DNA of 57,763 nucleotides, taken from IMG/VR virus record IMGVR_UViG_3300042346_000645, positions 1 through 57,763 of that record; one strand, written 5' to 3'. Each line of letters begins with the position of its first letter. Within the stretch, counting starts at the first letter, position 1. The notes beneath the pieces were generated by a model that made no database searches, was not told the DNA's origin, and saw only the letters and a program-made list of their open reading frames with translations. This stretch comes from a virus. Taxonomy: Duplodnaviria; Caudoviricetes. A program made the position numbers and the translations under genes. Below are positions 1 through 57,763 of the stretch, piece after piece.

Positions 1-127
1 TGTTGATCTTGCATTACCTTTTGAAGTATTTTTGCATACCCTACATCACCATACTGTGCAGTAAGTTCTTCAATAGAGGGAATTGGTCTATTTGCCTCAA
101 TTCTCATGTAATCTACAGGTATAGTTG
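1..127. repeat. Terminal overlap identical to 57637-57763 (circular assembly; also matches 57397-57523)
   Basis: Exact sequence identity; 127 bp is a typical assembler k-mer length. Confidence 0.9.
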
Positions 128-143
128 CCATTTTATTTTCCTA

Positions 144-2486
144 TTATCTATTTAGTTTTCTAGGGGTGTAATGAAGTACAACACCCGATAAATTATGTCC
201 TAAATCAATAGCCGTATTAGAAAAAACGACTAGCCCAATGTTTGTTCCACTTCCTTGTATGCGTATTTCTGGTTGGGAAACTATCTTCCCATCGTAATAA
301 AATTCATTCCAAATAGCTTCATCCCAGTAACCACCTGCACCTTGTAGTTCTTCATATTTAAGAAGATGGGTGGCGATACTTGGATCAGCATAAGAAAATT
401 CTGGATTAAAACGAATATATGAGTAACCTACGGTTGAAAGTTCAACTTCAAGTTTTCTAAATCGTTTAATTGCTGAGGGTGATTTTACATTATTAAACGC
501 TGTTCTGATATAGGCTTGAATAGGTTCGCCATCAAAAGATGATCCGGTATTAGCTACATAAACGTACCCATCTTCGTCACCAAGTAGAACAATATCTCGA
601 CCACTTGCGTCCTCACCGTTCCACGCATAACTCACATTAATCGGGTAAGTTAATTCTGAAAAATCATGACCGGTAGTTGCCGCGCCTGTTTGACTGGTGC
701 CTGCGCTCATTGTCATGATGATACCTGTACCATCATTTGCATAAAACCTTACTTGATTTTTGCTTTTATAAATAGCAGTGCCAACAATTTTTTCTCGGAA
801 ACGATCAATCACAGGTTGGATAGTTCGGCTAACGGTATCATGTTCAAATCCACCGAATACATAAGACGGTACAATACGAATAATTCCCTTGTCATCAAAT
901 GAATAAAGTGAACCAAGATTCATTAAGCCATAATGAATTGCGCCAATATCTGGGGAAATCAAATCTGCTTTATATAAATTACTCTGATTATCAATAGATA
1001 CTTGCCAAAAACTATCTCGACACGCAACAGCAAGAACCCCGCCGACAATTGGACTCATTCCTGTAATAGTATCCCCGAATTCTTGAACATCTTGAAAGCC
1101 TAAACTTGTTGTTCTAAAGTCATGAGGATTACCTACTGCTGAAAACAAAGCTGTTCCAAAATAAGATAATACAAGTTGTCCGTTTACCGCTGCAATAGTG
1201 GTTGGAGCGTCAATAGTGACTTGAGTTCTAATAGGAATGTAAACATCCCCGTCAAACTCAAAGGCACGATTTAATGAATCTGCACCATATAGTTTTTTAC
1301 CATCAGACGCGGCTGAAAAGTTATGTTGAACAAATTGATAATTACCGCCTTGCAAAATAGTAATTTGAGTAATAGGATTAGTAGCCACACTGTCCACAAC
1401 AGCTATATCAATAATACCTACTCGAATAGTATCAGCGGCATTATTTGTCCATGTGCCTGTTACGTTTGTAACAATAAATCGTCCGGTATCGCTTCTCAAA
1501 TTAATTGGATCGGAATGAAGCGCCCATTGGCTATATGTGCCAGAGCCTGTTTTAGCAGTAATATTAATAACAATTTGATTAGTGCTATAAGAAGTGATTG
1601 TACCGTTCAAGTAGTTAGTTGGCGAAGCAATTGCAGTAATTAAAATTGCTTGACCTGCAACGTAGGCTTTTCCGGTTTGCGTAGTAAAAGTATGTGAGCC
1701 TAATCCCATTGTATTTGTAGAATCACTGGTGGCATCCAAATCATCTAAACTTTGCGATGTTTCAATTACTTGGCGCTTAACAGTTGCCGTTGCGCCAGAA
1801 TTCTTTTGATTAATAACAACGCCATCAAGAACATCTAATATGCAACTTTTAAAAGGTAGCGATTTGAATAAAGTAATTTGTTGCCATCCGGTAGAAGTAG
1901 ACTTCCAAATATCGACTGCCGTTCCTGCCGCGTTATCTCGAAAAGCATAAGCAACGCCTTTGTACATACAGACGCCGCGAAGCACCCCACTACCAGTTAC
2001 AGCAGTAATATCGGCACGATAATCATCCGCTACTAAGCCAAGTGCAGTAGCATGACCAATACCTGTAGGATGTCCGTCTTTGGAAGGCAGGATAGTTAAA
2101 GCGCCTTTTACAACACCACCGACTTTAAAGTTCTCAAGAACAAATGTTCCCGTCACTCTATCGATAATGAGATAAGTGGATTCAACCTGTAATACTTTGC
2201 CTGTAGCCGCGCTTGTAGCGCCTGTAATTGTTTGACCTACTGTGACTGCCGCTGAGAACGTGCAAGGGCAGTAGTAGTAACTCTGAGCGCTAGGAGAAGG
2301 TCTGCCGTCAAAACGCTCATAACCATCAATACGACGATAACCGCCGAGCGAATTACACTCATAATTATTGATCGAAATACATTTACCTGCATCAATAGTA
2401 AGAGGTGGCGATACCAAATCAAGACCACCGGCAAAACGCGAGTATTGCGTAAGGGTTTTAACATCCGGTAACGCATTCATTCTCAT
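144..2486 (-). CDS. Tail tubular/nozzle (stabilization) protein, podovirus-type
   Basis: Large beta-rich ORF downstream of the adaptor gene; C-terminal AYIRTAFN..KRFRKLEVE pattern; start placed at the ATGA overlap at 2486. Confidence 0.6.
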   Translation of the reverse strand: MRMNALPDVKTLTQYSRFAGGLDLVSPPLTIDAGKCISINNYECNSLGGYRRIDGYERFDGRPSPSAQSYYYCPCTFSAAVTVGQTITGATSAATGKVLQVESTYLIIDRVTGTFVLENFKVGGVVKGALTILPSKDGHPTGIGHATALGLVADDYRADITAVTGSGVLRGVCMYKGVAYAFRDNAAGTAVDIWKSTSTGWQQITLFKSLPFKSCILDVLDGVVINQKNSGATATVKRQVIETSQSLDDLDATSDSTNTMGLGSHTFTTQTGKAYVAGQAILITAIASPTNYLNGTITSYSTNQIVINITAKTGSGTYSQWALHSDPINLRSDTGRFIVTNVTGTWTNNAADTIRVGIIDIAVVDSVATNPITQITILQGGNYQFVQHNFSAASDGKKLYGADSLNRAFEFDGDVYIPIRTQVTIDAPTTIAAVNGQLVLSYFGTALFSAVGNPHDFRTTSLGFQDVQEFGDTITGMSPIVGGVLAVACRDSFWQVSIDNQSNLYKADLISPDIGAIHYGLMNLGSLYSFDDKGIIRIVPSYVFGGFEHDTVSRTIQPVIDRFREKIVGTAIYKSKNQVRFYANDGTGIIMTMSAGTSQTGAATTGHDFSELTYPINVSYAWNGEDASGRDIVLLGDEDGYVYVANTGSSFDGEPIQAYIRTAFNNVKSPSAIKRFRKLEVELSTVGYSYIRFNPEFSYADPSIATHLLKYEELQGAGGYWDEAIWNEFYYDGKIVSQPEIRIQGSGTNIGLVVFSNTAIDLGHNLSGVVLHYTPRKLNR

Positions 2487-3163
2487 GCGAGTTCTTCCGA
2501 AGCAGTGGGGACAGGACAATTAAACTGTTCAAGTTTAAAAAGTAATTTACGATATTCAATGTTACCGATGGCGTAAAGCTCTTGAGCATTAAGTTGTGTT
2601 GCAAAATACATCAATGCTCGCCAAACCACGATCATGTGAAAACGTGATTGGAATATAGGAGTATCGGTATCGTTTACTAAGACAGAAGGATTTTTATAAT
2701 ACTCGCCTTCTACCGTGTAAACATTATCTGGAATAGGATAAAACGTAAGGGAATTATCCGCAGGCTTTATTGTAAAATGTGTTGGGAATCCGGTTTGAAT
2801 ACGCGCATTCCCAAACATGAATAAATCTCTAAACTCATCCCATTCAACAGGTATTAAATATTGTTCACTGACAATACCATTTGCTGTCAAATAGATGCGC
2901 ATAGTTTCTGGCGACCATTCACTTAAATCCGTTAAACTGATAGCGGTTTCAGAATAATTATTTACACCGTTAATGGTATTGAATGACATATCTCCCCGTA
3001 GGAAATCCCAATTGGCGTGTTGTAATTGAATATCTGCATACGCAGTATTGATGTAATCAACAGCTTGTTTATATTCACCCTGTTGATTTGCCGTTGTGAT
3101 GAGTCCTGCACCAGAAATATCTGCTTCAGATAAAAGGCGATTAACGAGTTCAAGAAATGTCAT
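2483..3163 (-). CDS. Head-tail adaptor / tail tubular protein A
   Basis: MTFLELVNRLL..YINTAYADIQ..WDFL..GFPTHF..FYPIPD pattern; position after the capsid genes. Confidence 0.7.
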   Translation of the reverse strand: MTFLELVNRLLSEADISGAGLITTANQQGEYKQAVDYINTAYADIQLQHANWDFLRGDMSFNTINGVNNYSETAISLTDLSEWSPETMRIYLTANGIVSEQYLIPVEWDEFRDLFMFGNARIQTGFPTHFTIKPADNSLTFYPIPDNVYTVEGEYYKNPSVLVNDTDTPIFQSRFHMIVVWRALMYFATQLNAQELYAIGNIEYRKLLFKLEQFNCPVPTASEELA

Positions 3164-3189
3164 GGTTTAATTCCAGTACGGTTAATAAA

Positions 3190-3654
3190 TTATTGTGACA
3201 ATACAGTCGTCAACCATTGATATCCACGGGGATTAGGGTCTTTAATCACACTGAATGGATATTTTTGCGATGTGTTACGAGAAATCAAATTCACAGGATT
3301 TTCATCGTTAGTATTAGGCGCAATAGTAATGAAAGTATCTGATTTTGCTCTTGCTAAAACTTCGATATATTTACGAGCAACGGCAATAGGTTTTCCCACT
3401 TCAAGCCATTCAATACGACCATTAACAGCTACGTCAACAAAACGAGGCGCATATCTATCTGCTGAAGGCTCAATACGAATAGTAACTTTTTCTTCCATGA
3501 ACTGAAGCTCATCAAGATAATCTAAATCGATACCACTTGTTTCAACAATAATTTCTTCATTGTCACGAATATCAACAAGACTGTCTTCCAAATTAATGGT
3601 AGGTTTTGCTCTGCCGCGTACTTCTTCTGTATGTAATTCTTTTTGAATTGCCAT
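3190..3654 (-). CDS. Hypothetical virion-module protein
   Basis: 154-aa ORF with GGAG RBS in the head module. Confidence 0.6.
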   Translation of the reverse strand: MAIQKELHTEEVRGRAKPTINLEDSLVDIRDNEEIIVETSGIDLDYLDELQFMEEKVTIRIEPSADRYAPRFVDVAVNGRIEWLEVGKPIAVARKYIEVLARAKSDTFITIAPNTNDENPVNLISRNTSQKYPFSVIKDPNPRGYQWLTTVLSQ

Positions 3655-3673
3655 GATTAAACTCCAATAAACT

Positions 3674-3707
3674 AAAAAATAGCAGTGTGCCTAAAAGACA
3701 CACTGCC
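3674..3707 (-). terminator. Rho-independent terminator after the capsid/decoration genes
   Basis: GCAGTGTG/CACACTGC stem followed by a T-run on the minus strand. Confidence 0.65.
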
Positions 3708-3715
3708 GGTAACAC

Positions 3716-4234
3716 TTAACCCGATACGCGAACCGACAAGTTTTTACTTGCCAAAATCATCGCAGTGGTTGCATTTTGCGATAATTGAACTGTGCGCTCA
3801 CGAACTAAAATTGAGTTAGCAGAAACTAAGGTGCGAGTACCCGCAGCAACGGTTTTGATACATACGTTGTCATTAGTTACTGCTGTACCGCTACCTGCGC
3901 CTACACCAGTTGCTGTAAATGTTACACCAACAGTATTAGACGGTGCGCCGATTGCAACATAATCAGTTGAGCCAACTGTTGCAACTGTATAAACAGTACC
4001 TGCAACAAATGAACCAGCCGATACGGTAACAGTAACACCTTCGAACCATTCAAATTTAGAAAGGTCAGTAAAGTTTTCTACGCAAACGTAACGTGGCTTA
4101 CAGCCAATATCTAATTCAACATAATCCGCCGCAACAATAGTTGTTGCGTCAAATGATAAACGAATGAAAGTATCAAGTTGTGAATCTTCATCGTTTGTTT
4201 TACTGGTCACTACATAAGTTGTATTTTCAGCCAT
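3716..4234 (-). CDS. Putative capsid decoration/accessory protein
   Basis: Directly after MCP; T/G/V-rich beta composition; GAGGA RBS before MAENTT. Confidence 0.5.
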   Translation of the reverse strand: MAENTTYVVTSKTNDEDSQLDTFIRLSFDATTIVAADYVELDIGCKPRYVCVENFTDLSKFEWFEGVTVTVSAGSFVAGTVYTVATVGSTDYVAIGAPSNTVGVTFTATGVGAGSGTAVTNDNVCIKTVAAGTRTLVSANSILVRERTVQLSQNATTAMILASKNLSVRVSG

Positions 4235-4285
4235 TTCAAAATCCTCTGAGGAGTGCGCCAAGAGTTAACTTGGCGCAGATATTAA

Positions 4286-5344
4286 TTAAAGTGATTTAAC
4301 GCCGGTATAGCCTAAAGCCATCCATTGGTTGTTTTCAATCATCACACCTTTCCACCAGATTGAACCGGCATAACCACGTTGACCGTGTGGATCAGATTTA
4401 GTTTTTTCACCCGCTGGGATGAAAGTAGGTGACATTGATTCTTTACCGCGTAATGCAATTTGCGAGAACGCATCTTGAGCAAATACGAAATAAGGATATA
4501 CGTCAATGCTTGTGCCTAAAGTTGATTGGCAACCAGTTGAACCGATAGCCGCACCAGCGCTCAATTGAGCAGGTAAATCTGGTGAAGTAATGAAACGGAA
4601 ACGCTCAACGCGACCAATTTCATTTGGCATTGGAGTACCACTTGCGTATTGTGATGTTGGAATAAAGCCAGCAATATCACGCAAATCGGGTTCTAAGTCA
4701 GTGTGGCAAACAATCACATAACCGCTTTCAACAGGTTGAGTAGCGATATTTGGTGATGCTTTTAATGTGTTAGTTACAGGGCGAGCATGGTTAGCTTGCA
4801 TTGCTTTAGTGATTTTACGGATATTTGCTAATTTCAAATAGTCGTTAACTGTTGCAATAGAAGTACCTGTACCAGAGTAGAATACGTTAGTACACGCTTT
4901 TAAAGCACCGAATAGAATCATTTCGTTAACAAGCGCAACACGCTCACCAACTTGTTCCACCATTGCTTTAGGAATATCATCTTCGTACAAATCAGCCACT
5001 TTATCAGTGAAGCTGTATAAGCATGAGTATTGATTGATTACCGCAGTAATGTCTTGCGCTACAATAGTATCCGCTTGCGGTGTAACACCTTCTTGCGTTA
5101 AGTGTGCGTTAGCCATTGCCGCGCCACGATCACCAGATACGTTTTGGAAGAAGACATTTGGATTACCAGCAGTCGCGTTATAAGGAACATAACGACGTGC
5201 CACATAAGTTTCACTTTGGTTTTTAGGCAAAGAAATTTGACGACCTTGTTTTGCTAATACTTCTAGCGCAACAGCGTGTTTTAAAATCTCGCCTTTGAAT
5301 TTGTTAATTCTGGCGGGAGAAGTGTTATAACCTTGAATAGCCAT
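4286..5344 (-). CDS. Major capsid protein, N4-gp56 family
   Basis: LTQEGVTP, YSFTDK, CHTDLEPDLR, EIGRVERFRFI, KSDPHGQRG motifs. Confidence 0.9.
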   Translation of the reverse strand: MAIQGYNTSPARINKFKGEILKHAVALEVLAKQGRQISLPKNQSETYVARRYVPYNATAGNPNVFFQNVSGDRGAAMANAHLTQEGVTPQADTIVAQDITAVINQYSCLYSFTDKVADLYEDDIPKAMVEQVGERVALVNEMILFGALKACTNVFYSGTGTSIATVNDYLKLANIRKITKAMQANHARPVTNTLKASPNIATQPVESGYVIVCHTDLEPDLRDIAGFIPTSQYASGTPMPNEIGRVERFRFITSPDLPAQLSAGAAIGSTGCQSTLGTSIDVYPYFVFAQDAFSQIALRGKESMSPTFIPAGEKTKSDPHGQRGYAGSIWWKGVMIENNQWMALGYTGVKSL

Positions 5345-5353
5345 TTTAAAGCA

Positions 5354-5376
5354 TCCTTACGTCATCTCGACGTTAT
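5354..5376 (-). promoter_or_regulatory. Conserved late-gene leader hairpin (ACGTC-GAGAT-GACGT) abutting the MCP RBS
   Basis: 23-bp sequence identical to 51630-51652; variants at 9247-9283 and 26190-26202. Confidence 0.6.
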
Positions 5377-5390
5377 TAAATAAAAGTAAG

Positions 5391-6143
5391 TTAGTCTGTA
5401 TTAAACCCTGCTTCAAAATCATCTTCGTAATTTTCATCAAACCCACCTGTGCTTTTTGGCATAACTGCCGATTCAAGTCGTTGATTTTTCTTACTTTTTT
5501 GTTCTTGATACAAAGCCTTGTCACGTTTATAAGCGCTAATTGCAGCGGAAATAAAACCAGAATCCCATGTAGTATCAAGTCTATCTTGAATATCCGCAGG
5601 TAATTGGTTCTTCCAACCGTTGAAATCTTGTGATTGTGCAATCGATTCCCAATCGGGATGCTCTCTCGTCACCATCTTCATTTCAAAATTATTTTCTATT
5701 TGAGCGACCTTTTGCTGCAAAATGTAATCAATCTGATTTTGATCGATGCCACCACTTTGTTGCTGTAAAGGTATCTGCGATAAATCCCTAGCTAAAGCGT
5801 TTGCGAAATCTTCGCCAAATTCTTCTCGCATATTGGAAAACATCTCAGCAGTAACTTGGATAGGTTGAGCTTCTCTTGGTTGCGCGGACGATTGAGCCAG
5901 TGCTTCAAGACGCTTAACTTCTCGGTTAATCTCGCCAATTTTGCCAAATAATCTTTGGTTGTTTTGTTCAAACAATTCACGAATCTGTTCTTCAGAAAAC
6001 GATGGATTTTGTTCAATGATTTCTTGAATTACTTCTTCTTTGTGTTCGTTGGACGAATCTTCGCCGAACTCCTCAAAGCCATCAGCAAACGCATCATCAA
6101 TTTCTAATTCAATGCTTTCTTCTTGTACTTGTGATTCTTCCAT
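5391..6143 (-). CDS. Scaffolding protein
   Basis: Acidic coiled-coil protein immediately upstream of MCP; HPDWE..F..W motif. Confidence 0.7.
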   Translation of the reverse strand: MEESQVQEESIELEIDDAFADGFEEFGEDSSNEHKEEVIQEIIEQNPSFSEEQIRELFEQNNQRLFGKIGEINREVKRLEALAQSSAQPREAQPIQVTAEMFSNMREEFGEDFANALARDLSQIPLQQQSGGIDQNQIDYILQQKVAQIENNFEMKMVTREHPDWESIAQSQDFNGWKNQLPADIQDRLDTTWDSGFISAAISAYKRDKALYQEQKSKKNQRLESAVMPKSTGGFDENYEDDFEAGFNTD

Positions 6144-6213
6144 TTTTACTTCCTATGCTTTCGCATTTTAGTCGCAGGGCATTTGCTGTGCGAGTTACAA
6201 ATTGCAGGGGATA

Positions 6214-6405
6214 TTACTCGCCTACGGGTTTTTCTATAGACAGGAGATTCTTAATTTCAAGTATCTGCCCTCTAAGTCTATCTGTTACATCCTGTGATTG
6301 AGGATTATCATTCTTTCTACGCAATTCATCCAGTCTTGCAATATGATATTCTCTAATTGCAATCCATGTGGGAGAATTTGTATCTACTTTAGGTTTTTCG
6401 ATCAT
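6214..6405 (-). CDS. Small hypothetical head-module protein
   Basis: 63-aa ORF coupled to the upstream gene; LRGQILEIKNLL. Confidence 0.6.
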   Translation of the reverse strand: MIEKPKVDTNSPTWIAIREYHIARLDELRRKNDNPQSQDVTDRLRGQILEIKNLLSIEKPVGE

Positions 6406-6995
6406 TTACTACCTTCAACTGTAGTTCCATCTGGTAATAAAACATAAGTGCCTTTCTTTTCATAATTTGCAAAATATTCTGCTAATTTCTCTGGTGATGT
6501 ATTTTTTAAATTATGTTCCGAAGGAATAAAAAGATTTTGGTCTTTTCCACCACTTACCCATTTCCCACCTTTTTCAAATTCATTTGAATACTGACTTTGA
6601 TCTGAAAAAGTAATATGACTTGGCATTTTAAAAGTATCTGGATAATGGGCGTCCTCTCCTTCACGAGCTTTTATTTTACCTTCTTTTAACGCCTGTTCAT
6701 ATCCAGAGTAATCGTAATCTTTATTTGATGGGGGAGCTTGTTTTTCACCGACTGCTTCAGATACTAATTTCCCAACTTCTTTATTAGATATTTCATCTTT
6801 ATTTAAAATAGTTTCTAACGCAGCCTTTACTTCTTTTTTATCGGGAGTTTCTTCACCACTATAAGCATTACGTAAAAACATTATCGCACGTTCTTCATCA
6901 GTAGGTGGAGATTGCTTTTCTGGAGGACGAGTTACATATTCTTCCTCTTTGCCATAACCTTCTTTAAAATCTTTTTCAGTAGTATCTTCAGCCAT
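6402..6995 (-). CDS. Hypothetical protein
   Basis: 197-aa ORF packed directly after the portal gene. Confidence 0.6.
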   Translation of the reverse strand: MAEDTTEKDFKEGYGKEEEYVTRPPEKQSPPTDEERAIMFLRNAYSGEETPDKKEVKAALETILNKDEISNKEVGKLVSEAVGEKQAPPSNKDYDYSGYEQALKEGKIKAREGEDAHYPDTFKMPSHITFSDQSQYSNEFEKGGKWVSGGKDQNLFIPSEHNLKNTSPEKLAEYFANYEKKGTYVLLPDGTTVEGSK

Positions 6996-6997
6996 AA

Positions 6998-9217
6998 CTA
7001 TCTCTGATAAGCCTGTCCATTTGGCGCTCTACCTGCCGGTTCACTGGGAGGAGTTAACACCTGTTTAGATAATTGCGTTTGTACGTTTAATTTTTGAGCT
7101 GTTTGCGCTAATTGAGATTTGATTTCAGCAACACTGATTTGAGTCGATTGTGATAATTCCATAATCTTCATGTCGCGTTCCATCTGCTTCATTTGAATCT
7201 CATGTTGACGGTCAATTTCAGATTGTTGTGCTTTAAATTTCAACTCTTGCATAGCGAGCGTTTCTTTAACTTGCATCTCCGCCATATCAGTAGATTGCAA
7301 GAATTTCGCTTTATCCATCTCACCAGCAGCGCGAACTTTAGCCACTTCAATCTGACCTGCGACTTTGGGATCTTGTGGCGGATTTTGTTGAGCTTGCGCT
7401 TGCATCTGTTTAATTTCTTCTTCGCTAAATTTAAAGCGTTTACTATCAAGGCGTTGCGCTTTAAATGCTTCATCAATCCATTTAGCAGGATTGATTTGGA
7501 ACGCAGGGTTCATCACAAGAGCGCCTAATTGCATAATGGCTTGATGCTGTGCATCGCGCTCAAACAGAACTGTTGAGCCACGAGCTTCAATATTAAAGTC
7601 ACCTTTCAATTGCTCATCACCGTAAAGCATAATCCATTCATAGTAACGGGTAATGTGTGGAACAGTGACGCGATCATCAAAGTTACGAGCAATGTTTCTG
7701 CGAATAGTTCCTGCGTTATTCTGAAGCATGGTCATACCGCCAACAGTATCTGGCGCATTGCCTTGTTGACCTTGTAGCATCATCGGTAAGCCGGTAATGT
7801 CCTCAGCCATTTTCAGCGCGTACTGAATGATCGCCATCAAGTCCTGTGTGATGATAGGGATAATGATTGAGCTTATCGCGCCACGCGCATCTTGAATAGG
7901 GGAATCGGGTGATAATCTAAGTAACGCACCGCTACCCACTTCAACTAATCCACCATCAGCCGATTCAACCCCATCAGCAATAATTGTGGTCGGTCTACCA
8001 CCTTTACCTGCATTATCAAGTAAATTACGAGTAGCCGCGTTGATAATGCGTTGAGGTTCTCTTACTTGACGTGCAACACCGATACCTGTCCAAGTATCAC
8101 ACATGGGTTGCCACACCATTACATCGTAAGGAAACTCACCGCTTTCCAGTGGGTTCATGGTAGCTTTGATAACGCGATTATTGACAATGATAACCACAAC
8201 ATCATAAGTATCGCTATCACCACAAGTACAATCAGCAGCTTCAAGGTCATCCTTAGTAGCTTCACCATAGTAGTACCACACTTCAAATCTATCGCCAAAG
8301 TTAGTCTTATCACGTTTCTTTTCTAAATCGTCGTCAGCACCTTCTTTAAGGACTAAATCAATTTGAGAAGAAATGTAACCTTTTGCTTTGCGTAAATTAC
8401 GCAATTCTTTTTTCGTAATATAGTCACGTTCCCAAACAAAACTGCCACTGTGAATATCATCTCCACACGCAGGATCGGGATAAAAGTTCCTTACATCAAT
8501 GCGTTTTGATGCGGGGCGAATTTCAACAACCTTAACATCAGCAACACCTTCTGCTTGCATTTCACCTTGAGGTGTCGGCATTTGTTTTTGAAATAACTTA
8601 TGTACAGAGTTTTGCTCATCAATAATTGGATAACAGCCTTTAACAACACCTGTACCCAGAATAGCTGAATCTCGAAGCACTTTACGAACTTCACGATTCC
8701 AATGCGCTTCAACAAGCCAATCTTCGATTTGTTTTTGAGCTTCTTCTGCTTTTTTCTTTGCGTCTTGTTTAATGGTTTCTTCAAATTGCTCAACAGGCAT
8801 TTGCTGATTCTTATACATGACGACACCAACATCAACAGGTTTTACTTGCAGTAATTCCATTGTGGCAGGTTTAGGCGTTGGGCGAACTTCAAAATTTGCG
8901 TCATCAACTGGAAGGAGCATATCAGCAAGTGACATAGCAGCAATATCTGTGTATTGCTTGGTGATATTCATAAACACGTTTGAGCCAGTGCGCTTTCTAT
9001 TTACACGCGAATAGCCGCCACGATCTACAAGATTTTTGGTAATGGATGTACTGACTTCACCGCGATTGGCATCATCAATACCTTCATAATATTCACTATC
9101 TTGATCCCAAATTTCTTCTATGCCCGATTTCTTACGAGCTTGGATAGCCTTCTGTCTTTTGGACAAAAGTGCTTTTCCGAATCGGTCTAGTCTGTCAATT
9201 TTAGAATCGTCTATCAT
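6998..9217 (-). CDS. Portal protein
   Basis: 739 aa after TerL; AILGTGVVK, FYPDP, GIGVARQVREPQRIIN, TVGGMTML motifs of P22-like portals. Confidence 0.88.
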   Translation of the reverse strand: MIDDSKIDRLDRFGKALLSKRQKAIQARKKSGIEEIWDQDSEYYEGIDDANRGEVSTSITKNLVDRGGYSRVNRKRTGSNVFMNITKQYTDIAAMSLADMLLPVDDANFEVRPTPKPATMELLQVKPVDVGVVMYKNQQMPVEQFEETIKQDAKKKAEEAQKQIEDWLVEAHWNREVRKVLRDSAILGTGVVKGCYPIIDEQNSVHKLFQKQMPTPQGEMQAEGVADVKVVEIRPASKRIDVRNFYPDPACGDDIHSGSFVWERDYITKKELRNLRKAKGYISSQIDLVLKEGADDDLEKKRDKTNFGDRFEVWYYYGEATKDDLEAADCTCGDSDTYDVVVIIVNNRVIKATMNPLESGEFPYDVMVWQPMCDTWTGIGVARQVREPQRIINAATRNLLDNAGKGGRPTTIIADGVESADGGLVEVGSGALLRLSPDSPIQDARGAISSIIIPIITQDLMAIIQYALKMAEDITGLPMMLQGQQGNAPDTVGGMTMLQNNAGTIRRNIARNFDDRVTVPHITRYYEWIMLYGDEQLKGDFNIEARGSTVLFERDAQHQAIMQLGALVMNPAFQINPAKWIDEAFKAQRLDSKRFKFSEEEIKQMQAQAQQNPPQDPKVAGQIEVAKVRAAGEMDKAKFLQSTDMAEMQVKETLAMQELKFKAQQSEIDRQHEIQMKQMERDMKIMELSQSTQISVAEIKSQLAQTAQKLNVQTQLSKQVLTPPSEPAGRAPNGQAYQR

Positions 9218-9296
9218 CTCTTAGTTCCAGTTAAAGGAGTTTGCTCTGTCATCACGACATGGCGTAACATCATCTCGACGTTAATTATAAAGCATT

Positions 9297-9491
9297 TTAG
9301 ATAATTTCGTTAATAGTTGCTTTCGCAATATCAATGGCAGTATCTTGAGGGATTTCACGAATATTTTCAACGTGTTGTGCTGCACCTGCAATATCACCAT
9401 GTGACACGTCAGTAACTGCGCCTTGCGCTTCGTCAACAGCCTTTTTAGCGCTATCTGAAACCTTGTGAACCATATTATCAAAAAATGACAT
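9297..9491 (-). CDS. Small hypothetical protein
   Basis: ORF with GGAG RBS between TerL and portal. Confidence 0.5.
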   Translation of the reverse strand: MSFFDNMVHKVSDSAKKAVDEAQGAVTDVSHGDIAGAAQHVENIREIPQDTAIDIAKATINEII

Positions 9492-9508
9492 CGTTATCTC
9501 CAATTAAA

Positions 9509-10786
9509 TTAATATCCAACACCGCTATCATACGGTTGCCATCTTGGCGCAGCAACAGGAGCGCGTCTATCTTCATTGCTTAAACTCTCAGCATTGACTG
9601 CTAAATATCTAAAGGCATCTGCACTATGACTATAAGTATCATGGAGTGGTGCGCCTGCTTCATTTGTTCTTGGGTTGATACTTCGACGGTAACGCTTTAA
9701 ACATTCGAGCAATCGAATTGCGTGTACCTTATCGAAATAACATTGCGAAAACATTAAACGAGCCGCCTTAATTCCCGATTCAATTGGCATATTGGGCGTG
9801 ATCTTTACTTTACGTCCAAATGCTTTTAAAAGTTCTTCTGTACTTTTGCCGGTTTTAAAATCTTTAGTACGTCCGTCATGCGGCAAGTAATCATATCCCC
9901 AATTATACTTCTTACTATTCAATAGTCCAGCATAATAATCTAAGGTCTTGTGGTCATCCTCAATACTTTCGATAATGCGAATCTCACTTCGGACTTTTTG
10001 CACCAAAAGAATGGACATTGAGTCGTTCCAACCCAAATCCCAAATAGCATGAACTTTGAGTAATGGATCATAAGGTACATTACAAATTCTACCGTGCATC
10101 GTTGCAGCGTTAACTTCATTTGCATAAATCGCACCTGTGACCGCACTACGACATTTACCAAGCCAGATGTTATCATAATCCTCTGGGTTAGTTTCCATGC
10201 AATGTAGGCGCTCTGCTTCAAGCTCTTTAGGGAAATAAGGATTGTCACTAAAGTTCATTTCAACAACAGTTGCACTTGGCGCAGGATTAAGTACAAATCG
10301 CGTATAAGTATCATCCGTATCTAAATCTGGATTGAAACTCACCCAAATCTCAGAGTCATCTTTACGAATAGTGGGAATGAGAATATCCCAACTTTTTTTA
10401 CTTACGGTTTGCGCTTCCTCTACCCATACAATATCACAACCCTCAATAGACTTGATAGATTCAACTGTATGTTGCGCTAAACCGGCAAACATAAATAGTG
10501 AACCGTTCATACCACGAATCTCTGTTTCAAGAACAGTAAAGAATGCACCAAGTCCAAGTCGTTGAATTTGATCGGATAAAAGCAAATGCACCGATTGCTT
10601 GATACTCTTTTGAACTTCCCGTGTGCATAATACGCGCATGGGCTTTTGAGCCGCTAAAAGTATCAATGCTTGTGCAAAGTTATAACTTTTTCCAGACCCC
10701 CTTCCTCCGTGTGCTACTTTATATCGTTTCGGAGCAAACAAGAATTGAAGTTTCTCTGGGAAATGTACATCTAGGTTTTCAGCCAT
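9509..10786 (-). CDS. terL: Terminase large subunit (PBSX/Terminase_3-like)
   Basis: Walker A GGRGSGKS, Walker B WVEEA, SFNP, WDLGWND, SHSADAFRY nuclease motif. Confidence 0.95.
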   Translation of the reverse strand: MAENLDVHFPEKLQFLFAPKRYKVAHGGRGSGKSYNFAQALILLAAQKPMRVLCTREVQKSIKQSVHLLLSDQIQRLGLGAFFTVLETEIRGMNGSLFMFAGLAQHTVESIKSIEGCDIVWVEEAQTVSKKSWDILIPTIRKDDSEIWVSFNPDLDTDDTYTRFVLNPAPSATVVEMNFSDNPYFPKELEAERLHCMETNPEDYDNIWLGKCRSAVTGAIYANEVNAATMHGRICNVPYDPLLKVHAIWDLGWNDSMSILLVQKVRSEIRIIESIEDDHKTLDYYAGLLNSKKYNWGYDYLPHDGRTKDFKTGKSTEELLKAFGRKVKITPNMPIESGIKAARLMFSQCYFDKVHAIRLLECLKRYRRSINPRTNEAGAPLHDTYSHSADAFRYLAVNAESLSNEDRRAPVAAPRWQPYDSGVGY

Positions 10787-11255
10787 TATTTATTGTCGTA
10801 TCGGATTTAATGAAGTTTAAAGTAATACATGGTAAATCAGCACCATCCTTACCGCTGTGTTCAATCTTATCAACGAACATACCCATATTCTTAGCAAGTA
10901 ATTCACTGGCTCGAATACGCGCATCTAACTTAATATAATCACCATTTTCATCTTTGTTACTGCGGACGAGTTTAGTCCAAAATTCCTGTATCTCAAAAAT
11001 AGATGCGATATTAGCCGCGTACTGTTCTCGAATCTCGGTAACAATCGCATGATGACTGGAAGTCACTTCTCCCATTTCTTTCCACGCGGCTTGCACATTA
11101 GGATTATTGAGAAGGGTATAGGCTTGTTTACTTGCCGCCTTATCTGAATATCCCGCTGCAATAGCCGCTTTAGTACCGTCCTGCCCATTACCTAAGTAAT
11201 GGGTCAAGAAAGCACGTTGCTTGGAAGTGAGCTTGCTTAGAGCTTCAAAATCCAT
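10779..11255 (-). CDS. terS: Terminase small subunit
   Basis: LTSKQRAF..YL..TKAAIAAGYS..A..LL HTH; ASELLAKNMGMF..KIEHSG. Confidence 0.9.
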   Translation of the reverse strand: MDFEALSKLTSKQRAFLTHYLGNGQDGTKAAIAAGYSDKAASKQAYTLLNNPNVQAAWKEMGEVTSSHHAIVTEIREQYAANIASIFEIQEFWTKLVRSNKDENGDYIKLDARIRASELLAKNMGMFVDKIEHSGKDGADLPCITLNFIKSDTTINNG

Positions 11256-11256
11256 A

Positions 11257-11580
11257 TTACATCATCGCAGGTCTAGTTGGTTTACCCATAGGCGCGGCTT
11301 GTGCTGGCGCACCGCCCATACCCGTACCGCCTTCTTCACCGCCAAAGCCTTTAGTAAATAATGACTCAGCGCTTGCTGATTCCCCACCTTCTAAAAGACC
11401 TTTGGCAATTTTCAAAGCATCGTTAAGGTCACGCGCTTTTTGAACACCTGCGCCCATACCTTCTGCCATACCTTCCATTGCGCCTTCACCACCTTCAGCC
11501 ATTTGCTCTTGTTGGTTTTCAGTTTCAACAGTGTATTGACCTTGGGCATCGCGTGTAATTGTAACTGCTAATTCTTCCAT
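11257..11580 (-). CDS. Hypothetical protein
   Basis: 107-aa ORF with RBS, upstream of terS. Confidence 0.55.
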   Translation of the reverse strand: MEELAVTITRDAQGQYTVETENQQEQMAEGGEGAMEGMAEGMGAGVQKARDLNDALKIAKGLLEGGESASAESLFTKGFGGEEGGTGMGGAPAQAAPMGKPTRPAMM

Positions 11581-11629
11581 CTTCTTTTCCTAGTTAAAGG
11601 GCGCTACGGTATGTAGCGCCAAGTGATTA

Positions 11630-14600
11630 CTACTGACGTTGATTATACTGGTAACTGTATTCAATCAATAGTTGTTTTTCTTCAGCTTCAAGCTCTTTGA
11701 CTAATGCTTTATCGCCTTCAACTCGCGCTTCATCTTGCTTATCTCGCAAATCTTTTACCTCTTTGATAATTGATTTAGTTTCATCGTAGAAGTCGAGCGT
11801 AGGTTGATGTTTACTGGTAAATTTATCAGTAGCTTCATCATCGCCTAATTTTTCATATTTTTTAAACTTATCGTAAATATCTTTTGCTTCTTTGCGCTGC
11901 GAATTATAAACACGACGATAAGAGTCAATAGTGTTTTCTTTAACAAAGCCAGATACGATAGGTAAGTTACTCACATTCATTTCGTCAGTATTTATTGAAG
12001 AAGTATAAATAGAGTTTACAAACTTATATAACTGGGTTGCCGCTGATCCACCAAGTGAATTTGTCAAATACTTCATTGTTTCGGGCGATACATCCACAAA
12101 GCCAGATTCCACTTTTGTTCCACCTGTCACTTTGTTCATCCATTTAGCAAAGTCGGAATACATCGTACCTCTTGTTGTAGACCATTCTTTTTCGCTATCT
12201 GGGATAGTGGTGTTGTAAACATCTTCTGGGTAAATAGGTTTACCCCATTGATTTCTATTACTGGTAATAGAATAAAACGGTTTTAAAATAGTAGGTATAA
12301 AACTTGCCGCTAAGTCTTTGTTATCCCATTCCCCCGATGCCATTGGATTAAAATAAGAGAAATTAGTAAAGAAAGAAGCAGTTAATTTATTAATTACTTT
12401 TTCTGGATCGCCACCTAATTGAAGTCTAGCGATTGCTGTACCAAAATCTTTAAAGAATGATAGACCGTAAGCAAGTTTAGCATTTACTCGAAGTCCAGTT
12501 TCCTCATCTAATTTAATACCAACGTATCTGGTTTTTTCTTCTTCGGGAATTAACTCATCATCCCCATCATCTCCACCAAGTAGCGCTAGTAAATATCCAA
12601 GCATTACATAAGATGAAAGTATCGCAGTAGCTTGTACTTTATGCTCTCCTCGAATCGTAGCATCAATCAAATTTTCAGTACCTTGAATAGCCGCATTAAA
12701 GAATAAATAGGTTGCACCGAGTTCTCTACCAGCAATACCGCGTCGATTAAAGTTAATGGTTACATTTCGTGAAAGTTTAGCCGCTTCCTGTGGTGTCATA
12801 CCGTTATCAACAGCGACTTTAAATGTAGATAAACGAGTTGCTGTTTCAGCGACATCGCCTAGATACGCTAATAAGTTAGCTAATTTATTATCAACTATTG
12901 CTAATTTTAATTTATCAAGCGGATACTCATAAAACTTGGTATCCATCATTTTTGATTTTAAAACAGCCAAATTAAGCTCATCTGCCTTTTTTTCAATACT
13001 TGAGATAAAGGCTGTTCCCGATTTACCACCGTTATCAAGATAAGATTTAATTACTCGATTCCATTCCGCATTATCTGTCGACCCTTTTGCAATGTATTTA
13101 CCAATTTGTATTGCCGACATTGGCGTTTTTAATAAAACAGTACCTGCATATTTAAATCCTTTTCTAGCTGTATTGGTGTATAACCCAACTGCCGGATCAA
13201 CCCATACCCCATTGTTAATAATGAATACAGGATTCCAAATTGTAAAAGCATGGCGCAAAAATCTACCAAAAGCAGCCATAAACTTAAACATGGAGTAAAT
13301 GTTCTCATCCCCTAATCTATTAAACGCTTGTACAAATTCTGAATCATTAACTGTAATACGAACTTGTTTACCATTACGCCAATAAGATATTTCTTCATTT
13401 TGGTCATAAGGTTTTTTCATCAAAGTAACTTGTGGTTCACCACCTACTTTGATGATTTCGTATTCACGTTTAGATTGTCCTGTTCGCGCTGTTTCTGCTT
13501 CAACGTAGCGACGGGCATCTCGTAATGTATCGCGTTGTCCAATTTCACTACCGTGGAAATACATGACGTATTGCGCTTTGGCTTTACCCATAATAGGTTT
13601 CATTGGAGTAACTTCAGTTTCCCATAAATTAGCGTCGGGATTATCTTCAATTAACTTGTAAAGCACTGATTGCACATACATTTTAGAAGAACGAATAACT
13701 GCTCTTTCTAAATTCATAACAATGTTTTCAACAATTTGACTAGCACGAGATTGGCGACCTAGCATTTTTCTATCGAATTTACCTGATATAGAAAAGCCTT
13801 GTCCGATATTTCCACGACTAGATTTTTTAGTTGCTTTACCAGTAACTTCATCGACTTCTTCAAAACCCTTCATTGGAACATGATAATCTGACGCATTATC
13901 CCATTCCTCTGCTTGCTCTGGTGAAATGTCACCCGATTGCACTAAGATTCGTTTAACTATGTTTTGAATGTTTTGCCAATCATCAACTAACTTTTCAAAC
14001 TCTGGGTATTTATCACCCATTGTTTCTTTATATCTTTCAATAATAGCCGCTGACTCTTTATCAGTCATACCGCTACCACCTTCACCTAATTTGCGGAACT
14101 TAGGATTGATGGATTGAATATACGCATTACGACTAGGAGCGCCTTTAGCATAAAGAAGTAAACCAATTTCATCTTTGTTTACATTCATTTTCGCCATTCT
14201 ATCAATTAGCGGTTGAATAAAACGCTCTTTAAGACTTTCCAATTGGTTCGCTGCGATATTACCAGCCGCTTCCATAGCAAGAACCACGTCATTGCTTTCA
14301 TCAACTTTGCCGCCTTGTTCTCTAATCTTATCCATGACAATGCGGATTCTCAATAAATCATCTTGAATCCATTTGCGCATAAATTGGAACTTGGTTTCAG
14401 CAGGTAAATTGAAAAGGTTTTCTTCGTTTTGAGCAAGGCTGAATTTTACATTCCCAGTATCTTGTCGTTGCGCAACCAACATCTCTGGTGCTTTACGCAA
14501 TGTCGCTTCAGCAATATAAAGCAAATCTTGATCGCTTAGATTATTTGCCCATTGGATAAATCCTAGCTTTTGTGAAGCAGGGAACATTTTACTCATATTG

Positions 14601-17600
14601 CGAAGTGCATTTTTGAGCCATGCTTTGAATCTTTGAACAATTTTGAGTTTAGGCGCATATTTAATTAAATAGGCAAGCGTTTCTTCGCGCAAATCTTCTT
14701 GAGGAGTATCTGCATCTAACGCATCTTGTCTACCTTTAACAGCCGCTGGGTTTTTAACTTTCACTAAGTTATCAGTTTCTTTTAAGAAATTTTCAAATTC
14801 AGCTTCATTAGCTCCCATTTTAAGCATATGCACACTAACTTCGTGCATCATTAAATAATGTAAATCTGTGGCTTTATCAATGTTGTCTGCAACAAAATAA
14901 GTTTTACCGTCAGCAGGATTATAGAATGCTTCAATATCACCGTTTTTGCTGTACTTAATATCAAAAGGTTGCAATACTTCATTTTGCCAAACACCTTGAA
15001 AGCCAATACGTTTTCTATCAATACCTTCGCGGTTAACTACTTTTTGCCATGCAATAGATCGCTCAATACTTTGTTTAACATCAAAACCTTTATAATCGTC
15101 CTTTACCCATTCCCATTTATGGTGATAGATAGCTTGTTTATCTGGGTTTTTATTTAAATCTACCGTCCGTATTGTCCCGTCTGGTTCAACTACAATTAAA
15201 TTACCGTTAATGGGTTCGGGCGAAGTATCAAAATCGGGCGAATTAAAAAATCCAATTGCACCAGTTTTAGTATTATAACGAATAAGGTTATATTCAAAAT
15301 CATCAATACGTTCTTTAGCATCCGCTAAATCGCCTTGTGGGAGAACCCCTTCATAATCTCTATGAAGATACACCTCATCCCCCATTTTTTTACCGACACC
15401 AAATTCAGAATATCTTTCTCCTGCGCCTAACTCTTTTGCTTCTTTTCTAAGCGCTTCTGTTTCAGCAGAACCAATTTCAACTTTTTCTTTTTTAACAGGT
15501 TTTAAAATTGAATCTAAAATAGGTGTGCCGCCAGATTTTTGAATAATTACCGCGCTTGCACCATAGCCGTTAATTTTTCTAACATCAAAATCTGGAAGTA
15601 ATTCTTGAACATAAGCAACTAACTCGTCTGGCTCAATGCCTTTTTGATAATTAGTTTGTTCAACGCCTTTTAATTTACGAGTAACATAAAAAGAATTGGG
15701 TTCTTCACCCGCTTTTGAATTTGCAGGTTTAATGGTATCGACATCACCTTTCCAACGACGACTACTAATTACGCCAACACCTCCATCTTTTAAAATTCGC
15801 CCAATATTTTTTACAATATCATCTCTAATTGCTCTTGGGACAACATTTAATACGTTTAAATTTACTACCGCATCTTGACTACCGTCTTTAATATTATCGG
15901 CATTTGTAAAATCGGGTTCGTCTGTTAATGATTTTGCCCAATTTTCTGGGAAAGGCTCGTAAGATTTTACATTTACATCCATTCCCTTATTAGTCAACGC
16001 TCTAAAAACACTTGCCGTACCACGTCCTTTCCCCGCACCATAATCCAATATGTTTTTAAGGTTTGGTATTTTTGCAAATAAGTTTCTAGCAACAGCGGCA
16101 TACGCCCCCATTGTTGTATCAATTTGGGTGTTTGCTGCGGAACGATCTCCAACTAATGCAAATTTAGTTCCGGTAGATTCTTCAATAATCGCTTGTGCTT
16201 GCTCATCAGAGATAATCTCAAACATCCCTGTACCAAGTAACTTATCAGTCCATCCTTTACCGTAAGCATCGTCACCGGCTTTGGTCAAACCTTCTTTTAA
16301 AGATTGCTCGGTGTGAGTATTGGTAGCGGCTTGTCGATTTTTTCCAAACAGTAAATCACTAAAGTTTAAAAGCGCGTCACTGCGGCTTTGCGCATCACCT
16401 TCGGTATAACGCTTAATTTTAGTGATACCATTAGCATTTAGGATTTTAACCGCTTCATCATACTCTTTACCTTTTGGAACTAACGCACCAGAGAATTCGC
16501 CAATATCAACAGCTCGCCCAATTTTCCCTTCAAAATAATGCGCAGGCATATTTTTGAGTTTATCTAAGAAACTGTACACTTTGCTCATCGTTTCTTCGGG
16601 TACATCTTGATACGATTCTTTAAATGCCCGTAAGCCTTTTGATACAAGATCACTCAATGCGTCCGTCGCGCTAGGATCAGAATAATCAGAGTACGGTCTT
16701 AATTCATCTGAAATAGAATTAAATTCAGATTCTAATTCTTCTTTTAATTGCGCTAATTTTTCATCACTAACAATATCTCCGCGAGCATCTTGTATTTGCT
16801 TAACAGTTTTAAATTGTTTTGCGGTATATGCGCGAATTGTACCTATCCCATAACTAACGTTTTCACCGCCTTTTATGGTTTTAGTCATTAGCTTCACAAC
16901 CGTGTCGAGATTGTGCGGTAAATAAACGCGCTTACCCGAACTGGTATAACCATTAAAAATACGTTCGTCAGATACAAGATTACTGTAATTTTCAACTAGC
17001 CATTTTTCATATTGAGTTTGATTGGTTTTTTCACGAATCAATTTAGAAGTCGCATAATCATCAATTGATTTTTGCGCTCCTTTTTGATCTCGAAATTCTT
17101 TAATTGCATATTGATAATCAAACGCTAAGTTTGATGCCTGTTGGCTATCGATTTCAATATAAGGTTTTGATGTGCCTAAAGTTTCATTTCGTTTTTTAAT
17201 AGACTCATTAAAAATATCCACAACTGCTTGTACAAATGTAGGGTCATTTTTCAATTCCATTGCATCAATTTTTGAAGAAACAAATTTCTTCATACTAGCA
17301 GGTGGAGTTTTGTTGGGTCTATATTGAATTTTAGGCGCTTTGCCGATTGACTTTAAAAACTCATATTTTAAAGTCACGCTATCTTGCAATCCTTTTAACA
17401 CTCCTCTATCTTCAATAGACGATGCGTTAATTAAACCTCTATAGCCAATTGCTTTTGCTAATTCTTTAGTATCGTCTGATAACGATTCATTTGCATTATT
17501 AAGTGCTTTAGAATCAACAACATAAGTTACTTGGGGATAACGTGGAGAATACACATCTGCATTAAAGTATTTATTTTTAGCGTTTACTTCTGGGGCAAAT

Positions 17601-20600
17601 TGTGAGGTATCCCCAATTAAAGTAATTTCACCAAAGCCACTTAGCGGATATTTTTGATTAACTATTGCTACACTAGGTACAGCGATACCGCCCATTTTGT
17701 CGGCATGGGTCAAATTACTTAAGCTGAGATTGTGAATAATAGCCAATGGGTTTTCATCTAAAACCTTTTTAGCTGTTTTGCTGAATCGAATATCATTTGA
17801 TTCTTTGCTAAACGCACCCGTGTTTTCAGTAGCTGACTTAACTTGATTTGAATTAAATACAATATAATCGTTATCTAATTCAACGCCATTGAATTTAGCA
17901 TTTATCAATTGGTCAGTTGTCAAAGAATCATATTCATCCCATCCTGCTATTTTTTTAATATCTAAAAATACCGGCATGAGTATATTGGTAGATGCAGCTC
18001 CCACATCTGCAATATTGTCTTTATCAGATGTGAACCAAAATAAACTATCTTGTGTTTTATTAGAATCGAATTCAGTAAATTTATCAGCGGTAGCATGATA
18101 AACCACCATAGGTTCGCCATTCTCATCAACAACCTTAGACGCATTTTCTGGATCATTTTCCCAATCACCAAACCACTCTTTAAATTCTGGCGTTCTGACT
18201 TGGTCGTATTGAACCGCGTTTAAGTTTGAGGGTTTACCGTTAGGCGCAAGGCGTTGCTGAGATTTGGCTTTGCTGAATTTTAAACTTGATGGTTTAATTA
18301 AATTAGGAATAGCCTTTGACATTTCATATTTAAAAATGTCGGTTCTTGAATAACCAAACGTAGGATGTGTAAATGCAAATTCATTAATATTTTTAGGAGC
18401 ATCATCACGATACCATCGCGCTATCTCAGATGTTTTTGATAAATCCCCATAAACTTCTTTTATTTTATTAGCAATTTGTTTTATATCATTTTCTGAAAAA
18501 TTAGATAAAGAGTTATCTATTGACATAACCCTAGAAACTTTATCAAGCTCCGTTTCAACTAACACGTTTCCTTTTTTATCAAAAGCCACCATACTAGGAT
18601 AATCTAAAAAGTTTTTTGGGTTATTAAAAACTAGGTATTCATCGTTACTATTTTTAAAAATAGTAAATACACCCGTATTTTTAAATTTTTTAAATCCTAG
18701 ATAATTTGCAACTTTTTTTGAAATTTCTAAATACTTATCGGTATATGTATCTGAGTCACTATTGATTTCTTCTAAAATCGCATTACGTCTATTTTCAAGA
18801 GTATCCCCTTGATACGACTCTCCTAGTAAAAATTTATTATATTCATACTTTTTGCGAAGCACATCTCTTTTTTCCCAAATAGCTGGGTAATCTTTTTTAA
18901 TTTGACTAGCACTTCTGGAAGATACGTATTGCCCCTCAGTTATTGCTAATTCAATAGCGGCTCTATGTTCACGTTCAGCTTGTGCAGTAATTTTTTCAAT
19001 ATCACCATTAGGGTTACTTGCAAGTTTTTGTTTTACATATTCCTCTTTACTATACTCAAATATTTCTTTAACGTAATCAGATGTTTTTCTATTTTGATAT
19101 TTGGGATTATAAGTTTCATCCCCATACCCTTTCTCAATAGTCACATTCGCCTGTTTAAGCGCTGCTGTGAGCGCTTTATTATCTTGGCTACCTAACTTAA
19201 TGCTTACATCTTTTCTGCCCTCTAAAAGCTCTTTATAAAGCTCTGGCGCATAGGCTTTGGCTTTGACTGGGAAAACGTGCGCATAAAGATTAAATTCAGC
19301 CACAAGTTCTTTATCACTTGCTAAATAAGGATGATTAGCTTCCGCATCACCTAGAATTAATTCTTTAAGTGTAGCGCGTTCATCTTCAGTTAATTTGCGA
19401 TAATTGAGCAATTGATGGTGAATAGCATGACCGAGTTCATGTAATGTGGTGCGATCAGATTGGCTTGTTTGATAAATAGCTTGTTCAACTTGATCGTAGA
19501 ATCCACCGATATTGCTATCTGTATTGATTAATGAAACCGATTCGAGATTAGGGTATTGGGTTTCATAATCAATTTCAGTTTCATCAAATTTACTTTGAGC
19601 GCCTTTATCCCCATAGAACCAATGATTAGGATAAAGTTTTTTAAGCTCAAGTGGTGAGTTAGCAAGTTGCTCACCTTCAATTGTCACTTCACGCCCAACG
19701 GTAGCTTTGCCCTTACGTTCTGGTGCAAAAATATCACCAGAAGTTGTCATGCCTTTACCGAGCATTTCATCAACTACTGTATCAACTTCTAAATCAGCTT
19801 TACGTTTCTTTTCCGCTTTAATATCTGCAATGATTTTATCTTCTTCAGCTTGCGTCTTTGCATCTAAAATTGCGTTAACTTCTTCATTTGTATAGGTATT
19901 TAGAAGTTCATCTCGGTGTTGCTGTTCTAAATCATCCTCTCTATCGGCGAACATTTTGGCAACAGCATTATCAATGCCTTCATACCCATAGTAGGGTTTA
20001 CCGTTTAGTGAGTCCCATAGTGCTGTTTCTAAATCATTTGCTCCATTGATATCACTAAAACCTTGTTCATTTAGAAGGGTTGCCATATCGTCAAATGTGC
20101 GAGAACGTGCGCCATTATTGAATAAACGAATATTCTTTTTATAGTCAGTAAATCCGCGATCCGCCATTTCAGTTCTATCAAGTCCTCCGAGTTTTCCAAT
20201 TAAAACTTTGAGTTCTTCAGTTCCATTTACTTTATTTAAATTAGCCGCAGGGTTTCTTGGTTTTCTAGCCACTTGGTCTTCAGTGACAATACCGTATTTC
20301 TCATCGCCAAGTTTTACCCAAGTGTGAGTATCCTTAGATAATTCTGGATTGGTGCGAATATGCGTTTGCGCTCCTTGCGGACTAGTAAATGCCTTACCGT
20401 TCTTTCTAAGAATAGGATTATTAATTGTTCCTTTGGGTTCTGCTACTGGTGTTTCTGTTGCTAACGATTCACCAGCTTTCAATTCATCTAATTTTTTAGC
20501 AGCTAATAGCGATTTATTCAAACTCCCCGTTAAATGAGTAGGTCGTTTTTTTGAAGTCAAAATATAATCAGTAATTTCGTTTCTATATTCAGCAGGTGTA

Positions 20601-23600
20601 CTTAAAATAATATCGTGAAACGATTCAGTTTTATTTCCATTTCTAGAATTATCTACATTATCAACACGTTGTTTTGCTTTTTCAATTTCTGCTACTGGTG
20701 TTTGATTTGTAACTTCAACGCTTGGTTTTAAATCGGGATAATCAGCTAACACTTCTTTGGGTACAGGCTTACCTTCATCAAGTGCTTCTTGAACACGTTC
20801 TTTATGAACTGCTAGTAATTCATCATACCGTTTTTTGTTTTGTTCAATAGCTATTTTACGAGAATTATCTTCAGACTTTTGCGCCCATTTTACATTGTAA
20901 GTAGGGTTCTTTTTAGATTGCGCTTTTTCTTTAACTAAGCTGCGAGTGCTATCTTTCTTTTCTTGCTCAAGTTCACTTCTAGTTTTTGCCCAAAATTCTT
21001 TTTGCCCAGACCATGTTCTGATTAAAACTTTATCAGCTTGTTCCTGTGTTAAGTTACCTAGAGTTACAGCATTGCGAATAGTATCGTCGTATGCTGATTC
21101 CTTAGCTGTTGGGAATCTTACTGCATATTCTTCACGAGTTAACTCATACAGTTTTTTATTTTCTGCTGTTGGAGTTTCTGCTACAGGTATTTCTGCTGTT
21201 GGCGTTTCTGTTACAGTAGCTTGTGAAACATCTTTGTTAATTCGATTAATTGCATCATTTAATATTTGATTTTTAGCATTAATCGATTTCAATTCAACAT
21301 TCAAAGGTTCATTTAAAATCTTTCCAGCCAAGTATCGGTGATGACCATCTTGAATTTTTATTTCACCATCGCTATAAATAGTAGCCTTAATGGGTTCGCT
21401 CAAATCAACACTTTTTGCCCATTCTTCTTCAGATTTACCGCTTGCCTTTTGAGAACTAACCGCCCAATTAATTTCAGTTTGATTAAGTGGTTTTAATTCT
21501 TGCGGCATTATTTTACTAACTTCTTTTACATCACCGTAATATTTACCATTAGGTTCATTGTAATAAGTGGTTACAGGCATTTCTGCTGTTGGTGTTTCTG
21601 CTACAGGCGTAACTGTTTCATTTGGTTTTAATACAATGTATTCCTTACCGTTAAATTTGCTATTAAATGAAATACCATCATAACCTTGCTCTCTTGCTGT
21701 ATTGACAAGGTCGTCCATTGAATTGGAAGGCGCTAAGCCAATTTTTTGTTTAGCTTCTGCCCAATTGTTAGCTTCAAGTACATTATTAAAAGTATGAGTT
21801 GATTTAGATATGCTACCTTCTTCACCAGCATAATCCTTAGCTATTTTTTCATCTGGTGACATAAATAGTGCATTACCAACTGTGGTAGTAACATCTTCAG
21901 TTGATTTCCCCTTTGGAACACCTCGATATAAATCCACTGTAATTGGCATTTCTGCTGTTGGCGTTTCTGCTGTTGGCATTTCTGCTGTTGGCATTTCTGG
22001 CGCTTGCTCAATCGGTGTAATCAAATTAGTGTAATGATCCCTTTGCGCCTTATTGAGCGAATACTTCTCACCTGTTGGGAGATATAGCATTCCGCCTTTA
22101 AGCTCTGCGCCACCTTGCGCCACTGCTTGACCAATAAAATCTAAACTTTCCTGTGTAGCGTCTAACTTATCTGGTTTAGGAGCGGGAGGCTCAATTACCG
22201 GTGGTTCAACTACAGGTGTTGCCGCTTGAATGTCTGCTTCATTTTGCGCTTGAGCGCGAGTAGTGTCATGTCCAAAGTTATTAGCTTCAACAATATTGGT
22301 GAACGTGTCGATAGCTTCTTGCGGTGTTGTCGTTTTATCCAGTTCTGTTGTGATAGTTTCATTGTCCACAATAGGCGCTGTGGTATCTACCGCTTCAGCA
22401 GGTGGGGTAGGGTTTAAATTCTCATCTCTGAAAATATCCGTATAGGCTCTTAGGTTTTCATTAACAGGTGTTTCTGTTTCCGCTTGAGTTTCCGCTTGAG
22501 TTTCCGCTTGAGTAGTATCAATAGGCGCTTGTTGTGGTTTACCACCAGACGCAGCAAAATAAGCATTGCGCTCATCTTCTGTCATGCCTTTGGCTCTATC
22601 GATTTCTTTTTGACGCAATATTTCATCGCCGGTTAATGTCTGAGCAGTTTGACCGGCAGTGCTAATAATAGCCTGTCCTCCGCCCATTGCAGCGCCTGTA
22701 ACCAAGCCTATTGCCGCAGCGTTTGGTACACCTTCAAATAGACTTGGTTTATCTAACGCATAGTTTTCGATAATCTTTTCTACGGCAGATTGTGGCATTT
22801 CTTCCACTACACCTTCAATAGCCATTCCACCTAATATCTGTTTCGCCATATCGCGAAGTGATACTTCTGACGATTGTGTTCCTGCTGATAATGTATCAAT
22901 ATCAGATATGCCTAATTTCTTAGCGGCTACGCTACCGATACCAGCTAAGAACGCATCGGCTGCACCTGCGCCTACCGCTGAAGCTGATTGCTTTTCTGTA
23001 AGCAATCCATTATCGGTTTCTTGGCGTATCCCTTCAGCCTGTTGCCCTGCGCCTACTACAAACTCACCTGCACCTGCTCCAATTACACCACTGGCTTTGC
23101 CAAGCATACCAATACCTTTTACAGCGCCACCGATTGCACCACCTGCATAAGAAGCAGGTGCGGATTCAAGTGCAGTATTTAGTGTAGCTACTGGATTGGT
23201 TACTGCTGCTTTTAATGTGCCGCCAAATGTGTCTTGTGATTGAATCTCTTTTTGAGCCGCTTGTTCTTCTGGTGATTGTTGTGAGGTTAGATATTCTCTA
23301 GCCGCTTTGAAATCAATCCCCTTATCTTCCAAGTATTTACCTGTTTCGCCACCACTGGCAATGTCCGCAATACCTGTAATAAATTCTGGAACACCAATTA
23401 CGCCTTTTGATAGTGCCATTGATTGATCGTAAGCATATCGTCTTACTGCACCAATAGGTGATGACTCTAATGCTGTTGCTACCTGTTTTGCAGATTGATA
23501 AGCAGGTGAGTTTTCAATATCAGTTCCCACCTGTTTGGCTTTATCAAATAACGATGGCTGTTCTGTTTCTTGTGCTACAGGCTGTTCTGTTTCTTGTGCT

Positions 23601-23800
23601 ACAGGTTGCTCTTGCGCTATGGAAGTTTCTACAGGTTGTTCGGCTACTTTTTCTTTCTCAGCATCCGATGTTACTGGAAAATCCTGTAGCGTATCCCAAT
23701 TTGCTATTAGATAGTCCAGTGCTTCTTCTTGTGTTGCGCCTTCTGATCCACTGACTGTGTATCTTTTCCCATTGGGTGCTTTAAAAGTAAAAATAGCCAT
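11630..23800 (-). CDS. Giant polyvalent (probably ejected) protein: two ART-like domains, ParB-like domain, two zincin peptidase motifs, SAM methyltransferase, LPD38-like C-terminus
   Basis: 4056 aa; LYRG..FMS..GYDGI..EYIVL; IQDGHHRY; HELGH; FKEWFGDW..VVYHAT..NQVKSA; LDYGAGKG..NVLNV; HEVSVH; NFNRRG..YLFFNAAIQG. Confidence 0.8.
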   Translation of the reverse strand: MAIFTFKAPNGKRYTVSGSEGATQEEALDYLIANWDTLQDFPVTSDAEKEKVAEQPVETSIAQEQPVAQETEQPVAQETEQPSLFDKAKQVGTDIENSPAYQSAKQVATALESSPIGAVRRYAYDQSMALSKGVIGVPEFITGIADIASGGETGKYLEDKGIDFKAAREYLTSQQSPEEQAAQKEIQSQDTFGGTLKAAVTNPVATLNTALESAPASYAGGAIGGAVKGIGMLGKASGVIGAGAGEFVVGAGQQAEGIRQETDNGLLTEKQSASAVGAGAADAFLAGIGSVAAKKLGISDIDTLSAGTQSSEVSLRDMAKQILGGMAIEGVVEEMPQSAVEKIIENYALDKPSLFEGVPNAAAIGLVTGAAMGGGQAIISTAGQTAQTLTGDEILRQKEIDRAKGMTEDERNAYFAASGGKPQQAPIDTTQAETQAETQAETETPVNENLRAYTDIFRDENLNPTPPAEAVDTTAPIVDNETITTELDKTTTPQEAIDTFTNIVEANNFGHDTTRAQAQNEADIQAATPVVEPPVIEPPAPKPDKLDATQESLDFIGQAVAQGGAELKGGMLYLPTGEKYSLNKAQRDHYTNLITPIEQAPEMPTAEMPTAETPTAEMPITVDLYRGVPKGKSTEDVTTTVGNALFMSPDEKIAKDYAGEEGSISKSTHTFNNVLEANNWAEAKQKIGLAPSNSMDDLVNTAREQGYDGISFNSKFNGKEYIVLKPNETVTPVAETPTAEMPVTTYYNEPNGKYYGDVKEVSKIMPQELKPLNQTEINWAVSSQKASGKSEEEWAKSVDLSEPIKATIYSDGEIKIQDGHHRYLAGKILNEPLNVELKSINAKNQILNDAINRINKDVSQATVTETPTAEIPVAETPTAENKKLYELTREEYAVRFPTAKESAYDDTIRNAVTLGNLTQEQADKVLIRTWSGQKEFWAKTRSELEQEKKDSTRSLVKEKAQSKKNPTYNVKWAQKSEDNSRKIAIEQNKKRYDELLAVHKERVQEALDEGKPVPKEVLADYPDLKPSVEVTNQTPVAEIEKAKQRVDNVDNSRNGNKTESFHDIILSTPAEYRNEITDYILTSKKRPTHLTGSLNKSLLAAKKLDELKAGESLATETPVAEPKGTINNPILRKNGKAFTSPQGAQTHIRTNPELSKDTHTWVKLGDEKYGIVTEDQVARKPRNPAANLNKVNGTEELKVLIGKLGGLDRTEMADRGFTDYKKNIRLFNNGARSRTFDDMATLLNEQGFSDINGANDLETALWDSLNGKPYYGYEGIDNAVAKMFADREDDLEQQHRDELLNTYTNEEVNAILDAKTQAEEDKIIADIKAEKKRKADLEVDTVVDEMLGKGMTTSGDIFAPERKGKATVGREVTIEGEQLANSPLELKKLYPNHWFYGDKGAQSKFDETEIDYETQYPNLESVSLINTDSNIGGFYDQVEQAIYQTSQSDRTTLHELGHAIHHQLLNYRKLTEDERATLKELILGDAEANHPYLASDKELVAEFNLYAHVFPVKAKAYAPELYKELLEGRKDVSIKLGSQDNKALTAALKQANVTIEKGYGDETYNPKYQNRKTSDYVKEIFEYSKEEYVKQKLASNPNGDIEKITAQAEREHRAAIELAITEGQYVSSRSASQIKKDYPAIWEKRDVLRKKYEYNKFLLGESYQGDTLENRRNAILEEINSDSDTYTDKYLEISKKVANYLGFKKFKNTGVFTIFKNSNDEYLVFNNPKNFLDYPSMVAFDKKGNVLVETELDKVSRVMSIDNSLSNFSENDIKQIANKIKEVYGDLSKTSEIARWYRDDAPKNINEFAFTHPTFGYSRTDIFKYEMSKAIPNLIKPSSLKFSKAKSQQRLAPNGKPSNLNAVQYDQVRTPEFKEWFGDWENDPENASKVVDENGEPMVVYHATADKFTEFDSNKTQDSLFWFTSDKDNIADVGAASTNILMPVFLDIKKIAGWDEYDSLTTDQLINAKFNGVELDNDYIVFNSNQVKSATENTGAFSKESNDIRFSKTAKKVLDENPLAIIHNLSLSNLTHADKMGGIAVPSVAIVNQKYPLSGFGEITLIGDTSQFAPEVNAKNKYFNADVYSPRYPQVTYVVDSKALNNANESLSDDTKELAKAIGYRGLINASSIEDRGVLKGLQDSVTLKYEFLKSIGKAPKIQYRPNKTPPASMKKFVSSKIDAMELKNDPTFVQAVVDIFNESIKKRNETLGTSKPYIEIDSQQASNLAFDYQYAIKEFRDQKGAQKSIDDYATSKLIREKTNQTQYEKWLVENYSNLVSDERIFNGYTSSGKRVYLPHNLDTVVKLMTKTIKGGENVSYGIGTIRAYTAKQFKTVKQIQDARGDIVSDEKLAQLKEELESEFNSISDELRPYSDYSDPSATDALSDLVSKGLRAFKESYQDVPEETMSKVYSFLDKLKNMPAHYFEGKIGRAVDIGEFSGALVPKGKEYDEAVKILNANGITKIKRYTEGDAQSRSDALLNFSDLLFGKNRQAATNTHTEQSLKEGLTKAGDDAYGKGWTDKLLGTGMFEIISDEQAQAIIEESTGTKFALVGDRSAANTQIDTTMGAYAAVARNLFAKIPNLKNILDYGAGKGRGTASVFRALTNKGMDVNVKSYEPFPENWAKSLTDEPDFTNADNIKDGSQDAVVNLNVLNVVPRAIRDDIVKNIGRILKDGGVGVISSRRWKGDVDTIKPANSKAGEEPNSFYVTRKLKGVEQTNYQKGIEPDELVAYVQELLPDFDVRKINGYGASAVIIQKSGGTPILDSILKPVKKEKVEIGSAETEALRKEAKELGAGERYSEFGVGKKMGDEVYLHRDYEGVLPQGDLADAKERIDDFEYNLIRYNTKTGAIGFFNSPDFDTSPEPINGNLIVVEPDGTIRTVDLNKNPDKQAIYHHKWEWVKDDYKGFDVKQSIERSIAWQKVVNREGIDRKRIGFQGVWQNEVLQPFDIKYSKNGDIEAFYNPADGKTYFVADNIDKATDLHYLMMHEVSVHMLKMGANEAEFENFLKETDNLVKVKNPAAVKGRQDALDADTPQEDLREETLAYLIKYAPKLKIVQRFKAWLKNALRNMSKMFPASQKLGFIQWANNLSDQDLLYIAEATLRKAPEMLVAQRQDTGNVKFSLAQNEENLFNLPAETKFQFMRKWIQDDLLRIRIVMDKIREQGGKVDESNDVVLAMEAAGNIAANQLESLKERFIQPLIDRMAKMNVNKDEIGLLLYAKGAPSRNAYIQSINPKFRKLGEGGSGMTDKESAAIIERYKETMGDKYPEFEKLVDDWQNIQNIVKRILVQSGDISPEQAEEWDNASDYHVPMKGFEEVDEVTGKATKKSSRGNIGQGFSISGKFDRKMLGRQSRASQIVENIVMNLERAVIRSSKMYVQSVLYKLIEDNPDANLWETEVTPMKPIMGKAKAQYVMYFHGSEIGQRDTLRDARRYVEAETARTGQSKREYEIIKVGGEPQVTLMKKPYDQNEEISYWRNGKQVRITVNDSEFVQAFNRLGDENIYSMFKFMAAFGRFLRHAFTIWNPVFIINNGVWVDPAVGLYTNTARKGFKYAGTVLLKTPMSAIQIGKYIAKGSTDNAEWNRVIKSYLDNGGKSGTAFISSIEKKADELNLAVLKSKMMDTKFYEYPLDKLKLAIVDNKLANLLAYLGDVAETATRLSTFKVAVDNGMTPQEAAKLSRNVTINFNRRGIAGRELGATYLFFNAAIQGTENLIDATIRGEHKVQATAILSSYVMLGYLLALLGGDDGDDELIPEEEKTRYVGIKLDEETGLRVNAKLAYGLSFFKDFGTAIARLQLGGDPEKVINKLTASFFTNFSYFNPMASGEWDNKDLAASFIPTILKPFYSITSNRNQWGKPIYPEDVYNTTIPDSEKEWSTTRGTMYSDFAKWMNKVTGGTKVESGFVDVSPETMKYLTNSLGGSAATQLYKFVNSIYTSSINTDEMNVSNLPIVSGFVKENTIDSYRRVYNSQRKEAKDIYDKFKKYEKLGDDEATDKFTSKHQPTLDFYDETKSIIKEVKDLRDKQDEARVEGDKALVKELEAEEKQLLIEYSYQYNQRQ

Positions 23801-23803
23801 AGT

Positions 23804-24622
23804 TTATTCGCCTGTTACTGATTCAAGAGTGAATTGTGATTTATTCGGAGCAGGTTTTTTAGTTAGCGAGTTACCATAAGTCATTAACCATTTTTCCCTT
23901 TTAAGTTTTTCTGCTTTGGCTTCTTCATCTGACGTACCTAGCATTCCTTTTGTTTTATTACCTATCCAACTAGAACTCGGTTTTTCAGCGCCAATTACTT
24001 CTTGGGCGTTTGCATATTTAGAACCTGTGGCTTCATTGGCTTTTCTAACTGCTTCCTTATCTGCCGCTTTAGCGTCTGCCTTTGTAATAACAGGTTCATC
24101 CTTAATTATTTTGTCAGTCTTGATATTTTTCCAATAGACTACTTTGTGACCGTTTTCGTCAACGCCTTCCATTCTGATAAGGTCTTTTTTACGCATACCG
24201 CCTTCTGGTGTAGCATCATCATCCCCATTATCCCTACCGCCTTTACCGACGTGTTCTGCGCGTTTTTCAGATAAACCAGTATCGGCTTTTATTTTTGCAA
24301 TCTCTGCTTCTGTTTTTTGAGCAGACAGGTTTTTAGGATCATTGGCTTCGCGTATTTTACGTTGTTCTTCATCATATTTGTCTTGACGTCCTTCAGCCTT
24401 TGTAATGGTTTCATCCGCTGCTTTGCGATCATATTCAAAATCAGATCGTGTATTCTTTCTGCTTTCTGTTCGAATAGCCGCTTCTTCAATTCGTGCTTCA
24501 CGCTCTGCTTCGGCTTTGACCTTAGCGTCTTCTTCCATTGACCGTGCTACTTTGTCCATGCCGAATTTAACTAAACCTGTTCCTGCGCCAAGTAAAGCGC
24601 TTGTTAACATTCCATAAGCCAT
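23804..24622 (-). CDS. Putative internal virion/ejection protein
   Basis: Hydrophobic Gly-rich N-terminus plus charged coiled coil; next to the giant gene. Confidence 0.5.
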   Translation of the reverse strand: MAYGMLTSALLGAGTGLVKFGMDKVARSMEEDAKVKAEAEREARIEEAAIRTESRKNTRSDFEYDRKAADETITKAEGRQDKYDEEQRKIREANDPKNLSAQKTEAEIAKIKADTGLSEKRAEHVGKGGRDNGDDDATPEGGMRKKDLIRMEGVDENGHKVVYWKNIKTDKIIKDEPVITKADAKAADKEAVRKANEATGSKYANAQEVIGAEKPSSSWIGNKTKGMLGTSDEEAKAEKLKREKWLMTYGNSLTKKPAPNKSQFTLESVTGE

Positions 24623-24624
24623 GA

Positions 24625-25176
24625 TTACATTCCTCCCTGTGGTTTAGGTTGGCGGACGGCTTGCATCTTACCGCCTAAATAATCTTGATGCGTTTGATAG
24701 TCGTCAATTTCTTTTTTACCTTGATTAATGGCTTCACGTAGTTGTTCGGCAGTAATTCCCATCTTCTCAAATAATTTCTCACTTGCCTGTTGAACTGTTT
24801 GAGCAATGATTTCGGGTGTGATTTCCATTTTTAAACCGCGCTCTGCAAAATCAAGTACATGGCAAATAACCGTAGTGGCGCTAAATATTAACACTTCCGC
24901 GCTCATTGATCGTTTGCTCTGCTGGTATAGAATCCACATCAAGCCCGCAACACCTGTGCTAATTGTCTTTACAGGTGTAATGCGTGACGCTGGATTCTTT
25001 ACAAGTTGCATATTGGCATGGGTTTTAGGATCAAATAACATGGTATCTGCCGCTATAACTGCATTTCTATACTTCTTTTTGTTTTCGGGAGATACTTTGC
25101 TTTCGATATTATTAGTGATATCGATTAGCATTTGATTAGTCATTTTACCTGTAGGCTTATCTGTTTGAATGTCCAT
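24625..25176 (-). CDS. Hypothetical virion-module protein
   Basis: 183-aa ORF in a tightly packed operon. Confidence 0.55.
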   Translation of the reverse strand: MDIQTDKPTGKMTNQMLIDITNNIESKVSPENKKKYRNAVIAADTMLFDPKTHANMQLVKNPASRITPVKTISTGVAGLMWILYQQSKRSMSAEVLIFSATTVICHVLDFAERGLKMEITPEIIAQTVQQASEKLFEKMGITAEQLREAINQGKKEIDDYQTHQDYLGGKMQAVRQPKPQGGM

Positions 25177-25185
25177 TGCTTATAC

Positions 25186-26187
25186 CTATGAAAGTGGGGT
25201 TGCATTGAGATTGGTTATTTTCCGCTGCCTAATTGCCTTTTCATATTCATACTTTTTTTGAGCATTGACGTTAGCAGTGTTTTTATCCATTTCATTCATT
25301 GCACCAGATACCACTGAGCCGCCCATTAGCAGATAATCTTTTGGTGTCATGTCTGCGACAAGTTTACCAAAGAAGCCTGACGATCCCGTGGTTGCTAGAT
25401 TGCCGACGTTCCCTGTTATATTTCCGATGGTGCTGGTTGCCCCAAGTGCTTGAACACCTGCGCCACTAAAAACTGGTTGCAGTAATCCCGAACCTACTTG
25501 CCCACCTACATTACCAAGAGTTCCAGCGCCTGAGCCAGCCACAAAGTTGCCGGTATTATTTATAATGCCTAACTTGTCCATAGTTCCCTGCGCAAGAGTT
25601 CCGCCAGCGCCTGTTATACCTTGTGTTGCACCTGCTTGAACCGTACCGCTTGCAAAGTTAGTAGGCGTGATTGCATTAGTTGCCTGCCCAAGTAGCGAGG
25701 TTGATTGCAAACCTGTTTGAGCTGCCGCGCTTGCAGCATTTGCCGCGTTAGCCGATTGGATACCTGCTGTTCCGAATGCAAACTCACCGCCAGCAGCAAG
25801 CGAAGCCACTGCGCCGGATGCAAGAGATGTAAGGCCGCCTGCTAAACCTACGATAGCGCCGATTTTCATCAAACCTTTATCGCCTGTCACCATGCCGACG
25901 ACGCTCATTGCTGTTCCTGCGACCGCTGCGATTGTACCAATTGCCCCGATTGTAGCTAGCGCCGCTGTGCCAATTGCGCCCATTGAAGCCATTACCCCGC
26001 CTGCTGCAATAGCGGTTCCTGCTGCTGTAATGGCTGTGCCTGCTGCCGCAACTGCTGAAACGATAAAAGGCATTTCTTTTTGTTTAAAAGGCGGCTTATG
26101 TGGGTTGCCGATCGGCATACCCATTTGATCCATTTGCTTGCGGGAGATTGCTTCCCCTGCCACAAAGTTTATTTGTTTAATTGTCAT
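25186..26187 (-). CDS. Putative DNA ejection/pilot protein with hydrophobic helices
   Basis: Long A/G-rich hydrophobic segments; first gene of the late unit. Confidence 0.55.
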   Translation of the reverse strand: MTIKQINFVAGEAISRKQMDQMGMPIGNPHKPPFKQKEMPFIVSAVAAAGTAITAAGTAIAAGGVMASMGAIGTAALATIGAIGTIAAVAGTAMSVVGMVTGDKGLMKIGAIVGLAGGLTSLASGAVASLAAGGEFAFGTAGIQSANAANAASAAAQTGLQSTSLLGQATNAITPTNFASGTVQAGATQGITGAGGTLAQGTMDKLGIINNTGNFVAGSGAGTLGNVGGQVGSGLLQPVFSGAGVQALGATSTIGNITGNVGNLATTGSSGFFGKLVADMTPKDYLLMGGSVVSGAMNEMDKNTANVNAQKKYEYEKAIRQRKITNLNATPLS

Positions 26188-26282
26188 AACGTCCTCACGA
26201 CGATGAAGTAAAGATAATTTTGCGCGATTGTATCACAGCTATACTATAATTGAAGTATGTCAGAAAAAAGGAGGTGATCCAG

Positions 26283-26336
26283 ATGGCTATGAAAAAAGGT
26301 AAAGGCGGCAAAGGCGGAGGCGGTAAAAAATGCTAA
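26283..26336 (+). CDS. 17-aa Lys/Gly-rich micropeptide MAMKKGKGGKGGGGKKC
   Basis: Not in the ORF track; TATAAT at 26245-26250, AAAGGAGGTGATCCAG at 26267-26282, terminator downstream. Confidence 0.65.
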   Translation: MAMKKGKGGKGGGGKKC

Positions 26337-26380
26337 GGTAACTTAGCAAGTAAAACGTTTTATTTGTTGTTAAGTTAGAG

Positions 26381-26415
26381 AGCCTTACAGGTTTTAAATC
26401 TTGTAAGGCTTTTTT
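26381..26415 (+). terminator. Rho-independent terminator
   Basis: AGCCTTACAG/TTGTAAGGCT stem plus T-run. Confidence 0.8.
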
Positions 26416-26485
26416 GTGCCTGCTGATTTGTGCCGCAGAGATTGCTAGGAATGAAGCCTGTCGGCAAGTGTTGCGGAGAGGCTGA

Positions 26486-26504
26486 AATGAGAATGATTAT
26501 CATT
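26486..26504. promoter_or_regulatory. Fur box-like palindrome
   Basis: AATGAGAAT-G-ATTATCATT; one mismatch to the 7-1-7 Fur core TGATAAT-N-ATTATCA. Confidence 0.6.
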
Positions 26505-26604
26505 TGCAATTGGTTTTCTTCAATTAAATCAAGCACATAGCCAAATCGCTAATTAATTTTACGCTAAACAATATTAATAAAGTTAATTAAGTAAAATAAT
26601 TTAG

Positions 26605-26633
26605 TTGATTAATAAAATTACATCGAATATTCT
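26605..26633 (+). promoter_or_regulatory. Sigma70-like early promoter
   Basis: TTGATT-17-TATTCT with an AT-rich upstream region. Confidence 0.5.
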
Positions 26634-26681
26634 GTAATCCCCTAGGGGTGAAACAAAAAACAAACTAAACCGGAGAGAATC

Positions 26682-26990
26682 ATGAAAGCATTATATAAAG
26701 TTACAACACGCGATGTTGATGGATCAGACTCACGTTGTTACAAAACTTACGAAGCCGCTGCAAAGCGCTTTCAAGAAATGAGTGGTTATCCACTTGTTAA
26801 GGGGCATCGTGAGTTTAGACTCATATCTGATTTTGGATGCGTCGTAATTTTCTCAGCGGATATAACTGCCGATATCCCAGTCTATGTAATACCTGTTGAA
26901 GTTTACTTAGATAGATACGATGAAGAAGGCGCTCGTATTGATAATTATGGCGTTGAATATTTAAACAGAAATTTAGGAGAAAACTCATGA
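26682..26990 (+). CDS. Early hypothetical protein
   Basis: ORF preceded by AACCGGAGA RBS. Confidence 0.65.
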   Translation: MKALYKVTTRDVDGSDSRCYKTYEAAAKRFQEMSGYPLVKGHREFRLISDFGCVVIFSADITADIPVYVIPVEVYLDRYDEEGARIDNYGVEYLNRNLGENS

Positions 26991-27124
26991 AATACTTTAT
27001 TTTAGACGGCATGAAAGGATCAGTGGATCAATTCAATTTTGTTCGCTGGTTAACAATCGGTTGTCATTTAGATTCGATGCAAGACGGCTGTGCATTAAAA
27101 GAAGCAGCATTAAAAGCCAGATAG
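26987..27124 (+). CDS. Small early hypothetical protein (45 aa)
   Basis: AGGAG RBS and ATGA overlap; below the track length cutoff. Confidence 0.5.
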   Translation: MKYFILDGMKGSVDQFNFVRWLTIGCHLDSMQDGCALKEAALKAR

Positions 27125-27191
27125 TTCAGCGTGTAACGGCTTACATATTAAGCCGTTATGCAGTGTGCTATTACACTAACCAAACCGGAGA
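27121..27191 (+). repeat. Structured intergenic repeat, copy 1 (RNase III-site-like)
   Basis: Near-identical to 28945-29019; GTGTAACGGCTTA/TAAGCCGTTATGC stem. Confidence 0.75.
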
Positions 27192-27198
27192 ATACAAA

Positions 27199-27801
27199 AT
27201 GTTTAAGTTACACATTACGACTGGCAGCGGCAAAATGGAATTCATCCCCTCAATCAACACCAGTACCTTATTAAATCCTTTTTGCAACAAAATGAGATCC
27301 AAGAACGACAAAAGTATTATTTGTTCATCCTGCTACGCCGCACGCAATGAGCAGCTGTACCCTAGTTTAAGTCATGCCTTAGAACGCAATGCCGATTTGT
27401 ACAAACGTATTCTTTTAGATACTGAATTACCGCGTTTGAATTTCGCTGTTGCGCGTTTTGATAGTTATGGAGAAGTGCATAACGAAATTCACATTTTAAA
27501 TTACTTTAACATTGCAAGAAAAAACCCCGAAACTGTTTTCGGATTTTGGACTAAACGCAAAGATTTAATCAAAAAAGTATTAGCAATGGTTGCCAAACCA
27601 GTCAATGTTATTTTGATACACAGCAGCACAAAGAAAAACAAGGTCGAAAAACTGCCTGCTGGCTATGACAAAGTTTTCACAGCGCATAAGAAGTCAGATT
27701 TAAAACCTTCTATCGCTATCAATTGCAGTCATTCCTGCAATGATTGCCGTTTGTGCTATAGCCACAATGACGTGGTTTTCATTAATGAAATTGCAAAGTA
27801 A
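27199..27801 (+). CDS. Gp88-like Cys-rich protein
   Basis: GKM..IPS, C..CSSCYA, RFDSYGE, FGFWTK, C..CNDCRLCY; start after the CCGGAG RBS. Confidence 0.65.
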   Translation: MFKLHITTGSGKMEFIPSINTSTLLNPFCNKMRSKNDKSIICSSCYAARNEQLYPSLSHALERNADLYKRILLDTELPRLNFAVARFDSYGEVHNEIHILNYFNIARKNPETVFGFWTKRKDLIKKVLAMVAKPVNVILIHSSTKKNKVEKLPAGYDKVFTAHKKSDLKPSIAINCSHSCNDCRLCYSHNDVVFINEIAK

Positions 27802-27815
27802 CCGGAGATTAATTT

Positions 27816-27992
27816 ATGAAAAAATATACAGTAATATTTCAAACTAAGCACTGGATACACACTAATTATATTAGTGAGGTTGACCGCCTAATTAAAGAAA
27901 AAAATGTTAGTGATGTTTTTGATTACAAAGGTTGCGCGTTAGTTGAAAATAAAAATATAACAAAGTATGGAATTTTTTGTTTAAAACATTAA
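27816..27992 (+). CDS. Small early hypothetical protein
   Basis: AACCGGAGA RBS; 58-aa ORF. Confidence 0.5.
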   Translation: MKKYTVIFQTKHWIHTNYISEVDRLIKEKNVSDVFDYKGCALVENKNITKYGIFCLKH

Positions 27993-28021
27993 TGAAATTG
28001 CTAAATAACTGGAGATATAAA

Positions 28022-28252
28022 ATGAAACTTAATAAAACTTATCAGCAAACACTTGCGGCACGTCGCCAAACAACACTAATCCATTCATCGTGGGCTGTAT
28101 TCTATAAAGGCGAGTATATTTGTGGCGCTGTCTACAATGGGGTGCATATTATGTCAGTTTGCTTTCCGTGCGGCTTAGTAGTATTAACCAAATCAAAAGA
28201 CATTGCTAAAAAGTTTATTAGAGAATACAAAGCAGGGAGAGTACAGGCATGA
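28022..28252 (+). CDS. Early hypothetical protein
   Basis: GGAG RBS before MKLNKT. Confidence 0.55.
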   Translation: MKLNKTYQQTLAARRQTTLIHSSWAVFYKGEYICGAVYNGVHIMSVCFPCGLVVLTKSKDIAKKFIREYKAGRVQA

Positions 28253-28491
28253 AAATGAAACAAGCACACTACAACATGATGAAAGACGCTATCAGAGCAT
28301 TGCCACGCGATGAGATGTTAGCATTCAAAGCAAACGACCTTGGAAAGAACAAAGAAAAGTTTTTTATATGGGGATTGTTCCGAGCGGCAAAACTACACTT
28401 TACCGCCACTGATTTTCTTTATCAGTATCTTGACGACAATCATATTGAAACAGCGCTTAAACGCATAGCTAAAGAACTAGACTACATTTAA
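28249..28491 (+). CDS. Early hypothetical protein
   Basis: Coupled ORF; LYQYLDDNHIETALKRI. Confidence 0.6.
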   Translation: MKMKQAHYNMMKDAIRALPRDEMLAFKANDLGKNKEKFFIWGLFRAAKLHFTATDFLYQYLDDNHIETALKRIAKELDYI

Positions 28492-28505
28492 TTGGAGAAA
28501 ATAAC

Positions 28506-28778
28506 ATGAGCTTACAAAACATTCAAAACCTAATTGCCAGTTTAGAAAATAACATTTTATCGACGTTAGATGATGGGATGGGAGAGGGTAACGTAATTTT
28601 CTTTTTGCGTACACAATTAGAAGATGCAAAAAATTGCGCTTGGACTCGCGAAGAGTTATCAGAGCATCTTTTAAGCGATAACGATGACTTTGAAGAGGAA
28701 ATGCTTAATTTAACTGATTTTCAGCGCAACGAAGTCAGAGAAATTCAACACGCAATAATTAACTATTTTGGAGAATAA
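28506..28778 (+). CDS. Early acidic hypothetical protein
   Basis: GGAG RBS; 90 aa. Confidence 0.6.
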   Translation: MSLQNIQNLIASLENNILSTLDDGMGEGNVIFFLRTQLEDAKNCAWTREELSEHLLSDNDDFEEEMLNLTDFQRNEVREIQHAIINYFGE

Positions 28779-28780
28779 AA

Positions 28781-28948
28781 ATGAGCTTTTACACTTACTT
28801 GCTAGACGATGACACAATAGTTCGTAGTGAAAACCGCAAAGATATAGGCGATATGATCCACGCGCAAATATACGACGTTAACAGCGCATTAATCGACGTT
28901 AGCGGGCGTGTAGTGGATATCCTAGAGGATTACAGCGACTGGGAATAG
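28781..28948 (+). CDS. Small early hypothetical protein (55 aa)
   Basis: GGAG RBS; ends at the TAG that opens repeat copy 2. Confidence 0.5.
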   Translation: MSFYTYLLDDDTIVRSENRKDIGDMIHAQIYDVNSALIDVSGRVVDILEDYSDWE

Positions 28949-29019
28949 TTCAGCGTGTAACGGCTTAAAGATAAGCCGTTATGCAGTGCGCTATTGCACT
29001 AATTAACTTAAACCGGAGA
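28945..29019 (+). repeat. Structured intergenic repeat, copy 2
   Basis: Near-identical to 27121-27191, with a compensatory change. Confidence 0.75.
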
Positions 29020-29025
29020 TATAAC

Positions 29026-29121
29026 ATGAATACATTTTACGACGTAGTAGTTGGATCAATTCTTACAACAATTTTTACTGTAATTTTTGTAGCTGAACTA
29101 ATTATCATTTGGGGAGAATAA
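29026..29121 (+). CDS. 31-aa single-TM peptide
   Basis: AACCGGAGA RBS; VVVGSILTTIFTVIFVAELIIIW. Confidence 0.5.
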   Translation: MNTFYDVVVGSILTTIFTVIFVAELIIIWGE

Positions 29122-29123
29122 CC

Positions 29124-29366
29124 ATGTCATCATTCAAACTTGATAACAATAACGAATTTTCAGCTAAATGCCGCACCTGTTTTCCAAATTTACGCTATCG
29201 GATGACTTTATCGATTGGTCAGTGGGGAATGGTTTACGGATCAAAAACAGACTACTTCACAGTAGATGGTAAAAAGATAGGTTTTAAAATTGTGCGCCAT
29301 TATGACCGTAAAGGATTGCCAATTTATAACGATAAACAACGCATTTATATTTACACCGGAGAATAG
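29124..29366 (+). CDS. Early hypothetical protein
   Basis: GGAG RBS before MSSFKL. Confidence 0.55.
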   Translation: MSSFKLDNNNEFSAKCRTCFPNLRYRMTLSIGQWGMVYGSKTDYFTVDGKKIGFKIVRHYDRKGLPIYNDKQRIYIYTGE

Positions 29367-29513
29367 ACATGATGACATATAAACAATACATCCAATCGTT
29401 ACCTAGTGAATACCTTCAAATGCTTTACGATGAGGAGATACACCTGTTCCAAGCATACAAAGAATACGTTACCGCATGGAAATCACTTGAAGCAGAGTAC
29501 GGAGAAATTAAAA

Positions 29514-29921
29514 ATGCTGTTCACTAAAAAGGCAATGAAAGTAAAAGTTCCTAAAGCCTTAAAAGTTTCACGCGGTAGACCTAAAATTGATCCGCGTAAA
29601 AAATCAAGACATTATCAGCTATCACTTCAAGGTGACTTGATTGATTTTCTCGAAGCCGCTGGACTTAAATCAAAATCAGCTTTTGTGAGTTTAGCAATTC
29701 GGACGATGATGGAATTCAAAAAATACCGTTCGCTGCCTTATGACAAATGTTTAGACTGTGGGTGCGATATGACAGCGCCACTTAACCCCATGGACGGTGC
29801 AAAAACATACGTCGATGAGGATGGTAAAGTTTTGGATGTTTTTGTTCAATGCGAAGGTTGCGGTGGTCGTGCTGGACATAGGCAATATGATCCACGAAAC
29901 CACGGTATCGAATCAGAATAA
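29514..29921 (+). CDS. Putative DNA-binding protein (AT-hook/RHH-like plus Zn finger)
   Basis: RGRPK motif, SKSAFVSLAI helix, CLDC..CEGC. Confidence 0.55.
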   Translation: MLFTKKAMKVKVPKALKVSRGRPKIDPRKKSRHYQLSLQGDLIDFLEAAGLKSKSAFVSLAIRTMMEFKKYRSLPYDKCLDCGCDMTAPLNPMDGAKTYVDEDGKVLDVFVQCEGCGGRAGHRQYDPRNHGIESE

Positions 29922-29927
29922 AATATT

Positions 29928-29951
29928 AGCCGGTTAACTGCCGGCTTTTTT
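29928..29951 (+). terminator. Rho-independent terminator closing the early unit
   Basis: AGCCGG/CCGGCT stem plus T-run. Confidence 0.75.
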
Positions 29952-29952
29952 G

Positions 29953-30212
29953 TCTGCGACAAAGCGACAGAGTGTACATAGTTTTTCCCATTTATATATA
30001 TATTATAAATCAATACAAAAAAGGCTATATTTCTATTAATTAATCTCTATACCAATTATTACTAAAACTATGTATACTATGTCGCAGAGAGTATAAGAAT
30101 GTAGTATTTATAAGGGTTTGAAGGTGCGACATAGTGATTTTTTAACTGTGTCGCAAATACATAGTTACTTTGTCGCAGATAAAATTTAGCATTTTTTCTC
30201 TGCGACACAGTT
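29953..30212. other. Putative replication origin with GCGACA iterons
   Basis: Seven GCGACA/TGTCGC copies in both orientations around an AT-rich core, just downstream of the primase gene. Confidence 0.6.
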
Positions 30213-30218
30213 TAAATT

Positions 30219-32729
30219 TTAAATTCCGTAATGATCCTTAACTTTCTTGATAACTTCATTCTCGTCTAACGTGCTTCTACGCCAAATCGTGTGTTTTTTC
30301 CGCCCTCCATCGCTTGTCGGCACATCGATTCTCTTGTGAACTTTCTCATAGCCAATTTGTAAAAGTATCCGAGTCAATGCCGATGTTTTTGGAAGTTTTA
30401 AAACTGACGGCTCAAACTCCTCAAAATTAAGTTTACCAAGTAGTGTGATATCGACTATGTTTTCGTTAATGACCTCGCAGTGGTAATGTGCAATCAAATC
30501 CTTCACTTCTTCAAATTCATGCGATACAGAATAGCCGATCATCTTTTCACGCGACAAGGTTTTAGGCGCTCGACCTTTCGCTGAAAAATCCGCACTTATC
30601 ACCCGATTCATAAAGTAATGGCAAAGTGCATCCATCCGTCTATCCGTTTCTAAAAACAGTTTTTCAAAATACCTGTTAGTTTCCTGCTCACCACCAAGTA
30701 GTGCAAACAAATGTTCCTCCGACTGACAGCGACTATACAAAACGCAATAACGACGATCCCCATTGGTAATCGGCAGTGCATCTTGATAATTGGTCAAAAG
30801 AAAATAGGACGTGAAATTCGGAACAGTCCTAGAGTTAGAAAATTTTTCTTCAATCTGAATTGTTTCGTTTGTGATGTACGGTTTCATTGTATCGATAATC
30901 GACCACCTGTTATCGCCCGATAGCCTTATCTCCTCAACAATATTCAGCACCGAACCATACGCCCATCCCGAAAACGTTCCTTTCGTAAATTGCTTCGGAT
31001 CAAGTTGCGTGGCATTCGACCCAAGTATTCCCTGCAAAATGCGAGTAAAGTATGTTTTACCACCACCTTGAGTCCCCTGCAAAAGGACTGCCCAGTTCAC
31101 TTTGCTACCAATGTTTTGTACAACATGGCACATCCAGTCTAGCAGTATCGCCCTTTCTTTAGGTTCAACCAGCGTGAATTCCAAGTGCCTGAGCATCATA
31201 TCCACAACAAGCAACCCATCGGCATCCATCACTTCACATGGCAACACACCGCGCTTCTTATATGAGTTCACATATCGCAGTCCATCGTTATCATTAACGA
31301 AAATCCCATCGTTTTTACTCGCCCAGTACATGGTATCGATGACTGTATCCATTTTCCAATCAACGAGCGCCATAGATGATGCTGATCTTTCCGCTGCGAC
31401 GCACTCATCCATGCGATCAAACTCCGCGTTGAAGGCTTCGCGCTTGATAGAGTAGCCGTGCTTCAAGTTATGAAACTCCATCGGACGTTGTACATAAACC
31501 CAGTTTTTCAACCACGACGGCATCTCCTCAACAATCAACCCACCTTTCTTCGGTGGGCAAAGCTCACGAACAATAGCCGACTTCGTCATGCCCTCACCTT
31601 TACCCCATCGGTCGTAAATGTCCTGTGCGATTTGCTGACGCTTGGTAAGTGTCACAGCGCTGAGTGGTAATTTACGCAGTTTGTTGCGCACATCCTCATA
31701 CGCCCTGTCATTATCAACCGACAGACCTTCCGACCCAGTGACAAAGATTTCTTTCACCTGCTTCTCGACAATCTCCCCAACACTTACCCCACTGTCCTTG
31801 ACCATCTTAATCACTGTGGCAAACGTCAACGGGCGCACTTTCTTTTCCGTCTTAAATGATTGCCATTTGCGGTCAATATCTGCCGCGTTGAACTTATCCG
31901 AGTTAGCTGACCAATGTAGCCAGAGCAACTTCCCATCATCCGAACCACGATATTGATGATGCAATGCCTGCCCGACGGTAATCCACGTCGAGTAATCACC
32001 TGCCGATTCAACCAGTGCATCGAGATTAGCTTCAACCAGTGCATCGCTGACATCAATCGGCTCATGCGCGAGCGCAAGCGAGAGTCCCTGCATATCATCC
32101 GCGTCATCATCCGTGCCATCTACATCGAATTCAACTGTCAAGTAATCCTTGACAGTTCCCTGCGCCAGCTTTTCAACAGGAAAGGCAAGCGCTACATCCA
32201 CATCAATCTCACTGCCCTCCATGACCATCACGAAAGCCGATTCACTCGACCCAGCGCTAACACTTGGCATATACATAAACTGAGCAGGCTTAAAAGCACT
32301 GTCATCAATAATAAAACTGCTAAACTCTGACGCGAACCAGTGCATCACGGCAACATACTCCTCCGCGCTAACCTCCCGTGACAGTGGCAACACTATACGA
32401 AAGCGATTAGCGTCATCTGTACTACGCCATGTTGAGTACGCAACCAGCGCAAAGCCGGTCATCTCCAGCTCAAACTCAATCTCTCCTTTAGTCATTGCGC
32501 ATTCATCAACGTCAATGGTTAAAAGTGAACGTCCGAGCAGGTTCTCCGTGTTGCGATAACCATTACTGAACCCACCGCCACAGAACCAGCCTTCCTGCTC
32601 TTTGGTCTTTGCAACTTTGTGCTTACCAAGTACCGTGCAAATTCGCTCCCACGTCACCTCTTTATTGCGACAGACAGCACTGTTCTTATCTCCGCGACTT
32701 ATGCGGTACGTTTTAGTAGACTCCACCAT
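30219..32729 (-). CDS. Primase-helicase (prim-pol, PriCT-2, DUF5906-like NTPase)
   Basis: LTIDVD..YST..RFRIVLPL; DYSTWITVGQALH; WAVLLQGTQGGGKT Walker A; IVEEI. Confidence 0.88.
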   Translation of the reverse strand: MVESTKTYRISRGDKNSAVCRNKEVTWERICTVLGKHKVAKTKEQEGWFCGGGFSNGYRNTENLLGRSLLTIDVDECAMTKGEIEFELEMTGFALVAYSTWRSTDDANRFRIVLPLSREVSAEEYVAVMHWFASEFSSFIIDDSAFKPAQFMYMPSVSAGSSESAFVMVMEGSEIDVDVALAFPVEKLAQGTVKDYLTVEFDVDGTDDDADDMQGLSLALAHEPIDVSDALVEANLDALVESAGDYSTWITVGQALHHQYRGSDDGKLLWLHWSANSDKFNAADIDRKWQSFKTEKKVRPLTFATVIKMVKDSGVSVGEIVEKQVKEIFVTGSEGLSVDNDRAYEDVRNKLRKLPLSAVTLTKRQQIAQDIYDRWGKGEGMTKSAIVRELCPPKKGGLIVEEMPSWLKNWVYVQRPMEFHNLKHGYSIKREAFNAEFDRMDECVAAERSASSMALVDWKMDTVIDTMYWASKNDGIFVNDNDGLRYVNSYKKRGVLPCEVMDADGLLVVDMMLRHLEFTLVEPKERAILLDWMCHVVQNIGSKVNWAVLLQGTQGGGKTYFTRILQGILGSNATQLDPKQFTKGTFSGWAYGSVLNIVEEIRLSGDNRWSIIDTMKPYITNETIQIEEKFSNSRTVPNFTSYFLLTNYQDALPITNGDRRYCVLYSRCQSEEHLFALLGGEQETNRYFEKLFLETDRRMDALCHYFMNRVISADFSAKGRAPKTLSREKMIGYSVSHEFEEVKDLIAHYHCEVINENIVDITLLGKLNFEEFEPSVLKLPKTSALTRILLQIGYEKVHKRIDVPTSDGGRKKHTIWRRSTLDENEVIKKVKDHYGI

Positions 32730-32741
32730 AAACAATCCTCG

Positions 32742-32966
32742 TTATCTTTTAATTATTGGTAAATCAACTGCCTTAATTGCCCCATCGGTTAATTGCTCAA
32801 CCTGTATCGCCCTGTTTGCCGGTATCTTTCCTTCCGTTACCCAATACGACACCGCTGCTTTAGTCACACCCAACTTCTTTGCTAACACAACCTGCTCACC
32901 ACCAAACCACTGCACCACATCATCAACGGTCACACCGTCATAAAATTCTTCATTTTCCATTTGCAT
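32742..32966 (-). CDS. Cro/YdaS-like HTH regulator
   Basis: FGGEQVVLAKKLGVTKAAVSYW..IP..RAIQVEQLTDG. Confidence 0.85.
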   Translation of the reverse strand: MQMENEEFYDGVTVDDVVQWFGGEQVVLAKKLGVTKAAVSYWVTEGKIPANRAIQVEQLTDGAIKAVDLPIIKR

Positions 32967-33024
32967 CTCTTTGTGAGTTAAGTTAAGATTGACTCTCATT
33001 TTACAACAACAGAGGAAAAACACA

Positions 33025-33753
33025 ATGAATGATTTAACAATACTTACAAACACCCAACTCGGTGAATTCATTTCGCTATCGTTAATACACGGCACAAACA
33101 CCCAGTTTAGCTATGAGTTATTGCATGAAGTGGCAGAGCGCTTAGTACAAACGGATGAAATTATCAAAGCAGGTATCAGTAACGGTATTCATGAAACGCT
33201 AACTAAGCAATCAACTGCATTCAAATTCAGACTTGAGGATGTTGTCAAAACGCTTGATGAAACGTTAGCACCTGCAATTATTGAAGATAACAAAGAACCT
33301 GTTGAAATCATCACTGATATTGAGCATCACGAAGCAATGAACAAAGCGATGAAAGTAGATAGGGATGAAGGTAGAGCAGGATCATCTAGCGCTAAGAAAA
33401 CAGTTATTGAACAAGTAACCGAACAATTAGCCGAGCAAGTAAAACCTAAAGCAGTAAAGAAAAAAGAAAAGCCTGTAGAAGTAGAAGTAGAAGTAGAAGT
33501 AGAAGTAGAAGTAGAAGTGGAAGTGGAAGTGGAAGAACTCGCTGAAGAACCTGTTGAAGAAGTAAAAGAACCTGAACTTCTTTTAACATCAAAGCTATTA
33601 AAAGAAGTAGCGCTTGAACTGCGCCAACGCAATGCTATTTCAAAAGAGAAAATTGTGGATAAGTTAACTGAACTGGGTGCATCTAGCACAATGACTCTTG
33701 CGCCTAAACACTATGCTGAATTTTATAACTTCTTGGAGAGCTTCAATGTCTAA
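33025..33753 (+). CDS. Hypothetical protein with a (VE)10 repeat
   Basis: GAGG RBS; C-terminal LTELGASSTMTLAPKHYAEF; (GTAGAA/GTGGAA) tandem near 33475-33534. Confidence 0.65.
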   Translation: MNDLTILTNTQLGEFISLSLIHGTNTQFSYELLHEVAERLVQTDEIIKAGISNGIHETLTKQSTAFKFRLEDVVKTLDETLAPAIIEDNKEPVEIITDIEHHEAMNKAMKVDRDEGRAGSSSAKKTVIEQVTEQLAEQVKPKAVKKKEKPVEVEVEVEVEVEVEVEVEVEELAEEPVEEVKEPELLLTSKLLKEVALELRQRNAISKEKIVDKLTELGASSTMTLAPKHYAEFYNFLESFNV

Positions 33754-34216
33754 TTTAGTATTAAGTTCAGAAGAAACAGAAATTGTTTTCGACTCTTTAG
33801 ACAATATCCGATCTGTTATTGAATCGGTATCACATGAAGAAACTAAACGTAAAATAAAAGAATTGATTGCTCATTTGGGCATAAAAGTTCTTTATTCTGT
33901 AAACTCTGAAAAATTTGTAAAAGATTTAGATTTTTATATTGGCGAGGAATTTTGTGACGATTGGGAAACTGCTATAAAAAGTGAAGGTTATGAGGATGAT
34001 TATAAATGGGAAATACCTACTATTTACGATTTGATACAAATAAATAAATGTATGGATAACCCTTTTACAAATGACGAAGTGTATTGGTCAAATACACCCT
34101 ACCGTAAATTACAAGCAGAAACTTATCAATTTTATAGTGAATCAATTACCACTCGTCCTAAAAAAGAAAGTAATTACTATTTTTATATTTCGCGCAAAGG
34201 TGAGCAAAATGACTAA
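33746..34216 (+). CDS. Hypothetical protein with a DUF1566-like C-terminus
   Basis: WEIPTIYDL..YWSNT pattern. Confidence 0.5.
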   Translation: MSNLVLSSEETEIVFDSLDNIRSVIESVSHEETKRKIKELIAHLGIKVLYSVNSEKFVKDLDFYIGEEFCDDWETAIKSEGYEDDYKWEIPTIYDLIQINKCMDNPFTNDEVYWSNTPYRKLQAETYQFYSESITTRPKKESNYYFYISRKGEQND

Positions 34217-35354
34217 CGAAGAACAACCTAAACACTCCTTGTTGAGTGCAAGTGGTAGCGCTACTTGGCTGTATTGCTCCGGTAGCGTCGCAGCGCAAAA
34301 GTCTTACAAAGAATCCCGTAGCGCATTTGCGGACGAAGGAACGGCAGCGCATGAGCTTGCAGAGATATGCTTGAAAGGCGATCTCAATCCGTTTGATTTT
34401 GAAGGTAAGCAATTACCCGAAACCCACTGGATAACGGTAGATAAGACAATGTGCCACCATGTAAATGATTACATGGATTTCATTGCAGAACACAAAGGTC
34501 ATAAAATCTATGAGCAGAAACTCGACTACAGCGAGTACGCGCAGGACGGTTTTGGTACAGCCGATTGCATTATCTTAAATGACGACAATGTAACGATTAT
34601 CGACTTGAAGTACGGCAAAGGCGTGAAAGTCTATGCTGATACCACGCAAACTAAAATCTACGCGCTAGGAGTCTATAGCGAGTTTGGTATGCTTGAAGAT
34701 ATCAAGACCATCACAATGATTATCTACCAACCGCGACTAGACCATATTGATGAATTGACAATAAGTATCGACGAGTTACTAGCATTTGGTGAGTGGGTAA
34801 AAGAGCGAGCAGAATTGGCTATGCAGGAAAATGCCCCGCTGACTGCTGGTGAGAAGCAATGTCAATGGTGTAAACACAAAGCACGATGCCCAGAGCTTAT
34901 GCGCTACACAGAAAATGCCATTCAAAACGAGTTTGGTTTTTTCGACGAGTTGCCAAGTGTAAACAGGTTATCCGACGCAGAGCTTAACCTTGCACTGAGT
35001 AGCGCGACATTGATTAAATCATGGCTGAGTGCCATTGAAGAACACGTTAGAGAGCGCTTAGAATCGGGCGATGGCTTTACCGGCTACAAACTTGTCGAAG
35101 GTCGCAGTTCACGCGATTGGGGTAGTGAAGAAGAAGCCGTTATTGCACTCTCTGACGCACACACTGAAGAAGAATTGTTTGAGCGTAGTTTTATTTCAGT
35201 GGCTAAATTTGAAAAGTTGGTAGGCAAGAAAAACATAAAAGACTTTGAAAATCTGATAGTTAAAAAATCGGGCAAACCAACCGTTGTGCCAGAAAGTGAC
35301 CCCAGAAAATCGTTGTCAGTTTCTGCAAATGATTTTTCTGATTTTGACGATTGA
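34209..35354 (+). CDS. DUF2800 family PD-(D/E)xK (Cas4-like) nuclease
   Basis: HSLLSAS, EGTAAHELAE, FGTADC, IIDLKYGKG, Q..IYALG, CQWC..C, GYKLVEGRS. Confidence 0.9.
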   Translation: MTNEEQPKHSLLSASGSATWLYCSGSVAAQKSYKESRSAFADEGTAAHELAEICLKGDLNPFDFEGKQLPETHWITVDKTMCHHVNDYMDFIAEHKGHKIYEQKLDYSEYAQDGFGTADCIILNDDNVTIIDLKYGKGVKVYADTTQTKIYALGVYSEFGMLEDIKTITMIIYQPRLDHIDELTISIDELLAFGEWVKERAELAMQENAPLTAGEKQCQWCKHKARCPELMRYTENAIQNEFGFFDELPSVNRLSDAELNLALSSATLIKSWLSAIEEHVRERLESGDGFTGYKLVEGRSSRDWGSEEEAVIALSDAHTEEELFERSFISVAKFEKLVGKKNIKDFENLIVKKSGKPTVVPESDPRKSLSVSANDFSDFDD

Positions 35355-35379
35355 CACAAGTAATAAATCAATCTAAACT
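35351..35379 (+). promoter_or_regulatory. Sigma70 promoter for ssb and the downstream RNA array
   Basis: TTGACA-17-TAAACT. Confidence 0.7.
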
Positions 35380-35412
35380 TAACTCAACTTATCTCTCCGG
35401 TTAAGTTAAAAC

Positions 35413-35459
35413 GAGGATGGGAAATCACTTAATAGGCGATTTATCAATAACCCATCCTC
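35413..35459 (+). promoter_or_regulatory. Structured 5' leader of the DUF2815 gene
   Basis: GAGGATGGG/CCCATCCTC 9-bp stem with an inner hairpin. Confidence 0.55.
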
Positions 35460-35501
35460 ACCTAATCCCAAAACCATAACGCTATAAGCAAGAAGGCTAA
35501 A

Positions 35502-36026
35502 ATGTCAGAAACACAAATTAAATTAGGCGAAGTTCGTTTGTCATTCCCATCTCTTTTCAAAAAAGCAGTATTTGAAGGAGAGGAAACAAAATTCGAAGCT
35601 ACCGTGCTAATGGAAAAAGACAGTAAAAATCACAAAATTACCGAAGCGGCAATTGAAAAATTCATTGCGCAAACATTTAAAGACGGTGCGCCTAAAGGTC
35701 TTAAAATTACTTGTTTTCAAGATGGTGACACTAAAGACGTAGAAGGCTATGAAGGCATGATGGCGCTAAAAGGCTCATCAAATAAACGCATTCCAGTATT
35801 CGATAAAGACCGCTCACCAATCACAGAAGAAGATGACAAGGTGTACGCTGGATGCTACGTCAATGCGATTTTTGACTTTTGGTTTTCAAGTCACCCTAAA
35901 GGTGGCAAACAAATTCTTGCCAATCTTCTTGGTGTTCAATTCAAGAGAGATGGCGAAACCTTCTCTGATGCTAAAGTCGCAAGCGCTGATTTCTTTGACG
36001 ACGAATCAGAAGAAGATGATTTTTAA
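35502..36026 (+). CDS. DUF2815 family ssDNA-binding protein
   Basis: VRLSFPSLF, VYAGCYVN, LLGVQFKRDGE, acidic tail DDESEEDDF. Confidence 0.9.
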   Translation: MSETQIKLGEVRLSFPSLFKKAVFEGEETKFEATVLMEKDSKNHKITEAAIEKFIAQTFKDGAPKGLKITCFQDGDTKDVEGYEGMMALKGSSNKRIPVFDKDRSPITEEDDKVYAGCYVNAIFDFWFSSHPKGGKQILANLLGVQFKRDGETFSDAKVASADFFDDESEEDDF

Positions 36027-36084
36027 ATACTCTGTGTCCTCAGTGTGGTGAAAAGACGATTGGATTAACATCGTAAAAGTTAAT

Positions 36085-36119
36085 TGACAGCTTGGAAAGA
36101 CAAGCACTATGAATAAAAC
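36085..36119 (+). repeat. 35-bp direct repeat (second copy 36389-36423)
   Basis: TGACAGCTTGGAAAGACAAGCACTATGAATAAAAC occurs exactly twice; contains a GCTTG/CAAGC hairpin. Confidence 0.9.
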
Positions 36120-36268
36120 GCCTTGAAAGATCGTGGAGACCTTACTATAACTCTAAGCGCTTAGTGGTTATAGTATAAAACGCGTAAGCGGGGGAAGCTC
36201 AGTAAAGCCGACAATTGCAAATCGATGTGTAATTGTTTGGAAGAAGTAACGGGCGTTTTATTGATAGT
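36106..36268 (+). ncRNA. Putative structured ncRNA cassette A
   Basis: 17-bp closing stem 36106-36122/36252-36268 (one mismatch); two long internal hairpins; no ORF. Confidence 0.55.
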
Positions 36269-36409
36269 TATCAAAGCCTAGACCAACCGCGTGTACATGC
36301 GGGAACGTAGTATGGTAACTATCAACAGCACGACTGCAAGAGCGAAACTTGAGTGCTTGTGCGCCGGACGCTGTAACCGGCAACTATCTGACAGCTTGGA
36401 AAGACAAGC

Positions 36410-36591
36410 ACTATGAATAAAACATCGCTCGCTCTCACCGCAAATGAGAACCTTGCAGCCTTTAATTTTGACAAAGCGCAATAGCTACGCGCTCGACAAA
36501 GGTAAGGTCATTTGTGAAGATGACCTGCTACTGCGATAGGGAAGGCGGAAACTGAATCGTAGGGGGCAGTAAACGGTGTTTTATTGATAGT
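36410..36591 (+). ncRNA. Putative structured ncRNA cassette B
   Basis: 18-bp closing stem; paralogue of cassette C with covarying helices. Confidence 0.7.
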
Positions 36592-36720
36592 TAATGCGCA
36601 GGCTGATGCACTTAATAACGCAGAGGATGATAGACCCAAATAAATTTGGTAGGCATCACTAAAATGGTAAACAGTTAAATTGTCTGCGTGAATTTACTAA
36701 AGCCGGAGATCAGCACCGGC

Positions 36721-36908
36721 AACTATCACTAAAAGCATTGCTTGTAGCGTACCGCAATTCGCAACCTTGCAGCCTTTAATATCGGTAAAGCGCACTAGCT
36801 ACGCGCTCGATTCGGGTTGAGATTACCGGTGACGGTAATTCACTAACTACATAGGGCAGATTAGAACTGATTGTAGTGGGGTAGTAAACAGTGCTTTTAG
36901 TGATAGTT
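36721..36908 (+). ncRNA. Putative structured ncRNA cassette C
   Basis: 20-bp closing stem 36721-36740/36889-36908; shares AACCTTGCAGCCTTTAAT and TAGCTACGCGCTCGA with B. Confidence 0.7.
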
Positions 36909-37030
36909 AAACTGATTATTTAGCTATTGGCCTTTGTTGAATGTTTTAAGCACACTATATTTCGAGTGTATAGTGTGTTGCATTAAATCCTAGACACGCA
37001 TACGCCAATATGCGTGTCGCCTAATTGGGT

Positions 37031-37137
37031 TTTTAAAAGTAAGTTTGCGGGTGTCCTCATAGACCCAAAAAAGTTATGAGTCAGTGACTTTAGATTTTTA
37101 ATCCTGTGTAAATAATCAAGTAAACTTACTTTTAAAA
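37031..37137 (+). ncRNA. Putative structured ncRNA cassette D (pseudoknot cargo)
   Basis: 18-bp closing stem 37031-37048/37120-37137 enclosing an H-type pseudoknot. Confidence 0.55.
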
Positions 37138-37159
37138 CCTCAAGCTCCACCTCTCCTCT

Positions 37160-37193
37160 GCCGACATTTTGCTATCAACTTGTCGGTTTTTTT
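37160..37193 (+). terminator. Rho-independent terminator ending the RNA array
   Basis: GCCGACA/TGTCGGT stem plus T-run. Confidence 0.65.
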
Positions 37194-37214
37194 ATATTTG
37201 CAATAAGGACACCC

Positions 37215-37943
37215 ATGGAATTTGAAAAGAAGTTAAGCAGAAAAAACAAACGCGCTAAAAAGTTTGAAAAAGTAGAAACTTATCAATCAAATGATCCTAG
37301 CGAAAACAGCTATACTATCAAAGCGCCTGTTGCAATGAACAAGGCTCAACAACAATACCTTAATAGTATTTACGCTAACGTCATCACCTTTGGCATTGGG
37401 TGTGCAGGTACAGGTAAATCTTATTTAGCACTTAGTTACGCAGCGCAACAGCTCCAATTAAAAAACGTCAGTAAGATAATCATTTCACGCCCACTGGTTG
37501 AAGCCGGTGAAAGTTTAGGTTATCTCAAAGGGGAACTTAGCGATAAGACCGAGCCTTGGATGCTTCCAATGATTGAGATACTCAATAAGCGATTAGGTAA
37601 AACTAGCACTGAGTATTATTTAAGCAAAAAGATTATAGAATTCAAGCCTTTAGCCTATTTGCGCGGTACAACATTCAATGATGCAGTAGTGATACTTGAT
37701 GAAGCGCAAAACACCACATCAAAACAAATGGAAATGTTTTTAACACGGATTGGTGATGAAGGTAATATCAAAGTGATTGTCGATGGGGATTATAGAGGGC
37801 AAAAAGACATACAAGGACTCTCCGGTTTAGAAGATGCCGTTATGCGTCTAAAAGATTTGGAATCAGTAGGCTTTTGTTATTTTGATATTGATGACGTAGT
37901 GCGTAGCGGTATATGTAAACAGATACTTTTGCGATACAGATAA
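37215..37943 (+). CDS. phoH: PhoH family protein
   Basis: GCAGTGKSYLA, ISRPLVEAGESLGYLKG, PLAYLRGTTF, ILDEAQNTT..QM.MFLTRIG. Confidence 0.93.
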   Translation: MEFEKKLSRKNKRAKKFEKVETYQSNDPSENSYTIKAPVAMNKAQQQYLNSIYANVITFGIGCAGTGKSYLALSYAAQQLQLKNVSKIIISRPLVEAGESLGYLKGELSDKTEPWMLPMIEILNKRLGKTSTEYYLSKKIIEFKPLAYLRGTTFNDAVVILDEAQNTTSKQMEMFLTRIGDEGNIKVIVDGDYRGQKDIQGLSGLEDAVMRLKDLESVGFCYFDIDDVVRSGICKQILLRYR

Positions 37944-37977
37944 TTTTACAATTTATATTCACAAATAGGACACCCCT

Positions 37978-39774
37978 ATGAATACTTACATTATTGACAC
38001 TGAGTGTTATAAAAACTATTGGCTATTTTTAGCCGTTAATCATAAAACAGGTGCATCGCTTGAAATAGAATTATTTGGCGAAGATGCAAAGTTAAATGAG
38101 CAGCAAGCCAAAAAGATACAGCGTCTATTTCTTAATCATGAAACCGTTTCATTCAATGGGCTTAATTACGATATACCAATGATATGCGCGGCATTGGATG
38201 TGTGGGATTGCTCAAAATTACACAAACTTTCCACAAAGATAATCACAGATCAGCGCGTTACTTGGCAGATACTCAAAGAGCATAACCTCCAAGTCCCTAC
38301 TTACGATAAACATATCGACATTATCGAGATCCCCATTGGACAGGCATCGCTTAAAATTTACGGTGGACGTATTCACACCCAGAAAATGCAAGACTTGCCA
38401 ATTGATCCTAACGAGTTAATAAAAGATACTGAGCGTAGTTTGATGCGCAAGTATTGCAGAAACGATACGCAAGTGACCGGTGAACTGTTTGACAAGCTCA
38501 AAGGGCAGATAGACTTGCGCAAAGAGATGACGCAGCAATACGGTATCAATCTCAATTCAAAATCCGATGCGCAAATTGCTGAAACTATCATAAAATCAGA
38601 ACTTTACGAAAAAACTGGCGAGCATTATCGTGCCACAAAGTTTGATGATAAATACACGTTTACTTATCGAAATCCAGATATTATTCAGTTTAAAACACAG
38701 GAACTCTGCGACATTTTTGACCAGCTAATTTATGAAACTTTTACGCTAAAAGCAAATGGCAGTGTTGAACTACCTCAATGGTTAACTCAACCTATTCAAA
38801 TTGGCAATGCGTCATATCAAATGGGGATTGGTGGGCTTCACTCACGCGAAACCGCCCAACACATTAAATCCAGTAACGGTTACTTTCTATCTGATTTTGA
38901 TGTTGCCAGTTACTACCCATCAATTATCCTGCATCAAAGGTTATTTCCAGAATCAATGGGAGAGAATTTCCTTAACCTATATCGAGAGATTGTAAAAAAA
39001 CGTATTACAGCGAAACACACAGGCGATAAAGTTACTGCCGATACACTTAAAATCGTACTCAACGGGAGTTTTGGTAAATTTGGTAGTAAATACAGTAGCT
39101 TATACTCACCGCAGTTACTTCTGCAAACAACAATCACAGGTCAACTAGCACTACTTATGCTGATTGAAGAACTTGAATTAAACGGTATTCGCGTAGTTAG
39201 TGCAAACACCGATGGGATTGTGACGTATTACCACGAAAGTCAAATACCTACGCTACAAGATATTCTATTTAATTGGGAAATTCAAACCAGCTATACGCTA
39301 GAGCAAACTGATTACCGTGAACTCGCGTCGCGTGATGTAAATAACTATATCGCTGTGAAGCTCGATGGTAAAACTAAATGCAAAGGGTGCTTTGGTGAAG
39401 CGTCACTGAGTAAAAACCCCGACGGCTTAATCATCTATGAAGCAGTCGCTGAGTTTATTGCTAACGGAACGCCAATTGAAAAGACAATTACCGATTGTGA
39501 GGATATTAGAAAGTTTGTCACAGTTCGCAGAGTAACAGGTGGTGCATTGTTTAGAGGAGAGTATCTTGGTAAAGCAGTTCGCTTTTATCACAGTTGCGAT
39601 TTAGGTCTTGCTGATATGTCACTTGTCTATGCAAAAAATGGAAATAAAGTCCCGATGTCACAAGGCTGTCGTCCATTGATGAATTTGCCAAATGCTTTTC
39701 CAGAGGATGTTAATTTTTATTATTACTACACTAAAGCAAACGAAGTGTTAAAAGGAGTTGGTTACAATGCTTGA
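37978..39774 (+). CDS. DNA polymerase, family B-like, with 3'-5' exonuclease
   Basis: IDTECY, FNGLNYD, YCRND exonuclease motifs; DFDVASYYPS, KIVLNGSFGK, SANTDG polymerase motifs. Confidence 0.88.
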   Translation: MNTYIIDTECYKNYWLFLAVNHKTGASLEIELFGEDAKLNEQQAKKIQRLFLNHETVSFNGLNYDIPMICAALDVWDCSKLHKLSTKIITDQRVTWQILKEHNLQVPTYDKHIDIIEIPIGQASLKIYGGRIHTQKMQDLPIDPNELIKDTERSLMRKYCRNDTQVTGELFDKLKGQIDLRKEMTQQYGINLNSKSDAQIAETIIKSELYEKTGEHYRATKFDDKYTFTYRNPDIIQFKTQELCDIFDQLIYETFTLKANGSVELPQWLTQPIQIGNASYQMGIGGLHSRETAQHIKSSNGYFLSDFDVASYYPSIILHQRLFPESMGENFLNLYREIVKKRITAKHTGDKVTADTLKIVLNGSFGKFGSKYSSLYSPQLLLQTTITGQLALLMLIEELELNGIRVVSANTDGIVTYYHESQIPTLQDILFNWEIQTSYTLEQTDYRELASRDVNNYIAVKLDGKTKCKGCFGEASLSKNPDGLIIYEAVAEFIANGTPIEKTITDCEDIRKFVTVRRVTGGALFRGEYLGKAVRFYHSCDLGLADMSLVYAKNGNKVPMSQGCRPLMNLPNAFPEDVNFYYYYTKANEVLKGVGYNA

Positions 39775-40066
39775 AAAAGAAATTGAAAAATACCTGTGCG
39801 ATCAAATTAAAAAAGTGGGTGGAACGTGTGAGAAATTTACATCACCTAATCGTCGCTCAGTCCCAGACCGTTTAATTACCTTGCCATTTCAACCGATATT
39901 TTTTGTTGAATGCAAAGCGCCTAAAAAGAAACCCACTGAAGCACAGGAACGCGATCATCAAAGACGACGCGAGATGGGCGTCCATGTCTATGTCATTGAC
40001 TCAAAAGAAAGCGTTGATACTTTATTGCTTTATCGATTACCAGTGGAAGGCGATTATGCGCACTAG
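39767..40066 (+). CDS. VRR-NUC nuclease
   Basis: EKEIE..KFTSP..VPDR..FVECKAP..Q. Confidence 0.88.
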   Translation: MLEKEIEKYLCDQIKKVGGTCEKFTSPNRRSVPDRLITLPFQPIFFVECKAPKKKPTEAQERDHQRRREMGVHVYVIDSKESVDTLLLYRLPVEGDYAH

Positions 40067-41387
40067 AGCAGAACTCCGTCATTACCAAGTCAGAACCTCC
40101 GAGTTTCAAATTGAACAAGAGCGAACACTTTGTGCGCTTAAAATGGGGATGGGAAAAACAGCTTCTACGCTCACTACAATCCACGATTTAATTGATGCTT
40201 GTGTGATTACCAAAGCGCTTGTTATCGCGCCACTGAGAGTAGCTAATAGCGTCTGGGCGCAAGAAGCAAAGGAATGGGAACATCTCAAAGATTTAAAATT
40301 CAAAATATGTACAGGCACAGAGCAAAAGCGCCTAGCTGCACTTCACCATGACGCTGACGTTTATGTTATTAATCGAGAAAATGTGGTTTGGCTAGTGAAG
40401 CATTACAGGGATAAATTCCCCTTTCAAATGGTGGTCATTGATGAATCGAGCAGTTTTAAAAGTGATAAAAGCAAACGTGTCAAAGCACTACGCAAAGCAT
40501 TACCGTATGTTCACTACATCACTCTACTGACAGGTACACCTTCACCCAATGGTTTGCTTGACCTGTGGTCGCAATGCTATTTAGTGGATAACGGCAAAGC
40601 ACTTGGGAGAACGATGACTATGTATAAAAGCAGGTTCTTTGAACAGGATTACAGCGGTTACAAATATACCCCTCGCAAAGATTCACAAAAGAAAATCGAA
40701 GCATTGATAGCGCCATTTACCATATCAATGGAAACTAGCGATTACCTTGAAATGCCAGACTACATTGAATTATATGAAGAAATTGAATTAGCATTTACGG
40801 TAATGAACAATTACAAACTCCTTGAAGAAAAACTTTATTTGAAGTTTGAGGAGTCTGAAGTTGAAGCATTGAGCGCAGCGACACTTGCCAATAAGCTATT
40901 GCAGTATTGCGCTGGTGCTGTGTACGTCGATGAGTTTAAAAACTATGAGATAGTCCACGATGCAAAACTTGATGCGCTTGCAGACATTATTGAGCAAAAC
41001 GATGGGGAGAATATCCTTGTTGCCTATAACTTCAAAAGCGATATTGAGCGACTACTTAAACGCTTTCCCAATGCGCGAGTTCTCGATAAGCATCAAACCA
41101 CTATTGACGAATGGAACAATGGCGAAATACCCCTTCTATTTGCTCATCCTCAATCAGCCGGCCACGGTCTTAATATCCAACACGGCGGTAGCATGATTGT
41201 GTGGTTTTCACTGAGCTGGAGTTTGGAATATTACCAACAGTTTAATGCTCGATTGTACCGGCAAGGACAGACTATGTCGGTAAGGATTATCCACTTAATC
41301 TGCAAAGGCTGCATTGACGAGCGAATCATTAACGTATTGAAAGATAAAGATATTGTGCAATCTGACTTACTTCGTGCATTAAAATAA
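40056..41387 (+). CDS. SNF2-like helicase
   Basis: MGMGKT, VVIDESS, LLTGTPSPN, SAGHGLNIQ, QFNARLYRQGQ. Confidence 0.92.
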   Translation: MRTRAELRHYQVRTSEFQIEQERTLCALKMGMGKTASTLTTIHDLIDACVITKALVIAPLRVANSVWAQEAKEWEHLKDLKFKICTGTEQKRLAALHHDADVYVINRENVVWLVKHYRDKFPFQMVVIDESSSFKSDKSKRVKALRKALPYVHYITLLTGTPSPNGLLDLWSQCYLVDNGKALGRTMTMYKSRFFEQDYSGYKYTPRKDSQKKIEALIAPFTISMETSDYLEMPDYIELYEEIELAFTVMNNYKLLEEKLYLKFEESEVEALSAATLANKLLQYCAGAVYVDEFKNYEIVHDAKLDALADIIEQNDGENILVAYNFKSDIERLLKRFPNARVLDKHQTTIDEWNNGEIPLLFAHPQSAGHGLNIQHGGSMIVWFSLSWSLEYYQQFNARLYRQGQTMSVRIIHLICKGCIDERIINVLKDKDIVQSDLLRALK

Positions 41388-41427
41388 GTTAAGTTAAGGT
41401 TGACTGAGGGGATAAAATCAATAAAAT
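41387..41427 (+). promoter_or_regulatory. Promoter TTGACT-16-TAAAAT with an upstream AGTTAAGTTAAG site
   Basis: 41387-41405 matches 32976-32994 at 18 of 19 positions. Confidence 0.55.
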
Positions 41428-41736
41428 AGCTTCACGGTTTCTCGAAACAAAAAAATCCTACTGCCCCAAAGGAATAAACAGGCAGTAGGAATAGAGTCGA
41501 GGAGTCTAACACATGAACGCATTTCAAACAGTTGGAGTGGAATGCAAATTGAGTATAACACAAACAAAAGGTTATATAAATGCGAGTATTTGAAGATAAC
41601 ACTTCTGACGCATATTGGTATGCTGAGGAAGAAGATGATGAGCGCAAGTATTGGACGCACTCTCAATGGGATGCGTTCAATAAACAAAGAGCGATTGATA
41701 CTGAAAAACAACTTAAAAAAATGTTAGGAGCAAGAT

Positions 41737-42003
41737 ATGTCGAACCAAAGAAAGTTTAATCACCACGATATTATTTCAAGATTACTAAGAACTGCGCTGG
41801 AACATGATAACCAGCAAGAAGCCTTCAGCGATTTAACCTTTGAGCTTGTACAGGCAGTAGGGTATTTAGTCGGTAGCACTGACAAACTAGAAGATAGGGA
41901 AATATTTATTAAAGAAATTAACAAGCAAATTAATGATTGCGTTGAAATGCTCGATGGTGTTCGTGAAGAACTTGCAAGTAATACGGCAACACTAGAAGCG
42001 TAA
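41737..42003 (+). CDS. Hypothetical protein
   Basis: AGGAG RBS; 88 aa. Confidence 0.6.
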   Translation: MSNQRKFNHHDIISRLLRTALEHDNQQEAFSDLTFELVQAVGYLVGSTDKLEDREIFIKEINKQINDCVEMLDGVREELASNTATLEA

Positions 42004-42185
42004 TAGCTGAGGACACAGATAATGGACGCATTAATTGAATTTTTAGAATACTTAGATAAAAGCAGTATTGCTTATGTCTTAATGATAGGTTTATTTATGA
42101 CGATGGCGTATTTGCACTTCAGCGCATTAGACGAAATCACCCGTCTACGTAGAGCGCTTAAAAACGCAGTATTGGAGAATAAAAA

Positions 42186-42443
42186 ATGAGTATTACCGCA
42201 GCGGCATTAACATTAACTCTCTCGTTTCTAACAACAGAAACTAACATTGACAAAAAAGGTCATAGCACTACCAAAGAAACCATTGTCTACACCACAAGCG
42301 TAATCCCTTATGAATCAATGACAGCTTGCACCAATGGACGTGAAGAATGGAATCTTGCAGTAGGCGCTTACCAAATGTCAAAACGCCCAGCACGAATTAT
42401 TATGGCGGTGTGCAATGACTTATCAACGGGGACAGTACAATGA
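42186..42443 (+). CDS. Small exported-type hypothetical protein
   Basis: Hydrophobic N-terminus; YESMTAC..C pattern, similar to 45224-45424. Confidence 0.55.
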   Translation: MSITAAALTLTLSFLTTETNIDKKGHSTTKETIVYTTSVIPYESMTACTNGREEWNLAVGAYQMSKRPARIIMAVCNDLSTGTVQ

Positions 42444-42643
42444 ATAAAGAATATAAAGGTTGGCTAGTAGCAGGGTTATTTGCTGTGTGTTTAATTATAT
42501 GCCAAGCGACTAATTATGTAGACAACAAAAACCGTCACGTTGTTATTAAAACCAACATTGGAGAGTTCATCCTCCGTGAAGGTAAACTGTATGGTGTATA
42601 TGAAATGAGCAGGGATATACAAGGTAATATGGTGTCAAAATGA
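42440..42643 (+). CDS. Small membrane protein
   Basis: N-terminal TM segment; coupled start. Confidence 0.5.
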   Translation: MNKEYKGWLVAGLFAVCLIICQATNYVDNKNRHVVIKTNIGEFILREGKLYGVYEMSRDIQGNMVSK

Positions 42644-43211
42644 CCAAAGACGAATGTATAAGCCGCCTTAAAACGGCTCAGAAAAACAAAAAAGAACTAA
42701 GAAAAATTAAACTTCAACTCCTCAAAGAAATTGAGCAGTTGAAGTTGATGCTCAGAGCGCTTGAGGAGGAAGAACAGTGGGCGAGTTAATTTACTGGGCA
42801 GTTATTGGGTTTACCGTAGTGTGTTTTATGATTGAGTACACTAAAGGGGATGACAATGACATTACATGACTGGGTGGCACTTGTTGCTTATGTAGGATTG
42901 ATTGGTTTATGTATGAGGATTATATGGACAAAGTTCAAAGGGTAGAGCCAATACGAGCTTTACCAGATGCTACCAATTGCAAACATGACCATTGGCGAGT
43001 TTACCAATCACTTGGTTATCGGGAGTGTGATAGATGCAAAGCAAGACGCGCTATATTTAATGATATAAGGCATCAAAGATGAACACACTAATAAACATAT
43101 TGAAGTTCCCTGTATTCCTTATTTGCTGTTTGTTGTACTTAGCAAGTGAGTTGTTACTAGGACTTAGCGTACTGCTAGATTGTATTGGGGAAGTGCTTGA
43201 GGATTTAATAG

Positions 43212-43835
43212 ATGAATAAAATTGACCAAAAAATTGTAGGCTACAAAGTAGTTGATAAGACAGAAGAAAAAGTAGTGTTTGAGATGATACACGAGAATTT
43301 TCCTCGACCACCGCATTTGACGGGTACAACGTATAAGATTAAGACACCGCAGTCTGAGCACGCTCTGTATATCACGATTAACGATATGGTGCTTAACGGT
43401 GACGAGCGTCATCCCTACGAGATGTTTATCAACAGTAAGAACATGGATCATTTCCAGTGGGTACTTGCACTGACTCGCTTAGTATCTGCTGTGTGGCGCA
43501 AAGGTGGTGACAGTACGTTTCTTGTTGAGGAGTTGAAGAATGTGTTTGACCCGAAAGGTGGTTATTACAAAAAAGGTGGCGTGTATATGCCATCGCTAGT
43601 GGCTGAGATAGGAACAGTTATCGAACAACATCTGGTTGCAAATGGCGTGATTAAAGTTGAGGTGGATGAACACATGGAAAAGTTTATCAAAGCAAAGCGT
43701 GAAGAAGTAATGGGGAGTGAAGAAACTGGGTATCCTGCTCATGCTACGCTATGCGCTAAATGCAACACTAAAGCAGTGATACTTATGGATAACTGCCAGA
43801 CGTGCCTTTCGTGTTCTGAATCTAAATGCGGGTGA
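43212..43835 (+). CDS. nrdJb: Class II ribonucleotide reductase C-terminal subunit (TSCPD domain plus Zn ribbon)
   Basis: TYKIKTP..EHALYITIND..FINSKNMDHFQW..ALTR..RKGGD..EELK.VFDP.GGY..YMPS; CAKC..CQTCLSC..SKCG. Confidence 0.85.
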   Translation: MNKIDQKIVGYKVVDKTEEKVVFEMIHENFPRPPHLTGTTYKIKTPQSEHALYITINDMVLNGDERHPYEMFINSKNMDHFQWVLALTRLVSAVWRKGGDSTFLVEELKNVFDPKGGYYKKGGVYMPSLVAEIGTVIEQHLVANGVIKVEVDEHMEKFIKAKREEVMGSEETGYPAHATLCAKCNTKAVILMDNCQTCLSCSESKCG

Positions 43836-43997
43836 TTTATGAGTCTTGAATCATATTTATATCAGAATTATATTGACGAGTTGGTGAATATCTTTGAAGA
43901 AGTCTTGGATTCGTGGCAAGCTGGTGAGTCAATAGAGGAAGCTAAACAAATTTATGATAAAGCACGGCAAATGCTACCTAAAGACAGAGGGTGATTT

Positions 43998-44435
43998 ATG
44001 AGTAAAGAAAAAGAATTATTAAAAAGAGTGCTAGATGTATTGCGCGGATTAGAAGAAACCCATTATGACCTTTATTGGGACATACAATCTGAACTAGAAA
44101 AAATTGAGCATAAACCTGTTGGTTATCTATATAAGCAGAAAGATTGTTATGGCGAAATAGAAACAGTGTTTAGCTTTGATAACCCCTATATCACATGGCA
44201 TAACGTTACAGATGTTACTCCTGTCTACCTAGAACCACCAAAACGTGTACCTTTGAGTGATGATGAAATTTTTAACATTGGATATAATGCAGGATTTTCT
44301 CTTGACCATGTTGAAAATGATGATGGTTCTGTCTACGGCTTTTTAAACGAGTATGGTTACATTGATAATAATCCATATTTTAAGTTTGTCAGAGCAATAG
44401 AAAAAGCACACGGAGTTGAGGTAGAAAATGAGTAA
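43998..44435 (+). CDS. Hypothetical protein
   Basis: KPVGY..PLSDDEI..FVRAIEKAHG, a common phage hypothetical pattern. Confidence 0.6.
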   Translation: MSKEKELLKRVLDVLRGLEETHYDLYWDIQSELEKIEHKPVGYLYKQKDCYGEIETVFSFDNPYITWHNVTDVTPVYLEPPKRVPLSDDEIFNIGYNAGFSLDHVENDDGSVYGFLNEYGYIDNNPYFKFVRAIEKAHGVEVENE

Positions 44436-44613
44436 AGAAACTATTTACATTGATGCAGTCACTAAACTCAATGAACAAGATGCTGTTATCAAAGAACTGG
44501 CTGAACTGCTTAGTGATGTTTTAGATGCTTGGAATGCACGAGATTATATGTCAGAAAGTTATGACTTGTATGTAAGAGCAAATGATTATTTAAAAGGATT
44601 GAGAGATGAATAA
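44428..44613 (+). CDS. Hypothetical protein
   Basis: Coupled 61-aa ORF. Confidence 0.5.
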   Translation: MSKETIYIDAVTKLNEQDAVIKELAELLSDVLDAWNARDYMSESYDLYVRANDYLKGLRDE

Positions 44614-44791
44614 AGAACTAGCCCTCCGCACCATAAAACTGCTGTCAGCATTGGAGGCTTACGCCTTTACGATTGAAAAGTTCATGCCAGATTATCTGCA
44701 TGACGAGCTTATAACAATTGTAGATAATCTGGAAAGCATCGTGCTTGATAAGCCAATTGAAAACGATTTTTTAACAGCGAGAAAAAAATGA
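44606..44791 (+). CDS. Hypothetical protein
   Basis: Coupled 61-aa ORF. Confidence 0.5.
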
Positions 44792-45231
44792 AAATTGAAA
44801 TTAAGAAGTTAGACCCAAAAGTAATACTACCTGCTTATGAGACAGCAGGTGCAGCGGCTGTGGATTTACGCGCTAACATCAATAAGGCAATCAAACTGGA
44901 CTTAGGCGAAACGGCATTGATTCCTACAGGAATTGCAATCAACATCAATGACGATAAAGTGGCAGCGGTAATCTTACCTCGTAGTGGTCTTGGGCATAAT
45001 CATGGTATCAAACTCGGCAATAGTGTTGGCTTAATTGATAGCGACTACACGGGAGAGCTTAAAGTGTCAGTAAAGAATACAGGTACTGGTGTGTACAAGA
45101 TTAATCCACAAGATCGCATTGCTCAAATGAAATTTATTCCAATAGTGCGAGCAGAGTTTGTAGAGGTAGAGGAGTTCAGTAGTAGCACTGAACGTGGCGA
45201 GGGTGGCTTCGGGAGTACAGGTAATGATTAG
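44788..45231 (+). CDS. dut: dUTPase (trimeric)
   Basis: [37 protein letters not shown]. Confidence 0.96.
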
Positions 45232-45424
45232 TACAACAGCTTATATTTTAATTATCGCTGTAACCATTCACGGTGAGCTTACACAATCAACAATCGAATT
45301 TGCAGATAAGGCTTCGTGCGAAAGCGCGGCAGTTAAACAGGATTTTGCGTTTAAAAATTTGCAGTTTGCAGGTAGATGGAATTTAACCTGTCATCCTTAT
45401 CAACTTACTGGAGAGAAGAAATGA
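45224..45424 (+). CDS. Small exported-type hypothetical protein
   Basis: Hydrophobic N-terminus; [12 protein letters not shown]. Confidence 0.5.
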
Positions 45425-45660
45425 AAGTACCAATAGGGTTTGAGGAAAGACATGATTTTATGTATTTGTTAATTGGCAATAATGGTTATGGGAGAGATGG
45501 TGATGAAATGGAAGTACCAGACGAATTGATTGAAAGGTATAAGCGCATAGAACCCGAATTTGAAAAAATACAAAAAGAACTTGGGGAAATATGGGGTGCG
45601 TATTATGTAGAAAAACGAGAAAAACTTTTAACAAGATTGAAAAATGAAGGTAAGATATGA
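45421..45660 (+). CDS. Hypothetical protein
   Basis: GGAG RBS; coupled to thyX. Confidence 0.5.
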   Translation: MKVPIGFEERHDFMYLLIGNNGYGRDGDEMEVPDELIERYKRIEPEFEKIQKELGEIWGAYYVEKREKLLTRLKNEGKI

Positions 45661-46226
45661 AAGTAACCCTAGTGCAAAGCACACCTAACCCAGAAGAACA
45701 CATCGGATTACTTGCAGGAATATGCTACGGTAAGACAGGTGAACAATCACCAGAGCAGTGCATTAAGAGAGCCTATCACTGCGTAACAAAAGGTCATCTA
45801 TCTACACTACGCTTTGCTTATGCGACATTCTTAGTTGAAGACATTAGCCGTATCTGTAGTCACCAGTTTGTTCGCAGTAAGCATTTGGATTTCTTGCAAC
45901 GTAGTCAGAGGTATTGCAATGAAGGTGAAGTAGCAATGGTTATACCAGAAGTTATTAAGTTCAATGCAGTAAGACGTCATTTAATTGAAGCAAGAGATTT
46001 ATACAAACAGTTAATTTCCGAAGGTGTAAAGAAAGAAGACGCAAGGTTTATCCTACCTCAAGGCGCAACAACAGAGCTTTTAGTAGTTGGTAACTTCCAA
46101 GCGTGGTATGACTTCATCAAACTACGTAGCGGTAAAGAAGTGCAGTGGGAAATACGAGAAGTAGCGCATGAGATTAACCGGCAGTTACATGGGATTGCAC
46201 CAAATGTCTTTGTGGAGCTTGATTAA
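45657..46226 (+). CDS. thyX: FAD-dependent thymidylate synthase
   Basis: GH.S, ISRICSHQFVR, QRSQRY, EDARFILP, QWEIR. Confidence 0.9.
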   Translation: MKVTLVQSTPNPEEHIGLLAGICYGKTGEQSPEQCIKRAYHCVTKGHLSTLRFAYATFLVEDISRICSHQFVRSKHLDFLQRSQRYCNEGEVAMVIPEVIKFNAVRRHLIEARDLYKQLISEGVKKEDARFILPQGATTELLVVGNFQAWYDFIKLRSGKEVQWEIREVAHEINRQLHGIAPNVFVELD

Positions 46227-46474
46227 TGACTGAGCAACTAAAAGAGTGTTGTTATTGTCGCAAGAACCTACCTATCGATGCGTATTACATAAAAAGCACA
46301 AGACGATTATCATCGGATTGTAAAACCTGTCATCGATCAAAAGCCGCACTTAGACAGCGATTAACACAAAAAGTAAAACTTGAATCACGGCAACTTGATT
46401 TTGCGCTTTACCGTGATTTTATAACAAGGCACTTAATTGTTCCAAAGCAATGGGAATTAACACTATGTCATTAG
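46226..46474 (+). CDS. Zn-finger hypothetical protein
   Basis: CCYC..CKTC. Confidence 0.55.
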   Translation: MTEQLKECCYCRKNLPIDAYYIKSTRRLSSDCKTCHRSKAALRQRLTQKVKLESRQLDFALYRDFITRHLIVPKQWELTLCH

Positions 46475-47013
46475 AAAAAGTTATTTTTGAAATCATGCGC
46501 TATAACGAATTTTGGACAGTGACTGAAATTCATGATCGTGCAATGGTGACTCAGCCGTTTATTAAACGACCCGATGTGTTCGCAGCTATGCACGAAATGG
46601 TTAGCAATGATATCCTCACTAAAGAGCCTAATGGTAAGGACAGTTTTTACCGGTTGAAAAATTACGATCCGGCAGATAAACATAAAAAAGAAACTGAAGC
46701 GCAAGTAAAAATAGAAACGGATATTCCTGCCGAGTTTAACCGACACGATGAAGCACTGCGCCAAATTGAGCTTAGAAAAGAAGATAAACAAAAAGCCGAT
46801 GCTCACTATCAATTCAGCTATAAAGGTCATAAAATAGACCCTTATCGCATCTTTAGAATTTATAATATTGTAGCACCAGAGCAACAACACGCTATCAAGA
46901 AATTGCTTCGAGCCGGTAAGTCAGTCAAGACACTCGACCAAGATATTGATGAGGTTATCCTTACTCTACAGCGCTGGAAAGAGATTTTAAAAGAAGATGT
47001 TAAACTGAATTAA
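46465..47013 (+). CDS. Hypothetical protein with a DUF3310-like C-terminal domain
   Basis: HY..IDPYRI..HAIKKLLRAGK..QDIDE. Confidence 0.55.
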   Translation: MSLEKVIFEIMRYNEFWTVTEIHDRAMVTQPFIKRPDVFAAMHEMVSNDILTKEPNGKDSFYRLKNYDPADKHKKETEAQVKIETDIPAEFNRHDEALRQIELRKEDKQKADAHYQFSYKGHKIDPYRIFRIYNIVAPEQQHAIKKLLRAGKSVKTLDQDIDEVILTLQRWKEILKEDVKLN

Positions 47014-47015
47014 CC

Positions 47016-47285
47016 ATGATTACATGGTCTGATTTGACACTACCGCCCATAAACTTATGGAATTTACCAAGACAAATTAAGATGGCTACAGAAGAAGGAA
47101 ATACCGACCTTGCAACGCAACATGAAGAAATGATGCGTGACAAGGCGATAACTATTATAAGATCAAAAGCATCCGCTATTGATACCAGCAACCCTACAGG
47201 CTTATGCTGGACGTGTGGTGACTATATTGGTCATGGGCGTAGATGGTGTGATGCAGATTGTCGAGATAACGTAAATGAAACCTAA
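47016..47285 (+). CDS. DksA/TraR-like C4 Zn-finger protein (start may be 47082)
   Basis: DLA..EE helix followed by CWTC..WCDADCRD. Confidence 0.5.
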   Translation: MITWSDLTLPPINLWNLPRQIKMATEEGNTDLATQHEEMMRDKAITIIRSKASAIDTSNPTGLCWTCGDYIGHGRRWCDADCRDNVNET

Positions 47286-47410
47286 ACTAAAAAAAGTAGG
47301 ACTATTTTGGGTATGTTATACCGAGTGGGAAGATACGGTAACTTGTACGGGTAAGTCACCAGAACAAGCGTATTATAGGTGGTTAACCAAGAACCAATTG
47401 AAATTAGAAG

Positions 47411-47435
47411 AAAGCCGCTGAGTAAGCGGCTTTTT
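47411..47435. terminator. Bidirectional terminator between the converging arms
   Basis: AAAGCCGCT/AGCGGCTTT stem flanked by A and T runs. Confidence 0.75.
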
Positions 47436-47437
47436 AA

Positions 47438-47884
47438 TTATTTGCTTAAAAACAATTCTGCTTCAGCGTTGCGTCGTCGTGTAAGACCAGCAAGCGGTTT
47501 ACCCCCTGCTTTATCCCATCGTAAAAATTGCTTTGCAATCTCAGCTTTACTGTCACCGGCTTTGAGCATTTTAACAAGTGTTGAATTAGCTAAATTACGT
47601 GCGCCAATATTGTAAGTAAGCGATACCAGCGCATCAAATTCATTTTGAGTTAAATCAACCTTGATAGCATTTACTGCGTGTTCATATGACGCTAATGTTT
47701 TAGATAATAGTAGTAACGCGGCTTCTTCATTTGCTAAAGTCTGACCTCGTTTAACCGCGCTACCATCAGAATATCGCGTTGAGCCAATGCCAATAGTCCA
47801 AACACCAGCTGGGCATTGATACGCCTTGAGCTTGCAACCTTCAAATTCTTTAATTAATTTTAAACCGCGTTCGCCTGTTTTCAT
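47438..47884 (-). CDS. Endolysin, GH24 lysozyme
   Basis: LIKEFEG..AYQCPAGVWTIGIG, QNEFDALVS..YNIG, GLTRRRNAE. Confidence 0.95.
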   Translation of the reverse strand: MKTGERGLKLIKEFEGCKLKAYQCPAGVWTIGIGSTRYSDGSAVKRGQTLANEEAALLLLSKTLASYEHAVNAIKVDLTQNEFDALVSLTYNIGARNLANSTLVKMLKAGDSKAEIAKQFLRWDKAGGKPLAGLTRRRNAEAELFLSK

Positions 47885-48123
47885 TTTCGTGATCTCATAG
47901 AAAGTACCGTAATTAATTTTTGTGTAAGCCGTATCATGTCGTTATCGAGCAGGCGTATTTGGTCAATAAGCTCAATTAGCGCGTCTGTTGTTTCAGTAAG
48001 GATTGGCTTAACAATCGTTGTTACCCATATCCACACGAAATAGACGATATAACCCATGCTACTCGATGCAATGATTGGAAAACCGTATTGGTTGATATAT
48101 TTAGCTAATGCGTCAACATCCAT
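47881..48123 (-). CDS. Holin-like membrane protein
   Basis: YGFPII plus one TM and a coiled coil; adjacent to the lysozyme. Confidence 0.55.
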   Translation of the reverse strand: MDVDALAKYINQYGFPIIASSSMGYIVYFVWIWVTTIVKPILTETTDALIELIDQIRLLDNDMIRLTQKLITVLSMRSRK

Positions 48124-48401
48124 TAGTCAATTCTCTTTTCTTGGGGATTATTAAAACGCGCCACTTTTTCTTTCTCAATTGGCATATCAAGTGTTTCTGT
48201 CATCAATACATCTATTTTTACAATATCCTCTGACATAGCCGTGACACGTTTATCAAGTTGCTTGATGATACCAATAAGGCTTTTAATCTTTTCAAGTACG
48301 CTATCAAGCAGGAATTTGATGGTCAGAAATACAAAGTACATTCCCACGCAAGCAGCAGCAATGGGGAAACCAACATCCGTTGCAAACTGTAGGAATTCCA
48401 T
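48123..48401 (-). CDS. Holin-like membrane protein (related to the neighbouring gene)
   Basis: VGFPIAA plus one TM and a coiled coil. Confidence 0.55.
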   Translation of the reverse strand: MEFLQFATDVGFPIAAACVGMYFVFLTIKFLLDSVLEKIKSLIGIIKQLDKRVTAMSEDIVKIDVLMTETLDMPIEKEKVARFNNPQEKRID

Positions 48402-48613
48402 TATTTACTTGTCCACCAAGCAATAAACGAAAACAATGCGCCAATGGTGAAGACAATACCGCCAATAAACCCTTTATAGCGCGTTTGTTCGTTCTTCATT
48501 TCTTCAAGAGTTGCAATTATGGCGTCGAGTTTTTTACCCCTATCTTCAAATATTTCTTCAAGGTTTTCAATTCGTTGCTCTACTTTAGCAAGGCGGCAGG
48601 CTTCGTCAGGCAT
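48401..48613 (-). CDS. Coiled-coil plus C-terminal TM protein (XhlA-like)
   Basis: RLAKVEQRIE coiled coil; GFIGGIVFTIGALFSFIAWW. Confidence 0.55.
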   Translation of the reverse strand: MPDEACRLAKVEQRIENLEEIFEDRGKKLDAIIATLEEMKNEQTRYKGFIGGIVFTIGALFSFIAWWTSK

Positions 48614-48620
48614 TTTATTC

Positions 48621-48995
48621 TCACTTATCTATTTTATTTACTTTATCCCAATACCCTTCATTTTTAGCACTGGCCGATTCTGGGTCATGTTGCTCACCGT
48701 AAATATCTTCAATTACTTCACCATCCATATTACGCAAAGCATAAACACAGTAATAAACCGTACCATCTTCTACTGCTGTGATTTTGTGTTGGTGTTCTTT
48801 GCGAATAACAATAAATGTTGGCGCAGTAAATTCTTTAGGTTTATGACCTTCAATTTCAACACACACCTTACCAGATACTAATAAAGTCACATGGTCAAAT
48901 TTATGTTCATGCCCACCATGTGTTTCACCGGCAAGCTCTAGGACGTTCTGTTTAACCCAAATATTACCAAAGTACCCTAGTTCAGCAGTTTTCAT
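48621..48995 (-). CDS. Cupin-fold protein
   Basis: HEHKFDHVTLLVSG..FTAP..IRKEHQHKITA. Confidence 0.7.
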   Translation of the reverse strand: MKTAELGYFGNIWVKQNVLELAGETHGGHEHKFDHVTLLVSGKVCVEIEGHKPKEFTAPTFIVIRKEHQHKITAVEDGTVYYCVYALRNMDGEVIEDIYGEQHDPESASAKNEGYWDKVNKIDK

Positions 48996-49417
48996 GGTAA
49001 CTGCACCACTGGCGTAAATTCTTTCCAAGTTACAGTTGGTTCGTCCCAATAATAGCGTTTATCATCTTGTGGATAAGGCACAGGCGGTTGCCATGACATG
49101 GTGTCAATGTCACCTACCCATGATGGGTATGGTTTTCTAGCTTGATGCTCTACCTGTTTATCCGCATCAAACTCTACTTGCGATAACACTTTTAAAACAC
49201 CAGTTAGAGAAGTGTCTGCATCATCATCACACGTCCCATAAAGCAGTGGTGCTGTGCTGAGTGAACCATCAGGATTTGATGCAATGGGAAAGTCAGATTC
49301 GTTTTGAAAGATAAAATGAAAGCCCTTTACATTTGGTATTGCTGGACCTGTTCGCATTGGTGCTTCTGTGCAAAGAATGCCAGTTTGCGCATCAATGTTT
49401 GTAATTTGTATGTACAT
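48992..49417 (-). CDS. Tail-fibre-associated protein
   Basis: KPYPSW..WQPPVPYP..YYWDE..W motif. Confidence 0.6.
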   Translation of the reverse strand: MYIQITNIDAQTGILCTEAPMRTGPAIPNVKGFHFIFQNESDFPIASNPDGSLSTAPLLYGTCDDDADTSLTGVLKVLSQVEFDADKQVEHQARKPYPSWVGDIDTMSWQPPVPYPQDDKRYYWDEPTVTWKEFTPVVQLP

Positions 49418-49434
49418 GATTTTATCCTATTTTG

Positions 49435-50091
49435 TTATACGGGGATTCTTCGAACAGCTCTGACATAGTTGTTATTGGACTTACTATAGTTGGTCTGAAC
49501 CCCACTATAGAAGTATTGAACCCCTGCGTTGAAAGAATTGACCTCAGTAGAAGACCAATAGAAGTCAGAGGCAAATGCATCTGTTTCCCCAGTTCTAAAA
49601 CCAATACCCGCGATTGTTTGAGCGGGTGAACCACTTGTGTAGTCTGTGCTAATAGGCTCTGGTGATACCGCATTTGCGTTTGAACCCGAAGGCGAACCAA
49701 CATTGTTAGAATTTGTAGTCGGTTTTAAGAAATAATACAGCACTTCTAGCTCGTTTTTAGCAGGTAGATACCAATCGCTATAACCCCCTATTGTTAAGCC
49801 TTCGGCAAATACGGCAGCTTCATATGATGCGCCGAGCGCAGCTAATGACGCAGAGTTTGTTGGTCCATCAATGACAGACGTTATTCCCGTTGTCGTTCCA
49901 TAAACGCCCCATGTTCTAGCTGAGTTTTCACCCGATGCTTTAGGGGCAACAATTAAGTAATGTGTAGCTACACCATCTGCTGTAGTTGATATTTTACCCG
50001 CATAGAATCCACCACCGTATGCTTGCCCTATCGTTGTTGGAGGCGCAGGTTTATAAGTCCCACCAGTTAGCATTTGTTGAATCCCACTCAT
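49435..50091 (-). CDS. Receptor-binding/tail protein with a DUF1566 (C-type lectin-like) domain
   Basis: GGGFYAG, GYSDWYLPAKNEL, YWSSTE, YVRAVRR. Confidence 0.7.
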   Translation of the reverse strand: MSGIQQMLTGGTYKPAPPTTIGQAYGGGFYAGKISTTADGVATHYLIVAPKASGENSARTWGVYGTTTGITSVIDGPTNSASLAALGASYEAAVFAEGLTIGGYSDWYLPAKNELEVLYYFLKPTTNSNNVGSPSGSNANAVSPEPISTDYTSGSPAQTIAGIGFRTGETDAFASDFYWSSTEVNSFNAGVQYFYSGVQTNYSKSNNNYVRAVRRIPV

Positions 50092-51623
50092 TAGGTCAAC
50101 CCCGCACCTGAAATAATCCAAGTTGTCGATGTCATTTTAAGTGCTGTAGCTGTGCCGTATTGTGCAAGTGAGCGTGTGCCTGTTGTACCTGTACCAGCTA
50201 AATACATTGTGTCTGTTGTGATTGCGATACTGACGACTTGAGAAGTCATATTAACAAACGAAATTGCTGTGCCAATTGGATACGCTACTGAGCTATTTGC
50301 AGGGATAGTAAACGTCCGAGCATTAGCGTCAGTTGAAGGGTGGAAAATACACTTGCCAGAATCCGCTAACACGGCCGTGTAGGCCGCGCTTTGACTGTTG
50401 ATAGGTATATTCCTAAAACCAACTGCATCAGTTCCGTCTACCGTACAAGATGATAAATTACCGCTTGCTGGAGTGCCAAGCACGGGAGTTACAAGAGTGG
50501 GGGAGGTAGAAAACACTGCCGCACCACTTCCTGTTTCGTCAGTTAACGCTGCTTTTAAATTAGCACTGGTTGGTGTAGTTAAAAACGTATTAACATTTGT
50601 TCCAAATTGCCCAGCCGCAAACGTAATTGCACCCGTCATCGTGCCGCCAGACAGTGCTAAGTATCCAGCCGCAGGAATATATACCGCTGCCCATGCGCTA
50701 CCACTATAAACCCGCATTTCGCTACTTGTTGCATTCCAATAGAGCGCACCAGTAAGTAGCGCATTACCATCGTTATCAACGCTAGGATCGGATGCTTTTG
50801 CACCTAAATAACGATCATCAAACGAGTCATAACTAGCCGCTGCGGCTGTTGCACTACTTGCCGCATTACTAGCTGAAGTTGATGCGTTAGATGCCTGTGT
50901 AGTTGCCGTTGAAGCAGAAGTCGATGCGTTAGTTGCTTGAGTTGTTGCGATACCCGCTTGTGTTGTGGCAGTTGAAGCGCTACCCGATGCCGCTGTGGCA
51001 CTACTTGCCGCATTGGTAGCTGATGTTGATGCGTTAGTTGCTTGTGTACTCGCTGTTGATGCTGAATCTGATGCGTTAGTGGCAGAAGTTGATGCGCTCG
51101 ATGCTGATGTGCTTGCTGACGATGCACTGCTTGCGGCATTAGTTGCTTGAATAGATGCCGTCGATGCACTTGCCGCTGCGGCTGTTGCCGATACCCCTGC
51201 ATCGTGAGCGTAAATAGCTGAGTTTGGCGTTAAATGGAAAAATCCTGTTGCGGTACTGTAGCGAACCTCAATTATCCCTCCGGCGCTAATATCTCCTGCT
51301 TGAATTGGTTCACTATCAGTAAGTCTAATGGACTTTGCGCCAAGACTATTTAAATTGATAGTGGCACTGCCCGTATTATCATTGAGAGGTCTAAATACGA
51401 CTTGTAAACCGTCAGTATAGCTTGTTATAGAAGCGTCTAAGGCTACCACATAGCTGTTTACTGTACCTGTATCTACAGCAAAATTGACTGTACCACGTTG
51501 AAGTTTGGTTTCACTTGGAAGTAATCCAAATGCAATTGCAGTAGCCGCCTTAACAGCGTTAACGTCTGAGGATTTTGCTAGAGTAATCTGAGCAATATCA
51601 GCCGGTGGGGTAAAGGTACTCAT
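50091..51623 (-). CDS. Tail fibre protein
   Basis: NTGSATINLNSLGAK; long A/S/T stretch; FDDRYLGAK..DNDGNAL; TDETGSG..VFS. Confidence 0.8.
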   Translation of the reverse strand: MSTFTPPADIAQITLAKSSDVNAVKAATAIAFGLLPSETKLQRGTVNFAVDTGTVNSYVVALDASITSYTDGLQVVFRPLNDNTGSATINLNSLGAKSIRLTDSEPIQAGDISAGGIIEVRYSTATGFFHLTPNSAIYAHDAGVSATAAAASASTASIQATNAASSASSASTSASSASTSATNASDSASTASTQATNASTSATNAASSATAASGSASTATTQAGIATTQATNASTSASTATTQASNASTSASNAASSATAAAASYDSFDDRYLGAKASDPSVDNDGNALLTGALYWNATSSEMRVYSGSAWAAVYIPAAGYLALSGGTMTGAITFAAGQFGTNVNTFLTTPTSANLKAALTDETGSGAAVFSTSPTLVTPVLGTPASGNLSSCTVDGTDAVGFRNIPINSQSAAYTAVLADSGKCIFHPSTDANARTFTIPANSSVAYPIGTAISFVNMTSQVVSIAITTDTMYLAGTGTTGTRSLAQYGTATALKMTSTTWIISGAGLT

Positions 51624-51629
51624 CTTTTG

Positions 51630-51652
51630 TCCTTACGTCATCTCGACGTTAT
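51630..51652 (-). promoter_or_regulatory. Late-gene leader hairpin, identical to 5354-5376
   Basis: 23-bp identity; abuts the AAGGA RBS of the tail fibre gene. Confidence 0.6.
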
Positions 51653-51663
51653 GTGTAGCGCAA

Positions 51664-52548
51664 TTAGGTGTTATGGCGCATACAAATTATTAAACTAACC
51701 CGTGGTAAATCCGAATCATTTAACACCCAATGGTCAACAAGGTTATTAAAACTAAATATATCACCCACAGGAGTAATAACAGATTGTCCTTCGTAGTTAA
51801 AAGATTGTTTATCATTGGATTCTAAAGGGATTAAATATTTATCTTTATAGTATTCTGCGTGCCAGCTTCCGCTATCTTTATGCCGATAAACTTGTTTACC
51901 GGCAGGAATACGAGTAATTAAAATGCCACCAAATTCTGTTTTATGGATATCGTGTTTTTCACAAATAGCGCGGGTAATTTTAGTAATTTCAGATTTGAAT
52001 TTTGCATCGTCAATATACCAAACGCTTTCATGTTCATCATGAAATGCTAAAGGGTTCAATGGATTATAATTTTTAATATTATTATAGCGAACCCAGATAT
52101 CATCCACTTCTCTATGTGGCGATTTAGACGATTCAGTACGCTGGTTATATTTGTTCCAAAGTTGCGGATTAGCATCGATAAACGAATTGATTCTAATAAC
52201 ATCCACATGAATACCGGTATTGACCATATTGGGTTTGCCGATAAGCACGTCATCTATATTTTCTGCATCACAAGTGTCTGTAGCATGGATACATAGCCAA
52301 ACAACTCTACCGTTAACCGCTTGAACGCTATGCTCAATACCTGCTTTAATTTCAATAACAGCGGGTGCGTAATAGGTTTCTTGAGTATCGCCTTGCCAAA
52401 CTATAGCGCAACCTTCAACAAGAACGCTCATGTGGTCAAACGTATGAGCGTGTTGCTGTACTTCAAAGCCATCATCGATAATCACTTCTTTGGCATAGAC
52501 TCCGCCAATAAAATGATGTGCTTGTACGTTAAGTCCGGTGATACTCAT
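51664..52548 (-). CDS. Cupin fused to an Asp/Asn beta-hydroxylase-like 2OG-Fe(II) oxygenase
   Basis: HAHTFDH cupin; SPHRE.DDIWVRY, ILITRIP..V..HKD, FNN...HWV.N.S...RVSLIIC. Confidence 0.7.
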   Translation of the reverse strand: MSITGLNVQAHHFIGGVYAKEVIIDDGFEVQQHAHTFDHMSVLVEGCAIVWQGDTQETYYAPAVIEIKAGIEHSVQAVNGRVVWLCIHATDTCDAENIDDVLIGKPNMVNTGIHVDVIRINSFIDANPQLWNKYNQRTESSKSPHREVDDIWVRYNNIKNYNPLNPLAFHDEHESVWYIDDAKFKSEITKITRAICEKHDIHKTEFGGILITRIPAGKQVYRHKDSGSWHAEYYKDKYLIPLESNDKQSFNYEGQSVITPVGDIFSFNNLVDHWVLNDSDLPRVSLIICMRHNT

Positions 52549-53101
52549 AAATACCTTGTGATGAAATTACTGTTCCAATAAACCCACAAACTAGCTTACC
52601 TACATTCATCACTATTTTACCAACTAATCGTTTAAATGTACTGCGATTTTTTACAATGCCAAATTGCTCTGCCATTTCATATGCCCATGCTTGAACAATA
52701 TAGGCAAATAACGGGATATAGATCGCATTATTACGCAAGAATTCAGTTAGTGGTTTTGCCCACGCATGATAGCCGATAAGGACTTCTGGATAAGCGTCTG
52801 CAATCAAATGCCCAAATAAAGTGTCCGCATGGAATACATCATCTTCAAGATAGCCGTATTCGCGCATTAAAGTACACATCACACTCATACCGCCTCCTTC
52901 TGGAGCAGGTGGCTGAGGTGTTTTCCATGATGACATATCAGATTCTTTTACTTTTAAAAAAGAATCTGGATCAAAATTTATCATCCCCCTGCCACCAGTA
53001 GGGCGGCTTGCTAATTCCGTTTGATAGTTGTTTAAAACAGATTGCTCTGAATTTGATTTATTTAAAAATTGTCGCAATTGTTCAGCAGAACTTAATGGCA
53101 T
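52529..53101 (-). CDS. Hypothetical virion-module protein
   Basis: GGG..VMCT..D..FG..GYHAWA domain. Confidence 0.55.
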   Translation of the reverse strand: MPLSSAEQLRQFLNKSNSEQSVLNNYQTELASRPTGGRGMINFDPDSFLKVKESDMSSWKTPQPPAPEGGGMSVMCTLMREYGYLEDDVFHADTLFGHLIADAYPEVLIGYHAWAKPLTEFLRNNAIYIPLFAYIVQAWAYEMAEQFGIVKNRSTFKRLVGKIVMNVGKLVCGFIGTVISSQGIYEYHRT

Positions 53102-53113
53102 ATTAAATTTCCT

Positions 53114-56100
53114 TTACGTTGTACTTGTTAATAATTTTGTTGCTGCTTTAGCAGCGTCACTATTCATAAGTCCCGATGCAGTGTAAGCCGCTTCTACTTC
53201 CTTCTTTGTTCGATCATATACTCCCGCCGCATAAGAATTGATATTAGATGTTTTAGCTGAAGCAGATACATCGGCAGAGTTCATAGTGTCAGCAGTATAT
53301 TTGTTTATAGCATCAACCGCGGCTGCATATATTTTTCTAACATCGGCATCCAGTGTTTGGTCACCGGTTTGCTTGTTTAATATCATCTCTAAGTTAGTTT
53401 TATTCTTATCATTAGATTGAGTAAGTTGGGATTCTAAAATTTTATTAATTCTTTCTTCTTCGGCTTTGGCTTTATTAGCATCTTCAGTATATTTAGCAGC
53501 ATCTGCGGCTGTAACTCTATTAGCAGCAGCAGTATCTGCAGCGGCAAGTCTATCATCTTTAGCTTTTTGTACTGCCGCGTTAGCATCTACAAGAGCCTTA
53601 TCTGCAGCAGCTTGTTTAAGCCTTGCCCCCTCTTTTTCAGCCGCAGTGGCATTTACATTTGCCAAAGTGCTTGCTGTTTCCTTTGCTACATTGGCAGCAG
53701 CAGTAGCAGCAATAGTAGCTCTTTGATCTAATAGTGTAGCAGCTTCAGCCTCTGTTTTAGCTTTATTTGCCGCAGCTTCCTCATTGTATTTAGCAGCATC
53801 TGCGGCTGTAACTCTATCGGCAGCAGCTTTTTGTGCTGCCGCTTTAGCATCTACAAGAGCTTTATCTGCAGCAGCTTGTTTAAGCCTTGCGCCCTCTACT
53901 TCAGCCGCAGTGGCATTTACATCTGCTAAAACTCTTGCTGTTTCAGCATCTGCAGCAGCTTTATTTGCAGCAGCTTCCTCATTGTATTTAGCAGCATCTG
54001 CAGCGGTAATTCTATCGGCAGCAGCTTTTTGTACTGCCGCTTTAGCATCTACAACAGCTTTATCTGCAGCAGCTTGTTTAAGCCTTGCGCCCTCTACTTC
54101 AGCCGCAGTGGCATTTACATTTGCTAAAACTCTTGCTGTTTCAGCATCTACAACAGCTTTGTCTGCTGCCGCTTGTTTAAGCCTTGCGCCCTCTACTCCA
54201 GCCGCAGTGGCATTTACATCTGCCAAAGTTCTTGCTGTTTCGGCATCTACAACAGCTTTATTTGCTGCCGTAGCAGCATCAACCTTGGCTTTGGTATCTG
54301 CCGCTAATGCGTCCGTAATTGCTTTTTTCATGTTTAAAGCTACATTAATATTACCATTTACTAACGCAGTATTAAGTAGATTTGCATCTTTAGCGCCTTC
54401 TATTAACGCATCTAATTGTCCCTTAACCATCATTTGATAAGTATTGGATTGCGATAACGTATCTGCTTGCGCCATAGCCGACCATGTATCAAAAGCGTCT
54501 TTTTGTGCAGCATTTAATATGGCATTATTATCAGTTACAAGTTTATTTAATGCGGTGGCATTGAATGTATCTGCAGTTAATTTATTAGCTACATCGTAAT
54601 TACTAGCATCCAATGTCAATTTTGCTTGAGTTGTATTTAAAGTGACATTGTTCCCTGTATCTGAAATCAATCCTTTAGATTTTAAATCAAGACCAGTATT
54701 AATTAATGCGTTTTTAGCAGCGGCATTAAGCTCATTAGCTTTTGCAATAGTTGCTGCATCAGCTTGTGCAATAGGCAAGGCGTTTTTAATAGCAGCGTCT
54801 TGTGCAAATCCTGCGGCAGCACCAGTATTGAGCATTCCTCTGCGCGATGATTGAAGATTTGCCGCATTAACCGCTTGTTGGATATAAGGATTATTCTTTG
54901 AAAGAAGTCCCGATAATCTATTGCTAACAAGTGAATCTGGGGTTACGTTTACATCAACTGATTTAGCCGCATCTACTAATTTTGCAATATCGGCAGCAGA
55001 TTGAGTACCTGTTCTATCAACAATAGGGGCAGTAACTTTATCGGCTGTAATTTGATCTAAAGCTGAAGTAGCTACCGTACTATAATTTGGTGTCACCATG
55101 ATAGGTGAACCATCTGCATTATATTTTATATTTGTAGGAGCAGAATCAACCGCTGATTTTATCATATCCGATGAGATATCGGCAGTTTGAACTTTAGGCT
55201 TACCGTTTTCGTCTAAAGTTATTCCAACATCTGCTGCTGTTAATTTAGTGCCTGCTTGTGAATCAGTTAATGCTTTTAATGTATCAGATGTTAAGGCGCC
55301 AATTGACGCAATCGGGGTAGTTGGCAGTGCTTTTACAGCTCCTGTTGCCAATGCACCAGTTGGAGCAGTTGATAATGCACCAGTTGGAGAAGTTGATAAT
55401 GCACCAGTTGGAGCAGTTGATAATGCACCAGTTGAAGAAGTTGATAATGCACCAGTTGGAGAAGTTGATAATGCTTTTACATCACCTGTTGTTAATGCAC
55501 CAATAGAAGGTGTATTAATCTTATTTAGTTCAGCAGTTGCATCACTACTAATATTGCTATATATCGTATCCCATTTATTGGGGATAGTTGAATTTAACAT
55601 TCCAGTTGGAGCAGTTGATAATGCACCAGTCGGAGCAGTTGATAATGCACCAGTTTGAGCAGTTGATAATGCACCAGTTGAAGAAGTTGGTAATGCGCCA
55701 GTTGGAGAAGTTGATAATGCTTTTACATCACCTGTTGTTAATGCTCCAATAGAAGGTGTAGTAATCTTAGTTAGTTCAGCAGTTGCATCACTATCAATAC
55801 CGCTATATATCGCATCCCATTTATTGGGGATAGTTGAATTTAACATTCCAGTTGGAGCAGTTGATAATGCACCAGTTGGAGCAGTTGATAATGCACCAGT
55901 TGAAGAAGTTGGTAATGCACCAGTTGGAGCAGTTGCCAATGCACCAGTTGGAGCAGTTGATAATGCTTTTACAGCATCTGTTGTTAATGCTTTTACAGCA
56001 TCTGTTGTTAATGCTTTTACATCGCCAGTTGGTAATGCGCCAGTTGGAGCGGTATTAATATTGGTAATTTTTTCAGCTTTATCTGTATTAATATTGCTAT

Positions 56101-56704
56101 ATATCGTATCCCATTTATTTTTATAAGCTAAGTCATCTGCTTCTTTTTGTTTAACTTCAGCAGCACTAGCTGCAATATCTGCGTCTAACATAGCTTTAGC
56201 ATCAGCGTCAGCCTTAGTTTTCGCAGCCGCAGCCGCAGCTACCGCATCAGCATTAACTTTATCCGCCTCAGTTTTCGATTTATTATAATTAACATAATTC
56301 CGATTGGATGGCAAATCAGCTAATAATTTATTTCTTTCGGCAACAAAAGTTTTGTTTTTCTCATTTACGCCCCCAGATAAATTCCAATTAATATTAGGGT
56401 CTTTTGCTAATAAATCTGTTGCCCAATTTTTTACTTGCGTATCCGCAACAGTTTGAGGGATAGTGCCTGTTGCAAGACCATTATAAAATGTTGAATCAAA
56501 AATAGGTTTCCCATCAGGTGTTACAACCGATGCGTATTTGTCTGAATACTGTTTAGCTCTATATGCTACTGCGTCTGGGTGGGTACTGCTGCTATTAAAA
56601 TCATTCATCCAAGAGTCGTACATAGGTTTGTTAAACCCTGTATTCCAATAGGTAAATTGTGATTCTAGTGGTTTAGCCATATCTGTATATTTGGTAGTCG
56701 CCAT
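53114..56704 (-). CDS. Repeat-rich internal virion/ejection protein
   Basis: 1196 aa; STAPTGAL tandem repeats, Ala-rich repeats, SRRGMLNTG motif. Confidence 0.6.
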   Translation of the reverse strand: MATTKYTDMAKPLESQFTYWNTGFNKPMYDSWMNDFNSSSTHPDAVAYRAKQYSDKYASVVTPDGKPIFDSTFYNGLATGTIPQTVADTQVKNWATDLLAKDPNINWNLSGGVNEKNKTFVAERNKLLADLPSNRNYVNYNKSKTEADKVNADAVAAAAAAKTKADADAKAMLDADIAASAAEVKQKEADDLAYKNKWDTIYSNINTDKAEKITNINTAPTGALPTGDVKALTTDAVKALTTDAVKALSTAPTGALATAPTGALPTSSTGALSTAPTGALSTAPTGMLNSTIPNKWDAIYSGIDSDATAELTKITTPSIGALTTGDVKALSTSPTGALPTSSTGALSTAQTGALSTAPTGALSTAPTGMLNSTIPNKWDTIYSNISSDATAELNKINTPSIGALTTGDVKALSTSPTGALSTSSTGALSTAPTGALSTSPTGALSTAPTGALATGAVKALPTTPIASIGALTSDTLKALTDSQAGTKLTAADVGITLDENGKPKVQTADISSDMIKSAVDSAPTNIKYNADGSPIMVTPNYSTVATSALDQITADKVTAPIVDRTGTQSAADIAKLVDAAKSVDVNVTPDSLVSNRLSGLLSKNNPYIQQAVNAANLQSSRRGMLNTGAAAGFAQDAAIKNALPIAQADAATIAKANELNAAAKNALINTGLDLKSKGLISDTGNNVTLNTTQAKLTLDASNYDVANKLTADTFNATALNKLVTDNNAILNAAQKDAFDTWSAMAQADTLSQSNTYQMMVKGQLDALIEGAKDANLLNTALVNGNINVALNMKKAITDALAADTKAKVDAATAANKAVVDAETARTLADVNATAAGVEGARLKQAAADKAVVDAETARVLANVNATAAEVEGARLKQAAADKAVVDAKAAVQKAAADRITAADAAKYNEEAAANKAAADAETARVLADVNATAAEVEGARLKQAAADKALVDAKAAAQKAAADRVTAADAAKYNEEAAANKAKTEAEAATLLDQRATIAATAAANVAKETASTLANVNATAAEKEGARLKQAAADKALVDANAAVQKAKDDRLAAADTAAANRVTAADAAKYTEDANKAKAEEERINKILESQLTQSNDKNKTNLEMILNKQTGDQTLDADVRKIYAAAVDAINKYTADTMNSADVSASAKTSNINSYAAGVYDRTKKEVEAAYTASGLMNSDAAKAATKLLTSTT

Positions 56705-56708
56705 TTAT

Positions 56709-57763
56709 TTATCTCCGTCCAGTAACATATTGCGACCACCATTGGTCAGCAGCGGCATTTCTATTGTCATTATAATTACCCATATTAACACCGTTTTGCT
56801 GATTAGTGGGGATTTGGAAATTCTTAAAGGCATCCATAAACCCTTGCGTTGCTTGTGTACCAAAGGCTTGATTCTTAGCATCAACACCACTAAGGATATT
56901 AGTTTTAAGTGCATCTGCGCTAGTATTCCAATTTTTTAAAAAGTCAGCATTTTGAGTGGTTAAGGCAGTTTGATTGGCTTGTAATGCATCATTATACGCT
57001 TTAGAACTAGCTGCTTGTTGAGCCTGTAAGGCATCATTATACGCTTTAGAACTAGATGCTTGTTGAGTATTTAATGCAGAATTTAATTGTTCAATAGTAA
57101 TACTTTGCGGCGTAGTTACAGGTGTAGCTGTAGCCGTGTCTGTAGGTACAGTTACAGGCTTAGGTCTACCACCTGCAGGTGCAGGTGTAGTCACAGGTGT
57201 GGTTGTTACAGGTGTAGTCACAGGTGTGGTTGTTACAGGTGTAGTCACAGGTGTAGCTGTTGTAGCTGTTGTAGGTGTATTTGAAAGCTCAGTTGCTGAT
57301 GCGGTTGAAAGTGCAGTTACAGGTGGATTTGAAAGAGTGTTTACAGGAGCTTTTGTCGCGCCATCGGATTGTGCTATTTGCGCTTTAAATTCTTCTTGTT
57401 GATCTTGCATTACCTTTTGAAGTATTTTTGCATACCCTACATCACCATACTGTGCAGTAAGTTCTTCAATAGAGGGAATTGGTCTATTTGCCTCAATTCT
57501 CATGTAATCTACAGGTATAGTTGAAAGCTCAGTTGCTGATGCGGTTGAAAGCGCAGTTGCAGGTGGATTTGAAAGAGTATTTACAGGAGCTTTTGTCGCG
57601 CCATCGGATTGTGCTATTTGCGCTTTAAATTCTTCTTGTTGATCTTGCATTACCTTTTGAAGTATTTTTGCATACCCTACATCACCATACTGTGCAGTAA
57701 GTTCTTCAATAGAGGGAATTGGTCTATTTGCCTCAATTCTCATGTAATCTACAGGTATAGTTG
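56709..57763 (-). CDS. Virion-module protein with an 80-aa tandem duplication; true start lies across the circular join at 131
   Basis: ATG at 131-129 gives MATIPVDY, in frame through the 127-bp overlap; TTPV repeats. Confidence 0.65.
   Translation of the reverse strand, partial: TIPVDYMRIEANRPIPSIEELTAQYGDVGYAKILQKVMQDQQEEFKAQIAQSDGATKAPVNTLSNPPATALSTASATELSTIPVDYMRIEANRPIPSIEELTAQYGDVGYAKILQKVMQDQQEEFKAQIAQSDGATKAPVNTLSNPPVTALSTASATELSNTPTTATTATPVTTPVTTTPVTTPVTTTPVTTPAPAGGRPKPVTVPTDTATATPVTTPQSITIEQLNSALNTQQASSSKAYNDALQAQQAASSKAYNDALQANQTALTTQNADFLKNWNTSADALKTNILSGVDAKNQAFGTQATQGFMDAFKNFQIPTNQQNGVNMGNYNDNRNAAADQWWSQYVTGRR
57282..57763. repeat. 240-bp tandem duplication
   Basis: Period of 240 (e.g. 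57361 vs 57601) with few substitutions. Confidence 0.9.

Follow-up and report, generated by a model that had tools for sequence, protein, structure and literature searches.

The window analysed here, the whole stretch of 57,763 nucleotides, is a complete IMG/VR virus record with terminal repeats and a GC content of 39%, and the sequencing runs that contain the stretch are lake-water or freshwater metagenomes. Its structural and packaging products include a major head protein, a portal or adaptor protein, the large and small terminase subunits and an SU10-type adaptor; DNA polymerase, primase-helicase, PhoH, ThyX and dUTPase are encoded for replication and metabolism, and a 4056-aa "polyvalent" protein carries ART-PolyVal, PBECR5 and LPD38 domains. 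The ORFs scanned in the window included no detectable phage RNA polymerase, so the genome, micro-gene included, is expected to be transcribed by the host RNA polymerase. The genes form a minus-strand block (47438 to 57743, continuing 144 to 26187) and a plus-strand block (26682 to 47421), the exception in the latter being the primase gene, which is on the minus strand at 30219-32735.

The micro-gene is positioned in the divergent gap between the virion genes (minus strand, up to 26187) and the early genes (plus strand, from 26682). The next plus-strand ORF, at 26682, begins ~270 nt past the terminator of the micro-gene, with promoter-like and operator-like sequences between them. A first-pass annotation had proposed a stand-alone micro-gene in this early/late gap, a description with which both the gene layout and the conservation agree, and the TATAAT, the stretch AAAGGAGGTGATCCAG (26267-26282, directly 5' of the ATG at 26283), the start codon, the ORF and the strong terminator were all found where it had placed them (Table 1). 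The encoded peptide, MAMKKGKGGKGGGGKKC, has six lysines, eight glycines, no acidic residues and a C-terminal cysteine, and AAAGGCGG occurs repeatedly inside the ORF. A 28-aa TTG-extended form of the ORF is absent from a collection of 15 billion proteins, and standard gene callers do appear to miss the 17-codon micro-gene, as had been anticipated. The peptide strings, or strings similar to them, were not found in the literature searched. GenBank phages gave no DNA match to window positions 25900-26900 and no protein match to the neighbouring 333-aa late-gene product. A small hairpin motif in the leader of that gene, CGTC-N5-GACGT, is found at three sites in the genome (five matches with both strands counted) against 0.14 expected, all three being directly upstream of late genes (three genes).

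Table 1. Features of the micro-gene unit and its immediate surroundings (positions in the window).
Feature	Position	Strand	Remarks
Small hairpin motif CGTC-N5-GACGT	26189..26202	-	Leader of the divergent 333-aa late gene; context, outside the micro-gene
TTGCGC, sole -35-like hexamer	26220..26225	+	19 nt upstream of TATAAT; invariant in the relatives displayed; putative assignment
TGATACAAT, candidate extended -10 of the late-gene promoter	26227..26235	-	Would be back to back with the promoter of the micro-gene
TATAAT, candidate -10 of the micro-gene promoter	26245..26250	+	Kept in every relative displayed; L199 reads GTATAAT
SD element AAGGAGGTGATCCAG	26268..26282	+	15-nt perfect complement of the candidate-host 16S 3' tail; family-invariant core 26268-26278
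Micro-ORF, 17 codons + TAA, encoding MAMKKGKGGKGGGGKKC	26283..26336	+	ATG at 26283; synonymous changes in relatives
Hairpin H1 (TGCTAAG / CTTAGCA)	26331..26348	+	5' arm consists of the Cys codon and the stop codon
A/U-rich linker, well-conserved stretch GTAAAA..TTTTATTTGTTGTTAAGTTAGAG	26349..26376	+	Contains positions conserved at 90% or more
Intrinsic terminator, core stem 26380-26410, then T6	26377..26415	+	Fold and covariation

Transcription signals and RNA structure

The predicted transcription unit spans ~160 nt, from the invariant TATAAT to the covarying terminator. The -35-like TTGCGC is also positioned 16 nt upstream of a TACTAT that overlaps the TATAAT. No -35 hexamer with at least four of six matches is present 16-18 nt upstream of the TATAAT, and a sigma-70 scan listed no plus-strand promoter at the micro-gene and did not accept TTGCGC. 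Given that a canonical -35 is absent, the promoter call rests on the invariant TATAAT and on conservation. On the opposite strand we take TGATACAAT, from the sigma-70 consensus, to be an extended -10 of the late-gene promoter; its plus-strand reading, ATTGTATCA, is invariant in the relatives.

The terminator folds into a 15-bp stem (MFE -43.4 kcal/mol, z -4.6), and compensatory changes are observed in 7 of 25 predicted pairs, all seven in the terminator stem. The promoter/terminator scan, whose criteria limit the loop to 8 nt, did not list this plus-strand terminator, so its support comes from the fold and the covariation. Hairpin H1 also shows compensatory change: where the stop codon is TAG, its partner is C in four of five sequences and a G.U pair is formed in the fifth. 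H1 is missing in one relative (L006). Followed by the complement of the invariant AAAAAA (T6), H1 makes up a terminator-like site on the minus strand. Genome-wide, the linker motif occurs about as often as expected (21 matches, allowing up to three mismatches, against 23.4), and no Rfam 15 family reached threshold, the best overlap being PyrR (21.7 bits vs 54, E 1.8). Two further structures were considered and set aside. In the MFE structure of the window the Gly/Lys codons pair at long range with the U-rich 3' UTR, but only 4 of 21 sequences show this pairing and the consensus fold lacks it, while for a G-quadruplex the necessary GGG runs are absent except in L199, as judged from the primary sequence.

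Conservation of the peptide and pairing with the 16S rRNA tail

Relatives were retrieved with the neighbouring 333-aa protein, a search that is independent of the micro-gene. This search yielded 24 viral contigs (46-90% identity), of which 23 contain the micro-gene unit, 22 with a complete ORF at the same place and one cut by the contig end. In the remaining relative (L008), a deletion between two GAAAAAAGG repeats has removed the SD, the ATG and the first codons; either the micro-gene is dispensable at least sometimes, or this contig is a defective genome. The unit forms an island of conservation, with a mean nucleotide identity to the window of 0.88 compared with 0.63-0.76 in the neighbouring gene and 0.76 in the downstream 250 nt. 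Beyond it, the downstream sequence of the relatives falls into at least two types, which places a mosaic boundary at the unit, and two alternative operator-like palindromes are found there in different relatives. No equivalent micro-gene is present in MW202426.1, a more remote relative whose major capsid protein is 47% identical.

The first-pass annotation had made the case depend in part on conservation in relatives, and here the peptide is kept together with an 11-nt SD core. Thirteen of the 22 relatives encode the 17-aa form, seven a 16-aa form in which one Gly codon is missing and two a G14S variant, and the ORF starts with ATG in the window as in all relatives that have it. Across 21 distinct sequences, nine ORF columns are substituted, eight at codon position 3, one at position 1 and none at position 2. 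All eight third-position columns are synonymous (TAA/TAG counted), and the only indel is a whole codon, in frame; in the 5' UTR, 14 of 28 columns vary. The third-position synonymous changes and the in-frame indel indicate that the peptide is the selected product. In 6 of the 21 sequences codon 12 reads GGT and not GGA, so that an internal GGAGG is lost and the glycine retained, which argues against a purely RNA-level reading of the ORF as a series of SD repeats. AAR-GGN runs are nonetheless SD-like purine repeats as well, and part of the third-position pattern could come from constraint at the RNA level. The invariance of the AAAAAA and TGC codons is not clean evidence for the peptide, since these codons overlap H1 and the minus-strand terminator-like site. 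On balance, the pattern of substitutions leads us to favour the peptide, rather than the RNA, as the main object of purifying selection. An antisense ORF of 20 aa (26287-26349) was rejected as a coding candidate, because by coordinate arithmetic the observed changes would all hit its second codon positions.

Two further scans returned the same family, both biased by the pattern used. Scanning with a pattern back-translated from the C-terminus gave 22 viral contigs and two MAG contigs, a result that the pattern itself biases. A scan of metagenomes in which just the SD and MAMKK were prescribed, and which is biased in the same way, gave 19 contigs, 17 of them family members with the same two peptides. 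Several of the metagenome contigs are probably identical to IMG/VR contigs, so these counts are not independent.

The SD element is the second conserved component. The exact 16-mer is expected by chance 1.9e-5 times on both strands of the genome, and no further site of at least 8 nt covering the SD core is present in the genome. The predicted duplex of the micro-gene SD with the 16S tail has an energy of -24.0 to -27.5 kcal/mol; the 1998 ATG triplets of the two strands average -4.35 (sd 2.55), and the second best value is -16.3 kcal/mol. The first-pass annotation's remark that the other genes use short SDs was borne out: exact 16S complementarity within 20 nt upstream amounts to 0-6 nt in the 74 longest non-overlapping ORFs and to 15 nt at the micro-ORF.

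The host was approached through two MAG contigs carrying the unit, labelled Methylococcaceae and Methylomonas. They give a hint that the host is possibly a gammaproteobacterial methanotroph, though binning can misplace phage contigs and the phage itself is 39% GC. The 16S genes of this candidate host family read ...CTGGATCACCTCCTTA in all 18 sampled copies that include the tail, and the gene end is ...GGGGCTGGATCACCTCCTTA in all 18. The 16-nt complement that had been claimed is present in the window for tails ending TTT; against the candidate-host tail the perfect match is 15 nt rather than the full 16, and only 11 nt are invariant in the family. This invariant stretch, (A/G)AGGAGGTGAT, is roughly as long as the free 16S tail. 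Directly upstream of the ATG, the four bases are CCAG, as in the window, in 8 of 23 relatives, CAAC in eight, TATT, GAGC and GATC in two each and CAGC in one, with CAGT in one metagenome contig; the CCAG extension needed for the 15-16 nt match is thus common to only 8 of the 23. The terminal dozen bases of 16S rRNA are widely shared among Proteobacteria, which makes the argument from the 16S tail independent of the host assignment. The bases 5' of GGATCA... in 16S rRNA presumably belong to helix 45, as in the E. coli secondary structure. With the helix boundary at that point, the conserved 11-13 nt correspond to the free tail, and for the full 15-nt match its final two bases would need to enter the helix. 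A crystal structure cited in the rreB report shows an SD helix of 12 bp that takes up nearly all of the free 16S tail (PMC5711450). Selection therefore appears, from the extent of the conserved pairing, to act on the match with the entire free tail and not on the 16-nt figure. The core is 8 nt from the ATG, and the SD is unpaired with a mean probability of 0.29-0.77, typically ~0.6, in the predicted ensembles of 21 sequences.

Searches of bacterial genomes bear on the origin of the unit. Of 201 genomes from the candidate host family, nine contain the 11-nt SD with the same spacing, AAGGAGGTGATNNNNRTG. One of the nine is a binned phage contig, and none of the other eight sites precedes a K/G micro-ORF; the micro-gene was thus not taken from a host gene visible in the 201 genomes. 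A DNA search of 346 genomes of the family gave a conserved gene match, to window positions 43323-43612, in 291 of the 346 (69-75% identity among the matches listed), in addition to binned phage contigs, and no spacer-like matches were found in these genomes among the matches listed.

Proposed function and competing explanations

Taking layout, conservation and pairing together, we favour, with moderate confidence, a real, independently transcribed micro-gene in a clade of freshwater podophages. As part of the same reading, we would favour an mRNA built for 30S capture that is translated into a disordered Lys/Gly polycation. A host-type promoter and a strong terminator would generate a monocistronic mRNA of ~160 nt, and its SD would pair with essentially the whole free 16S 3' tail, over 11 invariant nt in the family and 15 nt in the window genome. 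With a long, largely unpaired SD positioned 8 nt before the AUG, the message should capture 30S subunits ahead of all other phage messages, whose SDs measure 3-6 nt. Efficient translation would then yield the 16-17-residue Lys/Gly peptide ending in Cys in large amounts. High output is an assumption of this model; in rreB, the sole analogue that has been studied, translation was impeded by the extended SD (PMC5711450). The peptide is expected to be a flexible, disordered polycation with about six net positive charges, which might bind a polyanion electrostatically, whether phage or host DNA, RNA or the ribosome, and its C-terminal thiol could permit dimerisation or attachment.

The suggestion in the first-pass annotation that the transcript might simply trap 30S subunits fits poorly with an SD that is predicted to be accessible and is optimally spaced from the ATG, which points to translation. 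A related explanation, which we regard as possible but clearly less likely than the model above, is that of a ribosome-bound small mRNA of the rreB kind, in which the long SD would clamp the RNA to the 30S subunit, translation would be poor and the peptide secondary; variants of this explanation are ribosome sequestration, ribosome-dependent RNA turnover and STAB-SD-like protection of the 5' end. The predicted architecture matches that of rreB and rreR (~160-165 nt, own promoter and terminator, 14-18 codons, 15-17 nt complementarity; PMC5711450), the SD begins ~12 nt from the predicted 5' end and normal SDs come nowhere near its duplex energy of -24 to -27.5 kcal/mol. However, the bases past the first 11-12 nt are not conserved, the start is ATG rather than GTG with the complementarity ending before it, the SD is mostly unpaired and without a conserved hairpin, and the amino-acid sequence is kept far more strictly than would be expected of an incidental ORF. 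Moreover, overexpression of rreB was without effect on growth, and its authors argued that the RNA is far outnumbered by ribosomes (PMC5711450).

Control of the early/late switch, by mutually exclusive back-to-back promoters and/or by a dual-function regulatory or antisense RNA acting through the A/U-rich 3' part, would account for the site exactly between the virion and early modules, for the 12 bp that separate the -10 elements of the two candidate promoters and for the invariance of the block TTTTGCGCGATTGTATCA...ATACTATAAT, whose minus strand is TGATACAAT. The well-conserved linker 5' of the terminator, the minus-strand terminator of H1 and T6 and the alternative downstream palindromes are also consistent with it. 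We consider this explanation improbable: its promoters are assigned by match to the consensus only, no complementary target was found, the genome holds no excess of the linker motif, the ORF-3' UTR pairing is confined to the 4 of 21 MFE structures noted above, and selection on the amino-acid sequence and the 11-nt SD are left unexplained. An attenuator leader peptide, sensing the charging of Gly-tRNA or Lys-tRNA and controlling read-through into the early genes, is disfavoured and would be most surprising. As in leaders of the trpL and hisL type, a short ORF rich in two amino acids is positioned directly upstream of an intrinsic terminator, here in the same direction as the early genes, but the micro-gene differs from such leaders in having no alternative antiterminator structure and no gene directly after it. 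The terminator is predicted to form in all 21 sequences with the ORF free (pairing probability 0.86-0.98) or masked from SD to stop(+12) (0.91-0.98), with no competing antiterminator; its stems covary freely while the upstream sequence is constant, and the ~270 nt before the first early ORF hold promoter-like and operator-like sequences. An equally small probability is given to a DNA-level element, such as a set of GGCGG iterons belonging to an origin or packaging site, or a linker for recombination between modules, with the ORF incidental. The AAAGGCGG repeats within the ORF and the position of the unit at a mosaic boundary, with at least two downstream types, would be in keeping with such an element, but it would not be expected to show a third-position-only pattern, an in-frame indel, an invariant start and stop, an optimally spaced SD and a covarying RNA terminator, and in some relatives GGCGG is changed to GGTGG with the Gly kept.

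Known systems and a possible wider class

The closest known counterparts of the micro-gene are the alpha-proteobacterial rreB and rreR mRNAs, which are 165 nt long, contain an sORF of 14 or 18 aa and have 16-17 nt of 16S complementarity (Hahn et al. 2016, PMC5711450). They are reported to have an RpoD-type promoter and a terminator, to associate with 30S subunits and to be weakly translated. The GTG start of rreB begins with the last base of the complementary stretch, all but 5 nt of its SD are within a conserved hairpin, and the RreB and RreR peptides are described as unrelated to one another (PMC5711450). No follow-up work on rreB was found in the literature searched.

Compared by architecture with these genes, the micro-gene is similar in its predicted layout (a candidate RpoD-type promoter, a terminator and a length of ~160-165 nt), in its 15-17 nt of complementarity, in its clade-conserved sORF (16-17 codons against 14-18) and in a peptide that is unstructured there and expected to be so here. 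It differs in being viral rather than chromosomal, in having a candidate host that is a gamma- and not an alpha-proteobacterium, and in the nature of its peptide, a Lys/Gly polycation. Its clade-conserved complementarity is 11 nt, without a 5' extension, and not 16 nt or more; its ATG is outside the complementary stretch, which ends at -1; and its SD is predicted to be open. Two defining features of rre genes are thus absent, and the micro-gene perhaps works like an rre gene without being one to file under that name. Judged by the literature searched, it appears to be the first viral counterpart of rre-type small mRNAs.

Other known systems share single features with the micro-gene. In STAB-SD, known from the Bacillus thuringiensis cry3A leader, an SD-like sequence near the mRNA 5' end binds the 30S subunit and protects the RNA, and the SD of the micro-gene, which is also near the 5' end, could do likewise. 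However, no start codon follows the STAB-SD and the mRNA is long, whereas the SD of the micro-gene serves its own 17-codon ORF and the transcript ends ~80 nt later. The bar minigenes of phage lambda are also very short phage ORFs with a good SD, but they have 2-3 codons, act upon expression via peptidyl-tRNA drop-off and have no selected peptide, whereas the micro-ORF has 16-17 codons and a strictly conserved amino-acid sequence. Microviridae protein J and the adenovirus mu peptide are small polybasic viral proteins that condense the genome. The micro-gene peptide is likewise tiny, basic and Gly-rich, predicted to be disordered and virus-encoded, but it is unrelated to them in sequence, its gene is outside the packaging module and presence in the virion is not implied. 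We know of no polybasic condensing peptide of the protein J or mu kind in tailed dsDNA phages.

A scan of viral contigs for AAGGAGGTGATCCNNATG gave at least 115 matches, at least 84 of them distinct. Among the matches listed were 13 distinct closed ORFs of 6-30 aa, six with at least 60% K+R+G and two more with 52-57%; three of those six, again among the matches listed, are from the micro-gene family and three are unrelated. A control with the pattern in reversed order had 19 matches and one short ORF, not basic, numbers too low for a statistical comparison. With a follow-up pattern, ORFs of 14-19 aa reading MACKGKGKGKG... came up in seven unrelated viral contigs, several of them behind strong SDs, and further tiny polybasic ORFs encode MGCKKKKGGGG and MAKPKQKGKGRGGGKKPR. 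The unrelated micro-ORFs have varied surroundings, one being upstream of a large terminase gene, one directly behind a terminase gene, one behind an endolysin gene and one in a replication module; two short basic ORFs, one from the MACKGK set, adjoin terminase genes. One of the unrelated loci (L249) has no match in GenBank phages.

These observations are a lead, not a result. They tentatively suggest a wider, unannotated class of phage Lys/Gly polycationic micro-peptides of 11-30 aa behind maximal SDs, with the micro-gene as its best-documented member, a possibility to which we assign a rather low probability on the patterns recovered. Under this same tentative proposal, the peptides of the class might act as genome-encoded polyamine substitutes that neutralise or condense nucleic acid in packaging or host takeover, or that retune ribosomes, and the oversized SD would guarantee output despite competition for ribosomes.

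Genes of 17 codons escape standard annotation. The present one ranks with the best-conserved sequence in its phage clade and has the strongest site for ribosome docking in its genome. The ATG, the predicted open SD and the match to the free tail separate a message that would bind and be translated hard from one that would bind and stall, so that the design of the micro-gene amounts to a natural test of the limits of SD length. If the peptide is indeed a polycation that binds nucleic acid or the ribosome, it would be a new kind of phage effector, and the recurrence of tiny polybasic ORFs in unrelated phages suggests that the principle may be general.

Hairpins near the divergent late gene

Read on the minus strand, H1, the hairpin whose 5' arm is formed by the Cys and stop codons of the micro-ORF, runs into a TTTTTT tract complementary to the invariant Lys-Lys codons, an arrangement resembling an intrinsic terminator. 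By its sequence, such a terminator would act on transcripts running leftward into the promoter region of the late gene. In one relative, L008 (= L024), a natural deletion between two GAAAAAAGG repeats 5' of its homologue of the divergent 333-aa late gene takes out the start of the micro-ORF (ATG and first codons) along with its SD; the remainder of the unit is intact.

A second small hairpin, CGTC-N5-GACG with the motif TAACGTCGAGATGACGTAAGGA, lies directly 5' of late genes in the window, with the motif preceding the major head, tail-fibre-like, 333-aa and portal genes. The strict pattern gave five matches in the window, counted on both strands and corresponding to three sites, against an expectation of 0.14. 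Possible roles for this hairpin are late-gene leader, processing site and promoter element.

Features of the window and their positions
Feature	Position	Strand	Setting
H1	26331-26348		end of micro-ORF
TTTTTT after H1	26325-26330	-	
TAACGTCGAGATGACGTAAGGA hairpin motif	5359-5373		
TAACGTCGAGATGACGTAAGGA hairpin motif	51635-51649		
TAACGTCGAGATGACGTAAGGA hairpin motif	26189-26202		
TAACGTCGAGATGACGTAAGGA, degenerate copy	near 9270-9285		
GC-rich element	26417-26490		directly 3' of micro-gene terminator
Operator-like palindrome	about 26488-26505		same position in relatives
4056-aa polyvalent protein	11630-23800	-	virion gene block
Stretch matching candidate host family (~290 nt)	43323-43612		within ORF 43212-43835, TSCPD domain

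Tiny polybasic ORFs in unrelated viral contigs

Tiny polybasic ORFs are also found directly 3' of 13-15-nt SDs in viral contigs unrelated to the window (L085/L193, L155/L194, L163/L195, L148/L197 and L098/L196). The encoded peptides are MAKPKQKGKGRGGGKKPR, MACKGKGKGKGMGTGGKKK, MGCKKKKGGGG, MAKKDYKAPAKRKMPKKKRGY and a 30-aa MPYGKGTYGNK... product whose ORF occurs in four contigs, and the settings comprise a replication module, the position after an endolysin gene, the neighborhood of a membrane protein, the position 5' of a large terminase gene and the vicinity of head genes. Seven further viral contigs (L243-L249) carry ORFs of 14-19 aa that share a MACKGKGKGKG start, with variable Lys/Gly tails and differing nucleotide sequences and flanks. 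Several of these are preceded by a strong SD; a terminator follows one of them, and one lies directly after a terminase gene.

Among the 115 matches listed in a scan of viral contigs for the 13-nt SD plus ATG, eight are start-stop mini-ORFs, in which the ATG is followed at once by a stop codon (L079, L082, L094, L106, L120, L152, L160 and L172). A longer Lys/Ala/Val-rich, histone-H1-like ORF on an 89-kb metagenome contig (L204) is related to the micro-gene family only by its MAMKKK start behind GGAGGTGAT.

Other genes of the window

The 4056-aa polyvalent protein contains ART-PolyVal, PBECR5 nuclease, methyltransferase-like and LPD38 domains, and its gene is preceded by those for three small proteins (333, 183 and 272 aa), none with a family match. 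The ~290-nt stretch within the TSCPD-domain ORF has matches to one gene in most genomes of the candidate host family (291 of 346), with 69-75% nucleotide identity among the matches listed; the TSCPD-domain gene would be either highly conserved in general or host-derived.

The region ahead of the early genes

The GC-rich element occupies the same position in relatives (L001-L003, L007, L010, L013, L016, L018 and L065-L067), and a diverged version is present in L015, L042, L043 and L064. Its consensus contains two nested helices, CCGCAG...TTGCGG and TGC...GGCA, and covariation within the element is weak. At the palindrome position, different relatives carry either of two alternative operator-like types: AATGATTATCATT in the window, L001, L018 and L067, and ATAGCGA(A/T)TCGCTAT in most others. 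The occurrence of both types at one position suggests that regulator specificities ahead of the early genes are exchangeable.

Follow-up and report, generated by a model that had tools for sequence, protein, structure and literature searches.

What is a phage replication operon doing with 1.2 kb of DNA that encodes no credible protein? Phage counter-defence and host take-over have been studied almost entirely through proteins, and the locus described here spends that length on four folded RNAs that match no Rfam family and whose units are exchanged among close relatives. The window we analyzed is the whole 57,763-nt stretch of a lake phage (IMG/VR record IMGVR_UViG_3300042346_000645), and all genes and RNA features located below lie on its + strand. 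Inside the replication gene block, the stretch from 36027 to 37214 follows an Enc34/DUF2815-type gene for a single-stranded-DNA-binding protein (ssb, 35502 to 36026; Pfam PF10991, E = 2.3e-31) and is followed by a gene for a PhoH-like ATPase (37215 to 37943; Pfam PF02562, E = 3.6e-66; PHROG 170). The longest ORF in this stretch is 67 amino acids, and none of six small ORFs taken from it matched a PHROG family, in agreement with a preliminary description of the sequence that had seen no credible ORF here. That description had also listed four stem-closed segments (A, B, C, and D) with their shared motifs, and had pointed out that no partner protein (reverse transcriptase, Cas, or toxin) is encoded; the listed features are all present in the sequence, and a Pfam scan of 48 window ORFs likewise found no reverse transcriptase, Cas, or toxin gene.

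A repeat search recovered the same four segments, each behind a closing stem (17 to 23 nt per arm, 89 to 94%). Cassette A (36106 to 36268, 163 nt) is closed by 36106-36122 and 36252-36268 (17 nt, 94%), which form a stem of 17 to 18 bp around a cargo of about 127 nt with three or four hairpins. Cassette B (36410 to 36591, 182 nt) is closed by 36410-36427 and 36574-36591 (18 nt, 89%), and cassette C (36721 to 36908, 188 nt) by 36721-36743 and 36886-36908 (23 nt, 91%), with a closing stem of 19 to 25 bp and seven inner helices. Cassette D (37025 to 37143, 119 nt) is closed by 37025-37046 and 37122-37143 (22 nt, 91%). With 17 to 25 bp and 0 to 2 mismatches, these stems provide the roughly two turns of double-stranded RNA known from the flanks of stable RNAs. 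In the repeat search, the units are spaced 304 to 323 nt apart and their cargo is diverged. We also searched all 57.7 kb of the window for long-range stems, requiring at least 16 positions with no more than 1 mismatch and a loop of 40 to 260, and obtained 12, five of which (4 distinct) fall in 36106 to 37143; another four lie in 29948 to 30216, a second non-coding spot.

The arms share an ACTAT(G/C)A...TGATAGT scaffold, AGTAA(A)C ahead of each 3' arm, and paired inner changes, as had been reported from the sequence, and the closing stem of D does without the ACTATCA scaffold. The ACTATG form gives a G-G mismatch, and relatives carry ACTATC, which makes a perfect pair; since relatives have ATC where the A and B stems have ATG, this ATG is not a conserved start codon. 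Small hairpins precede A (36090 to 36105), B (36394 to 36409), and C (36702 to 36720), as the preliminary description had it. Folding of the + strand gave z-scores of -4.6 for A (-51.1 kcal/mol), -4.3 for B, -5.1 for C, and -5.6 for D; the - strand scores about as well (-3.1 to -6.0), and the strand cannot be told from energy by itself.

The evidence that selection sees these units as RNA comes from covariation. B had been described as carrying a different cargo from C, but alignment showed that the two are diverged copies of one RNA family, which we call type C. Nine sequences were aligned, namely B and C of the window and seven relatives: 19 of the 55 pairs of this family show compensatory change, 97.6% of cells are paired, none of 500 shuffles was as good, and controls slid along the alignment were 28 to 51% paired. 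The compensatory changes extend from the closing stem to the inner cargo helices, and many G-U pairs stand on the + strand, as expected from the earlier reading, some of them fixed (pair 17/172, for example, is U-G in 9 of 9 sequences). Selection on RNA-type pairing in the type-C family is thus supported. Cassette D, compared with its counterpart in relative L065, has compensatory changes both in its core hairpin and in the closing stem; its conserved core, GGGTGTCCTCATAGACCCAAAAAAGTTATGAG, is found in L065 inside a ACTATCAAT-type stem and, read by eye, could form a pseudoknot. Six variants of cassette A occur in relatives with 96% mean column identity, too little variation to test its fold.

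None of the units matched a catalogued RNA family: Rfam 15 gave no match over the whole window at gathering scores (riboswitches, ribozymes, GOLLD, ROOL, HEARO, 6S, Y RNA, c4, tmRNA, and others), and with E up to 10 the interval 35900 to 37300 returned only two snoRNA-type matches of 11 to 12 bits. There are no tRNA genes in the window according to ARAGORN and no Rfam tRNA match in 35900 to 37300; cassettes A to D are not tRNA-like. A blastn search, as had been proposed, was run with the whole 1.2-kb stretch against 50,697 phage records, a set that may leave out close ones, and found no match. Our literature search found no description of these RNA arrays or of the leader motif introduced below; the core of that motif was absent from the portion searched of the supplement to PMC10690425, a catalogue of 10,006 candidate viral RNAs in which these units may yet be present.

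If these are discrete units, they might be expected to move as such, and the preliminary description had proposed a swappable-cassette locus. To follow this up, the interval between ssb and the polymerase gene was compared among the window and 27 related lake-phage contigs anchored on the end of ssb. Non-coding DNA follows ssb in all 27 loci; the 20 complete gaps measure 402 to 1057 nt, except in L012, where 97 nt precede an inserted HNH gene. Counting the window with the 27 loci, the gap comes in 19 distinct versions, which bears the proposal out, and cargo identity changes among phages whose ssb is 81 to 99% identical. At least five further cassette types occur in the relatives; they keep the ACTAT(C/G)A...TGATAGT base, differ in the inner stems, and enclose cargos of 52 to 148 nt. 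Four relatives (L103, L105, L106, and L055) hold tRNA look-alikes in this same scaffold, scoring 31.9 to 35.5 bits on the Rfam tRNA model (threshold, 29 bits), with the long stem prolonging the acceptor stem; the scaffold can therefore hold tRNA-like cargo. Beyond tRNAs, Rfam searches of the relatives and of cultured phages gave one RAGATH-1 hammerhead (L097), the rest being noise or below threshold, including a hammerhead core behind the leader motif in L063 (21.8 bits, E = 0.03). Among close relatives, only the window and L019 have the PhoH gene after the array.

The hairpins ahead of A and B, described earlier only as 5-bp hairpins, are part of a conserved 25-nt motif that we call P0: TGACAG, a 5-bp stem (GCTTG/CAAGC) with the loop GAAAGA, and CACTA. 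Copy 1 occupies 36085 to 36109, where its last bases open the closing stem of A, and copy 2, at 36389 to 36413, is identical to it over 35 nt; these are the 2 matches in the window, with 0 expected from 100 shuffles. Cassette C in the window lacks P0, and the hairpin just ahead of it (GCCGG/CCGGC with a 9-nt loop, 36702 to 36720) occupies the place held by P0 in relatives L016 and L028. P0, the tRNA look-alikes of the relatives, and the kinship of B and C were all absent from the preliminary description and are new here.

P0 is found in at least 115 IMG/VR stretches, and it is a widespread phage motif in its own right, carried by many unrelated phages. In each of five whole phage records (48 to 380 kb) it is present in 1 copy. 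Cultured carriers are coliphage mEp390, Cronobacter phage ESP2949-1, and Stenotrophomonas phage Pokken, and an E. coli prophage has it as well; about 20 records from the cultured-phage BLAST search were counted as real, and most of the low-ranking rows, which lie inside genes, were set aside as chance. The pattern was also searched in the 185,579 species genomes of GTDB, where it has 24 matches; as about 17 chance matches are expected (19 fixed bases, 596 Gb), only the 16 with a paired stem were counted, and matches from Streptococcus, Prevotellaceae, Flavobacteriales, and Nitrosomonas were dropped because their stems are unpaired. Over 107 examples, the P0 stem has 22 variants, and of the positions counted 293 are Watson-Crick, 5 are G-U, and 7 are mismatched. 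The strand signal is weak (5 G-U versus 2 A-C positions), so P0 could act as DNA, and the TGACA element is invariant partly because the search pattern required it.

A long-range stem of at least 14 pairs begins within 0 to 3 nt after 44 of 114 non-redundant copies, versus 2 of 80 random places; true tRNAs begin 0 to 5 nt after it in L038, L118, and L125; and in other phages, P0-led units sit in or before tRNA arrays. P0 directly abuts tRNAs, stem-closed RNAs, or gene starts; at several loci it stands 8 to 30 nt ahead of the start of an ORF (e.g., L058, L119, L120, and L132). No protein partner common to P0 loci emerged: there is no shared protein cluster, the largest covering 11 loci, and the PhoH cluster, which lies 3' of such arrays at 5 loci in a different phage group, is missing from most of the loci. 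Several identities were considered for P0 and discarded. It is not a CRISPR repeat or a mimic of a solitary repeat, as all 24 host-genome matches are single, with no arrays, when up to 600 nt to either side is taken into account; comparison with the put- or nut-like sites of phage HK022 gave one chance-level loop match in 12 kb; and the next ORF after P0 in mEp390, inspected by eye for an arginine-rich N-like protein, has no arginine-rich start.

Transcription of the array was approached through its flanks and through public RNA libraries. A consensus promoter match, TTGACA-17-TAAACT, lies ahead of ssb at 35351 to 35379; the site exists as first described, but such sites number 4 in our scan versus 4.7 expected from shuffles and are not enriched, so that it is only by its position that this one suggests a promoter. 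We treat it as a candidate start of the transcript carrying the RNA array. At the other end, a terminator-like hairpin (CCGACA/TGTCGG, a 6-bp stem with a 14-nt loop, then seven T) at 37161 to 37193 could be read directly from the sequence, as in the preliminary description (37160 to 37193); our terminator scan, which allows loops of up to 8 nt, does not list it, and in relatives it is retained with its stem extended to 8 bp. In two studies, RNA-library contigs connect the 3' region of ssb, the P0 leader, and cassettes. These are assembled contigs, possibly with carried-over DNA and with strand and ends not readable, and they hint at one transcript for ssb and the units, which they fit and do not prove. 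Such contigs stop at 35410, 35438, and 35670 and give no evidence for a transcript start, and four read runs have no cover at 35000 to 35320 or 37996 to 38200. One contig covers 36700 to 36894 at a depth of 23.5 and then continues into 21 adapter-like letters, which we take to be sequencing adapter; this junction, seen in one contig of one run, would point to a defined RNA end within the 3' arm of C and is the sole hint here of cutting by RNase III.

Our favored explanation, which we consider probable, is that the locus is a co-transcribed operon of stable, independently folded non-coding RNAs that are cut out at their closing stems. The array would be transcribed on the + strand together with ssb and would end at the terminator, and the long closing stems would pair both ends of each RNA, that is, of A, of B and C as one family, and of D. 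We infer that RNase III of the host, or a comparable nuclease specific for double strands, cleaves within these stems and so releases RNAs with protected ends. P0, a general leader in many unrelated phages, leads A and B here and abuts whatever folded RNA, tRNA, or gene start lies 3' of it. The conserved boundaries are P0, the ACTATCA...TGATAGT stem base, and a 3' hairpin, at which recombination may exchange, add, or drop whole units between related phages. The design recurs in mEp390 and in the E. coli prophage, which speaks for this explanation. Because the scaffold of the relatives carries tRNA look-alikes, our working guess is that the RNAs act in trans on host RNA-handling proteins.

A bolder form of this explanation can be put forward, although we think it unlikely as it stands: P0 plus a closing stem might be a general, host-independent platform for RNA expression and protection. 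Its interchangeable payloads would inhibit RNA-processing enzymes or RNA-targeting defences of the host or serve them as decoys, a role that the preliminary description had suggested with type III toxin-antitoxin and retron systems in view. The fast turnover between near-identical phages would reflect an RNA arms race, and P0 might be a new signal for processing or antitermination that some universal host factor, for instance RNase P or RNA polymerase, recognizes. The payloads that come under such a reading are tRNA mimics, ribozyme-like cores, and folds such as A to D.

The array could instead have a purely cis-acting role. It would then be an extended, structured untranslated segment of an ssb/phoH/polymerase transcript that controls read-through, RNA stability, or the ratio of ssb to the downstream genes and gives rise to no separate functional RNAs, with P0 as an antitermination or stability signal akin to boxB. 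Hairpins of the boxB kind belong to lambda nut sites and rRNA leaders, and in both the lambda N leader and rRNA leaders a long stem comes after a short one that carries a purine loop, which is also the order at P0 (a short G+C stem, a purine loop, then the long stem). The setting fits as well, as the array lies between two replication genes and closes with a terminator just before the next one, and in mEp390 and the E. coli prophage the same design fills a 960-nt ORF-free gap downstream of a repressor gene, ahead of the next operon. A plain terminator hairpin does follow P0 in four Neisseria genomes, L064, and L147, yet terminator-like hairpins directly after P0 are rare overall (4 of 113, one of them behind a match in L158 with an unpaired stem; control, 1 of 91). 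A terminator just before P0 is not general (8 of 100). A tuned cis-regulator would hardly be expected to change its cargo this freely between phages whose ssb is as close as in those compared above. The tRNA look-alikes that occupy the same slots are by their nature molecules that stand alone, and in Vibrio phages whose ssb is 59 to 65% identical, ssb runs straight into the polymerase gene with no array between them. We therefore regard a purely cis-acting role as improbable.

The units might also be mobile regulatory cassettes at the DNA level, with P0 as a promoter holding a stem-loop in its spacer and the closing stems as terminators or recombination sites, so that the units would matter as module-shuffling boundaries and not as RNAs. 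The model here is the PeSL cassettes of T4-type phages, which, in the part of Arbiol et al. (2010, PMC2839356) consulted, are strong sigma-70 promoters with terminators that flank protein ORFans at about 50 in each of two phage genomes and are tied to module gain, loss, and replacement between very close phages. As in the PeSLs described there, short conserved boundary elements with a stem-loop stand one before each module; unlike those PeSLs, P0 seems to have no good -10, abuts RNA 5' ends, and is usually single-copy (2 in the window), with one copy in 5 of 5 whole phage records against that figure of about 50. P0 does begin with (T)TGACA and has TA(T/A) 16 to 18 nt downstream, it stands close ahead of ORF starts at the loci named above, and the 3' arms of A, B, and C have a T-run after a G+C-rich part. 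An HNH endonuclease gene between two P0 copies in L012 would also suit mobile modules. The would-be -10, however, has its final T in only 14 of 68 examples, and a start 7 nt further on would lie within the tRNA (L118 and L125) or would truncate the 5' arm of the closing stem and break up a pairing that covaries. Cassette C has no P0 in the window and is nevertheless conserved and present in RNA-library contigs, and the inner cargo helices covary, which a boundary element has no need of. Paired-stem P0 matches also include metagenome-assembled genomes labelled Bacteroidales and Clostridia, and Bacteroidales promoters differ from the TTGACA type. Taken as a whole, this alternative seems to us improbable as well.

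That the inverted repeats mark a replication origin or another single-stranded-DNA site is hardly credible: the array does lie in the replication gene block, and hairpins with G-T pairs can form in single-stranded DNA too, but the content of an origin would not swap between close relatives, the covariation of the inner cargo helices, with its fixed G-U pairs, is RNA-like, and a better candidate exists at 29922 to 30218, an AT-rich stretch adjoining the primase-helicase gene with TGTCGCA/TGCGACA repeats in both directions.

The favored operon of excised RNAs has partial parallels in known systems. Bacterial rRNA operons have RNase III processing stalks and a hairpin-containing antitermination leader, and the array resembles them in having several structured RNAs per transcript, each in a long flanking stem with a small leader hairpin before its 5' strand; its cargos, in contrast, are 50 to 150 nt and not rRNA, and close relatives swap its units. 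We saw no boxA-like sequence in the array. RNA C and RNA D of phage T4 are small stable RNAs of the phage tRNA cluster, and the array shares with them the phage-encoded, stable-looking non-coding RNAs and, for P0-led units of other phages, operons shared with tRNAs. The window, however, contains no tRNA, and the long closing stems and conserved leader motif of the array set it apart, by description, from these RNAs. Integron gene cassettes, which carry attC sites, are likewise arrays of exchangeable units with structured boundaries that vary in sequence and conserve shape, whereas the array has RNAs and not genes as cargo, covariation that runs through the cargo, boundary stems that enclose it, and no integrase among the 48 window ORFs scanned. 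The ToxI-type antitoxins and the phiTE pseudo-ToxI consist of tandem repeats that are short (about 36 nt) and nearly identical; they and the present RNAs are alike as phage-borne arrays of non-coding RNA that would come from a single transcript and might affect a system of the host, and differ in that the array units are 119 to 188 nt and mutually different.

Some specific identities for the array were checked and found no support. A repeat search found no short tandem repeat array of ToxI type in the stretch, and Pfam scans of the window ORFs found no ToxN-like gene; the array thus lacks both marks of a type III toxin-antitoxin antitoxin RNA. The adjacent reverse transcriptase gene by which a retron non-coding RNA is recognized is likewise missing, with no reverse transcriptase domain in the window ORFs scanned. 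The bacterial Y RNAs of YrlA type, which are found in phages too, combine a long stem formed from the two RNA ends with a tRNA-like module whose T and D arms surround an acceptor-like hairpin, adjoin the Ro60 (TROVE) gene, and have the motif GNCGAAN0-1G in the Ro-binding stem, according to the part of Chen et al. (2014, PMC4201824) consulted. Measured against that part of the source, the array is alike in its long end-to-end stem and, among its relatives, in the tRNA-like module, and unlike in that the long stem of the tRNA-like relatives prolongs the acceptor stem; there is no TROVE domain among the 48 window ORFs in the Pfam scan, no GNCGAAN0-1G in 36027 to 37214, and no match to a T or D arm, so the array was rejected as YrlA or another bacterial Y RNA as described there.

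P0 ties this lake phage to cultured systems (mEp390, the E. coli prophage, ESP2949-1, and Pokken), which makes the role of the cassettes testable at the bench. Should the RNAs turn out to target enzymes or defences of the host, they would constitute a novel class of phage effectors, and a P0 that serves in processing or antitermination would offer a compact, portable part for RNA expression in many bacteria.

The spacers between the cassettes have features of their own. The spacer between A and B (36269 to 36388) contains small hairpins and is not unusually stable overall (z = -0.36 for 36269 to 36409), and the segment 36314 to 36413 is found again in L024 and L025 at 99% identity. The spacer between B and C (36592 to 36701; z = -0.56) opens with the GCGCAGGCTGATGCAC-region hairpin, which comes after many cassettes in the relatives. 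The spacer between C and D (36909 to 37024) has a z-score of -4.4 and two strong local hairpins, at 36951 to 36977 and at 36993 to 37018, and in the L028 group the loop of the second one is inverted.

The 1188 bases between the ssb gene (35502-36026) and the phoH gene (37215-37943) contain no credible ORF; the longest would encode 67 aa, and none of the six small ORFs in this stretch matched a PHROG family. The four closing stems of units A to D, the scaffold common to the arms, the AGTAA(A)C before every 3′ arm, and the small hairpins preceding A, B, and C, all reported in the preliminary description, were found in place; the observation of an RNA array is confirmed, and its structural reading was largely right. 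Stems of this kind are rare in the window: a scan for long-range stems of at least 16 positions returned 12, with 5 (four distinct) in the array and 4 in 29948-30216. Units A to D fold far better than shuffled sequence (z-scores of −4.3 to −5.6), as does the opposite strand, which is expected because the units are inverted repeats.

Covariation was sought in homologues by aligning units B and C with seven relatives from other contigs (the type-C RNA family). Their consensus structure comprises eight helices with 55 pairs, 97.6% of cells are paired, and in 19 of the 55 pairs changes on both sides preserve pairing; none of 500 column shuffles attained any of five measures, and a control in which partners were slid by 1-3 columns lowered pairing to 28-51%. 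Several pairs are G-U on the plus strand in most or all sequences and A-C on the opposite strand; it is therefore the plus-strand RNA that is under selection. The four cargos had initially been taken to be different from one another, but the alignment identifies B and C as diverged copies of one family. The core of D also occurs in an unrelated contig (L065), within a different closing stem and with a compensatory change in its hairpin. The six variants of A share 96% identity, too little variation to bear on its inner fold. Overall, the plus strand is shown to carry four RNA folds, each closed on its own and under selection.

A protein search with ssb identified 29 related IMG/VR loci (81-99% identity), and non-coding DNA follows ssb in all 27 that could be anchored on its end. 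The gap to the next gene is complete in 20 of the 27 and spans 402-1057 bases, except in locus L012, where 97 bases precede an inserted HNH gene; in the remaining seven, the contig ends before the next gene. With the window included, there are 19 distinct gap versions, as anticipated by the proposal of a swappable cassette locus. These versions are mosaics: some carry D alone, and others combine A, C, or both with new units, in which the outer stem ACTAT(C/G)A...TGATAGT is kept while the inner stems are very different and the cargos measure 52-148 nt. Among the loci compared, B was found only in the window. The comparison shows modular exchange of units between relatives, which would proceed via recombination at conserved boundaries. 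L012 and L021 have an HNH endonuclease gene at the boundary of a cassette; that of L012 (5623-6030; PHROG 1872, E 2.5e-31) lies exactly at the boundary, flanked by two copies of the leader hairpin motif P0, and remnants keeping only the first 90 nt or last 25 nt occur in L006-L008 and L024. PhoH follows the array in the window and L019 only, the polymerase gene standing directly next elsewhere, and the array is absent in more distant Vibrio phages (ssb 59-65% identical).

Several further features were observed. In six P0 loci, a second HNH_3 cluster is found some 700 nt beyond the motif. The post-array polymerase ORF has 367 aa in L005, L008, L017, L018, L020, L024, and L025, 598 aa in L009, L011, L016, L028, and the window, and 632 aa in L013 and L015, with identical starting residues throughout; some phages may have a split gene or one with an insertion. 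Compared with L028-L030 and L033, the hairpin at 36993-37018 keeps its 10-bp stem while the loop is reverse-complemented in the L028 group; the whole hairpin has been inverted as a unit. A conserved spacer module after the first cassette in L005, L009, L012, L013, L016, and L028 contains a hairpin with the fixed loop TGAAAGTAC and a covarying 5-bp stem (GTGGC/GTCAC, TTGGC/GCCAA, TCGCT/AGCGA, and GTGGT/ACCAC), a further unnamed RNA element that is absent from the window.

P0, to which the hairpins preceding A and B belong, is a 25-nt motif: TGACAG leads into a 5-6 bp stem with the loop GAAAGA, and CAC, usually with TA, comes after. Searching IMG/VR for the exact pattern located it in at least 115 stretches, on contigs of 2-380 kb with very different G+C; arithmetically, only a few chance matches are expected. 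The three stem positions that vary were compared over 107 non-redundant copies whose arms are of equal length; they take 22 forms, with 293 Watson-Crick, 5 G-U, and 7 mismatched positions, and the sequence flanking the motif is not conserved. Five of five whole phage records carry exactly one copy, and the window carries two. About 20 cultured-phage records contain P0, including coliphage mEp390, Cronobacter phage ESP2949-1, and Stenotrophomonas phage Pokken. The pattern occurred 24 times in species-level bacterial genomes, and only the 16 matches with a paired stem are counted; they include Neisseria, three Clostridia MAGs, one Bacteroidales MAG, and three Methylococcaceae MAGs from GTDB (L160, L166, and L172: Methylobacter, Methylomonas, and one unclassified). 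Freshwater-type cassettes are present in L166 and L172, with type-C RNA and the same terminator in L166; these matches may point to the host or stem from mis-binning of a phage contig. P0 is a newly recognised, widespread leader motif. In four Neisseria genomes (L151 and L161-L163), P0 is immediately followed by a perfect terminator-like hairpin and then a gene start.

Among 114 non-redundant P0 copies, 44 have a long-range stem of 14 or more pairs that begins 0-3 nt past the initial C of CAC; at random positions within those loci, such stems begin in 2 of 80, and with the freshwater scaffold left out P0 still has 11 of 59. A tRNA, true or nearly so, begins 0-5 nt after P0 in L038, L118, and L125; tRNA genes occur in 16 of the 60 loci scanned, on the same strand wherever strands were compared. 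Some freshwater-group cassettes are tRNA look-alikes (31.9-35.5 bits) whose acceptor stem is extended by the scaffold stem. For two tRNA-like cassettes embedded in a long scaffold stem (L055, 1702-1778; L103, 1916-1992), ARAGORN assigns an enlarged loop holding a four-base anticodon (aaca). A hammerhead-like core follows P0 in L063 (21.8 bits, below threshold), a RAGATH-1 hammerhead lies near P0 in L097, and other P0 loci have a Shine-Dalgarno site and start codon 8-30 nt downstream. In mEp390 (L173, 2473-2781) and an E. coli prophage (L177, 1300-2257), cassettes of this design sit directly downstream of, and on the same strand as, the repressor gene: P0 or a variant comes first, then a closing stem, a short cargo ending in GGTAAGTAAAC, and the 3′ arm. 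In the prophage, a 960-nt gap free of ORFs accommodates two units that share a closing stem but differ in cargo. In lambdoid elements, this position is a frequent site of lysogen-expressed exclusion genes.

P0 is unlikely to be an ordinary promoter, as the −10-like part of most copies ends without the key T and a start there would land inside a tRNA or a covarying stem. It may instead be a processing, stability, or antitermination leader, and a preference for one strand is weakly supported (5 G-U versus 2 A-C). RNA-library contigs from two studies link the 3′ region of ssb to P0 and to the first cassette in relatives, and one of them covers unit C (36700-36894; depth 23.5); such contigs record presence in RNA libraries, from which strand, level, or proof of transcription cannot be read. 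The contig over unit C runs on past 36894 into 21 further letters, presumably sequencing adapter, which suggests that many fragments ended at 36894, within the 3′ arm of C. Co-transcription of the array with ssb is hinted at: a transcript would run from the promoter-like site at 35351-35379 through ssb to the terminator at 37161-37193, and each RNA would be freed by a cut in its own closing stem, as happens in rRNA operons.

The window, array included, matches no Rfam 15 family, which answers a check proposed at the outset. The nearest analogues are functional ones, namely rRNA processing stalks and the small stable RNAs of phage tRNA clusters. For unit shuffling, PeSL cassettes are a functional analogue (PMC2839356). 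Retron, ToxI, and CRISPR-repeat readings each fail a defining feature, and a YrlA identity fails on three features tested. We found no description of P0 or of such arrays in the literature, within which a published catalogue of candidate viral RNAs was covered in part. The array belongs with phage stable-RNA operons, a known kind, here with P0 as its newly recognised and widespread leader. To that kind the window contributes this leader, a tie to cultured phages, and strong covariation in one cargo family.

The 57,763-base IMG/VR virus record is complete, with direct terminal repeats, and the DNA runs containing the stretch come from lake and freshwater metagenomes. It is a tailed phage by its genes, which encode an SU10-type portal and adaptor, a terminase, a 4056-aa polyvalent protein, a primase-helicase, a DUF2800 nuclease, an Enc34-type ssb, PhoH, DNA polymerase, an SNF2 helicase, ThyX, and dUTPase. 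The scan of 48 window ORFs revealed no gene for an RNA polymerase, a reverse transcriptase, Cas, Ro60, or a ToxN-like protein, in agreement with the claim that no partner protein is encoded. The polyvalent protein, a single minus-strand ORF (11630-23800) with ADP-ribosyltransferase, PBECR5 Barnase/EndoU-like nuclease, methyltransferase, and LPD38 domains, is probably an injected multi-function protein. The AT-rich intergenic region at 29922-30218, between convergent genes and adjoining the primase-helicase gene, has six or more copies of TGTCGCA/TGCGACA in both directions, along with a terminator hairpin (an iteron region), and is probably a replication origin or operator field.
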